A stretch of 46,809 nucleotides of DNA, from assembly GCA_016234265.1 (NCBI GenBank), contig JACRFW010000004.1, positions 1 through 46,809 of the forward strand, given 5' to 3'. This DNA is from Candidatus Magasanikiibacteriota bacterium (lineage in GTDB: Bacteria; Patescibacteriota; Patescibacteriia; Magasanikbacterales; GWA2-37-8). The position numbers were made by a program, and so were the translations under genes. Under the pieces are notes generated by a model that did no database searches, was not told where the DNA came from, and saw only the letters and a program-made list of their open reading frames with translations. Positions 1 to 46,809 of the stretch are shown one piece after another (position 1 is the first letter of the stretch; the number at the start of each line of letters is the position of its first letter).

Positions 1-2180
1 CGCGACGATTTATTGAGATAACCATACACGAACAACGCGTCCTTAAAACGCTGGAGTGGTGTCGTATGTACCGTGCCCACTCTGTGCCAAAATAAATCAT
101 GCGCGGTATAGATAGTAAAAAGGTAGGCGGTGGCGGCGTCATCATCAGACAAAATAACGCCTGGTTGCTTAATTTTTTGGAGCCAACCAATAAGAGGCTG
201 ATAGTTCTGTTCGTACAACTTACTGGCATAAATAGTCCAAAGTGACTGGTACTGGCCGACGGCAGTATTCAAAAACACCACCAAGATCAAAATATAAAAA
301 AATACGGAGCGTGCCCGCTGCCAAGGCAACAAAAACCACAGCATGTAAAAACTGACAATAATGGAAAGTGGGACAATAAAAAACCAATAATAATGACCAT
401 ATTGAACTACTCGACCCGTCAGGAGTTGTTGATTCAAAGCCACCCAACCGCCCAAAATAAACGATCCGATAATGATAGAGTTTTGATCCCGCCGCCGCTT
501 ATAAATATAGAGGGCAAATAAGAGCAGCGTGACAAACCCGATCTTGCTAAAGACTGGCTGGCGCCCATGTGTCGCCCACAGGAAATAGGAGGCCTGTTTC
601 CCAGCCGCAGTGCCAAAGTACAAGAGCATTTTGATCACGCTATATGCACCCAACGCCACGCCGACTGCAGCAACAGTAAAAACTTTTTTTGCCCGATCAA
701 TATCTCTGGTGAGAGCGTACAACACACATAAGATCCCCGTCAGCGAAAGCGCAATAGTCCACGCGTAAAAATAACTGTAAAACAGCCAGCCCAAAGCCAA
801 GCCAGCCCAAATAACATGCCGTCGCCGACTTTCCCGCAAGCTCTTAACAAGTAAATTCAGGTAGGTAAAAAAACCCAAAGAGCTGACATATGGGAATGTC
901 GGACGTCCATAAATATTAAAATCAATATAAAATAAGGTCTTGTTGTAAATGATCGAATAACCACCAATGACAAAAAGCGCCGTGGCGGCTGAAAGAAAAG
1001 TATTGCCAGAAAGTTGCTGTGCCAAAAAATATATCAACAGAATGACTATAAAGACACCAATAAAATTATAAATGTTATAGATGGTAGCGGCATTTACCCG
1101 ATCGGACAGCCCAAGCAATTTTATTGGCGCCATGAGCACATATTCATTCATCGTAAATAGATAATCCTGCCCATCCTCCTTGCCTTCGCGAAAAGTAAGA
1201 TTGCCGAGCGAATGTCCCTCAAGCACTTCTTTGCCCCGAGCGATATAATTATGTCCGTCCGAGCCAAAGTGAGGAATATTAATGCCGCGGTAATCACTAC
1301 CGGCTAGATAGGAAAAAATAATTTGAGGGAACGAAACGAGCGTCGTCAGCAACAAACCGGTAATGATGATAAACGCATGGACAGACAGACCCTGCCAAAA
1401 ATTATTCTGAGACTTAGGAACATCGACACCAACGGTTGTCGCTAATTCACGAGTATAAAGTCCAGCCGCGGCCCGCTGCATAATCTTGCCAAGGCCCACG
1501 AGTGAACGGATAGAATCGCAAAAAGGATGTACTCTGGAATTTCTGAAATCGGTCCATAAGACCGGCATTTCCTTAATACGCCACCCTCGTTTGTTGGCAG
1601 TATAGGCCAGTTCAGCTTCGGCCAAAAAATGATTATCGTATTGATAATTAATAATGTCATGTCCGGCAGCCCTGGTAAACATTTTAAACCCTAAGGCGTA
1701 ATCCGTACTTTTAAAACCGAAAACCAATCGTGCCAAGAATAAAAATACATAGCCCAGACCAATGCGCAACCAAGACTGATGCGTCAAAATCTTGGCTCCC
1801 GGGGCATTGCGGCTGCCCATGAGCACGTCAACATTTTTTTTGCTCTGCAAAGTAGTATAAAAACGCAAAATTGCCTCCTCATCAACACTACCGTCAGCGT
1901 CAGTTTCAAGAATATAATCCCCCTGCGCCTGTTTCATTCCAGTTCTCACTGCCGCGCCCCGCCCCTGGTTAGGCGTATAGGAGATGAGCACAACTCGTCC
2001 GGGAAATTGTTTGACAAATTCTTCCACGACCCGCGCGGTTCTGTCGGTAGAGCCGTCGTTCACAACAATCAATTCATACTCTTCTGAAAAATGTATATTC
2101 AAAAAATTAAGCGTGCGATCAAGCGTACTGGGCAAACGGTGTTCTTCATTATAGGCAGGAATAACAACGGAAAGCCGCAT
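1..2180 (-). CDS. GT2 polyprenyl-phosphate glycosyltransferase (DPM/DPG synthase-like) fused to a polytopic GT-C-like membrane domain; 3' end runs off the window
   Basis: Translated by hand from ATG 2180: MRLSVVIPAYNEE..VVNDGSTD..NQGRG..ETDADG..LGFKMF. The frame continues with no stop into a hydrophobic domain (YRGINI..GKEVLEGHSLGN..LNQQLLTG..YTAHDLFWH) that aligns with the 24120..25949 protein. It is absent from the ORF track because no stop lies in the window. Confidence 0.88.
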   Translation of the reverse strand, partial: MRLSVVIPAYNEEHRLPSTLDRTLNFLNIHFSEEYELIVVNDGSTDRTARVVEEFVKQFPGRVVLISYTPNQGRGAAVRTGMKQAQGDYILETDADGSVDEEAILRFYTTLQSKKNVDVLMGSRNAPGAKILTHQSWLRIGLGYVFLFLARLVFGFKSTDYALGFKMFTRAAGHDIINYQYDNHFLAEAELAYTANKRGWRIKEMPVLWTDFRNSRVHPFCDSIRSLVGLGKIMQRAAAGLYTRELATTVGVDVPKSQNNFWQGLSVHAFIIITGLLLTTLVSFPQIIFSYLAGSDYRGINIPHFGSDGHNYIARGKEVLEGHSLGNLTFREGKEDGQDYLFTMNEYVLMAPIKLLGLSDRVNAATIYNIYNFIGVFIVILLIYFLAQQLSGNTFLSAATALFVIGGYSIIYNKTLFYIDFNIYGRPTFPYVSSLGFFTYLNLLVKSLRESRRRHVIWAGLALGWLFYSYFYAWTIALSLTGILCVLYALTRDIDRAKKVFTVAAVGVALGAYSVIKMLLYFGTAAGKQASYFLWATHGRQPVFSKIGFVTLLLFALYIYKRRRDQNSIIIGSFILGGWVALNQQLLTGRVVQYGHYYWFFIVPLSIIVSFYMLWFLLPWQRARSVFFYILILVVFLNTAVGQYQSLWTIYASKLYEQNYQPLIGWLQKIKQPGVILSDDDAATAYLFTIYTAHDLFWHRVGTVHTTPLQRFKDALFVYGYLNKSS

Positions 2181-2185
2181 AGAGT

Positions 2186-2992
2186 TTAAAATAATAATTT
2201 ATCTACCCACATAGACGTCAGGCGCTTACAGAGTTCCTCGCTATTGTCGCCCGATCGTATAAATACATAGAGCTCCAGGCCGAATTCGTGAGCTTCGTGC
2301 ACGAGCTCTGGCGTCATTTTCCCGGGCTCAACAAAAAACACATAATTACAACCGAGCTCATGGGCCGCTTTGAGCCCCGCGTTCTCCCAAGTGTCACCCT
2401 CGTGATAATAGCGCAAGGCGCTCGCGGCAATCGGATTTTTTCCGACATGCTCGGCGCTGGTTAGCCAGGTGAAGCCCAACCGCAGAGTGAGGCCGGTTTC
2501 TTCCAGCGCTTTTTTGGCAGCCATTACCGCTTCGGGAGAAAAGGAGTGAATGCCCATTTGTTCAATAAAACGCGACGGTTCTTTGCCCTGAACTTTAAAG
2601 GCGCCCTCTGCCCGCATGTCGCCTATGGTGACAACTATCTGCCGCGCTGTTTGAGCGGCCTTTTCTGGCGTACTACCCTTCGCCTCAAAAAAAACTTGGA
2701 TACCGCGATCATAGCAACCGGCCACATACTCCCGAAAAAAAGGAGCCGCGCCGCCAATTTGGTCAGGGGCGCGCACCTTGAGCTTGGCAAAAATTTCGGG
2801 GGACATGTTCTCAATATCCGGATCTCTCATTTTAAAATCGGCCGGGTGCACCACCCCCAGTGTTTTTTCATCACTCAAAAGCATGACATCGGCCTCCACC
2901 CCGCCGCCATAAAGACGAAAGGCTTCAAAGGCATTCGGAAAATTTTGCCCTTCCCATTTTCCGCGATGGATAATATTTGGTTTGGTTTCCAT
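2186..2992 (-). CDS. Glycerophosphodiester phosphodiesterase (GDPD)-family protein, divergent
   Basis: IIHRG, GVEADV, VVH and FFEAK match the GDPD HRG / ExD / H / ExK pattern. The C-terminus resembles the family (AHEFGLELYVF..VDKL). Confidence 0.7.
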   Translation of the reverse strand: METKPNIIHRGKWEGQNFPNAFEAFRLYGGGVEADVMLLSDEKTLGVVHPADFKMRDPDIENMSPEIFAKLKVRAPDQIGGAAPFFREYVAGCYDRGIQVFFEAKGSTPEKAAQTARQIVVTIGDMRAEGAFKVQGKEPSRFIEQMGIHSFSPEAVMAAKKALEETGLTLRLGFTWLTSAEHVGKNPIAASALRYYHEGDTWENAGLKAAHELGCNYVFFVEPGKMTPELVHEAHEFGLELYVFIRSGDNSEELCKRLTSMWVDKLLF

Positions 2993-3000
2993 AGAGGACG

Positions 3001-3978
3001 CTATTTTTGTAAAATTTTTTCACACGCCTCGGTCACGCGACAGGCAAAAGTGCTGTCGGTAATGGGCTTGGCACCAGTATGTACACAATGTATGAAATGC
3101 TCTAGCTCATTAAGAAGGGGCTCGCGGGCGTTGATAGACGGTTTTATAAATTTGGCCTCTTTTTCAAATTGGACTATCTGCGAACGATTGCCCTTACTGT
3201 TCGTGGTGCTGGGGTAGGGTAATTTCCACAAACTTAGTTTATCATGTTGAAGCTGATCGTCAAACACTGCCATGCCTTTGTCGCCCACAATGGTAATTTT
3301 TCGCACTTTTTCTGGCCAAAACCAACTGGTGGTGAGCGCGGCGGTCAAACCGTTTTGATATTGTAAGGTAGTGGAGGTAAAATCATCGCGCTCGGAGTGA
3401 CTTATAGAATGACGGCTACCCGAAATGCTAAATTGTTGCCCAGGAAAAAAATATTCTAAAATAGCCAAATCATGAACCCCAGCATCTTGAAAACAGCCCA
3501 CGTCACTCCGAATTGGACTACAGTACAAATGTTCGCCGCGGAAATATTGGATCATACCAAAACTGTCTAAAACACTTTTGAGATACCGGATGTAGTCGTT
3601 GTATAAATACTGAAAACCGACCATAAAAATATTGGATTGGCTGGCTGCGACTTTTTGTACCGCCTGGGCCTGCTTTACTGTTAACACCATCGGTTTTTCC
3701 ACCAGCACGTGCTTACCAGCTTTGAGCGCGGACATAATAAGATCAAAGTGCGTCGCGAGCGGGGTCGCAATAATGACGCAATTGAGTGTCTGGTCGCCAA
3801 AAATTTCCGCGGCGTCAGTGGTGGTTTTAATGCCTGGAGCCAACTCGGTCGCGGGCGTCATGAAAGATGCTTGGGTGCTGGCGCACACCGTGGTGAGTTG
3901 AACGCCGGGCGTGGTTTGCAAAAGCCGGGCATAGTGTTTGCCGAAGCGACCAAACCCGATGAGGCCAAAACGTAGCAT
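3001..3978 (-). CDS. Gfo/Idh/MocA-family NAD(P)-dependent oxidoreductase
   Basis: GLIGFGRFG, GKHVLVEKP and DAGVHD motifs. ATG 3978 preferred over GTG 3984. Confidence 0.9.
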   Translation of the reverse strand: MLRFGLIGFGRFGKHYARLLQTTPGVQLTTVCASTQASFMTPATELAPGIKTTTDAAEIFGDQTLNCVIIATPLATHFDLIMSALKAGKHVLVEKPMVLTVKQAQAVQKVAASQSNIFMVGFQYLYNDYIRYLKSVLDSFGMIQYFRGEHLYCSPIRSDVGCFQDAGVHDLAILEYFFPGQQFSISGSRHSISHSERDDFTSTTLQYQNGLTAALTTSWFWPEKVRKITIVGDKGMAVFDDQLQHDKLSLWKLPYPSTTNSKGNRSQIVQFEKEAKFIKPSINAREPLLNELEHFIHCVHTGAKPITDSTFACRVTEACEKILQK

Positions 3979-3992
3979 AAACACACGCTAAT

Positions 3993-6281
3993 TTAGGACA
4001 ACGCCGCACTATTCTTAAACCAGCGATAAGACCGTTTTAAACCAACCTTAAGATCAACCTTAGCGCTATAGCCCAAACTTTTTTTGGCTTTAGTTAGATC
4101 AGGACATCGACGACGGGGTTCGTCTTGCGGATAATTATCCGGATAGGAAACTAGATTCACCGCAATTTTATTATCAAAAACAACTTCAGCTACCGTATCT
4201 GCCAGCACCTTCATATTAATTTCATCGTTATCATTACCAATATTATAGACTTCTCCATCAGCGCCAAAAAGTAACACCTTAAGAAACCCCACGATAGCGT
4301 CGGTCACATAACAAAACGTCCTGGTTTGGTTGCCTTTATCGTGCACCGTCAGTGCCTTGCCTTCCATGCCTTGGCTCAAAAAAGTGGGAATGACACGATA
4401 GTCTTTAGAGCTCATACCGGGACCATACACGTTGAAAGGGCGGACAATTTTTATTGGAGTATGGTGGACCTGGTGATATGACATGGCCAGAGTTTCTCCT
4501 AAACGCTTAGATTCATCATAACATGAGCGCGGCCCTATAGAAGACACGTTGCCTTTGTATGTTTCCGGAGTCGGGATAACATTGGGGTCCGGGTCGCCAT
4601 AAATTTCGCTTGAGCTGAAATAAAGGACACTTTTCGCCTGCTTTACTCGCGCCAATTCAAGGGTATTTTTGAGCCCAAAAATTGTGCCCTCAATTGTCTC
4701 AATAGGATATTTTTTATAATATATAGGGGAAGCCACCCCTGCGGCGTTGATGATATAATCCACGCTGCCCTCTACGGTAAAAGGGGTACAAACATTATGT
4801 TCTAAAAAGGTAATAGCTGGACTGGAAATTTCACGCAATAAATTATTCTTTTTGCCCACGATATGGTTATCAATAGATACTACCCTGCATGATTCTGGTA
4901 AAAAATACTTATTGAGCATATCAACGGTCGCTACCATATAACTGCCAATAAAACCGGAGCCACCTGTTATTACCACTGTTTTGCCAGAGAGAAGTTGCGC
5001 CTCTTTACCCAAAGATTGGATGATGGAATACAAATCCTGATCAACAATATTTTCAATGATAAGCGGGCGCGGCACGGGTATTATAAATCGCTCATGCTGA
5101 ACTAATTTCTTCATAATAGGCTCGGCAAAATTCCAGGCCAAGATCAATATATAATCCGGATGGTCAACGGCCAAATGTTCCGGTCCTACCACCGGCAAAT
5201 GAGTTCCTGGCATGAATAATCCCTGCTTCCAACTACTGTCATCAACCACATAGTCAATAGTATCCTTACCAATGCCAAAATAACTAAGAAGCGTTGTGGC
5301 TTTAGCCGGCGCTCCATAGCCGACTATTTTCTTTCCTGCGGATTTCAATTCACCGAGCAACTGAAGTAACTGTCGTTTATTCTCGCCTATTCTTTGACCA
5401 AAATGAATAAAGGTTGCTTCTTGGGAAAGACCACAGGTCTCTTCCTCGGCAAAAAACTGATCAATAGCAGCAGTGTGCGGCGGCCGTGAACCTCCGCGCT
5501 TTTGCACAAAAACACGGAGCGAACCGCCGTGAGTGTCGGTGCGCTCTATGTCGAATACTTCCATGCCCAAACGCTTGAATAAAGCGCACAAGGTGTGGAC
5601 CGTAAAATACGAGAGGTGCTCATGGTAAACTGTATCAAATAGATTTTTTTCAATCAGATCGCGCAGGTAATATGCTTCAATTACAAAAACGCCATCCGGA
5701 GCCAACAATATTTTCACGCCCTCAACAATTTCATCTAAATCATCAACATGCGGAAAAACGCTCGTCGCCGTGACGAGATGCGCCGTGCCGTGGTCTCTCA
5801 CAATTTCGCCTGCCACCGTTGGACTAAAAAAAACTGGCTTTGTTTCAATGCCATTGCTGGTAGCCATCTCTGCGATCTTGATTGCCGGATCAATACCGAG
5901 CACTCGCCTGCCACGATTTTTAAAAGGGCGCAGGAGTATACCATCATTGCTCCCAATATCCACCACCAAAGCGCCACCAGGCAAAGACAGACGACCTATC
6001 ATGGTTTCGGAAAATGTTTCAAAGTGAGAAACAAAGGCCGGTGAAGTTGAAGAGACATATACATAGTTGCGAAACAACAGTTCAGGCGAAACAACATCCG
6101 CGAGTTGCACAAAACCACAGTCGCGGCACAGTTGGAGCTCAAGCGGAAAAGACTGCTCTAGTAGCTGCAGCTGATCTGGACGTAGAAAGGCGTTGGCCGG
6201 CGGTGTTGAGCCAAGTGATAGTACGCCGTGCAGATTCTGTCCAATGCAAACGCGGCAGGTTGTTCTCTTCATTACCATCAT
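3993..6281 (-). CDS. Fusion of an NDP-sugar C-methyltransferase (Zn-binding, class I SAM) and a UDP-glucuronate-decarboxylase-like NAD-dependent epimerase/dehydratase
   Basis: N-part: CRVC/CRDC, DIGSNDG, YHEHLSYF, HGGS, GYGAPAKA, ILAWNF. C-part: ITGGSGFIG, SSSEIYG, GPRSCYDESKR, QTRTFCY, DEPRRRCPD. Single uninterrupted frame. Confidence 0.88.
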   Translation of the reverse strand: MMVMKRTTCRVCIGQNLHGVLSLGSTPPANAFLRPDQLQLLEQSFPLELQLCRDCGFVQLADVVSPELLFRNYVYVSSTSPAFVSHFETFSETMIGRLSLPGGALVVDIGSNDGILLRPFKNRGRRVLGIDPAIKIAEMATSNGIETKPVFFSPTVAGEIVRDHGTAHLVTATSVFPHVDDLDEIVEGVKILLAPDGVFVIEAYYLRDLIEKNLFDTVYHEHLSYFTVHTLCALFKRLGMEVFDIERTDTHGGSLRVFVQKRGGSRPPHTAAIDQFFAEEETCGLSQEATFIHFGQRIGENKRQLLQLLGELKSAGKKIVGYGAPAKATTLLSYFGIGKDTIDYVVDDSSWKQGLFMPGTHLPVVGPEHLAVDHPDYILILAWNFAEPIMKKLVQHERFIIPVPRPLIIENIVDQDLYSIIQSLGKEAQLLSGKTVVITGGSGFIGSYMVATVDMLNKYFLPESCRVVSIDNHIVGKKNNLLREISSPAITFLEHNVCTPFTVEGSVDYIINAAGVASPIYYKKYPIETIEGTIFGLKNTLELARVKQAKSVLYFSSSEIYGDPDPNVIPTPETYKGNVSSIGPRSCYDESKRLGETLAMSYHQVHHTPIKIVRPFNVYGPGMSSKDYRVIPTFLSQGMEGKALTVHDKGNQTRTFCYVTDAIVGFLKVLLFGADGEVYNIGNDNDEINMKVLADTVAEVVFDNKIAVNLVSYPDNYPQDEPRRRCPDLTKAKKSLGYSAKVDLKVGLKRSYRWFKNSAALS

Positions 6282-6296
6282 ACTTCTCAACTGGTC

Positions 6297-6683
6297 TTAA
6301 ATAAGTTTTACGCGGACAGTATCAGCCTCATAGGCGGCCTGATGGCGGGAGTTGAGAGCCATCACTACCCATGTGGTGTCTTCTAAAAAACGAAAGGCAT
6401 GAATGACCATTGCCGGAGAATAAACCATGTCGCCAGTCTGTAAAATTGCTGACTTGATCTCTGAATCTTCAGCTCCTACTGGTTTCTCAAAATATTCCAT
6501 TTTACCAGAGAGCATGTAGCAGTAGTGCGCATCGGTCTTGTGATAATGGTTCGCCCGAACGCTTCCGGCTTTAGAAGTGATAATTAAGGTACTTTTTATG
6601 ATAGTTTTTCCATCATCTAAAATTTTTGTAATGCCGCCGCGATTGTCGGTAAACTCGGGACGTATGCCTTTTGTTATATGCAT
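6297..6683 (-). CDS. Cupin-fold NDP-sugar isomerase/epimerase (RmlC/FdtA/WxcM-like)
   Basis: FTDNRG, RANHYH and PAMVIHAF. Start moved to ATG 6683 because a promoter overlaps the longer ORF call. Confidence 0.75.
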   Translation of the reverse strand: MHITKGIRPEFTDNRGGITKILDDGKTIIKSTLIITSKAGSVRANHYHKTDAHYCYMLSGKMEYFEKPVGAEDSEIKSAILQTGDMVYSPAMVIHAFRFLEDTTWVVMALNSRHQAAYEADTVRVKLI

Positions 6684-6717
6684 AAAATAAAGGCTATATG
6701 AATTAAACAACCCCCTT

Positions 6718-6746
6718 ATTATGAATGACCCTAAGCGCTTTGTCAA
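6718..6746 (-). promoter_or_regulatory. Sigma70-type promoter for the cupin / C-methyltransferase block
   Basis: TTGACA-17 nt-CATAAT on the minus strand, 34 nt upstream of ATG 6683. Confidence 0.65.
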
Positions 6747-7417
6747 GGAGACAAAAGATGTTTTGACTCTATAAAATCCACCACGCTTTCCGCCACCATT
6801 GCATGGCCAGCGGCGGTGAAGTGCCCGGTATCACGAATAAATACTTGGGTCTTTTCCGAGTTGATAGCCCTCGCAGTTCGATCGCTGAGATCCAAAATAG
6901 GAAACTTTGTTCCGATAACCTGTTGAAATATTTTATTCGGCAAAGAAGCGTCATACGTTGCCGGAAGTGTTTCAGACAGTTGTTTAGCATATTTATTATC
7001 TACTTGCCAATAATTAGGTATAATAACAACATTAAACTTCCCGCCATCACGATTTACTGTTTCTCCGAGTTTAAGGGCTAATTCGGCCGTAAAACGCATC
7101 AATTTAAGCCGATCAATATCGGCCGGATTAAAAAAGGCGCGATCATCGTCCCCTAAGGTCACCGCCTTAATAGCTACCGGATCAAATAGGCCAAGTCGCA
7201 GCCACTGTCTATATAAAAATGTCGCAGGCCAGCGTGCTATGCCAATTTGCTTAATGGAAAGTAGATAAAGATGCTCAGTGACAATAGCCAAAAGGCGCCT
7301 TATAAAACGGACTAATTCTAACTGCTGACTTTCATTATTCTGGGCAGCCGCTGTAGCATCATTCAAAGCCGCCTTCAAACTAAGCAAGCGACGGCCAGAT
7401 AAAAAATTAAGTTTCAT
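6743..7417 (-). CDS. SGNH/AlgJ-like acyltransferase/esterase C-terminal portion, apparently lacking the N-terminal GDS block
   Basis: C-terminal VVIIP..DTGHFTAAGH pattern; lies directly after an MBOAT gene; no GDS motif in the ORF. Confidence 0.55.
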   Translation of the reverse strand: MKLNFLSGRRLLSLKAALNDATAAAQNNESQQLELVRFIRRLLAIVTEHLYLLSIKQIGIARWPATFLYRQWLRLGLFDPVAIKAVTLGDDDRAFFNPADIDRLKLMRFTAELALKLGETVNRDGGKFNVVIIPNYWQVDNKYAKQLSETLPATYDASLPNKIFQQVIGTKFPILDLSDRTARAINSEKTQVFIRDTGHFTAAGHAMVAESVVDFIESKHLLSP

Positions 7418-7434
7418 AATATCAGCAGAATTTC

Positions 7435-8901
7435 TTAAAACTGAAAATAGATAAACGGACGCTCACCAAAATACCCAAAAAATATTATCCAAAGCATCAG
7501 GGCATTATAAAATGTCCAACGAACCCATGGCGCGCGCGCCGCGAGCGCTTCACCCAAGGTGCCATTTTTTATCCGAAAATGCACATACTCCATAAAAATA
7601 ATGGCAATAAATATATGCGCCAAGCTAAACGTGCTCACGCCGAGCACGCCGGACAATCTAATAAACGAACCTGCTCTCAAAAAATAATCACCAAGTCCGA
7701 CAAAAAAATGCCGGAAAATATAAACGGCATCGGCAATAGATTTGGCCCGGAAAAGTATCCAACTGATGGAAATCAAAAAGAATGTTATGATCATCTGCAA
7801 AAACGCGCGCAAACGCAGACTCTGGTCAAAACGAATAAAATTAATGATTTTCTCACGAAGAGCCTTGGTCCAAATTGAAATAACTATATAACAACCAAGA
7901 AGACCGCCCCAAATAACGTAGTTCCAGGCCGCACCATGCCACAAACCACTCAACAGGAAAACAATCATGATATTTAACGATCGACGCCATTTTGCCACTA
8001 ACTTACCGCCCAATGGGATATACACATAATCACGAAACCAAGAGGAAAGCGAAATGTTCCAGCGCCGCCAAAATTCTCCGACCGATTTAGAAAAGTATGG
8101 CCGATCAAAATTGTTCATTAGTTTAAAACCCATGACCTTCGCTGAACCTATAGCGATATCAGTATAACCTGAGAAATCGCCATAAATTTGGAAAGCAAAT
8201 AAAATGACGGCAATAATAAGTGGCCAACCATAAAATTGGGTCGGATAGTCAAACACTCGATTAACAATCGTAGCGCTATTGTCGGCAATAACAATTTTCT
8301 TAAAAAAACCCCAAAGCATAAGACTCAGCCCAGAAGACACCCGCGGCCAACTGAATTCATGTTTTTCCCTAAATTGATGAAGCAAATTCTGCGGCCTTTC
8401 AATCGGTCCCGCTACGAGCTGGGGGTAAAACATGACATATAACGCATAAATGCCAAAATGCCGCTCTGCCTTTTGATTGCCGCGATAGACTTCAATAGTG
8501 TAACTCAACGCCTGAAAAGTATGAAAAGATAATCCGATTGGTAAGATAATCTTTAGAATCGGCATAGAATAGTTCCAATGTAGTGCTTGCATGAGAACAT
8601 TCAGATTGCCGCTGGCAAAACCATAGTATTTGAAAAAAGCCAAAAAACCAATATTGGATATGATGCTGATGATCAAATAGGCTTTCCTCCTCGCCCCGCT
8701 AGAGCGATCGATCAAAATGCCAGCTATATAATCGACAATGATCGTGGTGAACAAAATAAGAATGTAAACGGGTATAAAAGCCATGTAAAAAACGCAGCTG
8801 GACAACAGCAACCAAAGCCAACGAAATCTGTGTGGCATCATGAAATAGACGGCGGTAACAACCGGAAAAAATATAAAAAAAATAAAAGAATTAAAGATCA
8901 T
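7435..8901 (-). CDS. MBOAT-family O-acyltransferase (AlgI/PatA/DltB-like)
   Basis: LPIGLSFHTFQ, PQLVAGPIER, QIYGDFSGY, FWRRWNISLSSW, SGLWHGA (catalytic His) and C-terminal FIYFQF. Confidence 0.95.
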   Translation of the reverse strand: MIFNSFIFFIFFPVVTAVYFMMPHRFRWLWLLLSSCVFYMAFIPVYILILFTTIIVDYIAGILIDRSSGARRKAYLIISIISNIGFLAFFKYYGFASGNLNVLMQALHWNYSMPILKIILPIGLSFHTFQALSYTIEVYRGNQKAERHFGIYALYVMFYPQLVAGPIERPQNLLHQFREKHEFSWPRVSSGLSLMLWGFFKKIVIADNSATIVNRVFDYPTQFYGWPLIIAVILFAFQIYGDFSGYTDIAIGSAKVMGFKLMNNFDRPYFSKSVGEFWRRWNISLSSWFRDYVYIPLGGKLVAKWRRSLNIMIVFLLSGLWHGAAWNYVIWGGLLGCYIVISIWTKALREKIINFIRFDQSLRLRAFLQMIITFFLISISWILFRAKSIADAVYIFRHFFVGLGDYFLRAGSFIRLSGVLGVSTFSLAHIFIAIIFMEYVHFRIKNGTLGEALAARAPWVRWTFYNALMLWIIFFGYFGERPFIYFQF

Positions 8902-8909
8902 ATACTACG

Positions 8910-9581
8910 CTACCGTTCTAGGAGAAAATGAAAAGTATTAAAATACAAGGGGCGCAACAGCACCTTGTACAATAAAAAAACAAAAAAAGCGGAATGCCCA
9001 AACCTTTGTCTGATTTTTATTTCGCGGATATCACGAACAGTAAAACCAACGCTCGCGAGCATGCTCTTCGCGGCCGTATAAGTATAGTAATGCATGGCAA
9101 CCAACCGTTGGCGCCCCGCCGCCCCATCTTCTTTCTGCCTTCCGAATAGACGCAACAGACATTCAGCCCATGCACGCGGAAGCCAATTAATACCATACAT
9201 ATGGTAGTGGTAGTCATACCAACCAAAACGGTTATGAAAACTAATATATCCCTTGCCGCTCGGCTTTAAAACTCGGAAAATTTCTCGCGCCACTTGGCGG
9301 GGGTCATCAACATGTTCGGTCACTTCAGCACAATTCACAAAATCAAAATAAGCGTCGGGGAAAGGCAGCCGCTCTCCTTTTCCTTGGTGTACAGCAACAG
9401 TAAGCCCGCGCATCTGAGCACTTTCCCACGCTTCCATATTGTAAGCAGAATTTATTTCCAGGCCATAAACCATGAATCCCCGCTCGGCCATCTCGCACAA
9501 AAATTTACCCCGACCAGAACCAACATCTAGCACTTTTCCTGAGGGGGGGGCAAGTTGGGCGCAATAATCACAATGATTCAT
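8910..9581 (-). CDS. Class I SAM-dependent methyltransferase
   Basis: VLDVGSGRG, LPFPDAYFD, EHV and RVLKP. ATG 9581 lies just after the transaldolase stop. Confidence 0.88.
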   Translation of the reverse strand: MNHCDYCAQLAPPSGKVLDVGSGRGKFLCEMAERGFMVYGLEINSAYNMEAWESAQMRGLTVAVHQGKGERLPFPDAYFDFVNCAEVTEHVDDPRQVAREIFRVLKPSGKGYISFHNRFGWYDYHYHMYGINWLPRAWAECLLRLFGRQKEDGAAGRQRLVAMHYYTYTAAKSMLASVGFTVRDIREIKIRQRFGHSAFFVFLLYKVLLRPLYFNTFHFLLER

Positions 9582-9588
9582 AAACGAA

Positions 9589-10323
9589 CTAGGCCATCCA
9601 CCCCTTAAAATCACTCAGAAACTGCTGAACGACCTGGTCGGTCTTAAAATGCTTCACCATATCGGAAAAAAATTTTGGCGGCACCGTGGCAATATGCGCC
9701 CCGGCCAAAGCCGCGTCGCGAATATCTGCCACCGAACGAATACTGCCGATAATAATCTGAGTGGCGCTCTCTCCGCTATCAACTATTTGCCGCACTGATT
9801 GGGTGACAAACGCCGGGTCAAAATCTTTCGCGTCCAAAGCCTTCTTTTTCTTCAATTCTTCGCGCGCGGCCGCGGCCGATTCTTCCACTCCGCCGTCACG
9901 AATTCTGCCCCAAAATAAACTCACATAAGCCGCTCCAGCTTCAATGGCGAGCATTGCCTGGGATACAGTCATGCAGGCCGTACAGTTAACCGATACACCC
10001 GCCGCGCTTAACTGCCGGATCGTTTCCAGCTCGTTCCAACCGATTTGGACCTTAATGCTGATCGGCGGATAATTGAACCGCCTGACAAACTCCCTGGCTT
10101 GTTTCAAAATTTCTTCCGTGTCCCGGGAAAATACCTCCACGCTCAAGTGAATGCCCGGCCGATATTTTTTTATCAAAGCGATGATTTTTTCAATATGACC
10201 TTCAAAAGAACCTTTTGGTTCTTTTGAAAGCAATGATGGATTAGTGGTAATCCCCTGGATGAAACCGCGTTTTAATGCCGATTCAATGTCATCCAGGTGG
10301 GCGCTGTCAATAAATATCTTCAT
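9589..10323 (-). CDS. tal: Transaldolase (short TalC/FSA fold)
   Basis: MKIFIDSA, GITTNPS, Schiff-base Lys in ISIKV and VNCT. Glu in SVEV and Phe in SLFWGR fit transaldolase rather than fructose-6-phosphate aldolase. Confidence 0.85.
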   Translation of the reverse strand: MKIFIDSAHLDDIESALKRGFIQGITTNPSLLSKEPKGSFEGHIEKIIALIKKYRPGIHLSVEVFSRDTEEILKQAREFVRRFNYPPISIKVQIGWNELETIRQLSAAGVSVNCTACMTVSQAMLAIEAGAAYVSLFWGRIRDGGVEESAAAAREELKKKKALDAKDFDPAFVTQSVRQIVDSGESATQIIIGSIRSVADIRDAALAGAHIATVPPKFFSDMVKHFKTDQVVQQFLSDFKGWMA

Positions 10324-10365
10324 ACGCTTATTATAAAACTAAATAAGGCCTTTATAAGTGCTATT

Positions 10366-10394
10366 ATATTACCAAAAATAAAAAAACTGGTCAA
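10366..10394 (-). promoter_or_regulatory. Sigma70-type promoter upstream of transaldolase
   Basis: TTGACC-17 nt-TAATAT with a TG extension on the minus strand. Confidence 0.5.
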
Positions 10395-10421
10395 TCCTAT
10401 TTAGCCAGTTTCTTGATAATA

Positions 10422-10994
10422 TCACTCGCCTATAATGTCCAGGATAGCCGCCAGCTCTTCGGCGCGCCAATCGGAAGCAAGATCATTGTTGCGGCCGTCC
10501 GAAATGATAATTGACCGCGTCCCGGCCGCCCGAGCGGCTTCCAGATCACTCTTGGTATCACCCACCATATAGGATGACGGCAAATGGATACCCCACTTCT
10601 CCGCCGCCGTCAAAAGCATTCCGGGCAATGGCTTCTTGCAAAGGCACCCGTCGTTGCGGCCGTGGATACAGACATAAATATCGTCCAGAGGCAGATTCTT
10701 CACTTCGGCCATTATTTTCTCATGTTCCTCCGGTGGCATGGTGCCATAGGTGATATCCGGCTGATTAGTGACCAGGATACGCAACCACCCGCGCTCTCCC
10801 AGCGCTTCTAACACCTCAACGATGCCCGGTTTAAAACGGAATTCGTTGTAATTGAACGGGGCCGTCCAGCGGACTTTTTTACCCTGAACGAAAAAATCTT
10901 CGCCGCGATCAACGACATCATTCAACACGCCGTCGCGATCAAGAAATATAGCTCGTTTCCCGGTAGCCGGAATTTTTGGACTGTTGATAGTCAT
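10422..10994 (-). CDS. gmhB: D,D-heptose 1,7-bisphosphate phosphatase (HAD-IIIA)
   Basis: AIFLDRDGV, VTNQ, CxH..CxCKKPxPGM and MVGD..SD; adjacent to gmhA. Confidence 0.88.
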   Translation of the reverse strand: MTINSPKIPATGKRAIFLDRDGVLNDVVDRGEDFFVQGKKVRWTAPFNYNEFRFKPGIVEVLEALGERGWLRILVTNQPDITYGTMPPEEHEKIMAEVKNLPLDDIYVCIHGRNDGCLCKKPLPGMLLTAAEKWGIHLPSSYMVGDTKSDLEAARAAGTRSIIISDGRNNDLASDWRAEELAAILDIIGE

Positions 10995-11607
10995 ATATCT
11001 TTTGTTTAAGGCCAAAAATAATCAGATGGTGCAGGACCACATGCATCCCCTCCACGATCGGGGTGGAGTTGGCCGGAACGACAATGCCAATATCCACCAG
11101 GTCTTTCATCGGTCCGCCGTCAAAGCCCGACAGGCCGATAGTTTTGCCCCCGCTATCTTTTATAAATTGCAAACCCTTCATCAGATTTTGCGACCACTGC
11201 CCGGCCTTGTCCTGCCCGCTGCCACCATGAACGCTAACAGCTATACCGACACCGCCTTCAACGTACAGCGTGGAAAGCTGATGAACATAGATGTTATCCC
11301 AGCCCCAGTCATTTACCAAAGCTGTAACAAGGGGAATATTGTCCAAAAGGGTCATGGCTTTGATGCCTCTATCTTGCGGCGCGGCGCAAATGGTTTTGGT
11401 TAGATCGGCTACCAGGTGCGTAGCCGTAGCGGCTGACCCGCCATTTCCCATGACATACACCCAACGGCCATCCTTCCAAGCTTCAAAAAGTAGCTCAATC
11501 GCTTGATCCAACTTTTGGCTATAAACTACCTTAATGGCAGTAGCGACTTCCTGTACCTCTCCCAAAAATGTGGCCGCAAAAGACTGACGCGGTTGTAATT
11601 CTTCCAT
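10939..11607 (-). CDS. gmhA: SIS-domain phosphoheptose isomerase-like protein
   Basis: GNGGSAA..H, ALVND, LSGFDGG and VEGMH. It has an atypical SVHGGSG..WSQN insertion. Confidence 0.8.
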   Translation of the reverse strand: MEELQPRQSFAATFLGEVQEVATAIKVVYSQKLDQAIELLFEAWKDGRWVYVMGNGGSAATATHLVADLTKTICAAPQDRGIKAMTLLDNIPLVTALVNDWGWDNIYVHQLSTLYVEGGVGIAVSVHGGSGQDKAGQWSQNLMKGLQFIKDSGGKTIGLSGFDGGPMKDLVDIGIVVPANSTPIVEGMHVVLHHLIIFGLKQKIYDYQQSKNSGYRETSYIS

Positions 11608-11611
11608 ACTA

Positions 11612-12133
11612 TTAATCAAAAGTAACTAACGAATGAATAGTACACCCTCTTAAACGTTCCCTTCCAGCCATAGGAGTCATTTCAACAATAAATGATAACC
11701 CAACAATTTCTCCACCCAATTTTTTTACTAGCTTCACCGCTGCGGCCATGGTTCCGCCAGTCGCCAACGTATCGTCAACAATTATAACCCGTTGCCCGGG
11801 AGTAATAGCGCCCTCCTGCATCTCAATAATTTGGGCGGCGTATTCATAACTATACTCCTGCATGACCGTTGGAGGCGGCAACTTATTCTTTTTCCGAATC
11901 ATCGCCATGCCAACGCCCAATCGGTAGGCCAAGGCGGACGCTATGACAAACCCTCTGGCTTCAATGCCGACCACCAGATCAATCTTTTGTCCTTGATAAG
12001 GCTGCGCCAACTGTTCAATAATTTCCTTAAACATGGCGGCGTCTTTCAGGAGCGGAGCGATGTCGTAACAAACTATTCCCGGTCGCGGCCAATCATTAAT
12101 CTGGACAATTTTTTGTTTCAAATTTTCCCACAT
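11612..12133 (-). CDS. apt: Adenine phosphoribosyltransferase
   Basis: DWPRPGI..DI, GIEARGF, IRKKNKLP, EY and the PRPP-binding IVDDTLATGGT. Confidence 0.92.
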   Translation of the reverse strand: MWENLKQKIVQINDWPRPGIVCYDIAPLLKDAAMFKEIIEQLAQPYQGQKIDLVVGIEARGFVIASALAYRLGVGMAMIRKKNKLPPPTVMQEYSYEYAAQIIEMQEGAITPGQRVIIVDDTLATGGTMAAAVKLVKKLGGEIVGLSFIVEMTPMAGRERLRGCTIHSLVTFD

Positions 12134-12163
12134 ACCTATAAAAACACCACTAATCTTTCGTAA

Positions 12164-12192
12164 ATCCTATCATCAAACAGGTCAAGCGTCAA
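12164..12192 (-). promoter_or_regulatory. Sigma70-type promoter for apt-gmhA-gmhB
   Basis: TTGACG-17 nt-TAGGAT with a TGn extension, 30 nt upstream of the apt ATG. Confidence 0.6.
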
Positions 12193-12307
12193 GATTGCGC
12201 TATTCACTAACCCAAAACTATTTTGGGACACTGTACAGCGGGGGTGACCAGTCCCCAGTAGGTCGTTTTCTCCTTTGTTGTCTCTTGCTAGGTAACTCGT
12301 AGCGGTG

Positions 12308-13240
12308 CTAGACGCCGGGGAGCGCCGTGCCCTCCAGGACGAACGTCGCCTTGAGCCGCTCGAAGAGCCAGTCCACGAGCTCGGGGGCGCCGGCGATGAA
12401 GCCGAGGCCCCCCTCGGTGGTGCGGTTGCTCCGGTGGTAGCTCGCGAGGTCGGGCTCGGCGAGGGCGGCGATGGTGCCGTTGCGGTAGTGGTAGTACTGG
12501 ACCGTGCCGCCGGCCGCCCGGATGATCTCGGCCGAGGCCCAGTCCCACGGCCACTGGTGCGGCTGGACGATGGCCTCGGCGCGACCGGCCGCGACCAGGG
12601 CCACGCCGAGGCCGCAGGAGCCGGCCGTCACGACCGTCTCCACCGCGTTGGCGACACGGTTCCCGAACCGCATGAACTGCGGCCGCTTGAGCACGTCCAC
12701 CCCGAAGAGCACGGTGGACTTCTGGCGGGGGCGCTCCACTACGCGGACGGGCTGGAACCCGCTGCCCGGTACGCCATCACGCAGAAATACACCATCTCCT
12801 TTCGCGCCGAGCACCAGGAAACCACCACGAACGTCTGGGGCGCAGATCGCCCCGCCCTGGTGCTCGCCGTTCTCCACCCGGTTCAGGACGACGCTCCAGT
12901 CCCAGCGCCCGCGGTAGGCGCCGGCGGTGCCGTCCACCGCGTCCACGATGAGCACCTCCCCGGGCCCCTTGACCAGGGCGAGGTTGTCGTTCTTGATGAG
13001 ATCCGGTCCCTTGCACTCCTCCTCCGCGATGAAGTACGCCCCGGGGAAGCGGCTCCGGAGCTGGTCCAGAAGGAACGTCTGGCTCTCCTCGTCGGCCTCC
13101 GTGCCGATGGAGTGGTGGCTGCCGCCGGGCTGTCCCTCCTTCACGGTGACCTTGACCCCGCGCGCCATGGCGTCCTTGACCAGGCCTCCGGCGACGGTGA
13201 CGGCGATCGCGAGCTGCTGCAACTTCCAAGAAAAGGGCAT
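12308..13240 (-). CDS. Inositol monophosphatase (FIG/SuhB/CysQ)-family phosphatase, GC-rich gene
   Basis: IAEEE, IVDAVDGT, GS..L..VAAGR and PWD..IIRAAGG. AAGGAG SD lies 7 nt before ATG 13240. Third codon positions are mostly G/C. Confidence 0.85.
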   Translation of the reverse strand: MPFSWKLQQLAIAVTVAGGLVKDAMARGVKVTVKEGQPGGSHHSIGTEADEESQTFLLDQLRSRFPGAYFIAEEECKGPDLIKNDNLALVKGPGEVLIVDAVDGTAGAYRGRWDWSVVLNRVENGEHQGGAICAPDVRGGFLVLGAKGDGVFLRDGVPGSGFQPVRVVERPRQKSTVLFGVDVLKRPQFMRFGNRVANAVETVVTAGSCGLGVALVAAGRAEAIVQPHQWPWDWASAEIIRAAGGTVQYYHYRNGTIAALAEPDLASYHRSNRTTEGGLGFIAGAPELVDWLFERLKATFVLEGTALPGV

Positions 13241-13270
13241 GTGCCTGCTCCTTGTGTGGGTGTGCTCCAG

Positions 13271-13324
13271 TGCACAACACCCCTGCTGCTTCAAAATATT
13301 TTAAGACAACAGGAGTGCTGTGCA
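13271..13324 (-). other. Long RNA hairpin in the 5' leader of the IMPase gene
   Basis: Minus strand TGCACAGCACTCCTGTTG..CAGCAGGGGTGTTGTGCA gives 18 consecutive pairs; the three non-Watson-Crick pairs are all G-U on this strand. Confidence 0.65.
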
Positions 13325-13349
13325 AAGACTACGTTGAAAAGAACTTAAG

Positions 13350-13373
13350 GCAAAAATATTTATATATTTTTGC
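13350..13373. repeat. Perfect 10-bp inverted repeat (operator-like or small hairpin)
   Basis: GCAAAAATAT-TTAT-ATATTTTTGC. Confidence 0.6.
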
Positions 13374-13482
13374 TCGTCGCTAGCCTTATTTTACAATCAG
13401 ACTACTGACGAACAGAGGGTGGCCAGCCCTCCGGTTTGAAATCCGACAGGAGTCGGATGGCCGTTGTACTTCGCGCCCACTC

Positions 13483-13560
13483 CTAGGCGCCGAGGTTGGC
13501 GAGGAGCGCCGCGACGTTGATCTCCCGCCAGTCCATGAACAGCCGGCAGACACCGGCCAC
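13483..13560 (-). CDS. Possible 25-aa small ORF or gene remnant
   Basis: AGGAGG overlaps the upstream stop, followed by 5 nt and GTG; reads MAGVCRLFMDWREINVAALLANLGA* with GC-rich third positions like its neighbours. Confidence 0.3.
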   Translation of the reverse strand: MAGVCRLFMDWREINVAALLANLGA

Positions 13561-13569
13561 GGTCGCCTC

Positions 13570-14406
13570 CTACCGCCCTAGCAGGTGACCCAGCGTGTCC
13601 TCGTGCGGCCACGGGAGCGTGATCGGCGTGCCCTCCATCAGGGCCAGGTACTCCGTCCCGCCCCAGTTATTGAGGATGGGTATGAAGCACGCGTACACCA
13701 CCCGCCCCTTGATGAACTTGACGTTGATCTGGAAGTCGGGCGGCAGGCCCTGCGAACTCGTGAACTTCTCGGCGAACATCCGGATGATACGCTGGAGCAC
13801 GCCCGCCAGAGACTCGGCCGCGCTCTGGTCGAACGGACGCCCCTCGAGCGGAACGATGAAGCACTGCCCCGCCCGGTGCCCGCCGACCACTACTCGGAAC
13901 CCCTCCAGCTCGAAAAGCACGAGCAGCGACGAGGCGAAGTGACCGGCCACATCACGCTCTGGCCTCGAGAGGATGCGCTGGGCCGGCTCGAGCAGGTGGT
14001 AGTGCAGATGAGTGACGTTCTGCCCCGCCGTGGCCCCGACGTACACGTTGAGCCAGCGCTCACCAGCGATTGGAGCGAGGATGTCGCTCACGATCCGAAG
14101 AGCCACGGTGATCTTGTTCAACCCTCCCAGCGTCCGAAGATCCTCCTTCGACCAACAGGTCATCGGCATGATAAGCAGGTGGTTGTGGTACGGGGTGAAC
14201 TGGTTGGTGATCACCCGCCACCCGCCTTCTTCCTGGTAAAACCGAATCAGGCGCCCTTCCAGAGACTCTTCGTCTTCGAAGGGACACCTACCCGGGTTGA
14301 CGATGATGTCGGACTGCCAGGAGCGGTCGAGCTTGACACCGCGCCTGGTGCCGCCAGACATGGTCGGGATGCCACCGGGAAGCACTTCCAGGGAAAATTC
14401 CGACAT
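13570..14406 (-). CDS. HIT/GalT-superfamily nucleotidyl hydrolase/transferase, GC-rich gene
   Basis: GalT-like CPF and NQFTPY..HLLIMP, plus the histidine triad AGQNVTHLHYHLL. GAAGGAG SD precedes the ATG. Confidence 0.75.
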   Translation of the reverse strand: MSEFSLEVLPGGIPTMSGGTRRGVKLDRSWQSDIIVNPGRCPFEDEESLEGRLIRFYQEEGGWRVITNQFTPYHNHLLIMPMTCWSKEDLRTLGGLNKITVALRIVSDILAPIAGERWLNVYVGATAGQNVTHLHYHLLEPAQRILSRPERDVAGHFASSLLVLFELEGFRVVVGGHRAGQCFIVPLEGRPFDQSAAESLAGVLQRIIRMFAEKFTSSQGLPPDFQINVKFIKGRVVYACFIPILNNWGGTEYLALMEGTPITLPWPHEDTLGHLLGR

Positions 14407-14473
14407 GGGTTCTCTCCTTCGGCTAAGGTAGTCAGGCTGGTCTTTCCCACCTCTCTAATGGGAAGAACAAAGC

Positions 14474-14502
14474 ATCTTACTACAAAAGAACCGCCACGTC
14501 AA
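14474..14502 (-). promoter_or_regulatory. Sigma70-type promoter for the HIT/GalT gene
   Basis: TTGACG-17 nt-TAAGAT, followed by a leader hairpin at 14441..14466. Confidence 0.6.
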
Positions 14503-14543
14503 GAAGCTGTGCTAGAAGTGTCAACAGGAAGTTAAAATGTCAG

Positions 14544-14572
14544 TTTACAGAAAACCCTAATTTTGATATACT
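14544..14572 (+). promoter_or_regulatory. Sigma70-type promoter reading into the tRNA-like remnant and the AT-rich membrane gene
   Basis: TTTACA-17 nt-TATACT with a TGn extension. Confidence 0.6.
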
Positions 14573-14618
14573 TCCTCCAACATTTTGGAATAAATCAAAA
14601 ACTAATTTTGGGTCGGGA

Positions 14619-14650
14619 AAGTCGCTGGTTTGAGTCCAGTCCGACCAGCC
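14619..14650 (+). pseudogene. Degenerate tRNA 3' fragment (T-arm plus acceptor 3' strand), tRNA-Asp-like
   Basis: AAGTC-GCTGG-TTTGAGT-CCAGT-CCGACCA-G-CC parallels tRNA-Asp GGTC-GCGGG-TTCGAGT-CCCGT-CCGTTCC-G-CCA. No D-arm or anticodon arm lies upstream. Confidence 0.6.
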
Positions 14651-14672
14651 TGAGTACATAATCCATAAAAGC

Positions 14673-15602
14673 ATGAAAAAATATTTTTTAATCTTATTTT
14701 CAATTTCAATTTTAATGGGTGGAATGTTTTATTATTTCGTAGAATTACCTCGTAGATTTGAACAAAAGACGTATTTCCATAATTTTGTAACAAATAATTA
14801 TGAACAGAGCCCTGAATTGCGGAACAATGATCTAAATAAGAGAATTTTAGTTCCACTTTTGTTGAATCATCCAATAAATTTTTTAACAAAATTTGTTGGC
14901 TACCATCGGGCATTTGAAGGTATCTTCTTAATTTTTGATATCTTTTCTTCTTTTCTTTTTACTTTTTCATTATTTCTCCTCTGTTCAATATGGTTCCCAT
15001 CAGAAAAATGTTTTACCATAATACTTTTTTCTAGTCTTTTATTTATTTTCACCTTTAAATCATTTGTTGCAGCTCCGTGGGATTTAATTCAACCCGGATT
15101 ATTTGCTTTAGGACTGTACCTCATCTATAAAGAAAAATTATTTTGGTTCTTAATTGTTCTTATAATTTCCACCATAAATCGAAGCACAAGCATTTTTTTA
15201 CCTATAGTTTTTTTACTATATAATTTTAGAAAACAATGGTTAAAGACATTCATTGTCTTTCTAACTTTTGGTATAGTAATTCTTTTTCTCACTTGGTTAA
15301 AGGGAAAAACAACGCTAGTTTCACCGTTTCAAACGATTATATCTAATCTCCGTTCACCCTTTAATTTAATTAATGGAATTTTAGATGTTACCATAATGGT
15401 TTTTCCTTGTTTGGTCATTTATTTCCAAAAATCTGGAAATAAACTACCCCCTTTTTTGAAAATTTGTATTTTAACATTACCGCTGTGGGCTTTCTTATTC
15501 ATCTTTTTTAAAAGATACACTGAAATAAGTTTTTTACCACAAATCTTTCCATTTTTTATTCCCAGTCTTTTTTATTTGTCTAAAATCGGTATACAAAAAT
15601 AA
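14673..15602 (+). CDS. AT-rich polytopic membrane protein, possibly GT-C-like
   Basis: About 8 hydrophobic stretches with PWD and STINRST loop motifs. It lies on the opposite strand and has much lower GC than its neighbours. Confidence 0.7.
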   Translation: MKKYFLILFSISILMGGMFYYFVELPRRFEQKTYFHNFVTNNYEQSPELRNNDLNKRILVPLLLNHPINFLTKFVGYHRAFEGIFLIFDIFSSFLFTFSLFLLCSIWFPSEKCFTIILFSSLLFIFTFKSFVAAPWDLIQPGLFALGLYLIYKEKLFWFLIVLIISTINRSTSIFLPIVFLLYNFRKQWLKTFIVFLTFGIVILFLTWLKGKTTLVSPFQTIISNLRSPFNLINGILDVTIMVFPCLVIYFQKSGNKLPPFLKICILTLPLWAFLFIFFKRYTEISFLPQIFPFFIPSLFYLSKIGIQK

Positions 15603-15621
15603 TACTTTGTTAAGTTACTTT

Positions 15622-16737
15622 CTACTTACCGGTCTTCAATATTCCATCTCTTGCCATTTCATTATAGGTCTTCTCCAAAGCCTCTTTCAACCCATTAAAT
15701 TGGCGCACCCACTGTAAATAATCCTTCACCGCATCCCGTACTGTATATTTTGGCTCCCAGCCGAGCCCACGAAGCTTATCAATATTCATTGGCGTATACC
15801 GAATATTGCCCACCCGATAGCGATTATTGAACGACGGATTGAAAGGTACCCCGGATTCTTCAGCCACCATTTTCGCCAAATCAATAACGCGAATGCTCTT
15901 ACCTATTCCCACATTAAAACATTCAAAATCGGCGCGATGATCGGTAAGCACAGTTAGGTGCGCATGAGCAATATCCCGCACATGCACGAAATCATGGGTC
16001 TGACCGCCATCCTCATTCATCTGAATTGATTGGTTGTTGAGGACGTCCACGGCAAACGAGCGCAGCGCCCCAGAATAAAAATGCCGGAATGACTGGCGCG
16101 GCCCGAGCACGATACTATAACGCAAGGCGACACTGGGAACGCCATACTGCCGCCCTAGATTAAACAAAAACTTCTCGGATGCAAGCTTAGAAATACCGTA
16201 TGGTATCTGGGGACTCGGCTCATCACTTTCTGTTTCTGGCAAGGCAACGATGGGCTTATGGCACTCTGGACAAGTTACTTCCCACTGCCGGGCCGCTAGC
16301 TGAACTTCGCTCCGCATCGGTGGATACACAATGCCGTGCGTTTCACACTGATATTTCCCTTGCCCATACACTGATTGTGACGAAGCAGCCACAATTTTCT
16401 GGATCGGCAATTTCTCTTCCACAATTAGCTCGAACAACAGAGCCACACTTTCAATATTAGTACGAATGTAAGTACTAAAATCCAAATGATAGTCCATATA
16501 CGAAGCTAGGTGTACCACGCCGTTGATACCCCGGAGCGCCTTACGCCAGTCTTCTTTGCTCCGCACATCACCCTGCACAAACTCCGCCTTTTTATTCACC
16601 CATTCCGGTAGTGCGCCATTATGTGTTGGTGGCCCCAAATTATCAAGTATGCGCACCTTGAAACCAACCAACAAAAGTTCGTCGACCACGTGTGAACCGA
16701 TAAAGCCAGCACCACCAGTAACCAGAATGTGTTTCAT
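15622..16737 (-). CDS. NAD-dependent sugar epimerase/dehydratase (WbiB-like, with a Cys/His insert)
   Basis: VTGGAGFIG, ASSQSVYG and YGISK, with the insert YQCETHG..CPECH. Confidence 0.88.
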   Translation of the reverse strand: MKHILVTGGAGFIGSHVVDELLLVGFKVRILDNLGPPTHNGALPEWVNKKAEFVQGDVRSKEDWRKALRGINGVVHLASYMDYHLDFSTYIRTNIESVALLFELIVEEKLPIQKIVAASSQSVYGQGKYQCETHGIVYPPMRSEVQLAARQWEVTCPECHKPIVALPETESDEPSPQIPYGISKLASEKFLFNLGRQYGVPSVALRYSIVLGPRQSFRHFYSGALRSFAVDVLNNQSIQMNEDGGQTHDFVHVRDIAHAHLTVLTDHRADFECFNVGIGKSIRVIDLAKMVAEESGVPFNPSFNNRYRVGNIRYTPMNIDKLRGLGWEPKYTVRDAVKDYLQWVRQFNGLKEALEKTYNEMARDGILKTGK

Positions 16738-16744
16738 ATACTAT

Positions 16745-17755
16745 TTATTTTCCTTTATAGATCTTCTCCACAATTTTTAGTACTTCATATCCATCTCGAC
16801 CGCTCGGTACTGGGTCACGGCCTGCCCGAATGGCTGACGCAAATTCATTCAGTTCTTTGTTAAGCGACTTGTCCGCATCCGGGTCGCAGATAAATTCTTT
16901 TTCTATTGGATGATCAATATCCCCTTCTTTACGCCTGCCCCAGATCACTTTTTCCGTACCGCCATACTTGCGCCCCAACCCTTCAACTGAAATATAGCCT
17001 TTCGTACCAAAAATCTCAAAATTATGAATAGGTTTCCAATTCGACCAGCTCACGTGAATAGAGGCCAGCTGTTTCTGTTTCGTTTTCAAAATAAGCATGG
17101 CGTTGTCATCCGCGCCCGTGCCCCAAAATAGATCTTCGGCAAATCCAGTCACTCCAGAAAAATCACCCAAAAAAGACCGTGCCATGTCGATCATATGCAC
17201 ACCTTGATCAATGAGTTCACCACCACCAGAAATAAATTTCTGCATACGCCACTCTTTTTCATATCCGGCTCGCCCGCCAAAACCATAACGTGCGCGAATG
17301 AACATGGGTGTGCCGATCTTGCCCGCCTCATACAATTTTCTTACTAGAAGAAAACCGGCGTGATAACGGTGATTAAACCCGATCATATACCGCCGTTTGT
17401 GCTTACGCGCCAGCTCCAAAGTTTTTTTAATTTCCGCGGCCTTGATACCCCCCGGTTTTTCACAAAGCACATGCTTGCCATGCTGCAAAGCGCTCTGCGC
17501 GATCGGCGCCAAAAAACGATGCGGCGTGACAATGACGACCGCATCAATATCAAGACGCTTCAAGACAACTTTCCAATCGACAACGCCATCGCATTTCTTG
17601 AAAAGACCGGCCAATTGTTGCGCTCGCGCTCGATCAACGTCAACCACCGCGCGTACATCAAACTGCCGCGCGCGAGTGAGAGCGCGCGCCCAGCGCTTTC
17701 CCATGCCGCCCGCCCCGATGAGAGCAATGCGTATTTTTTTACCAGTCATAGCCAC
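16745..17755 (-). CDS. Gfo/Idh/MocA-family oxidoreductase
   Basis: IGAGGMG, GKHVLCEKP, GFNHRYH and GGGELIDQGVH. Confidence 0.92.
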   Translation of the reverse strand: MAMTGKKIRIALIGAGGMGKRWARALTRARQFDVRAVVDVDRARAQQLAGLFKKCDGVVDWKVVLKRLDIDAVVIVTPHRFLAPIAQSALQHGKHVLCEKPGGIKAAEIKKTLELARKHKRRYMIGFNHRYHAGFLLVRKLYEAGKIGTPMFIRARYGFGGRAGYEKEWRMQKFISGGGELIDQGVHMIDMARSFLGDFSGVTGFAEDLFWGTGADDNAMLILKTKQKQLASIHVSWSNWKPIHNFEIFGTKGYISVEGLGRKYGGTEKVIWGRRKEGDIDHPIEKEFICDPDADKSLNKELNEFASAIRAGRDPVPSGRDGYEVLKIVEKIYKGK

Positions 17756-18584
17756 GATCTTTAGGTTTAATGCGTCGCCAATTATAAATGTCCGATTTCA
17801 TGATCTCCGACAGATGATTAGGTATATCTTCATAACGATCCCACACCGCACTGATATTTTTACCAGTCAGGCCACTGGATTTCTCGGAAGCCAGCCACAC
17901 GGCGAGCGCGGCGGCTTTGTTCGGAGGGACAGGCTGTTCACTCCCCGCCCCCTGCGCCGCAGCATATTTCTCCGCTCCCGCCCGTGCCGCACCAGCCGCT
18001 ATAATTTCTTCGCGCAGACCGGACGCGACGGCACCTGGCGAAATGGCGTTAACCGTAATACCGAGCGGTTGGAGCTCGGCCGCTACTGTTTCGGTAAAAC
18101 GCACAATCGCACCCTTGGAACTCGCGTAGGAGCTAAAACGCGGGAACGCGCCTTCTCCGGCGCCGGCAAAGGTAATAATTTTGCCACACGGGCTCTTTTT
18201 CAAAAGCGGCAGAGCATATTTAATGGCCATCATCGTACCCAGAACATTTACTTTAAAGGCGGTGAGCCAACTGTCCGGATCACACTGCTCCAGCGTCCCA
18301 ACCTCGCCAAGCGTCCCCGCCGCGCAGACCAGAACATCCAATTGTCCACATTTTTTTTCTACAAAGGCGAGGCACTCCTGCACTGCCTTTGCATCGGCCA
18401 CATCAGCAGGAAAAATCTCCACGCTGGTCAAGCCTGATAACTCATGTTGCCTTTTTTTGAGTTGCTCCTCGGAGCGGCCAGAGAGTACCAAGCGAGCGCC
18501 CTCCCGAGCGAAGTGACGAGCAATCTCGCCGCCGATCGTGCCGGTAGCACCGGTGATAAGAGCTATTTTCCCTGATAAAATCAT
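17739..18584 (-). CDS. Short-chain dehydrogenase/reductase
   Basis: ITGATGTIG, YASSK and VNAISPG. Confidence 0.92.
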   Translation of the reverse strand: MILSGKIALITGATGTIGGEIARHFAREGARLVLSGRSEEQLKKRQHELSGLTSVEIFPADVADAKAVQECLAFVEKKCGQLDVLVCAAGTLGEVGTLEQCDPDSWLTAFKVNVLGTMMAIKYALPLLKKSPCGKIITFAGAGEGAFPRFSSYASSKGAIVRFTETVAAELQPLGITVNAISPGAVASGLREEIIAAGAARAGAEKYAAAQGAGSEQPVPPNKAAALAVWLASEKSSGLTGKNISAVWDRYEDIPNHLSEIMKSDIYNWRRIKPKDRGYDW

Positions 18585-19591
18585 ATAGTATTCATTGCCC
18601 GCGGCCGTTGAAGTATCACTTGCGTGCCACTGGCATCCACACGATAAGGGACTTCCCGCATACCCGCCGTAGCGAACACACGCCTGACCGCATCTTGCGA
18701 ACCGTCCCTACAATAAACCAAGAAAAACCCGCCGCCACCGGCACCAACAATTTTACCACCTACCACACCCTGCACCTTTGCTTGTTTGTAAATATCATCA
18801 AAGCGATCATTGCTCATTTTGGCAGACATTTGACGTTTAAGATTCCAGTGGGCATCCATCAGCTCCCCAAACCGATCGAGATTCCCCTGTTCAAAAGCCT
18901 TCAAAATATCCTGGCCGATCTGCTTTGTTTGGTGTTTGAGATCAATGGCATTAGTTTGATGATTACGAATAACAGTCTGCTGTTCTTTCAATACATCCAC
19001 GCTGGAACGGCGCACGCCGGTGTAGAACAAGAGCGTTTGCCGCTCAAATTGTTCTTGGATCGCCCGCGAAATATTGGCCGGCGACACGGTCACCATACCG
19101 CTCGGGGCAATGTTCAAGACACAAAAATTACCAAATGATGCCAAATAAAAATCTTGTTTGCCGTCTGGCAGACCCAGATCATCGGTTGCGATCTCAAAAG
19201 CTTCCTCGGCCAACTGCCAACGCGAAACATTTTCTCCTTTCAAGGTGTGGAGGGCATTCAAAAGGCCGACCAAATAGCTGGCTGAACTGCCAAGCCCGGT
19301 GCCGTCAGATACATCGGCCATGGTAGATATCTCTATCATTTTGGCAATGCCGGTACGCTGCAGTGCCGCCCGGGCAATTTTGTGTTTCAATTCGGTAATT
19401 TTTTCCACGGTCTCACTATCATGATACTTTAGCCGGATCAAATCATCAACCGGCGGGCGATTCACGCCCGTGTACATGTACAAATTGATCGTCACCGCAA
19501 AAATAAAACCGCCAAACTGTTGGTAGTAGGCTGGCAAATCGGTGGAGCCTCCGCCGAGCGGGAGACGAAATGGTGTTCGTGCTAATATCAT
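18581..19591 (-). CDS. hddA: GHMP sugar kinase, D-glycero-alpha-D-manno-heptose 7-phosphate kinase-like
   Basis: PFRLPLGGGSTD, GTGLGSS, GKQD and GAGGGGF; gmhA and gmhB lie in the same locus. Confidence 0.85.
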   Translation of the reverse strand: MILARTPFRLPLGGGSTDLPAYYQQFGGFIFAVTINLYMYTGVNRPPVDDLIRLKYHDSETVEKITELKHKIARAALQRTGIAKMIEISTMADVSDGTGLGSSASYLVGLLNALHTLKGENVSRWQLAEEAFEIATDDLGLPDGKQDFYLASFGNFCVLNIAPSGMVTVSPANISRAIQEQFERQTLLFYTGVRRSSVDVLKEQQTVIRNHQTNAIDLKHQTKQIGQDILKAFEQGNLDRFGELMDAHWNLKRQMSAKMSNDRFDDIYKQAKVQGVVGGKIVGAGGGGFFLVYCRDGSQDAVRRVFATAGMREVPYRVDASGTQVILQRPRAMNTI

Positions 19592-20277
19592 GCCAGTGGA
19601 ATATTTTTTAAACGCTGCTCCAGTCGGACAATATCCTCCATGGTAGAGAGCCCCCCAATAGCTTGGGCCGACTGCACCGCCATCGTGGGGTGATCATGAA
19701 CAAATTGATCCACCATACTGGTGAAAAAAAATTCGCCGTTGGGTTTCTGCTTGGGCTGATAGGAAAAAATGTCCCGCGTAAGCACTAAGACGCCGTTGGA
19801 AATAAGGTTGCCTGCCGGATGCTCCGGTTTTTCCACTATTTCAGCAATGGTGCCGTCCTCACGCAACATGGGTACGCCATGATTCCACGGGTCATCAACG
19901 GTCCAACACAGCACGCTCGCCGGATACTGGAGACAGGCGGCAATATCCACACGGCTGGGAAACTCATCACCATTGATAAAAAGAAAACGATCATCGTGAA
20001 TAAATGGCTCGGCCGCTAAAAAACTATAGGCGCTTCCGAGCGGGGAACCATCAGCGTAAACAATAGATCGGCCATGAAAAGTGGTTCCGCAATACTGTTT
20101 GATCTGCTCGCCCAAATAGCGTACCACCATCACTGCCTCAGTTATTTCTTCAGGCAGCGCTTCAAAGATATAGTCAAGCAGAGCTTTGCCCGCAATTTTT
20201 ACCAATGGTTTTGGGATGGTGAGGGTAAGTGGGCGCATCCGTGTCCCCTCTCCAGCAGCGATAATAACAGCTTGCAT
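19588..20277 (-). CDS. Sugar-1-phosphate nucleotidyltransferase (candidate HddC role)
   Basis: IAAGEGTRMRPLT..PKPL, INGD and IVEKP; its stop overlaps the hddA start. Confidence 0.88.
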   Translation of the reverse strand: MQAVIIAAGEGTRMRPLTLTIPKPLVKIAGKALLDYIFEALPEEITEAVMVVRYLGEQIKQYCGTTFHGRSIVYADGSPLGSAYSFLAAEPFIHDDRFLFINGDEFPSRVDIAACLQYPASVLCWTVDDPWNHGVPMLREDGTIAEIVEKPEHPAGNLISNGVLVLTRDIFSYQPKQKPNGEFFFTSMVDQFVHDHPTMAVQSAQAIGGLSTMEDIVRLEQRLKNIPLA

Positions 20278-20278
20278 A

Positions 20279-21205
20279 TTATTCTTTCACAATTCTCTCC
20301 CGAATGATATAGGGTGTTTTGTGGTTGGTTTCAAAATACACCCGCAAAATAAGTTCCGCCAAAAAGCCCATCATGAAAAATAAAATACCGGACAAGATGA
20401 AAAATATCGTGAGAACGGGCAGAGGCGTTTGGCCAAAATTGCGTAGAGCCATTACTTTGAGATAGACTGAGATGAACGCAGCTACAATGCCGGCGGCAAA
20501 AGAAAACACGCCGATACCGCCAAAAAAGAGCAGTGGTCGACCGGTCATGGTCACCAAAAATTTAATCGTCATCAAATCAAAGAGGTCCTTGACCGCTTTC
20601 ATGAAATAGTGCTTGGAAACACCGAATTGCCGCGCGTGATGTATAACCGGAATTTCTGCTACTTTGGCTCCCCGTCCGTATAAATACGCTGGGAGAAAAA
20701 CATGCATCTCTCCGTACAAATGTATCGCCTGTACCACTCCACGACGATAGGCTTTCATTGCACAGGCCGAGTCGTGCAGTGCCAGCCCCGTCATGCGAGC
20801 GGTCAGACCATTTGCCAACCGAGACAACCAGCGGCGGCCTGTCGAGTCATTGCGCTCCGCCCGCCACCCCGATACGACATCATAGCCCTCGCGAATCTTC
20901 GCGACCAAACGCGGAATATCAGCCGGATCATTTTGCAAATCGCCATCCATGGTGATAATGATTTCCCCGGTTGCGTCATGAATACCAGCATCGAGTGCCG
21001 AGGTCTGACCAAAATCCATCGCCAAAATAATAATTTTTACTTTCGGCAAAGATTTCAAACGAGCCACGGTCTGATCGGTAGAACCATCATCCACAAATAT
21101 GACTTCAAAATCCTCGCCCATCGCGTACATGGCCGAAACAATCTTTTGATACAAAAGATCAACGTTTTCCTCTTCATTATAAACTGGAACAACAATAGAA
21201 ATCAT
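20279..21205 (-). CDS. GT2 polyprenyl-phosphate glycosyltransferase (ArnC/GtrB-like)
   Basis: VVPVYNEE, VDDGSTD, MDGDLQND and two C-terminal transmembrane segments. Confidence 0.92.
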   Translation of the reverse strand: MISIVVPVYNEEENVDLLYQKIVSAMYAMGEDFEVIFVDDGSTDQTVARLKSLPKVKIIILAMDFGQTSALDAGIHDATGEIIITMDGDLQNDPADIPRLVAKIREGYDVVSGWRAERNDSTGRRWLSRLANGLTARMTGLALHDSACAMKAYRRGVVQAIHLYGEMHVFLPAYLYGRGAKVAEIPVIHHARQFGVSKHYFMKAVKDLFDLMTIKFLVTMTGRPLLFFGGIGVFSFAAGIVAAFISVYLKVMALRNFGQTPLPVLTIFFILSGILFFMMGFLAELILRVYFETNHKTPYIIRERIVKE

Positions 21206-21232
21206 ACAGTATGCTAGTTTAAATGTAAGCCA

Positions 21233-21261
21233 ATTTTAGAGAAAAAATTGCTTTTTGTCAA
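21233..21261 (-). promoter_or_regulatory. Near-consensus sigma70 promoter for the GT2-NTase-hddA-SDR-Gfo-epimerase block
   Basis: TTGACA-17 nt-TAAAAT, 27 nt upstream of ATG 21205. Confidence 0.7.
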
Positions 21262-21276
21262 GCAGCCACCACTATC

Positions 21277-22599
21277 TTAACGACCCACACCAAGATAGCT
21301 GAAACCCGCCGCGCGCAGAGCTACTTCTTGGTCGTAGAAAAAATTTCTGGTGTCAAAAAATATATAAGGCGGCTTTAAACACAACTTGAGCTTGATAAGA
21401 TTCAATTTCTTAAATTCAGGCCAGTTGGTAATAATAACTACTGCTTGGCAGCCTTTGGCGCACTCGTAAGAGTTGGCAAAAAACTCCACGGGCAGAGCCT
21501 TTTTTACCTCCTCGGCATCAGCCATTGGATCGTGCGCGTGGATAATTGCTCCGGCGGTGAGCAATTTAGAAATTATTTCCAAAGCTAAGGCTCGGCGCAG
21601 CGTGGCTGTGCCTGGTTTATACGTCAGCCCAAAAACGGCGATCTTTTTCCCTTTTAAATTTCCTAGATAATCTGTTAGATATTTGGTTGCTAGCGATCGC
21701 CGGATCTTATTTTTCTTAAATACACCAGCGATAACCGGCAGATCAATATCCGCTTCGTGAGCTTTATTGAGAAGGATTTTTAAATCTCTGGCCAATGTGC
21801 CGCCAGAGAATCCGATGCTCGCATCTAGATAAGCCCCCGGCCCAATACGCTCATCAGAGCGCAACGCTTTGGCTACCGCCACAATATCTGCGCCATACAG
21901 CTGGCACAGATCGGCAATGTCGTACGTAAAACTAAGCGACGTTGCCAAAAAAGCGTTGAGAGCGTGCTTGCTCATTTCCGCTGACGACGGATCCATCACC
22001 AGAAAAGACGTGCGCAAAGGCGCAAAAATATCTTTTATCTTTTCTGCCGTCTCAGCTGTAGATGCCCCCACCACGATTCGTCCTGGCTTCATAAAACTTT
22101 CCACGGCCTTGCCGAGTTGTAAATTCTCCGGCACATAGGCCACTGAAAATTTTAACTCCGGCCTCGCTTCGGAAATAAAACCTACTATGGCCTGAGTGGT
22201 GCCAACAGGTAATTGACTGGAAATAACAACTAGCACGTCTTGTTTTAAAACCGGTACAGCGCGCTGTAAAAAATCCCAAATAGGGTCCAGGTGCACCATA
22301 TCCTTTTCATCCACTGGCGTATCAAACGCGACCCACACAGTATTGCACTCCTTCAGTTTATTTAAATCGGTAGTAAAATCCAACCGGTAATCGTGAATGC
22401 AATTTTTAATTTTGTCTTCCAACTGCGGCTCCATGAGCGGCGCCCGGCCTTCCTGCAAACGAGCCACCACCGCGGCGTCTTGATCCCACCCAATCACAGT
22501 GTGCCCCACGTCTGCTAAACAGCCAGCATACACACTACCCAAGTGCCATAAGCCAGCAACAGCAATTATATATTTATTTTGCACGACAAAAATGCTCAT
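21277..22599 (-). CDS. UDP-glucose/GDP-mannose dehydrogenase-family protein, atypical
   Basis: DTP, VPENL, AEMSKHALNAFLA, DERIG and GLTYKPGT. The usual GxGGxC catalytic Cys motif reads GFSGGT here. Confidence 0.88.
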   Translation of the reverse strand: MSIFVVQNKYIIAVAGLWHLGSVYAGCLADVGHTVIGWDQDAAVVARLQEGRAPLMEPQLEDKIKNCIHDYRLDFTTDLNKLKECNTVWVAFDTPVDEKDMVHLDPIWDFLQRAVPVLKQDVLVVISSQLPVGTTQAIVGFISEARPELKFSVAYVPENLQLGKAVESFMKPGRIVVGASTAETAEKIKDIFAPLRTSFLVMDPSSAEMSKHALNAFLATSLSFTYDIADLCQLYGADIVAVAKALRSDERIGPGAYLDASIGFSGGTLARDLKILLNKAHEADIDLPVIAGVFKKNKIRRSLATKYLTDYLGNLKGKKIAVFGLTYKPGTATLRRALALEIISKLLTAGAIIHAHDPMADAEEVKKALPVEFFANSYECAKGCQAVVIITNWPEFKKLNLIKLKLCLKPPYIFFDTRNFFYDQEVALRAAGFSYLGVGR

Positions 22600-22617
22600 A
22601 GAATATTGATAAAAAGA

Positions 22618-23340
22618 TTATTTATATAAACCGCGCAATTGATTTAACTTCATATTAAACAGTTCCCACAATGAAGAAAAAATCGCCTGAAAAACTTTTA
22701 CCTTGGAATCGGCGTCATGCGCCCAGCTTACTGGTATCTGTTTAATAGGCAGGTAATGCAGAGTGCCGACATAGAGAAGTTCTGCGTCAAAACCCCAACG
22801 GTTTATCCGGGCTCGGGGGAAAATGATCGCGACCGCGGTCCTGGAAAAACACTTAAAACCACAGGTGAAATCAACTACGGACGGTACCAACAAATTTGAT
22901 AATTTTGTAAAACAATGACCGAGTAGTGTCCTCGTTTTTGATTCCCGTACGTTAATTTGCGACGCTGGCAGACGACGGCTACCAATTACAATCTGGTCGC
23001 CCGGGGCAAGCGTCTCTACCAAGAGGTTAAACTCTTCCAACGGTGTGGCTAGATCAACGTCAAAAAATACCACCCAATCCCCTTTGGATGCCAACGCCCC
23101 CTGACGCACCGCGTATCCTTTGCCTTGATTTTTTTGATAACTAATTATTTTAAAATTATATTTATTATTATACGCCGACAAAATCGCCAACGTTTGGTCG
23201 GTCGACCCATCATTCACAAAAATAATTTCTACTTTTTGATGTGTGGTAAGAAAAAATTGGCAGATCTTGTCAATGTTTTTCGGCAAACGCCTCTCTTCGT
23301 TATAGACCGGAATAACTATCGAAAAATTGATGTCGTCCAT
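22618..23340 (-). CDS. GT2 dolichyl/polyprenyl-phosphate glucosyltransferase-like
   Basis: IPVYNEE, VNDGSTD, NQGKG, DVDLAT, CGFK and WGFDAE. Confidence 0.9.
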   Translation of the reverse strand: MDDINFSIVIPVYNEERRLPKNIDKICQFFLTTHQKVEIIFVNDGSTDQTLAILSAYNNKYNFKIISYQKNQGKGYAVRQGALASKGDWVVFFDVDLATPLEEFNLLVETLAPGDQIVIGSRRLPASQINVRESKTRTLLGHCFTKLSNLLVPSVVDFTCGFKCFSRTAVAIIFPRARINRWGFDAELLYVGTLHYLPIKQIPVSWAHDADSKVKVFQAIFSSLWELFNMKLNQLRGLYK

Positions 23341-23342
23341 AC

Positions 23343-24068
23343 TCACCACATTTTCTCATTATAAACGCCGCGCCAATCATTATACAAGATACGAAAAATA
23401 TCAAGTAACACCACCACGTAATCAAACTTCTTTACCGTAGTAGTCGGATCGTTCACCCAGACAACTGGAACCTCGACGATGTGAAAACCGCGTTTATGCG
23501 CTACATAGAGTATTTCCATATCAAATCCCCACCGATCGATCGTCTGATACTCAAAGACACTCTTAGCCCGAGCAGGAAAAAGTTTAAAACCGCACTGCGT
23601 ATCTTGATAGGGCAGGCCTAAAAACAATCGGATGACACTATTGCCCAGATTTGCTGCCCGTTCTTTGAACCACGACTGGTGGCGGATGATCCGCGAATCA
23701 GCCAAGCCTCGAGAAGCGATAACGACATCATCCTCTCTCGCCGCCCACCACAAAACTTCAAATTGATCAAGCGGCGTAGAAAGATCAGCGTCCATAAACA
23801 AAATATAGTCGCCTCGCGCCTCCTCTACTCCCCGTTTTATTGAGTACCCCTTACCGCGATTGGTCTCATTGCACAAGAGTCGTATCACTTTGTTCTGCAG
23901 AGCCACCTGCTCAACAAGTGACACAGAATTATCCGTTGAACAGTCATCAACCACTAGTATTTCCGTCACCCACTGCGGCCGGTCAGCAAAATATCTCTGA
24001 ATCGCGGCTAGGGTGTTGGCGATAACGGTGGCTTCATTGAAAATGGGAATGACAACGGATAAACGCAC
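23343..24068 (-). CDS. GT2 dolichyl/polyprenyl-phosphate glucosyltransferase-like
   Basis: IPIFNE, VDDCSTD, NRGKG, DADLST, DTQCGFK and WGFDME; GTG start. Confidence 0.9.
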   Translation of the reverse strand: MRLSVVIPIFNEATVIANTLAAIQRYFADRPQWVTEILVVDDCSTDNSVSLVEQVALQNKVIRLLCNETNRGKGYSIKRGVEEARGDYILFMDADLSTPLDQFEVLWWAAREDDVVIASRGLADSRIIRHQSWFKERAANLGNSVIRLFLGLPYQDTQCGFKLFPARAKSVFEYQTIDRWGFDMEILYVAHKRGFHIVEVPVVWVNDPTTTVKKFDYVVVLLDIFRILYNDWRGVYNEKMW

Positions 24069-24119
24069 ACTATAGCTGTAGATATAAACAAAATCTTATT
24101 CCAACTCATTGCCTCTAAA

Positions 24120-25949
24120 CTACCACACTACCTTATATAAATAAACGCCGTTTGAAACAACCAGTTCCTGTAATTTCCCTTTTAAAAAGGACAGATCCCA
24201 TGTCGGATTCTGATTCCTATCCCAAACAATGTAATTAACCTCGCTCTTCTTGAGAATATCCATAATACCCTGGGAGCTCGCAACTTTTTTATACCCATCA
24301 AAAAGACGACTAAGGCCTTCATCACGCTTCGCCATGACAACAGGATTTTGTGCCGCCAATCCAAAACTATACGCATTGGGGCTAAAACCAGACCAATAGG
24401 AGGTCAAAAAACGATATATGAACGGATATTGTCGGTCGTCTCCGTAATCTCCAGGTCCCGACTCGTAATCCGAGCGCTTGAGGCGTGCCACAAAATCATT
24501 CCGCGTTTCTTTGTCTAAATACGCGTACACATACAGGGCATCAATAATTCTCTCGATCGGAGTATTAAAAACAAGTGCCTGGCTATGCCAGAATAGATCG
24601 TGGCGAGTGTACACGATCAAGTATTTCGCAAAAAATGCCTGCGAGTCTAAAATAACTCCTGGTTTTGGATCGCGATTGAGAACATCAAAAATTGGACGAT
24701 AGTCCTGTGCATGCTGGCGCAGGTCAAACGTAGCCAGCGTACCCAAATATTGCTGCCTGGCGGTAGTAAAAAAAGCCACAACAATCAACGCGACCAGCGC
24801 GATCCAACCATATTTCTGGACAAATTTCAATTGCATACTCTGTACCAGGGACCATGCTAGATAGGAACCGACCACAATAGAGGTTGGTATAGTAAAATAC
24901 CAAAAATAATGTAACAACTGAGGGCTCTGGCCGGTTATAACCTGCTGATTTAAACAGATCCAACTGGCCAAGACAATTGCCAACAGGAGCGGCAAAGACT
25001 CGTCTTTTCTATTCTTATAGGCATAGAGCGCCAACAAAATAAGCACTAACACGGAAAGTTTGCTGACCGGGTAAGGAGTATGATTATTAGTATCATCAAT
25101 AGCAAAATACATTATTTGCTTACCCATAGTGGAGTACGGAAAAGTGACTGTCCTCACCAGGGTGTACGACCCGACAACCAAGCCGATGGCCATAACGGCC
25201 AAAACCTTTTTTACCTGTACTGTCTTCCTGAAAACTATGTACACCAACAGTAAGCTACCTGTGAGCGCCCCGGCAAACGTCCAGGTGAAAGGATAAACAT
25301 AAAATAAGGTTCCAAATAACAAACCAGACCAGTATACATTCTTCCAGCGGTCTGACCTTAGACTTCTTATCAGTACGTTCAGGTAAGCAAACAGGGTCAA
25401 GAGCCCATAGAGCGGTATGATGGGTCGGACAAACATATTAAAATCCGGCCTCTCCATCGTCACCGGATCATGATAGAGCTTAACGAGCGTGTACCCGCCA
25501 ATAGTGAACAGAGCGATCGTGATAGCCAGGAGCTTGTTGCCGCCTGACAAATACAAAATGAAAAAATATATGAGCAAAGCCAAGCCAATAATCCCGAAGA
25601 TGGCGACAACATAGTACAACTGCGTAATGTAGAAAGCCATAACATCACCGAGCCCCAACAACCGAAGCGGGCCCAGGAAAAGATACTCAATGTATACTTG
25701 ATGCGGGTCAGACGAGGCATCTTTGCCAATTTTTAAATTATCATTACCCAAAGAATGCCCCTCAAGTATTTCTCTGCCTTTACCAAGATAATACGAATAA
25801 TCTACCCAACTGCCAATATCAACTCCTCGATACGAGTTGCCGGCTAATAGAGGATACAAGAAAGACGGCGAAATAACGAAAAAACCCAGTGCTGTTGCCA
25901 GCAAAACTATAGCTTTATGCTCAATGAAAAAATTACATAGTCTTTTCAT
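24120..25949 (-). CDS. Polytopic membrane protein, putative GT-C-fold transferase; paralogue of the C-terminal domain of <1..2180
   Basis: About 11 hydrophobic segments, an acidic/aromatic first loop (VDYSYY) and a soluble C-terminal domain ending VNYIVWD..YLYKV. Confidence 0.7.
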   Translation of the reverse strand: MKRLCNFFIEHKAIVLLATALGFFVISPSFLYPLLAGNSYRGVDIGSWVDYSYYLGKGREILEGHSLGNDNLKIGKDASSDPHQVYIEYLFLGPLRLLGLGDVMAFYITQLYYVVAIFGIIGLALLIYFFILYLSGGNKLLAITIALFTIGGYTLVKLYHDPVTMERPDFNMFVRPIIPLYGLLTLFAYLNVLIRSLRSDRWKNVYWSGLLFGTLFYVYPFTWTFAGALTGSLLLVYIVFRKTVQVKKVLAVMAIGLVVGSYTLVRTVTFPYSTMGKQIMYFAIDDTNNHTPYPVSKLSVLVLILLALYAYKNRKDESLPLLLAIVLASWICLNQQVITGQSPQLLHYFWYFTIPTSIVVGSYLAWSLVQSMQLKFVQKYGWIALVALIVVAFFTTARQQYLGTLATFDLRQHAQDYRPIFDVLNRDPKPGVILDSQAFFAKYLIVYTRHDLFWHSQALVFNTPIERIIDALYVYAYLDKETRNDFVARLKRSDYESGPGDYGDDRQYPFIYRFLTSYWSGFSPNAYSFGLAAQNPVVMAKRDEGLSRLFDGYKKVASSQGIMDILKKSEVNYIVWDRNQNPTWDLSFLKGKLQELVVSNGVYLYKVVW

Positions 25950-25960
25950 AGCTTTTTGTC

Positions 25961-26695
25961 TTATACTACTTCTGTATTTTTCTGATACACCGCGAGCAAC
26001 GAAACTCCGAATGGAAAGTCGATCAACCTAAGCAATGGTAACTCAGCCTTAAAAATAGCATAAAAAACAGCATTTAACGTCGATAACCGCTCAAAGGAGT
26101 CTTTATCTTTTAATTTAAACAGCTTGATAATGAAACGCATGAAGACGATCGGTGGAAAAAGAAAAAAATTAAAGTAACTGACTTTATTTTTGGTCCACCC
26201 TGATACAAATAGAGCCTCCAGGCTCTTTTTGTCATAACGCCTCTGGTGCATAAGATATTCATCGTGCGCCGACCATAAAAAGGAAAAAGCAGGGACAAAA
26301 CAAATAAAAATGCCTCCGGGTTTGAGCACTCTTTTGATTTCTTGGGTAGCACCCTGATCGTCTTTTAAATGCTCAAAAACATCCAGGGCAATGACAAGAT
26401 CAAAATTGCCATCGCCAAACGGAAGAGAGTTTGCTTCGCCTCTATACAAATTTTTTAATCTTTGCTCTGAACAAAAACGCAGAGCTTCCTCCGATACATC
26501 CAATGAATATACTGTTCCAAACGACTCCAACAATTTACTGTTCAAACCAGTGCCACAACCGACATCAAGAATTTTCAAATTACCAGAATGAATAAAATAT
26601 CTTTTTACCAGTAGCCGTAACAATCGTGCCCGCACCCTTGTCCACCAATGTTCCTTTTCTACTTTATACAGCACGCCATAAGCTTCTACGTTCAT
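25961..26695 (-). CDS. Class I SAM-dependent methyltransferase
   Basis: HWW..R, ILDVGCGTG, LDVFEH, VPAF.FLWS.HD and HQRRY. Confidence 0.9.
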   Translation of the reverse strand: MNVEAYGVLYKVEKEHWWTRVRARLLRLLVKRYFIHSGNLKILDVGCGTGLNSKLLESFGTVYSLDVSEEALRFCSEQRLKNLYRGEANSLPFGDGNFDLVIALDVFEHLKDDQGATQEIKRVLKPGGIFICFVPAFSFLWSAHDEYLMHQRRYDKKSLEALFVSGWTKNKVSYFNFFLFPPIVFMRFIIKLFKLKDKDSFERLSTLNAVFYAIFKAELPLLRLIDFPFGVSLLAVYQKNTEVV

Positions 26696-26712
26696 ATTAC
26701 AACAAATAGCTT

Positions 26713-28209
26713 TTACCAAAATGTATAAAACAACAATTGCACAATTATACTTTGCGCGGCCAAAAGCGCGAGGAAAGCTGAAAAAAACTTCTTATCTTCT
26801 AGAACGAAAAAGGGGCTGTAAAAAAAGAGAAAAAAGGGGACAATAAAAAGCCAAATCCTTCCTACTTCGCCCTGAAATATACCAACTATTAAGAAAAATG
26901 TCAAATTAAAAAGTCCGAATTTAAACCATAGAGCGCTCTTTTGGAAACTCTCCGGCCACTGCCGTATAAACACAACGAGTAGTGGTATGCCAAAATAAAA
27001 ACCAAACTCCAGCACATTCATAAACATGTATCCAAAATAGACCAAAAGAGAAGAAAAATTACTTTCTACCAAAGCACTATTATAGCTGCGCGCTATAAAA
27101 AAATTCGTCACGGGTGAATAACCTGTCAGCAACCACAAAATAACAAAGACGGTAAGAAAAGATGCCCCGCTCAGTATAACCCTCAAAATAATTTTCCACT
27201 TATCCGCTGGCGCTGTTCTGATGAGATAAACAATAAAAGCCAAGAAACACGGCCCGAGAAGAAGAAACAAAAAATTACCTAAAACCCCCAGAGCCATAAA
27301 AACACCGGCTGCCACCGACCAGCTCATTTTTTCTTTCCAACCAAAGAAGGCCGCCACCAGGGCATACGAAACTACCGCCACAAATATTGCTTCCACGGAG
27401 GTGGCGGAAAAAAGCACCAGCGCGGGGGAAAAAACCATCATTGAGATAATAGAACGCGCCTCCTTTCCCCCTCGCCAACGCTCGGCAACATAAAAAATAG
27501 GTATAAAAGAAAGACTCGCCGTCATAATCAGCAAAACGGCCATTCCCAATAACCCAACTGAAAAAAACTGTTGCCAACCATATAAAACTAAAGGATAACC
27601 CGGCGGATGAAGCTGCACATGCACCGGCAACCGTGGTATGAGCGAAATAAAATTGCGTAAAAAATCGGGAGCATCTTTAATAAAAGGCAGGGCTCCGGTA
27701 TATTCCCAGTATGTGCGCGTCAGCGGATCAATAATACTGGAGACCCCGCCCCGTATTCCGGCGACGGCCAGGGCAAAACCGATAAATACCGTCATGGTTA
27801 CAATGAGGAACTGCCATCGTTTGAGCCGTTCAAAATAGGAACGGAAGTAAATAAACAAGAAAGCAATGGCTGACGCCAAGCCCAGCCACATAAAACTCTC
27901 AAGACGCGGAGAAGGCACAGCGTAAAAAAACCACCGGTCCGACCAATACCCTCTGATCCGGAGAGAAACTCCATATTTTAAAACCAACTCCCCGCCGAGC
28001 AACGTTGCCGTGGCGACAAAAAGCTGCTTGATCCGCTGGTCAATTTTTGCCAGATAGTTCCAGTAAACAGCAGAAAAAATGATACAAAATAAAAGAAAAC
28101 CAACCATCCCGAGCAGGATATGCGGTAATTTCTCATCCCAGGCGGAGGTATACGATTGCCCCGTAACCCGTGAAATCAGACGATAAAAAAATGGCGTAAA
28201 ATTACTCAT
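26713..28209 (-). CDS. Polytopic membrane protein, putative GT-C glycosyltransferase
   Basis: Many transmembrane segments with HPPG and GEVGRIWL loop motifs, in a glycan-cluster context. Confidence 0.65.
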   Translation of the reverse strand: MSNFTPFFYRLISRVTGQSYTSAWDEKLPHILLGMVGFLLFCIIFSAVYWNYLAKIDQRIKQLFVATATLLGGELVLKYGVSLRIRGYWSDRWFFYAVPSPRLESFMWLGLASAIAFLFIYFRSYFERLKRWQFLIVTMTVFIGFALAVAGIRGGVSSIIDPLTRTYWEYTGALPFIKDAPDFLRNFISLIPRLPVHVQLHPPGYPLVLYGWQQFFSVGLLGMAVLLIMTASLSFIPIFYVAERWRGGKEARSIISMMVFSPALVLFSATSVEAIFVAVVSYALVAAFFGWKEKMSWSVAAGVFMALGVLGNFLFLLLGPCFLAFIVYLIRTAPADKWKIILRVILSGASFLTVFVILWLLTGYSPVTNFFIARSYNSALVESNFSSLLVYFGYMFMNVLEFGFYFGIPLLVVFIRQWPESFQKSALWFKFGLFNLTFFLIVGIFQGEVGRIWLFIVPFFLFFYSPFFVLEDKKFFSAFLALLAAQSIIVQLLFYTFW

Positions 28210-29329
28210 GGTGATAAAAAATAAAATCTTTCATAAGCGCCGAGCGCGCTTCCCAGCTGTACTGCCCGATGTTCTCCCGCAACTTTCCGGCCGCTTGTTG
28301 ATACTTGCTCTCGTCCTCAAGAACGGAACGGATTGCCCGCGCCAGATCTTCTCTGTTATCCGGTTGGAAAAAAACTGCTTCATCATCTTTCACTACTTCG
28401 CGCATTGCCGGTAAGTCGGAAATAACCATCGGGGTGCCGGAGGCCATATATTCAAACAATTTCAGAGGCGACGTATAGAGTGCGCCGATCTTCTCTTTGC
28501 CGCTGTTTGGCAGGACCACTACGTCCGCCGCTTTGTTCCAATACGGCATCAATCGGTGCTCCTGCCAGCCAATAATATGCAGGTTAGGTGAACGATATGT
28601 TTGCTTAAATTTCTCCACGTCTTCAGTTGTGCCGCCTACTATATACACATGGATATCGACAGACAAAAGCAACGCCGCTTCAGCCAGAGTACTAGCGCCT
28701 TTCCACTCATACAAGTGCCCGGTATATACTACGATCTTTTGGCCAGCCGGCAAATGGAGTTTTGTCCGACACTCGGCGGGGGTGTCAAAGATCTGAAACT
28801 GATGAACATCCACCGCGTCGCGGGCGACCAATATCTTTTTACCATCTACCCCCTCCCCCACCAGAGCCTGCTTGATACCGTCGCTTATCACCACGATTCC
28901 TTTCGCCCGCTGCCAGGCACGGCGATGAAACCAAGCAATTTTGCCCGGCACGGTATGAATTTCATAAAAAATCGGACCCGGCAAAACAAGCGCCGGTAAT
29001 AAATCACGAGTATGGCACGGAACCTTCTTACCCCTCACATACCAACGGGCAGCAATAGTAAAGGTGAGGGTTTCGAGCCAGAAACTAAACCACTTGAAAA
29101 ACTTCCCTGACAAAAAATCAATACACCAAAGTTTAGTAATAGTAAAATTTTTGTCCACCTGATAATACTCAAACGGAACAACGCTAATAGTGTTATGTCG
29201 CCGCGGCACAACCAGCTCAATCTGAACACCCTGCCGCACCAAAGATTCACAGGTCTTCATAATTTGAATCCCGTGCGCTTTTTCGGTCGGAAGCCGGATG
29301 TTGGCGATGTAAAAAATCTTACTGCTCAT
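28202..29329 (-). CDS. GT4 glycosyltransferase
   Basis: YTGHL..WKG and SPLKLFEYMASG. Confidence 0.92.
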   Translation of the reverse strand: MSSKIFYIANIRLPTEKAHGIQIMKTCESLVRQGVQIELVVPRRHNTISVVPFEYYQVDKNFTITKLWCIDFLSGKFFKWFSFWLETLTFTIAARWYVRGKKVPCHTRDLLPALVLPGPIFYEIHTVPGKIAWFHRRAWQRAKGIVVISDGIKQALVGEGVDGKKILVARDAVDVHQFQIFDTPAECRTKLHLPAGQKIVVYTGHLYEWKGASTLAEAALLLSVDIHVYIVGGTTEDVEKFKQTYRSPNLHIIGWQEHRLMPYWNKAADVVVLPNSGKEKIGALYTSPLKLFEYMASGTPMVISDLPAMREVVKDDEAVFFQPDNREDLARAIRSVLEDESKYQQAAGKLRENIGQYSWEARSALMKDFIFYHHE

Positions 29330-29985
29330 ACCACTCTAAAAAACAATCCTAACGAAAATTTTTCCTTTCCCATTTTCGGACGAAATTTAGTTATGACCCA
29401 ATCAACACAAAGCACCCCTGGAACTAAAATTATTTTTAGCACACGAGGCAAAGCCATTTCCAATTGTGAAAAGGCGGCCGAAGCTGGCCCAAAACCAAAT
29501 GGTCTGATCTGAACAGTCGTAAAACCAATTTCCGTAAAAATTTTCTGCAGAGTTTCTTTGGTATAACGCCAATAGTCGTGCGGGTCGGGATGATAACTGA
29601 CCAAAAACGGCACGGCGCCTATCAGTTGTCCACCGGGTTTAAGCACACGTTTAATTTCTGACAACACCAAACGATGATTATACAAATGTTCCAGCACATT
29701 AAAAAACAGTACCACATCAACACTCTCTGCGGCATAGGGCAAAGTATCTTTTTCCAAATCAATCGGCTGGCTGCCTCCATCTGTTTTTTCAAAACCAAGG
29801 TCCAAGCACTCTATCAGCGTGCCTGGCTCTCGTTTCAAAAAACGATGATAGCTGGCCAAAGTCTTCCCGCTGCCAACATCCAGTACTTTTCCCCCAATGA
29901 TCTCGGGAAAGCACTCCTCGTTCATAAAGATGCGGTAGAGATCTTTGCCGCGCCACATTTCGCGCCACACTGATAAAATGTTCAT
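29326..29985 (-). CDS. Class I SAM-dependent methyltransferase (type 11)
   Basis: VLDVGSG, NVLEH and VPF...H..PHDYWRYT. Confidence 0.88.
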   Translation of the reverse strand: MNILSVWREMWRGKDLYRIFMNEECFPEIIGGKVLDVGSGKTLASYHRFLKREPGTLIECLDLGFEKTDGGSQPIDLEKDTLPYAAESVDVVLFFNVLEHLYNHRLVLSEIKRVLKPGGQLIGAVPFLVSYHPDPHDYWRYTKETLQKIFTEIGFTTVQIRPFGFGPASAAFSQLEMALPRVLKIILVPGVLCVDWVITKFRPKMGKEKFSLGLFFRVV

Positions 29986-31838
29986 ATGGTATCTTTTATA
30001 AACTGCTCATACCACAACTGCCACATGACCATGGCCCAAATAATATTCAGGTTATACACTTCCCCGGTCAGATGCTTCTGCCACACCTCGCGCACCGCTT
30101 CCTGGTTAAAATAGGCCGGCTCAAGCCGGGAAAGAATTTTTTCCACCGGAGAGCGGAGTTCGGCGCGCAGCCACTTGGCCATCGGCGTAAACCAGCCGCG
30201 TTTCTCCTCACGCAGCAAGTGATCTGGCAGATACTCACGGATTGCCTCCCGCCAGATATACTTTCCTTGAAACCGGTGCCAGTTAGAAAGATTGGTTTTC
30301 ATTTTCCAATGTGTTGGTATGCGGGCCGCCAGCTCTACCAAACGATAATCTAAAATCGGCACGCGCTCTTCCAACCCGTGCGCCATCGTCATCTTGTCGG
30401 ACCGCAGAAGAGATTCATCAACGAGCCAGCTCTGCCGGTCAAGTTGCATAAATTGTTTTTCAAAATCGCCTAGGTTCCCACCACTAAAGTAACGCTGATG
30501 CAAATAGTACTCGCTCACCTTGGGGCGATAGACGCCTGGGTTGATCACTCTGGAGAGAAGGGCCTCTTTCTGGGCAAGAAATGCCAGCGCCCGCTGCTCG
30601 TTTGGCGGTAAGGCAAGCTGGCGAACTACCATATCTTTTCCGGCAATGCGGAGCACTGCTCCTCCAAGACTTCTCACAGTCCGGGGTAACCGCTGGTACC
30701 GGGAAATTAAATTGCTGTAGAAGTAACGGGGATAACCGCCAAACAGCTCATCGGCTCCGTCACCGCCGAGAACTACTGCTACCTGTTCTTTAGCCATTTT
30801 AGACAAAAGAAAGATCGCACCGGCCGTCGGATTAAAATTTGGCTCATCCAGATGCCAGGCAATAGTTGCTAAATTGTTCTCAATATCTTTCGCTGAGATA
30901 GTAAGTTCATAGTGATCGGTGCCATAAAATTTCGCGGTCTGCCGCGCTAAGAAAAAATCAGCATTAAATTTTTCTTGGCTGTTCTGAACAGAAAAACCGA
31001 CCGAAAAAGTCTTGACGCTGCCCGCACTGCATTGTTTCACCCGACCGAGCACTGCGGTTGAATCCAACCCGCCGCTCAGAAATACACCCACCGGCCGATC
31101 GGATATAAGTTGACGTTTTACTGAATCATCAAACAAACGGCGGATCTCCTTTTTCGCGTCTTCATATAAACCAAGATCTTCAAAACGGTCAACCTGCCAA
31201 TACTTTTTTATTACTACCGTAGCGCCATGCAATTTCAAGTAGCTCGCCGCCGGTAATTTTTTAATGCCGCGAAACATGGTATACGGCTCGGGAATGTAGA
31301 GCAGCTGGAAATATAAGTTGAATGCTTCCGGATCAACTTCCCGGGGGATGTCATGGACTAAAAGGCTCTTTATCTCCGAAGAAAATATCAGCCGGGTGCC
31401 GTCGTAAAAATAATACAGAGGTTTCACACCACTCTGGTCGCGCGCCAAATAGAGCTCATTCGTCCGCATATCCCACAAAGCAAAAGCAAAGATGCCGTTA
31501 AATTTTTTGACGCACTCTATCCCCCATTCGCGGTAAGCATACAAAATAACTTCTGTGTCACTCTGCGAGCGGAATAAATATTTTTTCTCAAGCTCTTGGC
31601 GCAATTCTTGAAAATTATAAATTTCCCCGTTAAAAACGATCACGAGCTCGCGCGCAGCGTCCCACATGGGTTGTTTGCCGCGTTCTGACAAATCAATAAT
31701 GGACAGACGATTGTGCCCCAGTGATATCGTTTCACCGACAAAAAGATCAGTCCGGTCGGGACCGCGGTGATGCGTCCGTTCGTTCATCTTCTGAATGAGT
31801 TCCGCATTCTTGAAGTTGAAACCGTTAATGCCGCACAT
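29982..31838 (-). CDS. asnB: Asparagine synthase (glutamine-hydrolysing)-family amidotransferase, probably a glycan amidase-forming enzyme
   Basis: MCGI, HRGPD, HNRLSIID, NGEIYN, FLSGGLDS and GDGADELFGGY. Confidence 0.93.
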   Translation of the reverse strand: MCGINGFNFKNAELIQKMNERTHHRGPDRTDLFVGETISLGHNRLSIIDLSERGKQPMWDAARELVIVFNGEIYNFQELRQELEKKYLFRSQSDTEVILYAYREWGIECVKKFNGIFAFALWDMRTNELYLARDQSGVKPLYYFYDGTRLIFSSEIKSLLVHDIPREVDPEAFNLYFQLLYIPEPYTMFRGIKKLPAASYLKLHGATVVIKKYWQVDRFEDLGLYEDAKKEIRRLFDDSVKRQLISDRPVGVFLSGGLDSTAVLGRVKQCSAGSVKTFSVGFSVQNSQEKFNADFFLARQTAKFYGTDHYELTISAKDIENNLATIAWHLDEPNFNPTAGAIFLLSKMAKEQVAVVLGGDGADELFGGYPRYFYSNLISRYQRLPRTVRSLGGAVLRIAGKDMVVRQLALPPNEQRALAFLAQKEALLSRVINPGVYRPKVSEYYLHQRYFSGGNLGDFEKQFMQLDRQSWLVDESLLRSDKMTMAHGLEERVPILDYRLVELAARIPTHWKMKTNLSNWHRFQGKYIWREAIREYLPDHLLREEKRGWFTPMAKWLRAELRSPVEKILSRLEPAYFNQEAVREVWQKHLTGEVYNLNIIWAMVMWQLWYEQFIKDTI

Positions 31839-32574
31839 ATTTGTCTTGTCTAATCTGCCACCGTATTATCACCATATCACGAAGCATCAAAAAAGTATCT
31901 ACTACCAGCCGCACACTGCTCTCTTTGCGATGAGTGAGCTGAACCGGAAAATCCTGATATTTCCAGCCATTGACGCGGGCGATGGCAAAAAGCTCCATAT
32001 CAAAAGCGAACCGGTCAATAACAGCAACCCGCGCGGCCAATTGAGTAAGTTCGGAACGGAACATTTTGACGCCGCAGTTGGTATCCGCCGCGTCAGCCGT
32101 AAGGAAAAAAGTGGTTATTATGGAAAAAAAATACCGGCCCAATCTGCGGATCCAACCATAATCAACAATATTCCCCGAGTCGTGGTGGGCGCGCGAACCA
32201 TAGAGCAGATAAATGCTTGCATCCGCTCTCACGGCTCCCATCATCCGCTCCAAGACCTCCAATCCGTATGGTATGTCCGCATCGGTGAAAGCTACCCAAG
32301 GCCACCGGGCCCGCTTAAAGCCTTCACGGATCGCATAGCCCTTTCCGCGGTTCTCTGGTAGATTAACAATTGTGCAGGCAAGTGAACCGTATTTAACTAC
32401 AAAATCGGCGATGACACCTCTCGTGCCGTCACTGCTACCGTCGTTGACAATAATCAGCTCTATGGGTTGGTGGCTCTTCATCATCCACTGGGATATTTCT
32501 TCCAGTTTCACAGCTAAAAACTTCGCCCCATTGAAGACTGGAATGATTAGAGATAATGCTCCAGCGTCATTCAT
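31825..32574 (-). CDS. GT2 polyprenyl-phosphate glycosyltransferase-like
   Basis: IPVFN, VNDGSSD, NRGKG, DAD, DTNCGVK and FAFDME. Confidence 0.88.
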   Translation of the reverse strand: MNDAGALSLIIPVFNGAKFLAVKLEEISQWMMKSHQPIELIIVNDGSSDGTRGVIADFVVKYGSLACTIVNLPENRGKGYAIREGFKRARWPWVAFTDADIPYGLEVLERMMGAVRADASIYLLYGSRAHHDSGNIVDYGWIRRLGRYFFSIITTFFLTADAADTNCGVKMFRSELTQLAARVAVIDRFAFDMELFAIARVNGWKYQDFPVQLTHRKESSVRLVVDTFLMLRDMVIIRWQIRQDKYVRH

Positions 32575-34031
32575 AGTCGGTAACGATACAAGGTGTAATG
32601 CTCCTCTTGATCAACCAGCCGATAGGAACGAACTAGCATGTCCGCCAGGCCGGGAAAAGAGACTGAATCTGGACTGCCGTTCAGTATGATATAATCATAG
32701 GGACGGTTCTCTTCATCAGACAACTTGGCTTTTCCAAAATACAATACCGGATTGATCTGAAGGTATTGATACACTTGTTCCTTTGGTAATAGAAAAGCAA
32801 TGCTGGGAGCGTTTATAACCAAAACGGCATCATTCCGATTGATGATCTGACCGATCGCGCTGGTTATGCGCCGGACGGCGGCGGAATTATAAAACGAATT
32901 GTCGCGCTTGGTAAGCAGATAACCGAATTGAACCAGAGCCAACCCGGCGACTAATGACAATGCTATCGCCCGCCGGCGTATAAAGATGGCCCGGAGCGCG
33001 GCGGGAAACAACAAAAAAAGTAGCAGATGCGCCGTGAAAAAATACCGATACCAGCCGGGTGTTTTAAGGTACCAAACCAAGTTGAGAATGACAAAAATAC
33101 CCAGGACAACTTCCTCCTTTTTAAACGGTTCGCCCAGACGGCGGCGTGTCCAGGCCGCCATTGCTATCGTGCCAAACAAAATTAAAAAATGAAAGGGCGT
33201 GGTCTCGGTGAAAAATCGTTTACTATTTGTCACTATCTGCGAAAAAAAGTTGTCAGACGCATAAGAATTAGAATAATAACCGACCATCGCCTGTAACCCC
33301 TGCCAGGAAAACTGGGGCAGAATACTGAATAACCAAATAATCAACGGACCAACGGCGCCGGCCAAGAGCCACCCGATCCGGTTCCAAAAACCAGTCTGCT
33401 TATATTGATAGGTCTCGCCAATGAGAACGGCCGGAGCGACAATCAGAAAAAATGGTTTGGTGGCGGCGCTCAAGCCAAATAACAGACCCGCTAAAAACCA
33501 CCGCCGAGGATGATATTCTCCCGACCAAGCGACCAGACCGGCCAGAAAAAAGACCAAACCAGGCACCTCCCCGAGGACGGCCTTGCCATTACCATAGAAT
33601 GGCACAAATGTGACAACCAAAGCCAGACTCATAAGCGCGCACTCCTTGCCATATAGCCGCCTGGCCGTTACGTATAAAAGCGCCGCCGCTACCCAAAGAA
33701 ACAGCACCATGGGCAGACGCGCCGCCGCAAAATCATTTCCGGCCAAGTAAATCGCCAGCGCCACCGGTGCCAAGACCGGATAATTATTGGTAATCAGAAA
33801 AGGCCGCTCTAGTACGAATTCATGAGGTCCAACCTGCAGACTATATACCCCATTCTCGACCAGACTTTTAGCGATGCCAAGACTGATGCCTTCGTCAAAC
33901 CAAGTAGCGGGGCTGTCAGACAAGTGCCAGACACTAAAAATTATGAGCACAATCGCGAGGATTCCCGCCAGGCCATTCTCTCGCACCGATGCTAAACTGA
34001 ATTTTTCTTTAAAAGCGATCAAACTTCTCAT
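32571..34031 (-). CDS. ArnT/PMT-like (GT39/GT83) membrane glycosyltransferase
   Basis: WFDE first-loop motif, ARLP, TKP and many transmembrane segments. ATG 34031 follows the upstream stop. Confidence 0.82.
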   Translation of the reverse strand: MRSLIAFKEKFSLASVRENGLAGILAIVLIIFSVWHLSDSPATWFDEGISLGIAKSLVENGVYSLQVGPHEFVLERPFLITNNYPVLAPVALAIYLAGNDFAAARLPMVLFLWVAAALLYVTARRLYGKECALMSLALVVTFVPFYGNGKAVLGEVPGLVFFLAGLVAWSGEYHPRRWFLAGLLFGLSAATKPFFLIVAPAVLIGETYQYKQTGFWNRIGWLLAGAVGPLIIWLFSILPQFSWQGLQAMVGYYSNSYASDNFFSQIVTNSKRFFTETTPFHFLILFGTIAMAAWTRRRLGEPFKKEEVVLGIFVILNLVWYLKTPGWYRYFFTAHLLLFLLFPAALRAIFIRRRAIALSLVAGLALVQFGYLLTKRDNSFYNSAAVRRITSAIGQIINRNDAVLVINAPSIAFLLPKEQVYQYLQINPVLYFGKAKLSDEENRPYDYIILNGSPDSVSFPGLADMLVRSYRLVDQEEHYTLYRYRL

Positions 34032-34036
34032 AGTAT

Positions 34037-35365
34037 CTAAAACAGGAGACGTAAATGGCCAACAACCGTTGGCCAATACACGAACGCATCCGCCAGACTT
34101 ATCAAAATCAGCCCGGCAACAACCGCGCCACCGATCTTCCATCGCCCGATATCTTTTCGCAAAAAAGCCAGCAGATAGTATCCGCCGAAAATGGCTAAAA
34201 ACGGATAGATCTGAAAGCGGTAGCGCGATTCAACGACCGTGGGTAAAAGAACTAGCGGCGAAGTAAAAGCTAAAATAACCAACAGGGTATAAAATATTTT
34301 CTTCTCCCGTAAAGCCAGTAAAGACCCGGAAAAACCGGTGATGAAAAGCACGGCCTGGCTTAAAGCGGAAGAGGCCACAAAAACAACCTGGCCGAGCCCG
34401 CTCTGATAGAACCAAAAGCCCATTGGACGAATAAGGCTGAAAAATCTGATAAAGCGTAAAGCGCACAGCTTCAGGAAAACCAACGGATAACCAAAAATGA
34501 AAACAAAAAATTCTCGACTGGCCTTGCTTTTTAAGTCAAAAAATCCATACACGCTCGTGTAGGCATCCACTGGGTTTGGTCCGCCGGAAATCTGTCCGCC
34601 GATCGACAGTAGTGTGTTCCCCACCCACAGGTTATAGCTACCCACCAAAGTGGTCAGAATAAATTGATGATACACAAAATAATTACGAACAACCCAGGGA
34701 GAGAACGCCGCCGCGAGACCAAGGAGAAAAAACCAGGCTGTGCGGTATTTTTTCTGATATAACAGGACGGCGATTATGCCGGGCACAAATAAAACAACCG
34801 GCGGACGGGTGAGGATCGCCACGCTCGTCACCATGCCAAAAATAATACTCTGCCACCATGATGATTTTTTGCCGAAAACTATTTCAGCAAAGAACCACAA
34901 CGCTAGAATGATCAGGAATAAATAAAGCGTCTCGGTCATGAGCATGGCCGAGATCTCGATCAGGTCTGGGTGGAGCCCGAAAAGTCCGGCGGCAAACAAA
35001 CCGATGACGCCCCCCTGCTCCGGAAAAATTTTCCGGCAAATGAGAAACAGGAGCAGAGCTGACAATGCATGCAGAATCGCCTGCAGTACCCAAACCGGTT
35101 CATAGCGATGGCCAAAGACAACATACAGGCCAGCGAGAAAGAACTCATACCCGGGTCCGGCCCGGATAATTGATGGATCAAATTGGTAGCTCCGAGTACG
35201 AACCTCTCTAAAACCAAAGCCATCGGTGATGTTCACCGCGATGGCGTCATAAGCTCCGGCATCAACCAGCGGCGGAATACGATACCAGAAACTATAACCC
35301 AGCGACAACAAAAAAGAAGCGCCGATGATCACTACCAGGATTTTGTTGTTGCTAATAAAATTCAT
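34037..35365 (-). CDS. ArnT/PMT-like membrane glycosyltransferase
   Basis: DAGAYD..A, PGY..FLA, MTETL, LTRP, PWVVRN and ESRYR. Confidence 0.85.
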   Translation of the reverse strand: MNFISNNKILVVIIGASFLLSLGYSFWYRIPPLVDAGAYDAIAVNITDGFGFREVRTRSYQFDPSIIRAGPGYEFFLAGLYVVFGHRYEPVWVLQAILHALSALLLFLICRKIFPEQGGVIGLFAAGLFGLHPDLIEISAMLMTETLYLFLIILALWFFAEIVFGKKSSWWQSIIFGMVTSVAILTRPPVVLFVPGIIAVLLYQKKYRTAWFFLLGLAAAFSPWVVRNYFVYHQFILTTLVGSYNLWVGNTLLSIGGQISGGPNPVDAYTSVYGFFDLKSKASREFFVFIFGYPLVFLKLCALRFIRFFSLIRPMGFWFYQSGLGQVVFVASSALSQAVLFITGFSGSLLALREKKIFYTLLVILAFTSPLVLLPTVVESRYRFQIYPFLAIFGGYYLLAFLRKDIGRWKIGGAVVAGLILISLADAFVYWPTVVGHLRLLF

Positions 35366-36594
35366 ATGGCTTTCCCGCTAAACAGTGGCTGAAGAACAGA
35401 GTGCACCTTTTCTTCGATCGCGGTGCTGGAAAATAATTTTTGGGCCAGCGCGCGAGCATTCACCGACAATTCCTGCCGTCGTTTTGGATCGCGTAGCTCG
35501 CCTAAACAGCGCACGAACGCCGGAGCATTTTCGGCCAGAAGCAGATGCGCATGATCTTGAAACGGATACCCCGCCATCCCCCTGGCTGAGGTTATGGTCG
35601 GAATACCGCGACAAAGCGGTTCGAAAATCTTTTGCTGCATACCAGCACCGAAAAGAGATGGCACAACCGCAACATCCATTCGCTCCATCAGTTCATTGAA
35701 TTCCCCCAAATCAAGATACCCATGATTGACAACTCCGTTGACAAAATATTTTTTAAATTGCTCGGGCACCTTGCCGCCAAAAATATGAAATTCAAATTGT
35801 CCGGGGAACTGCCGTTGTGCCGCGGGGATGATCTGCGCCAGGAAAAATTCCAGCGCCTTACGGTTATGCGGCACATTATACGTTGAACCGGAGAAAAAAA
35901 CATTCAGAGGTCCGCTCCTCTGCGCATCATGGACGGGGGCTGTCAGCAAGCGCGGCAGGCTGCGCAGCGGCAACGTGGCGCTGTGCTTCGCGCCAAGACG
36001 GCGGTAGGTTCTTTCTTCAAGCGGAGTAATGGCAAATAGAAAGTCGCTCCACCGGACCGTGGTGTACTCAGTTATCAGTTTTGCGATCGACCGCACATAA
36101 TTAAAGAGCGTCCTCCCCTCCTCTTCCAAAAAGTGGGCCGGTTCAAAATTGCACGAACGGGTAACGATGGGGATATGCCGTTTCCGAACCTGTCGATAGA
36201 GCGGCCAGAGAAATGTATAATCAAACCACACGAGGTCAGGCTTAAAAGAATCCAGTGCCTTGGTCACGGCCTGCTGTATCTCCGGCTCTGTATATTCATA
36301 CGCCGCCCCGTCTGGGTACCACGGCGTGAGACAACGCTTCAAACCGTGCCACACTTTCTGCCGCCACGTCCGCAGATACAAATATTTATATGTGATGGGA
36401 ACGATCGTGGTCCCGAGCTCCTTGGCAACGCGCACCGCCTCGGCTTTATAGCTCTCAGCATACACTTTGCTTATCACATAGACGTCAAAACCCAACCGAA
36501 GCAGGATCTCAAGGCCAGCCGCTCGGTCAGCCTCGTCCGCCCCGGATGGTGGGTAGGGAAATTTCGGCGTGACAAGCAAAATTTTTTTTCTCAT
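35362..36594 (-). CDS. GT4 glycosyltransferase
   Basis: PHN and [16 protein letters not shown]. Confidence 0.85.
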
Positions 36595-37289
36595 GCAAAG
36601 AGATTATACTTCACAATCGACCACAAGGCGCTGAAGCCATCTTTCCAACCGATCTTTTTGCCGTCGGCATAGGTGCGGCCGCTGTAAGAAACACCGACTT
36701 CGTAGATACGAAGCTTTTTCTTAGCCACCCGAGCGGTGATCTCCGGTTCAATGTTAAACCGATTGGACTGAAGTTCCGGGAGAATGGCCTGAAGAGCGCC
36801 ACGCGTAAAGGCTTTATAACACGTTTCCATATCCGTCAAATTCAAACCGGTCAACATATTGGAAAAAATCGTCAGAACCTTATTCCCAACATAATGCCAA
36901 AAAAACAGCACGCGATGCGGACGGTCGCCGACAAAGCGCGACCCGAATACCACATCAGCCCGGCCGTCCCGAAGCGGCCCCAGCAAAATCGGGTACTCTT
37001 CCGGGTCATACTCCAGATCCGCGTCCTGAATAACCACAAAATCGCCGGTCGCTTCCTTAAACCCCCGGCGAAGCGCCGCTCCTTTTCCTTGATTTACTTC
37101 CTGATGGAAAATTTTGTACTGCTGTCCAACGAACTTTTCAAGAACATCCCGCGTCCCATCGGTAGAACAATCATCAACAATCACGACTTCCTTTTCCAGG
37201 CCAGGGAGATCAACAGCATTTACCGCCGCTAGAAGCGCCTGGATTGTTTTGGCTTCATTATAGACCGGAATGACAACAGACAATTTCAT
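36591..37289 (-). CDS. GT2 DPM1-like polyprenyl-phosphate glycosyltransferase
   Basis: [27 protein letters not shown] and GKKIGWKDG. Confidence 0.92.
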
Positions 37290-37291
37290 AA

Positions 37292-38356
37292 TTAAACGCT
37301 AAAATAAGCCATTATTTTACCAACAAGCGTGTCTAAATTATGGTTTTTTTTGACATACTCAATGGCTTTCTGGTTTGGGACTAGTATACCAGCTTTGTAG
37401 ATTTTTTCAATAGTATTAGCCAATTCTTGGTAGCCGCCTGGTGGGAACCAAAAAACAAACCCACTACCATCCAAATGTCGATAAGCTTCGCTTGAAGTAA
37501 CGACGATACGACCGGCGGCAAGGGCTTCCAAGACTACTTTGTCCATACTACCGGTACGACTGGTGTGGATAAGGATATGATGTGTTTGATATACATGAGA
37601 CATTTGCTGATAGGATCTTGAATCATTCAATCGCACATTGCCGGCGCAATGTAATTCTTTCTTAAAACTTTCTAGTTTCTCCTTGTAATTATAATCAACA
37701 TCAAGAATAGGACTGCCTATAACATCCAAAAAAACTGGTGGAATATCTTCAATATGTTTCAACGCAGCTACCGCGCGAATAGGCGTTTCTAAATCTTTTG
37801 ACGGAGCAACCCGACCAGCAATTAACAACAAAATCTGCTCTCTGTAATTAGGTAATTGGCGCAACCATTTTTGGGTCGCAAATTCTTCCATGTTTACCCC
37901 ATGCCCTACCACTTCTACTTTTTTACTGGGTAGACGAAAACTCTCTTTGGAGGCAGTGAAAATTTTTGTAACAAATTTTTCCGCTAGACGCAATTTCAAA
38001 TTAACAGCCTTATGCGTATACCACAGCAAAACTTTTTTACCAGCCAAGCGCCAAAACAGCCCGCCCATAATAGCATACTCCGGATTCATGTGCACCAAAA
38101 CTTTATCGTACTCCCCCCGCAATCGCCATAGGTGCGCGTAAAAACGAGCCGCGTATCTCACGGTTGATACGGCACCACGCTCTTTACCGAGCGACAAAAT
38201 GGTGACCTTATCTGTATTTAATGTGTCCTCCCCCTTTTGCAAACAAACAACATATAAGTGATCCACCTGCTCGGACAACCTCTGAAGCCAAGCATGAAAA
38301 GACCCCAAGTTGGAATCATTCAAATCCACCTTTTGTGTTAACACCAAAAGTTTCAT
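37292..38356 (-). CDS. GT4 glycosyltransferase
   Basis: HMNPEY, GRVAPSK and [11 protein letters not shown]. Confidence 0.88.
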
Positions 38357-38363
38357 ATCCACG

Positions 38364-39398
38364 CTAGAAAAACCACTTTGCGAACTTTAAGACCCCCTGC
38401 TTCCATGGCACGCGGTGCGACACGCCGCTTTGCCCCTTAAAAGAATCAGCGTGAGCCAAGTACCATTCATAATTACGAATGAGTGCTTGCTTGTTGGAAA
38501 AACGCGGCTGCCACCCTAATACTTTTTGCGCCTTATCAATAGAAACGAAAGAATCTTTGTGGGCGGTCTCATACACCCACTTGTAGAGCGGCGAAAGCTT
38601 GAGCTTTTCCAAGATCCGGAGTGTCCAAATGACTGGCGCGGCCGGCAGGCCGACGATCTTTTTGCCAAAACCGGCTTTGTCTAGAACGGCCTGGTAGTCC
38701 TCGCGCATGGTGGTAAACTCCTTGGCACCGATATTGAACGTGTCATTTACGGTGGCGGGCGGGATCATGGCACAGAGATAGATCGCCTCACAGAGGTCTT
38801 CCACATCAAGCAGCTGGTACCGATTGCGGCCGCTCCCGATCATCGGGAACCCGTGGCCATCTTTGGCCCAATCGTAAAAAAGCGCGAAAACGCCAAGACG
38901 TTCCGGACCGACAAATGATTTGGGGCGGATAATGGAAACGCACTTGCCTTGACTACGCATCTTCAGGCACTCCTCTTCCGCCAATATCTTCGCTTTGCCA
39001 TAGGGGCCGACGCCGTCCAGCTTGTCTGTTTCCAAAAGCGGGTGATGGTCTGGTATACCATAAACAGCAGTTGAAGAAATATGCACGACCCGCTCCGCTC
39101 CCTCGGCGAAAGCCAGTTCTAAAACATTTTTTGTGCCGACAACATCGGTAGTATAAATGTCCTCTTCAGAATACAGCGGTAAAGCGGCGGCCGTATGTAC
39201 CACGATATTAATTCCCTTGAGCGCGTCCCGCAGCACCTCCCGGTTACGAATGTCGCCAAGCACTGTTTCAAGTTTATCCTTTTCCGGGTAATCAAACGGC
39301 TCCTTATCAATCGAACGAACTTGATGCCCTTTTTGGAGCAAAAAACGAATGATATTAATACCAAGAAAACCTGACCCGCCAGTGATAAGAAATTTCAT
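38364..39398 (-). CDS. NAD-dependent epimerase/dehydratase (extended SDR)
   Basis: ITGGSGFLG, ISSTAVYG, YGKAK and IRP. Confidence 0.92.
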   Translation of the reverse strand: MKFLITGGSGFLGINIIRFLLQKGHQVRSIDKEPFDYPEKDKLETVLGDIRNREVLRDALKGINIVVHTAAALPLYSEEDIYTTDVVGTKNVLELAFAEGAERVVHISSTAVYGIPDHHPLLETDKLDGVGPYGKAKILAEEECLKMRSQGKCVSIIRPKSFVGPERLGVFALFYDWAKDGHGFPMIGSGRNRYQLLDVEDLCEAIYLCAMIPPATVNDTFNIGAKEFTTMREDYQAVLDKAGFGKKIVGLPAAPVIWTLRILEKLKLSPLYKWVYETAHKDSFVSIDKAQKVLGWQPRFSNKQALIRNYEWYLAHADSFKGQSGVSHRVPWKQGVLKFAKWFF

Positions 39399-39862
39399 AG
39401 GAAATTTTTAAACCATGAATAAATACAAAAAATAATATTATCTAACCAATAACTCACCTTAACAAACCAGCGCTCGTGCCCAGAAACTAAACGTTTACTT
39501 TTTATAAAACTGGCGCCGATGCGTACAGCAAACCAACCATCAACTAGACATTTATCTCCAATCACAATTATTTTCGATGGTACCGGCGGCACGAATTCTG
39601 TCACTATTTTCCTGCTTGGCTTTTTATACTTCCCCGATGTAGTGGGCAACCGGAACAATCCCGCAAGCCGCGCCCGCCGAGCTTGGTCGCGCGTGTTAGT
39701 GCACAGCACTACCCGGTTCTCTGCCCCCCACCGCGACAACAGTTCGCGGGCAGTGGGACTGACCGCATAGTCAGCATCTGCAGTAAGGGTGCCATCAACA
39801 TCAAGCAGAATAAGGGCCCCGCGAACATTCAATTGTATCTCCTCCAACGGTATCTCATTCAT
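39395..39862 (-). CDS. HAD-IIIA (YqeG-like) phosphatase
   Basis: LLDVDGTL, CTN, KKP and VIGDK..VD. Confidence 0.8.
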   Translation of the reverse strand: MNEIPLEEIQLNVRGALILLDVDGTLTADADYAVSPTARELLSRWGAENRVVLCTNTRDQARRARLAGLFRLPTTSGKYKKPSRKIVTEFVPPVPSKIIVIGDKCLVDGWFAVRIGASFIKSKRLVSGHERWFVKVSYWLDNIIFCIYSWFKNFL

Positions 39863-39865
39863 AAA

Positions 39866-40723
39866 TTACCCCTGCCACAGCACGATCGCCATGCTGAATA
39901 AAAGCCAAACGATCACCGTCATCTGCAACGGCCGGTCGGAAAAAACATCGTCGGTCGGACCATCATTGTCAGTCTGCTTGTTCTGGGTAATAAAAAGATA
40001 GCGGAACAGGCCGTACATCACGATCGGCACAGTTATCATGATCAAACGGCTGTGTTCGGAAAAAAAGGTGTACAACGTATAGGTCATCAGGGTGAGCGGA
40101 AGCGCCACCATGGTCATCTGGTCCAGGAGAGGTAAAGAATAGGCGGAGAGAACGGGCCGAGTGGCGGAAGCCGGACCCAGCACGCGAAATTCGGTCTTGC
40201 GCTTGCTGATGCCCAAAAAGAGCATTAAAAAGAAAGTGCAAAAGACGAGCCACGGAGAGAAGGACACGGCAATCACCACCGCGCCGCTGACCACCCGCAA
40301 GACAAACCCCAGCGCGATCGTGATCACGTCCAGAATCACCTGCTGTTTAAGGATGAAGGTGTACAGGAACATCAGGGCAAAGTACGCTCCAATGGTAAGG
40401 GCGAACTTCGGCTCCAGGAAATAAGCGAACGCCAAGCCGCCTATGAGAAGCAGGAGCGCCGTTATCAGAGCCGCGCGGACCCCGATCTGGCCGGACGGAA
40501 GCGGACGGAACCGCTTTTCCGGATGCTGACGATCAGCTGGTAGATCTTTAATGTCATTTACGATGTACACGGCGCTCGCCACCGCACACCATGAGATGAA
40601 AGCCATGATAACAATTTTCACTTTAGCGATATCGGTAAACTCGCGGACAAAAACCAGCGCGGCGAACACGAACAGATTTTTTACCCACTGCTTGGGACGG
40701 AGCAAACTAATAACATTTTTCAT
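39866..40723 (-). CDS. UbiA-family polyprenyl-phosphate phosphoribosyltransferase (DPPR synthase-like)
   Basis: LRPKQWVKN, YIVNDIKD...D..HPEK..RP, GFVLRV, KR..E and YGLFRY. Confidence 0.88.
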   Translation of the reverse strand: MKNVISLLRPKQWVKNLFVFAALVFVREFTDIAKVKIVIMAFISWCAVASAVYIVNDIKDLPADRQHPEKRFRPLPSGQIGVRAALITALLLLIGGLAFAYFLEPKFALTIGAYFALMFLYTFILKQQVILDVITIALGFVLRVVSGAVVIAVSFSPWLVFCTFFLMLFLGISKRKTEFRVLGPASATRPVLSAYSLPLLDQMTMVALPLTLMTYTLYTFFSEHSRLIMITVPIVMYGLFRYLFITQNKQTDNDGPTDDVFSDRPLQMTVIVWLLFSMAIVLWQG

Positions 40724-40730
40724 AAAATTA

Positions 40731-40761
40731 TTTTACCCACGCAGCATAGCTGCGGGGAAAA
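40731..40761. repeat. Intergenic REP-like palindrome / possible bidirectional terminator
   Basis: TTTTACCCACGCAGC-ATA-GCTGCGGGGAAAA. Confidence 0.6.
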
Positions 40762-40777
40762 TTTGATTCATTTTAGG

Positions 40778-41773
40778 CTAAATAGAAATTATCGCCTGGA
40801 TCCACTTCTCCCGATCATTGATCGGCAAAATTTTTACCTTGTCACTCGGTTTGAGTTCGTGGTTGGCCACGCCGACGTCGTTCATGATTATTGGCGTACC
40901 GGCGGCGTAGGCTTCCATAGCGACCCTACTGTAACTTTCGCTTAAACTCGGGATCAACAAACAGTCAGCGGTAGAGTAATAACCTTGCAATTCATCTGCC
41001 CATCCTTTACAAATAATGTTACGACTCAAATTTTTTTTCTCAATTATTTCTCTAATCTTGGTCAGCTGCGAACCTTCGCCCAAAATTAACAACCCGTAAT
41101 TTAGTCCGCGTTGCGTTACAATTTCTCCAAAAACATCAATGAGCCACTCAACATTTTTAACTTCTTCAAGTCTGCCTACATACAAAAAACGTTTTACAAA
41201 AGTGGTATATTCATTTTTAAGATCACGCACTTGCCGGGTAACTAGGTGTCCCAAATCAAAAGTTGGCACCGGTTTCATGTAAATTTTACGTGCATCTATG
41301 CCTAAATCTCCAAGGCTCTTCCGCACGCGCTCACTTACTACTCGCACCCTGTCCGCAGCGAGAATATTTTTCTTGCCAAATAAAAAATAACCAATTCTAT
41401 TTTTAATTGACTTTTTATAATAGTCAGAACTATAAAAATCACCGTGCAACTGAACTTCTAAGGTCACACCAATTTTTTTCTTAAGCCACCGTCCAATATT
41501 GCCGATGAATGAGGGGTCCTGGACGGTAACAAATTTTATTTCGTATTTTTTTATAAGTTCAAGCCCCATTTTTTTCAGACGAAATAACTGCTGTAATTTA
41601 TTGCCTCCCGTGGAGAACGCTTGTACGGTATTACTCAGTTGTATTTCTTTTTTTTCAAAAGACGGCACTAAAATAAAAAGCTCGTCGGTCTTTCCATACT
41701 CAATCATGCGTTTGGCTACGGCTGAGGCGGAATCGAGGATCTTTTTGTCCAAACTGATCATCAGCTGGCGCAT
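40778..41773 (-). CDS. GT4 glycosyltransferase
   Basis: QDP, YVGRL..VKN and PSLSESYSRVAMEA; GTG start overlapping the upstream gene. Confidence 0.88.
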   Translation of the reverse strand: MRQLMISLDKKILDSASAVAKRMIEYGKTDELFILVPSFEKKEIQLSNTVQAFSTGGNKLQQLFRLKKMGLELIKKYEIKFVTVQDPSFIGNIGRWLKKKIGVTLEVQLHGDFYSSDYYKKSIKNRIGYFLFGKKNILAADRVRVVSERVRKSLGDLGIDARKIYMKPVPTFDLGHLVTRQVRDLKNEYTTFVKRFLYVGRLEEVKNVEWLIDVFGEIVTQRGLNYGLLILGEGSQLTKIREIIEKKNLSRNIICKGWADELQGYYSTADCLLIPSLSESYSRVAMEAYAAGTPIIMNDVGVANHELKPSDKVKILPINDREKWIQAIISI

Positions 41774-42876
41774 ACTTCTTCTAATATTTTTTTAGTCTCT
41801 GCGATCATAGTCTCAAAACGAAAACGTTTGGCAAATTCCGCTGTAACTGGTTCTGCCGGATGAAGCAGCGCGTTATTCAAGCACTCCTTGATAGCGCCAA
41901 CATCGTTCCAAGGAAACAAATAATTGTCCGCTAAAACTTCCGGGTTACCACCAATACGGCTAGCGATAGTGGTGCGACCAAGAAAGCGCGCTTCCAACAA
42001 TATATGTGACAAACCTTCGTACCCACTATTTAAAACCACCACATCAGCGGCTGCAATATACGAGAGCGCCCCCGCGCGTGGTACGTTGCCGAAGAATGAT
42101 ACCGTCGAAAACAAACCTAATTCTTTCTGAATAGCTTCTAGTCTACTTCTGTCTGGCCCATCGCCAATAATCTTTAACTTCAGGCCCGGGAACTGCCCCT
42201 GGAGCTCTTTTACAGCCCGCATAACGGCCTCCACGCCCTTCCAGGGCACTAAACGAGCCACGCTCACCACCCAGCGCTCTCCGGCTGGCTTTTCCGCCGG
42301 TTTAACCTCAGATGGCATCTCAATGGAGTTGTAGACCACTTCAACCTTATGTCCCGGCGCGCCCCAGCCCTGCACCATACCGGCCAGATATTTGCTCGGC
42401 ACAATCACTCGATCCGCTTTTTGCACCACCAATCTTTCGGCCTTCTGCAATCTACCTACAAAATCTGAATAAGTTTTATTTTGAAATTCATCTACCGATT
42501 CCTTAACACCGCATTTAACTACACCTTGTTCCCAAGCATAGTCCCCTACCACTTTGACGACAAATTTTTTATGTAACACTCGCGCTACGATCGATGTTGG
42601 CCAACCGGCATTGACCGGGCCCATAGCATAAATAAGGTCAACTTTCAGAGCGTGCCTAAACAACAGCCAAAAATATTGCAAATAACGCGATCGTTTGTTC
42701 GTAGACGACACACAATACATAGGACATGTAACAACCGTTTTATCAGACTGCGGGTTGAGCGAAACAATACAAACTTCTACGCCTTGTTTTACCAGCTCGT
42801 TCGCAAGCGTTACCGAATAGGTGGCCGGTCCGCCGGCTTGAGGGGGGAAAATATCCGCGGCAATGAGTATCTTCAT
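41761..42876 (-). CDS. GT4 glycosyltransferase
   Basis: FPPQAGGPATY, VGDYAWE, ARLVPWKG and YEGLSH..LEA. ATG 42876 overlaps the upstream stop. Confidence 0.9.
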   Translation of the reverse strand: MKILIAADIFPPQAGGPATYSVTLANELVKQGVEVCIVSLNPQSDKTVVTCPMYCVSSTNKRSRYLQYFWLLFRHALKVDLIYAMGPVNAGWPTSIVARVLHKKFVVKVVGDYAWEQGVVKCGVKESVDEFQNKTYSDFVGRLQKAERLVVQKADRVIVPSKYLAGMVQGWGAPGHKVEVVYNSIEMPSEVKPAEKPAGERWVVSVARLVPWKGVEAVMRAVKELQGQFPGLKLKIIGDGPDRSRLEAIQKELGLFSTVSFFGNVPRAGALSYIAAADVVVLNSGYEGLSHILLEARFLGRTTIASRIGGNPEVLADNYLFPWNDVGAIKECLNNALLHPAEPVTAEFAKRFRFETMIAETKKILEEVCAS

Positions 42877-44039
42877 AGGAGAGAACGTATAAAATCCGCC
42901 ATTCGCGGGGCAACGGTACCCCAAGAATAGTCTCGCGCCACGAGCGCGCTGGCATTAGCGCGCAGTTTATCACTCAAAACCGGATCAGTAAGCACGCGCT
43001 CAATTTTTTGCGCGATATCCTCGGCATTGGCCGCCTGACAAAACAAACCGGTTTCCCCGTCTTTTAAAAAATCCGGAATGCCACCCACCGCGGTGGCCAC
43101 CACGGGCACTCCGGCCGCCATGGCCTCAAGAAAAGCGTTGCCCAACCCCTCGGAAAGACTGGGCCGGCAAAAAACATCACTCCCCCACAGATAGGGCGGG
43201 ATATTACGATGAGCAATTTCTCCCAAAAAATGAACGCGTTTGGTAAGCCCAAGCTGCGCGCTCAAGCGCTCAAGCGATGGCTGACGCTCGCCACCACCCA
43301 AAATGACTAGATGAGTATTAGCCGGTAAAAGAGCCGAGGCCAAGAGGAGATCCTCAAGCCCGTTCTTTTTAACCAAGCGGGAAACGGTAATAATAATTTT
43401 GGTATTTTCAGAAATGCCCAACTGCGAGCGCAGTTCCCGCCGAAGCGTGGCCTGGTCGTGACCGAGGGGAGGAGTAAATGTCGGCACCGCCACGCCATTC
43501 GGAATAATGACTGGAGTGTACGAAAAACTAAGTTCAAGAGCCCACCGAGACAAGTATGAACTGATAGCTTGCACCGCGTTGGCTTTTTTGAAGATCTGTT
43601 TAAAATACGGCCAGCACCACCACACATGCTTATAAATATCCCACTTGCTATCCCCTTCTTGCAAAGTAAGCAAAAATGGCACGGTTTTGTTTCTTTTCTT
43701 AAAGCGCAACGCGGCAAAACCGGCATAGCTCGCCATTATGCCCCACACCAGGTCAAATCCGCCAGCTAGCGGACAGAGCTCTTTCGCTTTTTTGTATCCA
43801 GATAAAATTAAACGATATTTGTCCCAGGCGTTGCCCTTGCCAATGCGATATACTTCCACCGCGCCAATTTTTTCGTACTCTGGTGCATCAGGCTTCAGCC
43901 GAGCGGTAATAAGAACAAAAGAAAAATCGTGAGCCAAGCGATCAGTCAGCTCCTTTACCGCCACTTCGGCCCCGCCTACATACGGAAGATAGGCGGTTGA
44001 AAAAATGAGAATCCTTTTTTTTGGCTGGTTCGCTATCAT
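42873..44039 (-). CDS. GT4 glycosyltransferase
   Basis: GGAE, TLQEGD, SRLVKKNG and SEGLGNAFLEAMA. Confidence 0.93.
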   Translation of the reverse strand: MIANQPKKRILIFSTAYLPYVGGAEVAVKELTDRLAHDFSFVLITARLKPDAPEYEKIGAVEVYRIGKGNAWDKYRLILSGYKKAKELCPLAGGFDLVWGIMASYAGFAALRFKKRNKTVPFLLTLQEGDSKWDIYKHVWWCWPYFKQIFKKANAVQAISSYLSRWALELSFSYTPVIIPNGVAVPTFTPPLGHDQATLRRELRSQLGISENTKIIITVSRLVKKNGLEDLLLASALLPANTHLVILGGGERQPSLERLSAQLGLTKRVHFLGEIAHRNIPPYLWGSDVFCRPSLSEGLGNAFLEAMAAGVPVVATAVGGIPDFLKDGETGLFCQAANAEDIAQKIERVLTDPVLSDKLRANASALVARDYSWGTVAPRMADFIRSLL

Positions 44040-44986
44040 ACCTGACTTTTCTCAAGCCGGGCACGGAAATCAACAATAGTTTTCTTCAGCCCATCCGCTA
44101 AAGACACCTTCGGCTCCCATTGCAACAGTTTCTTGGCTTTGGTGATATCGGGGCAACGGCGACGAGGATCATCAATTGGTAAATCTTTGTATAGAGGTTT
44201 TTGTTTACTATCGCATAGGTCGCTTATGGTCGCGGCAAAAGTTTGTATTGACATTTCTTGAGGATTGCCTAAATTGATTGGGCCAGTAATTTTTTTATCT
44301 GTTTTCATCATCGCAATAAGCCCGGTCACCAAATCATCAACATAGCAAAAACTCCTGGTTTGCGAACCATCGCCATATAAAGTGAGCGGCTCTTTCTTCA
44401 GCGCTTGAACAATAAAATTAGAAACCACGCGACCATCGTTAAAAGCCATCCGCGGACCGTAGGTGTTAAAAATACGCACCACTTTTATTTCCATCCCGTG
44501 CATACGAAAATAATCAAAGCAGAGCGTCTCGGCTACTCGCTTGCCTTCGTCATAGCAGGCCCTGGGGCCGATTGGGTTCACATTACCGCGATATTCTTCC
44601 ACTTGCGGGTGCACCTCCGGGTCGCCATAGACCTCGGAAGTGGAAGCCTGAAGAAATCTTGCCCCATGTTCCCTAGCCAAACCGAGCATGTTAATCATGC
44701 CGACTGTATTCGCTTTAATGGTATGCACCTGATTGCTCTGGTATTGCACCGGCGAAGCCGGACAGGCCAAATTATAAACTTGATCAATCACACCATCAAT
44801 AAACAGCGGTTCAACAATATCATGTTTAATGAAAGTAAAACGAGGATTGTCGGCGACTCCCTCTAAATTATCCATTGAACCGGTAAACAAATTATCCACG
44901 CACACAACTTCGTGACCTTGCCCGATAATACTCTCAGAGATATATGAGCCGATAAACCCCGCCCCGCCAGTGACCAAAATCCGCAT
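44036..44986 (-). CDS. uxs: UDP-glucuronate decarboxylase (UDP-xylose synthase)
   Basis: VTGGAGFIG, NLACPASP, ASTSEVYGDP, GPRACYDEGKR, RIFNTYGP and DGRVVSNF. Confidence 0.92.
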   Translation of the reverse strand: MRILVTGGAGFIGSYISESIIGQGHEVVCVDNLFTGSMDNLEGVADNPRFTFIKHDIVEPLFIDGVIDQVYNLACPASPVQYQSNQVHTIKANTVGMINMLGLAREHGARFLQASTSEVYGDPEVHPQVEEYRGNVNPIGPRACYDEGKRVAETLCFDYFRMHGMEIKVVRIFNTYGPRMAFNDGRVVSNFIVQALKKEPLTLYGDGSQTRSFCYVDDLVTGLIAMMKTDKKITGPINLGNPQEMSIQTFAATISDLCDSKQKPLYKDLPIDDPRRRCPDITKAKKLLQWEPKVSLADGLKKTIVDFRARLEKSQV

Positions 44987-44999
44987 AAATAAGCTACTA

Positions 45000-45049
45000 T
45001 TGTATGAAAATATTAAAGATAGTATGCTATAGTTGGTCTAAAAAGTCAA
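45000..45049. promoter_or_regulatory. Overlapping divergent sigma70-type promoters
   Basis: Minus strand: TTGACT(45049-44)-17 nt-CATACT(45026-21). Plus strand: TTGTAT(45000-05)-17 nt-TATGCT(45023-28). Confidence 0.5.
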
Positions 45050-45062
45050 CTCGCTAAATCCA

Positions 45063-46226
45063 ATGAAACCAACCAAAAAAATCCTCTACGTCATCACCCA
45101 GGGGGAATGGGGCGGCGCGGAACGTTATATCTATGACCTAGCGACCGCCCTCGGGCCTAATTTTGACGTTATAGTGGCTATTGGGGAGCCAAAAGGCCGC
45201 CGAGACCTGCAAAATAAATTAAGCAAAGATGAGCGGATCAGGGTCATACAGCTCTCTCACCTAGTGCGACGAATTACCCCCTACCATGATCTGCGAGCAG
45301 TATTTGAACTGGCAAATCTTTACAAAAAATTACAACCTGATATTATCCACCTGAACAGTTCAAAAGCCGGTATTATCGGGTCGCTGGCTAAAAAACTACT
45401 CCCTGCCCCCTACTCCCTACGCACTGTCTATACCATACATGGCTGGATATTCAACGAGCCCCTCCCCTGGCTTAGAAAAAAGCTGTACTTCTCTCTTGAA
45501 AAATGGACTGCCCGGCTCAAAGATGGCTTTATCGCGCTCTCGTCATTTGAAGCAGAACAGGGCAAAACCCTTCTCAAAATCCCCTCAGATAAAATAACAG
45601 TCATTCCGCATGGGGTGAGCAAACAAAATGCGCCGCTTTCAAAAAAAGAAACGCGTAGCGAACTGGCAAATAAAATTGGCCGCGCACTTTCCGAAAAAAC
45701 TATTTGGGTTGGCTCAATTGCCAACTATCACAAAACGAAGGGGTTGGATGTTCTTATTCAAGCTCTTGCGGAAAAGAAAAACACCCTGCGAGATGTTTTA
45801 TGCCTGCTCATTGGCGGGGGACCAGAAAGAGACCAACTGTCTAAGCTCATTTCTGAAAACCATTTGGAAAATTTAATTTACCTGACCGGAACAATAGCCG
45901 AAGCTAGCCGTTACCTGCCGGCCTTTGACCTATTTGTTCTGCCTTCCCGCAAAGAAGGTCTGCCTTATGCGCTCTTGGAGGCGATGCAGGCACGCGTGCC
46001 GATTATCGCCACGCGCGTGGGGGGTATTCCGGAATTAATTGAAAATAAAAAATCCGGGCTGTTAGTCAGTCCAGATTCGGTGGAAGAATTGGCTGAGGCA
46101 TTGTGTTTTTCTGTTGAAAATCCTGATGCGATGAAAGAGTATGCACAAAACGCTCTCACTCCCCCGCCATTATCGGAAATGGTAGCGCAAACTACTTCTT
46201 GGTACCGGGCGCTTGATCCGCGTTAA
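45063..46226 (+). CDS. GT4 glycosyltransferase
   Basis: GGAE, HLNSSKAG, YTIHG and PSRKEGLPYALLEAM. Confidence 0.93.
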   Translation: MKPTKKILYVITQGEWGGAERYIYDLATALGPNFDVIVAIGEPKGRRDLQNKLSKDERIRVIQLSHLVRRITPYHDLRAVFELANLYKKLQPDIIHLNSSKAGIIGSLAKKLLPAPYSLRTVYTIHGWIFNEPLPWLRKKLYFSLEKWTARLKDGFIALSSFEAEQGKTLLKIPSDKITVIPHGVSKQNAPLSKKETRSELANKIGRALSEKTIWVGSIANYHKTKGLDVLIQALAEKKNTLRDVLCLLIGGGPERDQLSKLISENHLENLIYLTGTIAEASRYLPAFDLFVLPSRKEGLPYALLEAMQARVPIIATRVGGIPELIENKKSGLLVSPDSVEELAEALCFSVENPDAMKEYAQNALTPPPLSEMVAQTTSWYRALDPR

Positions 46227-46809
46227 CCATCGCTTCAACCTGCTGCCCTTGGGCATCAAAAACGATGCCTTTTTGTTTTGCCAAATCAAGCATTTCTCTC
46301 GCTTTGGCATTATCCTTATAAAAATTATAAATATACGCCAACCGCCAATAGCCTTCGCCAATGCGATTGTCATCGGTAATAGCCTGCTCCATTATCTGCA
46401 CCGCCTCATCTTTTTTATTAAGTTGAGCCTTGATCGTTGCCAACATATACAAAAGCTGCTGGCGATGGGGGCTATACACCAAACTGGTTGTTAAATAACG
46501 TTCGGCATTAAGCAGATAACGACCATCATTATTCACCACGGATTGCAACTGGCCCACCTGAGCCAGCATCATGTACAGACGAATGTCGCGCGGGTGGAGC
46601 GATAAATTTCTTTCCAGCGCTTCGGTAATGGCGTTAAGCATCTCATTGCTGGTGTCCCGCCCCAGACGAGTATAGGCACGATTAATAACTTCAAGCATTA
46701 CTCTGGCGAGATCGCTCCGGATATCATCAATGTGCGGAGATTCAAAAGTAAGCGCGTCCTTCACAGCCAAAAAACCAGTCAGCGGATCACCGGCCAGCTG
46801 CGTCATAGC
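46192..46809 (-). CDS. C-terminal TPR-containing part of a larger protein; 5' end outside the window
   Basis: The frame is open to the window edge, with TPR-like helices (AERYL..SL..SP, EAVQIMEQAI, AREMLDLA). It overlaps the convergent GT4 by 35 bp. Confidence 0.6.
   Translation of the reverse strand, partial: AMTQLAGDPLTGFLAVKDALTFESPHIDDIRSDLARVMLEVINRAYTRLGRDTSNEMLNAITEALERNLSLHPRDIRLYMMLAQVGQLQSVVNNDGRYLLNAERYLTTSLVYSPHRQQLLYMLATIKAQLNKKDEAVQIMEQAITDDNRIGEGYWRLAYIYNFYKDNAKAREMLDLAKQKGIVFDAQGQQVEAMVNADQAPGTKK

Follow-up and report, generated by a model that had tools for sequence, protein, structure and literature searches.

At the low end of the 46.8-kb window (the whole stretch of DNA analysed here), a single reading frame joins a GT2 domain to a large membrane domain whose relatives have been annotated to date only as 'hypothetical protein'. 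The locus raises the question of what this membrane domain does, and of what its union with a GT2 says about that function. We addressed the question by comparing the sequence, modelled fold, fusion partners and gene neighbourhoods of the family.

The fused gene and its GT2 domain

The frame extends over at least 726 codons and joins the GT2 (residues 1-243) to a polytopic domain, as an earlier note on this DNA had reported. It contains no stop up to the low end of the window, and the window therefore lacks the C-terminus of the protein; judging by full-length orthologues of 848-853 aa, the missing part amounts to about 122 residues. The same architecture is present on three further contigs (P0023, P0024 and P0025; 76-81% identity). 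In the alignment of the four fused orthologues, the linker of about 15 residues is variable and the flanking domains are conserved, and the P0024 model has a pLDDT below 50 at residues 249-255, within the linker. In the window DNA the frame runs open across the junction, and positions 1330-1530 are colinear with the independent MAG locus L018, with no indels. The three further contigs, the conservation of both domains and the colinear junction indicate that the fusion did not arise in assembly. The arrangement of the fused gene with the preceding 268-aa gene is also kept in L018, where the latter encodes 270 aa.

Table 1. Features of the window discussed in the text, with their coordinates, strand and supporting evidence or position.
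Feature	Coordinates	Strand	Evidence or remarks
Fused gene, GT2::GT-C-like membrane domain	3..2180	-	726 codons, ATG at 2180, 3' end beyond window edge
Polytopic GT-C-like domain, residues 259-726, truncated	3..1406	-	Paralogue alignment, family HMM, paralogue fold
Inter-domain linker, residues about 244-258	1407..1451	-	Orthologue alignment, P0024 model, L018 DNA
GT2 domain, residues 1-243, putative polyprenyl-phosphate sugar synthase	1452..2180	-	Pfam, Foldseek, NCBIfam
268-aa gene, no family assigned	2186..2992	-	Stop 5 nt before ATG of fused gene
GtrB/ArnC-type GT2, 308 aa, hydrophobic C-terminal part	20279..21205	-	Same operon-like run
Short GT2, 243 aa	22618..23349	-	After 23343..24068
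Short GT2, 241 aa, no TM	23343..24068	-	Directly downstream of stand-alone paralogue
Stand-alone paralogue, 609 aa, predicted GT-C fold	24120..25949	-	BLASTP, AF2 model, hydropathy
Class I SAM methyltransferase	25961..26719	-	Directly upstream of stand-alone paralogue

The GT2 domain matches Glycos_transf_2 in Pfam (PF00535, residues 4-171, E 2.5e-28), carries a DxD motif (D94-A-D96, read from the translation) that is invariant across the four fused orthologues, and closes with an amphipathic helix of basic character at about residues 219-238 (muH 0.63). To place the domain by structure, we used the model of a full-length fused orthologue (pLDDT 95.2), whose pTM of 0.79 gives only a tentative placement of one domain against the other. 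Foldseek ranks 1-17 for its GT2 domain are ArnC, GtrB and DPMS. DPMS and ArnC are also the best PDB matches by sequence, with the Pyrococcus furiosus DPMS (5mlz) at the top (E 3.5e-13). Among the NCBIfam models, only PpgS, dolichyl-P hexose transferase and AglJ span nearly the whole domain, all below cutoff, and no equivalog cutoff was reached (the highest score, 66 bits, compares with a cutoff of 500); in the other fused lineages, too, the GT2 domains scored far below the NCBIfam equivalog cutoffs, and NCBIfam named a sugar neither for this domain nor for those. The GT2 domain is closer to the polyprenyl-P sugar synthases than to the polymer-building GT2s. The description 'DPG-synthase-like' given in the earlier note thus holds for the class, polyprenyl-P glycosyltransferases with ArnC, GtrB and DPMS as best matches, and does not extend to any equivalog in NCBIfam.

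Sequence, fold and conserved residues of the membrane family

The membrane domain was claimed to be a paralogue of the stand-alone 609-aa protein, and the BLASTP alignment bears this out (183/476 identities, 38%, E 6e-91, residues 268-726 against 11-482); all three motif pairs quoted for the likeness are present in the translations. An HMM of the family, which comprises about 2,400 clusters at 50% identity (E<=1e-3), mostly from CPR/Patescibacteria, scores the membrane domain of the fused protein at 679 bits. Neither Pfam nor NCBIfam has a family that matches the 609-aa protein or the membrane portion of the fused one at E<=0.01. Searching the PDB by sequence gave no match, and the family profile reached a best E of 0.21 there, to unrelated proteins. 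Comparison by hhalign gave a probability of 0.3 with the PMT_2 protein of the window and of 0.5 with its 498-aa polytopic ORF, and a third, word-indexed homologue search with the family alignment as query returned 21 proteins, none of which added anything. As judged from these searches, none of the named GT-C families appears to be linked to this one at the level of sequence. The family has motifs of its own (RGKEvLEGH, NQQxxTG and HYxWYF). A WWDYG-type motif is taken as defining the oligosaccharyltransferase STT3 family; WWDYG occurs in 0/224 members and WWD in 2/224.

A different picture was obtained from structure. With the AlphaFold2 model of the 609-aa paralogue (pLDDT 93.6, pTM 0.94) as the query, all 20 of the 20 Foldseek matches in the PDB at E<=1e-3 are GT-C enzymes (TM 0.42-0.53), including STT3 (E 1.8e-6, TM 0.51), PglB, AftA (TM 0.52/0.53), DPY19 and AglB, and ALG9 and ArnT (TM 0.46/0.51) match at weaker E. 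The TM-scores to solved GT-C enzymes such as STT3/PglB/AglB, AftA, DPY19 and ArnT are only about 0.5 (0.45-0.53, Foldseek probability 1.00), the best matches being oligosaccharyltransferases, which use pyrophosphate-linked donors; unrelated membrane proteins score about 0.1. Modelling via the paralogue thus points to a GT-C fold for the membrane domain, in agreement with the earlier proposal, and we take the family as a whole to have this predicted fold.

For the stand-alone paralogue, hydropathy and the model predict 11 TM helices, with the N-terminus and the positive loops inside, followed by an outside domain of about 200 aa at the C-terminus. With this topology, a cytoplasmic N-terminal GT2 would be consistent. 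The first outside loop (residues 40-107) is long and contains short helices. When positioned by secondary structure and hydropathy only, the residues D50 (201/224 members), R175 (222/224), N334 (217/224) and H347 (222/224) fall in outside loops, and the loop 40-107 has an acidic residue at position 60 in 200/224 members and at position 63 in 187/224. The fusion has D308 as the equivalent of the paralogue's D50, a candidate catalytic Asp located in the first outside loop. The paralogue thus resembles the solved GT-C enzymes (STT3/PglB/AglB, AftA, DPY19, ArnT and PMT) in its predicted overall fold, its inside N-terminus, its long acidic first outside loop and its C-terminal outside domain, but differs from them in the lack of detectable sequence similarity, the 11 predicted TM helices, the absence of WWDYG and the motifs particular to the family.

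Gene neighbourhoods and recurrent fusions

The stand-alone copy lies directly upstream of two unfused GT2 genes on the same strand, encoding 241 aa and then 243 aa, as had been noted earlier. These are 31% and 34% identical, respectively, to the fused GT2 domain; the 243-aa protein shares 53% identity with the GT2 domain of another fused representative (P0135) and 57-63% with family-adjacent GT2 genes at the loci L001, L012 and L022. The adjacent methyltransferase shares 32% identity with the N-terminal domain of a methyltransferase::family fusion, P0160. The 308-aa GT2 of the same run matches the NCBIfam model of ArnC with 206.9 bits over residues 2-305, below the cutoff of 529. Altogether, the window contains at least four genes of GT-C type and six for GT2s of the polyprenyl-P type. 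A search for GtrA-like genes in the window (Pfam on small ORFs, and jackhmmer) found none, and the pathway is therefore drawn without a flippase.

To assess how often the family is fused, the best 150 of the about 2,400 family representatives were surveyed; in 134 of them the family domain retains its N-terminus. An N-terminal extension of more than 100 aa is present in 7/134 (five GT2, one GtrA_DPMS_TM and one methyltransferase) and is absent from the other 127. The GtrA domain, a putative flippase, is fused in P0230. Because a methyltransferase sits at the same position in one representative (P0160), donor synthases are not the only partners fused at the N-terminus. The GT2 domains of six fused lineages have a mutual identity of at most 38%. 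In the tree of membrane domains, the nine fused rows need six changes, at least five of which are forced by supported branches, and the GT2 tree places every fused GT2 among stand-alone GT2s encoded next to family members. GT2 domains were joined to the family independently, at least five times. A single clade of fused forms was also tried and was rejected (AU p 4e-157).

Fused and adjacent GT2 partners, a comparison raised in the earlier note, were counted at the genomic loci. The family copies are unfused in 66/68 cases, and a GT2 is found within four genes or fused in 49/68. Among the unfused arrangements, the commonest has the GT2 gene immediately upstream of the family member and on its strand; a GT2 occupies position -1 in 15/65 family ORFs (14 of them on the same strand), and neighbouring GT2s number 46 upstream versus 15 downstream of family members. 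As the surveyed loci are glycosylation islands, with 72 GT2s among 706 called genes, this linkage may be partly generic. A methyltransferase is a frequent extra partner of the family. GtrA-like genes occur in 13 of 59 related loci (13 of 60 sources), and at L024 a methyltransferase::GtrA gene, a GT2 and a family member stand in a row.

Proposed function, alternatives and implications

The computed architecture, paralogy, GT-C fold, polyprenyl-P-glycosyltransferase-like GT2 fold, recurrent fusions and gene linkage allow the function of the fusion to be addressed, and we infer from here on the donor class, the catalytic residues, the topology and the direction of flow. We consider it probable that the membrane domain is a GT-C glycosyltransferase that uses a polyprenyl-monophosphate-sugar, and that the fused GT2 makes this donor. 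The N-terminal GT2 domain would be cytoplasmic, with the first TM helix and the amphipathic helix keeping it at the membrane, and would convert nucleotide sugar and polyprenyl phosphate to the lipid-sugar donor. The donor would then be flipped across the membrane, and the GT-C domain, at the outer face of the cytoplasmic membrane, would pass the sugar on to an acceptor outside the cytoplasm, which may be a glycan, a lipid or a protein. For this transfer, the GT-C domain would rely on conserved acids in its first outside loop (D308 of the fusion; D50/E60/E63 of the paralogue), and the conserved R175/H347/K76 would handle the donor phosphate. Likewise, the stand-alone paralogue and the products of its two adjacent GT2 genes would carry out the same two steps as separate proteins. 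The earlier suggestion of a lipid-P-sugar-dependent transferase family, in which the fusion couples donor synthesis to use, is thus supported computationally by fold, fusions and linkage.

The same fold matches could be read in another way, namely that the family is an oligosaccharyltransferase, ligase or polymerase acting on polyprenyl-pyrophosphate-linked oligosaccharides, with the GT2 as an ordinary glycan-building enzyme. STT3, PglB and AglB are the best Foldseek matches, the C-terminal outside domain of about 200 aa is as in the oligosaccharyltransferases, and the window encodes many cytoplasmic enzymes of the GT4 and GT2 families that could build a lipid-linked oligosaccharide. We nevertheless regard this reading as unlikely, given that members practically lack WWDYG and WWD (0/224 and 2/224) and have no STT3 Pfam match, that the fused GT2 best matches ArnC, GtrB and DPMS, that GtrA, a partner of monophosphate donors, is fused in one representative, and that the window ORFs scanned include no phosphoglycosyl transferase or Wzx-type flippase. 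It is hardly conceivable that the fusion is an artefact (a missed stop, a frameshift or a chimeric assembly) of separate GT2 and membrane genes: the window copy is truncated and lies on a metagenome-type contig, and a same-strand GT2 directly upstream is just what the unfused loci most often have, but the fused frame is common to four contigs at 76-81% identity, its junction is colinear with L018 without indels, and five other fused lineages exist.

A role in the membrane other than catalysis was also considered. According to the available text of PMC12992685, the TM domain of the P. furiosus DPMS is not catalytic and may flip Dol-P-Man. This precedent, together with the lack of a GtrA in the window and the need of the TM-less short GT2s for a membrane tether, would suit a membrane domain that serves the GT2 as anchor, activator or flippase, like the GtrA-like TM domain of the Pyrococcus enzyme. 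We find this very unlikely, since 127/134 representatives have no N-terminal extension of more than 100 aa and 66/68 genomic copies are unfused, while a protein of 600 aa that has 11 TM helices plus a conserved domain outside goes far beyond what an anchor needs, the outside loops carry near-invariant polar residues, and the fold matches catalytic GT-C enzymes over its whole length. The earlier note had also floated, with caution, that the fused protein flips the donor, an idea that gained no support in this analysis. A self-contained machine for making, flipping and transferring, in which the GT-C domain or the GT2 interface also flips the polyprenyl-P-sugar, is in our estimate quite unlikely; if true, it would explain the missing GtrA in this large glycosylation island, and also, as donor channelling, the five or more donor-synthase fusions in small-genome CPR bacteria.

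In the available text of PMC11127046, the Gtr-type system is described as having three components, the polyprenyl-P-sugar synthase GtrB, the putative flippase GtrA and a GT-C transferase. By analogy with this system, the membrane family favoured here as a GT-C transferase would be the GT-C arm of a three-component glycosylation system of Gtr type, here fused to the donor synthase. Both have a GT2 with the GtrB/ArnC/DPMS fold and a membrane protein with a predicted GT-C fold, and GtrA-like genes accompany the family in 13 of 60 sources, with a fused GtrA domain in P0230. In contrast to the Gtr-type systems, the GT-C protein here is outside the named families, synthase and transferase form one polypeptide, the synthase is short and TM-less, a methyltransferase is a frequent extra partner, and the window lacks a GtrA gene. 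Gram-positive analogues of the Gtr-type system are CsbB/GtcA/YfhO. The type III DPMS of P. furiosus (5mlz) is similar in that a donor synthase is joined to the membrane domain of the next step (PMC12992685, available text), but the partner there is a C-terminal, four-helix GtrA-like domain, whereas here it is a domain of 600 aa with a predicted GT-C fold.

The novelty implied for the GT2::GT-C fusion was overstated, because such fusions already occur in database clusters of other GT-C families (PMT_2, PMT_2+YkcB_C, YfhO, GT87 and DUF2206). Actinobacterial proteins of 820-845 aa that were automatically named 'dolichyl-phosphate beta-glucosyltransferase' are also look-alikes of the fusion. The clusters and these proteins share with the fusion an N-terminal GT2, a C-terminal polytopic domain and similar lengths (ESM Atlas feature scores 0.91-0.96), but their membrane domains belong to different families, and they are language-model look-alikes rather than aligned homologues; some of their family labels cover only 13-25% of the members. 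No paper characterising GT2::GT-C fusions or CPR GT-C enzymes was found in the open-access literature and bioRxiv, and the available text of PMC6151902 and PMC4973528 has no bearing on fusions of this kind.

The kind of system is thus already known, and it is the annotation of the family that is useful. A large family of 'hypothetical proteins', about 2,400 clusters mostly from CPR/Patescibacteria, gains a testable function and is a candidate new GT-C family for CAZy. For the flippases of polyprenyl-P-sugars, direct evidence is still missing according to the available text of PMC11127046; the natural fusions of the family with synthase, GtrA and methyltransferase provide single-polypeptide material for studying the coupling of synthesis, flipping and use. 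Reduced genomes of this kind invest heavily in extracytoplasmic glycosylation.

The fused gene and its GT2 domain

The earlier note had described one open frame joining a GT2 to a polytopic domain, a paralogue of a stand-alone 609-aa protein encoded directly upstream of two unfused GT2 genes. The frame runs from an ATG at position 2180, which follows the preceding gene's stop by 5 nt, and is stop-free over 726 codons up to the window edge. Residues 4-171 match Pfam Glycos_transf_2 (E 2.5e-28), and the remaining 480 residues have no Pfam match. The membrane part aligns with the 609-aa protein with 183/476 identities (E 6e-91), the three motif pairs quoted for the two proteins are all present in both translations, and the two short GT2 genes lie on the same strand as the 609-aa gene, their products sharing 31% (23343..24068) and 34% (22618..23349) identity with the GT2 domain of the fusion. 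The observation thus stands as first described. The 268-aa protein preceding the fusion keeps its position in L018 (L018:961-1773), an independent MAG locus with an 848-aa fused orthologue, where it follows a GFO/IDH/MocA oxidoreductase.

Features of the window discussed in the text
Feature	Coordinates	Strand	Remarks
GT2::membrane-domain fusion	3..2180	minus	cut by window edge
268-aa protein without family	2186..2992	minus	directly upstream of fused gene
765-aa fusion, C-methyltransferase (Methyltransf_13/14 + zinc-binding domain) with NDP-sugar epimerase/dehydratase	3993..6290	minus	
MBOAT O-acyltransferase (488 aa), then 224-aa ORF	6743..8901	minus	224-aa ORF: weak AlgX/SGNH-like match
Two long overlapping ORFs	13570..14535	opposite	278 aa minus, 316 aa plus
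UDP-glucose dehydrogenase	21277..22599		
Short GT2, 243 aa	22618..23349	minus	second GT2 after 609-aa gene
Short GT2, 241 aa	23343..24068	minus	directly after 609-aa gene
Stand-alone paralogue, 609 aa	24120..25949	minus	
Class I methyltransferase	25961..26719		directly upstream of stand-alone copy
498-aa polytopic protein	26713..28209	minus	between GT4 gene and methyltransferase
Asparagine-synthase-like amidotransferase	29982..31838	minus	in the family's gene run
Two short GT2s	31825..37289 region		
PMT_2 GT-C gene	32571..34142		
PMT_2 GT-C gene	34037..35365		
SDR epimerase (344 aa), weak HAD-like 155-aa ORF, UbiA-family prenyltransferase (285 aa)	38364..40723	minus	adjoin the PMT_2 and short GT2 genes

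The membrane part, used as query in a word-indexed search, retrieved 114 proteins; a GT2 Pfam domain is present in five: the window protein, three orthologues of 848-853 aa (76-81% identity) and one 827-aa protein (44%). An assembly or frameshift artefact is very unlikely, given that these three orthologues have the same fused architecture on other contigs and that the junction DNA (window 1330-1530) is colinear with that of L018, indel-free and 88% identical. The four close fused orthologues align without gaps through both domains, and most of their variation falls in a linker of about 15 residues; in the AlphaFold2 model of the 848-aa orthologue, pLDDT falls below 50 solely at linker residues 249-255.

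The best PDB sequence matches of the fused GT2 domain were Pyrococcus DPMS (E 3.5e-13) and ArnC. No curated NCBIfam cutoff was reached (best 66 bits vs 500), and the only NCBIfam models aligning across the whole domain were PpgS, a haloarchaeal dolichyl-P hexose transferase and AglJ, all of them polyprenyl- or dolichyl-phosphate sugar synthases. When the full-length model of the 848-aa orthologue (pLDDT 95.2, pTM 0.79) was searched with Foldseek, ranks 1-17 were ArnC, GtrB and DPMS, followed at later ranks by STT3 and other GT-C enzymes matching the second domain; the lower pTM means that the prediction does not fix how the two domains are placed relative to each other. The DxD motif is intact (D94-A-D96), and the last GT2 helix is basic and amphipathic (muH 0.63, 5 Lys/Arg), as expected for a helix that would lie on the membrane surface.

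Fold, topology and conservation of the membrane domain

At E<=0.01 the membrane domain matched nothing in Pfam or NCBIfam, and it had no PDB relative, either by sequence or by family profile. The stand-alone protein was modelled by AlphaFold2 (pLDDT 93.6, pTM 0.94) from an alignment of 90 stand-alone relatives, hand-picked from about 130 proteins with fused forms and most fragments excluded. All 20 Foldseek matches in the PDB at E<=1e-3 were GT-C glycosyltransferases, in support of the proposal that the family consists of GT-C-type transferases. The top match was STT3 of the yeast and human OST (best E 1.8e-6, TM 0.51/0.48), and the others included PglB, AftA (TM 0.52/0.53), the C-mannosyltransferase DPY19 and AglB; ALG9, ALG12, ArnT (TM 0.46/0.51), Pmt4, Emb, AftB, AftD and PimE matched at weaker E-values, and unrelated membrane proteins gave TM values of about 0.1. 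By its predicted fold, the membrane domain is a member of the GT-C superfamily, and it falls in no named GT-C sequence family. A separate model of the same sequence is available in the ESM Atlas; the nearest feature cluster there is auto-named 'RgtA/B/C/D-like glycosyltransferase', and in the nearest clusters with a Pfam family a minority of members carry DUF6798, PMT_2 or STT3, names that serve as leads only.

Hydropathy and the model helices predict 11 TM helices for the stand-alone protein, with the N-terminus and short Lys/Arg-rich loops inside. On the outside would lie a long first loop (residues about 40-107), which contains short helices, and a C-terminal domain of about 200 residues. 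Over 224 full-length family members, the best-conserved polar residues fall, by this topology, in outside loops or at outer helix ends: D50 (201/224), Y54 (217), an acidic residue at positions 60 (200) and 63 (187), K76 (205), R175 (222), N334 (217), Q336 (217), H347 (222), Q415 (219) and D577 (210). In GT-C enzymes, the hallmark of catalysis is an acidic residue in the first outside loop.

Fusions and gene neighbourhoods of the family

In an exhaustive profile search, the matching representatives of 50% clusters numbered 2,439 at E<=1e-3, 1,746 at E<=1e-10 and 654 at E<=1e-30. Among the best 150, 134 retain the family domain's N-terminus, and seven of these 134 carry an N-terminal extension of more than 100 aa. 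By Pfam, the extension is a GT2 in five (P0023, P0135, P0139, P0193, P0243), GtrA_DPMS_TM in P0230 and a class I methyltransferase in P0160; unrelated domains occupy this position in none of the seven. In P0230 (632 aa) the GtrA_DPMS_TM domain spans residues 23-136, N-terminal to the family domain, making this protein a putative flippase::GT-C fusion. With P0112 counted, the GT2 domains of six fused lineages share at most 38% mutual identity.

The membrane-domain tree (IQ-TREE quick search, LG+G4) had 74 rows, comprising 12 chosen proteins and 62 drawn at random from full-length members. The nine GT2-fused rows require six changes, at least five of them forced by supported branches. A single clade of all nine was rejected: constraining them into one group cost 797 log-likelihood units (AU p 4e-157); P0112 already stood apart from the window's clade in a FastTree of 124 rows. 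On a tree of 72 GT2 domains, every fused GT2 nests among stand-alone GT2s found near family members in other genomes, that of P0135 clustering with the 22618..23349 product (53% identity) and with the gene that immediately precedes the L001 family pair. Together, the two trees indicate that adjacent gene pairs fused repeatedly and that different synthase types were involved.

One scan of species-representative genomes yielded 59 loci, whose labels are those of CPR/Patescibacteria lineages apart from one Woesearchaeota MAG and a few names that are evidently automatic. With the window, a crude greedy ORF caller gave 68 family ORFs, two split genes being counted twice. Two of the 68 are fused (window and L018), a GT2 occupies position -1 in 15/65 (14 on the same strand), and in 49/68 a GT2 is either fused or no more than four genes away. 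GT2s are common across the loci (72/706 called genes), and 46 lie at -4 to -1 against 15 at +1 to +4 (binomial p 5e-5, the copies not being independent); this asymmetry provides an internal control for a generic 'glycosylation island' effect. Tandem paralogues are frequent, with two or three copies per fetched locus (L001, L010, L016, L022); copies are directly adjacent in L001 and L022, and the window's two are 22 kb apart.

GtrA-like ORFs occur in 13/59 loci and in none of the 46.8-kb window. In L024, a methyltransferase::GtrA fusion (L024:4078-5250), a GT2 and a family member stand in a row (Pfam). A methyltransferase lies within four genes of 40/68 family members, and the one adjoining the stand-alone copy is 32% identical to the P0160 methyltransferase domain. 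These adjacencies and fusions suggest that the sugar or lipid-sugar may be methylated. In L018 (L018:4336-5973) and similarly in L022, L011, L015, L016, L009 and L019, the ORF that immediately follows a family member has 532-550 aa; in those of L018 and L022, Pfam recognises a UDP-glucose/GDP-mannose-dehydrogenase-like region linked with a methyltransferase domain, and such an ORF probably lies beyond the window's low end, as in L018.

The 765-aa fusion at 3993..6290 suggests a pathway for a branched or C-methylated deoxysugar, and the MBOAT and 224-aa ORFs look like a glycan O-acylation pair. The amidotransferase, which shares a gene run with the family in the Giovannonibacteria locus L001 too (L001:8791-10650), and the UDP-glucose dehydrogenase together hint at an amidated uronic acid. 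The 498-aa polytopic protein, which matched no Pfam or NCBIfam family and showed no relation to the studied family by hhalign, could be a further membrane glycosyltransferase, polymerase or ligase. Neither overlapping ORF at 13570..14535 has a significant Pfam family. The SDR, HAD-like, UbiA, PMT_2 and GT2 set resembles the polyprenyl-phosphoribose-based pentofuranose three-component systems outlined in PMC11127046.

Proposed mechanism and competing readings

The functional inference of the earlier note, a lipid-P-sugar-dependent transferase joined to its donor synthase, is well supported by computation. The cytoplasmic GT2 would move a sugar from a nucleotide sugar to polyprenyl phosphate, the lipid-sugar would arrive in the outer leaflet, and the GT-C domain would pass the sugar to an outside acceptor. 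Because the family topology is N-in, an N-terminal cytoplasmic partner is geometrically natural. Both enzyme classes are inverting, so the product is expected to be alpha-linked if the nucleotide sugar is alpha. From the methyltransferase link, we infer that the sugar or lipid-linked sugar may be methylated. That the fused protein also flips its own lipid-sugar donor, as the earlier note had allowed, seems quite unlikely.

The top fold matches would suit a pyrophosphate-donor enzyme of OST type, but WWDYG occurs in 0/224 members, no STT3 family match was found, the partners are GtrB-like and GtrA, and the window ORFs scanned include no phosphoglycosyl transferase or Wzx; we regard this assignment as unlikely. 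A non-catalytic anchor or flippase has a precedent in the GtrA-like domain of PfDPMS, as described in PMC12992685, yet it is decidedly improbable for a 600-aa protein that is mostly stand-alone and has its conserved residues outside.

As a donor synthase coupled to a GT-C transferase, the fusion and its family would work like the Gtr-type three-component systems described in PMC11127046 and PMC8035078. The GT2::membrane-domain architecture itself is not new in databases: ESM Atlas clusters near the 848-aa orthologue, of similar length, combine GT2 with PMT_2 (90-100% of members), PMT_2+YkcB_C, YfhO (13%), GT87 (25%) or DUF2206 (63%), and actinobacterial clusters of 820-845 aa are auto-named dolichyl-phosphate beta-glucosyltransferase. 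We found no characterisation of such a GT2::GT-C fusion, or of any CPR GT-C enzyme, in the open-access literature. The finding is of value for annotating a large family of CPR proteins, and because the fusions that arose repeatedly in nature can serve as experimental material.

Follow-up and report, generated by a model that had tools for sequence, protein, structure and literature searches.

What would a bacterium make with a protein that joins a sugar C-methyltransferase to a relative of the UDP-glucuronate decarboxylases, encoded between a cupin and a Gfo/Idh/MocA oxidoreductase (GFO)? We analyzed this arrangement in a window comprising the whole 46,809-nucleotide stretch of DNA from a Candidatus Magasanikiibacteriota bacterium; all features described below lie on its minus strand. 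Cupin, C-methyltransferase (MT), an SDR resembling UDP-xylose synthase (UXS) and GFO are a conserved, widespread gene set, which probably yields a methyl-branched five-carbon cell-surface sugar from UDP-glucuronic acid. The initial annotation had not recognized the fusion from characterized pathways, and we likewise found no description of it or of the gene set in the open-access literature searched, so that the set reads as unstudied.

Read from a TTG codon, the fusion ORF spans 3993..6290 and encodes 765 aa; the database copy of the protein (P0002) begins three codons later, with MMVMK from an ATG at 6281, and has 762 aa. Pfam places Methyltransf_13 at residues 12–73, Methyltransf_23 at 103–245, Methyltransf_14 at 253–407 and Epimerase at 439–685 (765-aa numbering), in agreement with the two-domain protein of roughly 760 aa described initially. 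The linker and junction lie at 4992..5051 (residues about 411–430), with a helix modelled from residue 412 in the predicted structure. The sequence first quoted as the junction, FIIPVPRPLIIENIVDQDL, is present in the protein and straddles the boundary between the MT half and the linker, whose length differs between homologues. The same architecture occurs on other contigs in relatives 88% and 84% identical, and the fusion is therefore not a product of chance or assembly. That it could be an assembly or gene-calling artefact is extremely improbable: both domain sets are present in 120/120 database clusters listed, from many sources and contigs, no stop separates the halves in three genome loci, and composition is even over positions 2001–8000 of the window (GC 0.43–0.48). 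We found no evidence favouring an artefact, and the listed clusters together with the three fused loci refute it.

The N-terminal half (5052..6281; residues 1–410 of the 762-aa protein) has the three-part architecture common to MtmC, TylC3, TcaB9 and KijD1, namely a Cys4 zinc module, a SAM-binding fold and a C-terminal C-MT domain, and is assigned by sequence to the TylC3/MtmC/TcaB9-type sugar C-methyltransferases. It matches MtmC at 358 bits (E 8.7e-106, 43% identity, TM 0.93) and TcaB9 at 255 bits (E 1.7e-74), with TM values of 0.93–0.95 to MtmC, KijD1 and TcaB9. Methyltransf_13, the Cys4 zinc-binding module, scores 74 bits (cut-off 31.3), Methyltransf_23 57.5 bits and Methyltransf_14 176.8 bits. 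In an alignment of 58 fused proteins the zinc cysteines C9, C12, C52 and C55 are invariant, as are Y73, H178, Y219, E221 and H222, which correspond to TcaB9 Y76, H181, Y222, E224 and H225 (residue names from PDB titles; alignment chain index equals residue number plus 2). With zinc module, fold and catalytic residues all in place, this half is predicted to C-methylate an NDP-keto-sugar. The solved relatives are stand-alone enzymes crystallized with dTDP-sugars, whereas the window MT is fused to an SDR; according to entry titles, dTDP-sugars and not UDP-sugars are bound in all characterized PDB relatives.

The C-terminal half (3993..4991; residues about 431–762 plus the stop) has the features of a diverged UXS-type extended SDR, and we predict a UDP-uronate 4-oxidase/decarboxylase acting on UDP-GlcA or another UDP-uronate. 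Human UXS1 is its closest relative in sequence (185 bits, E 2e-53; next match 108 bits, RmlB-type dehydratases ≤84) and in fold (best structural match 2b69, TM 0.93), and EvdS6 scores 79 bits. The half is 39% identical to the canonical UXS of the window, a separate paralogue at 44036..44986 that matches human UXS1 at 398 bits (E 4e-118), as the initial annotation had proposed for this position; its domain assignments for both halves of the fusion also hold, in bit scores and in the catalytic and signature residues of the two families. No curated NCBIfam model scores above its cut-off on the SDR half: the best, dTDP-glucose 4,6-dehydratase, reaches 108 bits, far under its cut-off of 365, and the UDP-4-keto-pentose/UDP-xylose synthase model 78 bits against 294, a ranking that the canonical UXS reproduces.

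All 126 MT-linked SDRs of the tree set carry S-S-E, Y, K, N and R at human UXS1 positions 118–120, 147, 151, 176 and 277 (mapped by alignment to 4gll; chain index equals residue number plus 1). The UXS signature Ser119, Glu120 and Arg277 is thus present in 126/126, with GGSGFIGS, Tyr147, Lys151 and Asn176 also kept, and Thr118 is replaced by Ser in 126/126, clade-wide. An [S/T]-S-E triad also occurs in GDP-mannose 4,6-dehydratases. Ser is a usual SDR alternative to the triad Thr, and loss of the Thr matching Thr118 abolishes the reductive step of EvdS6 (PMC10338323). The universal exchange therefore suggests a functional shift away from canonical UXS, from which the window-type SDRs further differ in forming their own clade and in their constant pairing with a C-MT. 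Another MT-SDR fusion, P0131, has a "TDE" triad and lacks the UXS-type Arg motif. We take TDE to be the triad of RmlB-type dehydratases; if so, C-MTs are fused to both kinds of keto-sugar-forming SDR, which differ at diagnostic residues.

Fusion is a minority, derived state of a common gene pair. Among 80 loci sampled from reference genomes for synteny, the two genes are adjacent in the order MT, SDR in 59 and in the order SDR, MT in one, and three loci are fused. Of 121 stored fusion proteins (two of them the window's own), 110 have the order MT-SDR and 11 the order SDR-MT. In a tree of 126 MT-linked SDRs, with three canonical UXS as the only outgroup, the MT-linked SDRs separate from the outgroup (support 100), the SDR-MT fusions form one clade (support 99) and the MT-SDR fusions need at least four changes, so that several independent fusions, in both domain orders, are required. 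The fusion noticed initially is genuine, and fusion arose repeatedly, but the two-gene form is the commoner one (59 vs 3 of 80). Other combinations exist, including cupin-MT, MT-cupin, GT2-cupin-MT and SDR-cupin-MT fusions.

The flank was long enough in 62 loci: 46 have a cupin near the MT/SDR core and 44 a GFO, 36 have the two together, and eight lack both. Among 56 loci with neighbouring MT and SDR genes and a long enough flank, the cupin accompanies only one MT subtype (42/46 vs 0/10). Across the 80 loci, a small GT2 gene occurs in 42, a DegT-like gene in 11, a Ugd-like gene in 11 (absent from 69) and a nucleotidyltransferase in two. A Prochlorococcus locus (L074) reads GT2-cupin-MT-SDR-GFO-Ugd on one strand, and a Mycobacterium sp. 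locus (L037) MT-SDR-GFO-Ugd-UXS; for the L037 6-dehydrogenase, the models for UDP-glucose 6-dehydrogenase and UDP-GlcNAc 6-dehydrogenase give 511 and 65 bits, respectively.

Both neighbours named by the initial annotation are present beside the fusion. In the ORF list the cupin begins with the TTG at 6746; the alignment with 50 homologues instead begins at an ATG at 6683 (MHITKGIRPEF), which places the gene at 6297..6683 (128 aa). The protein is related to the QdtA/FdtA NDP-4-keto-sugar 3,4-ketoisomerases, RmlC-type epimerases and the CapF cupin domain, its best full-length profile and fold matches, from which it differs in its low identity (∼20%), in lacking a curated Pfam match and in its tie to one MT subtype. 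Profile searches against the PDB gave QdtA (6.7e-6), an RmlC-like protein (1.4e-5), FdtA (5.5e-5) and Cap5F (1.7e-4), with further matches to RmlC, EvaD and StrM. For the AF2 model (pLDDT 97.1) the best Foldseek matches were QdtA, FdtA and CapF, with QdtA, FdtA, HCAN_0198, FdtD and WlaRB at TMq 0.72–0.76 and E about 1e-6. The FdtA Pfam model PF05523 gave no match up to E 5, and the RmlC model PF00908 only E 0.036, under its cut-off. In a 51-sequence alignment D13, R15, G16, R43, N45, H46, G60 and H95 are invariant; an HxH pair is conserved, with H48 in at least 90% (the catalytic His pair of FdtA is named H49/H51 in PDB titles). Upstream, the TTGACA-17-CATAAT site first described as the fusion's own promoter is found at 6718..6746, about 35 nt before the cupin ATG, as a sigma-70-like consensus match only (11/12). 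Of 33 promoter-like sites in 1..10500 (shuffles 19.6 ± 4.7) it ranks first, and its TTGACA shares bases with the stop codon of the gene upstream.

On the other side of the fusion, the GFO gene (3001..3984) encodes a predicted keto-sugar reductase with PF01408 at 94.5 bits (cut-off 24) and PF22725 at 46.4 bits (cut-off 27). It exceeds the cut-off of no NCBIfam equivalog; its best match there is UDP-GlcNAc 3-dehydrogenase, with weak matches to sugar 3-ketoreductase, and the GFO of a Magnetospirillum cassette matches the orphan PDB entry 3c1a (E 3.7e-75). A likely source of the uronate precursor is the UDP-glucose dehydrogenase-like NDP-sugar 6-dehydrogenase at 21277..22599, which scores 303 bits on TIGR03026 (cut-off 189.8) and 288 bits on TuaD, below the cut-off of 700. 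The candidate transferase for the product is a GT2 protein fused to a large membrane domain (3..2180, running off the window); it scores 99.5 bits for GT2 and weakly matches ArnC and other polyprenyl-phosphate sugar transferases.

The reading that we favour, with somewhat better than even confidence, is a route from UDP-GlcA through UDP-4-keto-pentose and a C-methylated keto-pentose to a UDP-C-methyl-pentose. It builds on the identities of the domains, their retained catalytic residues, the conserved gene order, the repeated independent fusions and the association with 6-dehydrogenase genes. UDP-glucose dehydrogenase would make the UDP-glucuronate precursor, which the SDR half would oxidize at C4 and decarboxylate to UDP-4-keto-pentose. 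This intermediate would escape reduction to UDP-xylose and be methylated by the MT half at a carbon beside the keto group, presumably C3 by the precedent of MtmC, TcaB9 and KijD1; the fusion may, as first suggested, channel it from one half to the other. Isomerization or epimerization of a keto intermediate would fall to the cupin and reduction of the remaining keto group to the GFO enzyme, possibly with NADH from the first step re-used, before the neighbouring GT2 received the UDP-C-methyl-pentose for a surface glycan. Several observations weigh against this route: 69/80 loci lack a Ugd-like gene, the characterized MT relatives in the PDB bind dTDP-sugars, NCBIfam ranks dTDP-glucose 4,6-dehydratase first for the SDR half, and the [S/T]-S-E triad is shared with GDP-mannose 4,6-dehydratases. 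Once C3 is methylated, moreover, it is hard to see what the cupin would do, because a pentose has no stereocentre at C5 and enolization is blocked at a methylated C3. The idea that cupin and reductase finish the sugar thus stands in that both belong to the conserved set, but its order of steps may be wrong if C3 is the site; as a whole, the initial interpretation is partly supported.

The cupin would have a textbook job, as would every other enzyme, in a classical branched 6-deoxyhexose route. There the SDR would be an atypical NDP-hexose 4,6-dehydratase, the MT would act at C3 of the 4-keto-6-deoxyhexose, the cupin (with its RmlC, EvaD and StrM matches) would be a 3,5-/5-epimerase and the GFO a 4-ketoreductase, giving a 6-deoxy-3-C-methyl-hexose of the evalose/virenose/mycarose type. 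That dTDP-glucose 4,6-dehydratase tops the NCBIfam list for the SDR half, and that an MT fused to a TDE-triad SDR exists in P0131, are in its favour. We nevertheless regard this route as unlikely: the SDR half matches UXS1 at 185 bits and no 4,6-dehydratase above 84, Ser119, Glu120 and Arg277 occur in 126/126 while the Asp of the TDE triad is missing, and nucleotidyltransferases are rare (2/80 loci) compared with 6-dehydrogenases (11/80). A start from a 2-acetamido uronate, UDP-GlcNAcA, leading to a C-methyl-branched 2-acetamido-pentose that is possibly aminated in DegT-type loci, seems to us quite unlikely. The second-best PDB relative of the SDR half, 8vr2 (108 bits), is described as an oxidoreductase/decarboxylase, and enzymes of this type presumably use UDP-GlcNAcA, so that the SDR substrate could be a 2-acetamido uronate; the 288 bits of the window 6-dehydrogenase, well under the UDP-glucose dehydrogenase equivalog cut-off of 700, and the DegT-like gene in 11/80 loci point the same way. 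Against this, the SDR half matches UXS1 much better than 8vr2 (185 vs 108 bits), and the L037 6-dehydrogenase scores higher on the UDP-glucose model (511 bits vs 65).

Very unlikely, in our assessment, is that the halves are merely co-expressed and catalyze steps that are not consecutive, with the SDR either making UDP-xylose or carrying out a final 4-keto reduction, and with the MT taking its keto-sugar from another enzyme, for example a GFO dehydrogenase acting at C3. Two observations are as such a division of labour would have it: Arg277, the residue that retains the intermediate within the human UXS1 active site, never varies, and the GFO's named sugar-acting matches have descriptions that point to C3 as their site of action. 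However, consecutive steps are the simplest account of genes that lie strictly side by side and have fused repeatedly, in either order, the universal Thr118-to-Ser exchange falls where loss of Thr in EvdS6 abolishes the reductive step (PMC10338323), and the window already carries a canonical UXS.

Two known systems bear comparison with this proposed route. ArnA combines a formyltransferase with a C-terminal UDP-GlcA decarboxylase in the pathway to a modified envelope pentose. The fusion resembles ArnA in carrying a group-transfer domain at the N-terminus and a UDP-GlcA decarboxylase (predicted in the fusion) at the C-terminus, but the N-domain of ArnA is a formyltransferase acting after transamination, that of the fusion is a SAM C-methyltransferase, and the two proteins have no global structural match (rmsd 21). 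In eurekanate, of everninomicin and avilamycin, a carbon branch is placed on the UDP-4-keto-pentose made by the decarboxylase EvdS6, an origin called distinct among branched sugars (PMC10338323). EvdS6 and the C-terminal domain of ArnA are 4-keto-releasing decarboxylases, as are RsU4kpxs and CalS9/AtmS9, which are named in PMC10338323. The eurekanate branch is a two-carbon unit added at C4 by a TPP enzyme, whereas that of the fusion would be a methyl group from SAM. In P0206 an SDR 47% identical to that of the window fusion is joined to a transketolase-like TPP domain. This is consistent with a clade of SDRs that supply keto-pentose to enzymes forming carbon branches, along the lines proposed for eurekanate (PMC10338323).

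The window holds one further gene close to the cassette, 8 nt downstream of the GFO gene (2186..2992). Its 268-aa product has no Pfam or NCBIfam family and no homologue in the 80 loci (0/80), and its membership of the system is uncertain; it is GDPD-like by Atlas, with a feature score of 0.92 and a structural TM of 0.77 against GDPD clusters, which we treat as a lead only. Away from the fusion, the window shows sharp compositional shifts at 12200–15600.

The fusion gene lies on the minus strand, as do almost all genes within the window's first 12 kb, and its reading frame (3993..6290) encodes 765 aa counted from a TTG codon; the database copy (P0002), 762 aa long, begins with the ATG at 6281. 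In the 765-aa numbering, Pfam splits the protein cleanly into a methyltransferase (MT) part, composed of the zinc module Methyltransf_13 (residues 12–73), Methyltransf_23 (103–245) and the C-methyltransferase C-terminal domain Methyltransf_14 (253–407), and an extended SDR (Epimerase/GDP_Man_Dehyd, 439–752). The two-domain protein described in the initial annotation is thus present, the junction peptide quoted there is found in it, and the flanking genes are where they had been placed, with the cupin upstream and a Gfo/Idh/MocA oxidoreductase (GFO; Pfam; 3001..3984, minus strand) downstream. The cupin gene is taken as 6297..6683 (minus strand, 128 aa), because 50 homologues align from the ATG at 6683; a 149-aa ORF started by TTG was dropped on the same ground. 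The TTGACA-17-CATAAT element that had been read as the genes' own promoter does exist (6746..6718, minus strand; 11 of 12 consensus positions) and ranks first among the 33 promoter-like sites counted over 10.5 kb (19.6 ± 4.7 in shuffled sequence), but as a consensus match only it is a putative promoter. The second, canonical uxs noted at 44036 was borne out (44036..44986, minus strand; 398 bits to human UXS1). Rfam and tRNA scans over the window gave no matches.

The MT half is closest to sugar 3-C-methyltransferases: its match to MtmC, the D-mycarose 3-C-methyltransferase, has an E of 8.7e-106, those to KijD1 and TcaB9 an E of about 1e-74, and in an AF2 model of the whole fusion (pLDDT 88.9, pTM 0.86) it superposes on MtmC with a TM of 0.93. 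The TcaB9 residues named in PDB titles (Y76, H181, Y222, E224 and H225) correspond in the sequence alignment to Y73, H178, Y219, E221 and H222 of the fusion, and neither these five residues nor the zinc module's four cysteines vary among 58 fused homologues. The best match of the SDR half is human UXS1 (hUXS1; E 2e-53, 185 bits), followed by 8vr2 (108 bits), 4,6-dehydratases (at most 84 bits) and ArnA (about 50 bits); it shares 39% identity with the UDP-xylose synthase (UXS) encoded elsewhere in the window, and in the AF2 model it superposes on 2b69 with a TM of 0.93. Neither half passes the cut-off of any NCBIfam model. No paper on Pcryo_0617 was found in the open-access literature.

Positions of the SDR set were mapped to hUXS1 by sequence alignment of the SDR half. 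All 126 MT-linked SDRs have S-S-E at positions 118–120 and retain Tyr147, Lys151, Asn176 and Arg277; of the three canonical UXS sequences, two carry Thr at 118. According to the study of hUXS1, its Glu120 and Arg277 are replaced in related epimerases, and Arg277 keeps the intermediate inside the active site (PMC3438964). The study of EvdS6, the 4-keto-releasing decarboxylase of the eurekanate route, describes the TSE triad as typical of most decarboxylases and reports that the T126A variant still forms the 4-keto product while yielding hardly any UDP-xylose; it also states that ArnA, a 4-keto releaser, has an Arg equivalent to Arg277 (PMC10338323). By analogy with this EvdS6 variant, as reported there, the clade-wide change from Thr to Ser at position 118 may bear on release of the keto intermediate.

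An assembly artefact can be set aside as the origin of the fusion, since both domain sets occur in 120/120 clusters among the matches listed in a full-length search; the named sources of these clusters include Magasanikbacteria, Woesebacteria, Woesearchaeota, Nanoarchaeota and Udaeobacter. Among 121 stored fused proteins, two of which are the window's own, the order is MT-SDR in 110 and SDR-MT in 11. A scan of reference genomes with two SDR motifs matched at least 600 stretches and confirmed at least 592 of them as relatives of the query, which makes the cassette common, its content having been checked in the best 80 loci alone. Among the carriers are Mycobacterium sp. E796, Sorangium sp. So ce1078, Nonomuraea fuscirosea, two Rhizobiales isolates and Prochlorococcus sp. 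AG-355-A09, as well as genome bins assigned to Magnetospirillum, Phaeospirillum, Omnitrophota, Elusimicrobiota, Planctomycetota and Verrucomicrobiota.

The two domains are fused in 3 of these 80 loci, all from DPANN archaea, and are encoded by adjacent genes with MT before SDR in 59 (39 in different frames, 20 sharing a frame but separated by a stop) and SDR before MT in one; in seven loci the genes lie >300 nt apart, in four they are on opposite strands, and in six only one of them is present. Reading the adjacent pairs as single frames with a read-through stop was ruled out, as 20/59 same-frame pairs match the one-in-three rate expected by chance. The SDR-domain tree (quick IQ-TREE, LG+G4) had 129 rows: 79 from the set of 80 loci, 36 drawn from the 110 stored MT-SDR proteins (every third one, with the window's own retained), all 11 SDR-MT proteins and, as outgroup, three canonical UXS sequences. 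The tree splits MT-linked SDRs from canonical UXS (support 100) and places the SDR-MT fusions in a single clade (support 99), and MT-SDR fusions require at least four changes on well-supported branches. Thus, the fused state is derived, and fusion arose several times.

The usual gene order is cupin, MT, SDR and GFO, all on the same strand. Neighbours were called by tblastn (E ≤1e-5, coverage ≥50%), and 62/80 loci had sufficient flank, defined as ≥600 nt on the upstream and ≥1100 nt on the downstream side of the core; the cupin was found in 46 of these and GFO in 44, with 36 loci having both and eight having neither. When only adjacent-MT/SDR loci with enough flank were considered (n = 56), the cupin was present in 42/46 with an MT at least 42% identical to the window's MT, but in 0/10 below that identity (Fisher p 3e-8, with kinship not corrected for), which separates two cassette types. 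The cupin-less type with a distant MT includes Mycobacterium sp. E796 (locus L037) and a Rhizobiales isolate (L053). Within the best 80 loci, a small family 2 glycosyltransferase (GT2) accompanies the cassette in 42, a DegT-type aminotransferase and an NDP-sugar 6-dehydrogenase in 11 each, and a nucleotidyltransferase in two. The Prochlorococcus locus (L074) is a contiguous run of GT2, cupin, MT, SDR, GFO and 6-dehydrogenase, and the Mycobacterium locus reads MT, SDR, GFO, UDP-glucose dehydrogenase (Ugd; TuaD model, 511 bits) and canonical UXS; a Ugd-like gene also lies in the window (21277..22599, minus strand). Apparent cupin-MT and SDR-GFO fusions from the ORF pass over L029, L033 and L037 were dropped, as the reading frames differ.

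A cupin profile built from 51 sequences matched generic cupin cores (oxalate decarboxylase), and over its full length QdtA (6.7e-6), RmlC-like proteins (1.4e-5), FdtA (5.5e-5) and the Cap5F cupin domain (1.7e-4). The first structural matches of its AF2 model (pLDDT 97.1) were QdtA, FdtA, CapF, HCAN_0198, FdtD, WlaRB and RmlC/EvaD/StrM, all of which act on NDP-keto-sugars. We do not assign the cupin to the FdtA family, because the Pfam FdtA model did not match it. The best named relatives of GFO were UDP-GlcNAc 3-dehydrogenase and inositol dehydrogenases, all below cut-offs, and its best PDB match was 3c1a, an orphan structural-genomics entry titled 'putative oxidoreductase'. As the GFO gene of the Magnetospirillum cassette (L056:2012-2914) matches this entry at E 3.7e-75, 3c1a is, judged by sequence, probably a cassette orthologue.

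We consider it reasonably likely that the cassette leads from UDP-GlcA to a UDP-C-methyl-pentose. The SDR would convert UDP-GlcA to UDP-4-keto-pentose, the MT would turn this into a C-methyl-keto-pentose, the cupin and GFO would take it on to UDP-C-methyl-pentose, and the product would pass to a GT2. The cupin is the weak point of this route: a pentose methylated at C3 leaves it nothing to epimerise or isomerise, so the cupin may act before the MT, methylation may occur at C5, or the substrate may not be a pentose. If the cupin acts first, for example as a 3,4-ketoisomerase, the MT could methylate a 3-keto-pentose at C4 or C2, a regiochemistry for which we know of no precedent in the TylC3-type MT family. 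A substrate other than a pentose would correspond to the classical 6-deoxyhexose route, which we regard as unlikely overall. In the MT-linked SDRs, the equivalent of Arg277, the residue that retains the intermediate in hUXS1, is conserved.

The pentose route, if correct, would define a sugar class not yet described, in which a SAM-dependent TylC3-type enzyme methylates UDP-4-keto-pentose to give a methyl-branched pentose for cell envelopes, and we tentatively suggest that the Ser118 UXS clade is a dedicated 'keto-pentose for carbon branching' decarboxylase. This clade would be coupled to methyltransferases and, in the database protein P0206, to a TPP enzyme, and the sugar would decorate the envelopes of DPANN archaea and of bacteria of the CPR, Alphaproteobacteria and Omnitrophota, along with a marine Prochlorococcus. 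To our knowledge, almost nothing is known of the surface glycans of CPR and DPANN, both of which carry the cassette, and few branched-chain sugars start from a decarboxylase-made pentose. The EvdS6 study sets eurekanate apart from other branched-chain sugars by this origin (PMC10338323). The initial annotation did not recognise the fusion from characterised pathways, and we likewise found no paper in the open-access literature that describes it, that links a C-methyltransferase to a UXS-type enzyme, or that reports natural C-methyl-pentoses in glycans. The enzyme families are known, their widespread combination is undescribed in that literature, and the predicted product would be new: a methyl-branched UDP-pentose would extend the known nucleotide sugars and give a much-studied family of methyltransferases a further class of substrate, and the orphan crystal structure 3c1a would gain a function. 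Because the cassette occurs in cultured organisms, among them Nonomuraea fuscirosea, Sorangium and Rhizobiales isolates, the prediction is directly testable, and the fusions, having arisen repeatedly, provide a natural setting in which to study the transfer of labile keto-sugar intermediates from one enzyme to the next.

Further fusions were found in a search of 1.84 billion representatives, which returned 6227 proteins at E 1e-30 or better, 27 long ones of which were run through Pfam. Their architectures include cupin-MT (P0143, P0179), MT-cupin (P0152, P0192, P0234, P0253), GT2-cupin-MT (P0202), SDR-cupin-MT (P0125) and RmlD-like-MT (P0198, P0203). P0131 joins an MT to an SDR that has a TDE triad, which we take to be a mark of RmlB-type dehydratases, and that does not have the UXS-type Arg motif; if so, C-methyltransferases are fused to keto-sugar-forming SDRs of both kinds. 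In P0206, an SDR of the window fusion's clade with an STSE triad and an EPQRRCPD motif, 47% identical to the SDR of the window's fusion versus 38% to canonical UXS, is joined to a transketolase-like TPP-binding domain. This recalls the TPP route proposed for eurekanate (PMC10338323), and P0206 may by analogy be a variant that adds a two-carbon branch. The proteins P0158, P0267 and P0231, related to the MT or the MT-linked SDR, are interrupted by inteins that carry LAGLIDADG endonuclease domains.

Directly upstream of the cassette (6743-8901) lie an MBOAT gene (DltB-like, 141 bits) and then a weak AlgX/SGNH-like one, which together look like a glycan O-acylation pair; across the best 80 loci, a homologue of the MBOAT was found once, in L058, and none of the AlgX-like protein. 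On the other side, a 268-aa protein (2186-2992, minus strand) belongs to no Pfam or NCBIfam family, with nothing usable in Pfam at E up to 5, and its ESM Atlas matches are to glycerophosphodiester phosphodiesterases (score 0.92, TM 0.77), which is a lead only. Next to it (3-2180), a GT2 domain is joined to a large multi-pass membrane domain; the membrane part alone was matched in L032 (41% identity) and the GT2 part alone in L009 (48% identity).

Genes of a heptose-nucleotide pathway (9589-12133 and 18581-20277) encode a transaldolase, a GmhB-like phosphatase, a GmhA-like isomerase, an HddA-like GHMP kinase and a nucleotidyltransferase, every score being under the equivalog cut-off. The stretch at 12200-14400 has 60–72% GC and is followed directly by one of 28–30% GC (14600-15600), the remainder of the window being at about 45%. 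The high-GC stretch holds an inositol-monophosphatase-family ORF (12308-13294) and a family-less ORF (13570-14406), both on the minus strand, and the low-GC stretch a family-less 309-aa ORF on the plus strand; this compositional mosaic (12200-15600) stems either from DNA of foreign origin or from a join made in the assembly. In the glycan island, an asparagine-synthase-type amidotransferase (29982-31838), which may amidate uronic acids, recurs in 4/80 best loci (e.g. L055:14136-15998).
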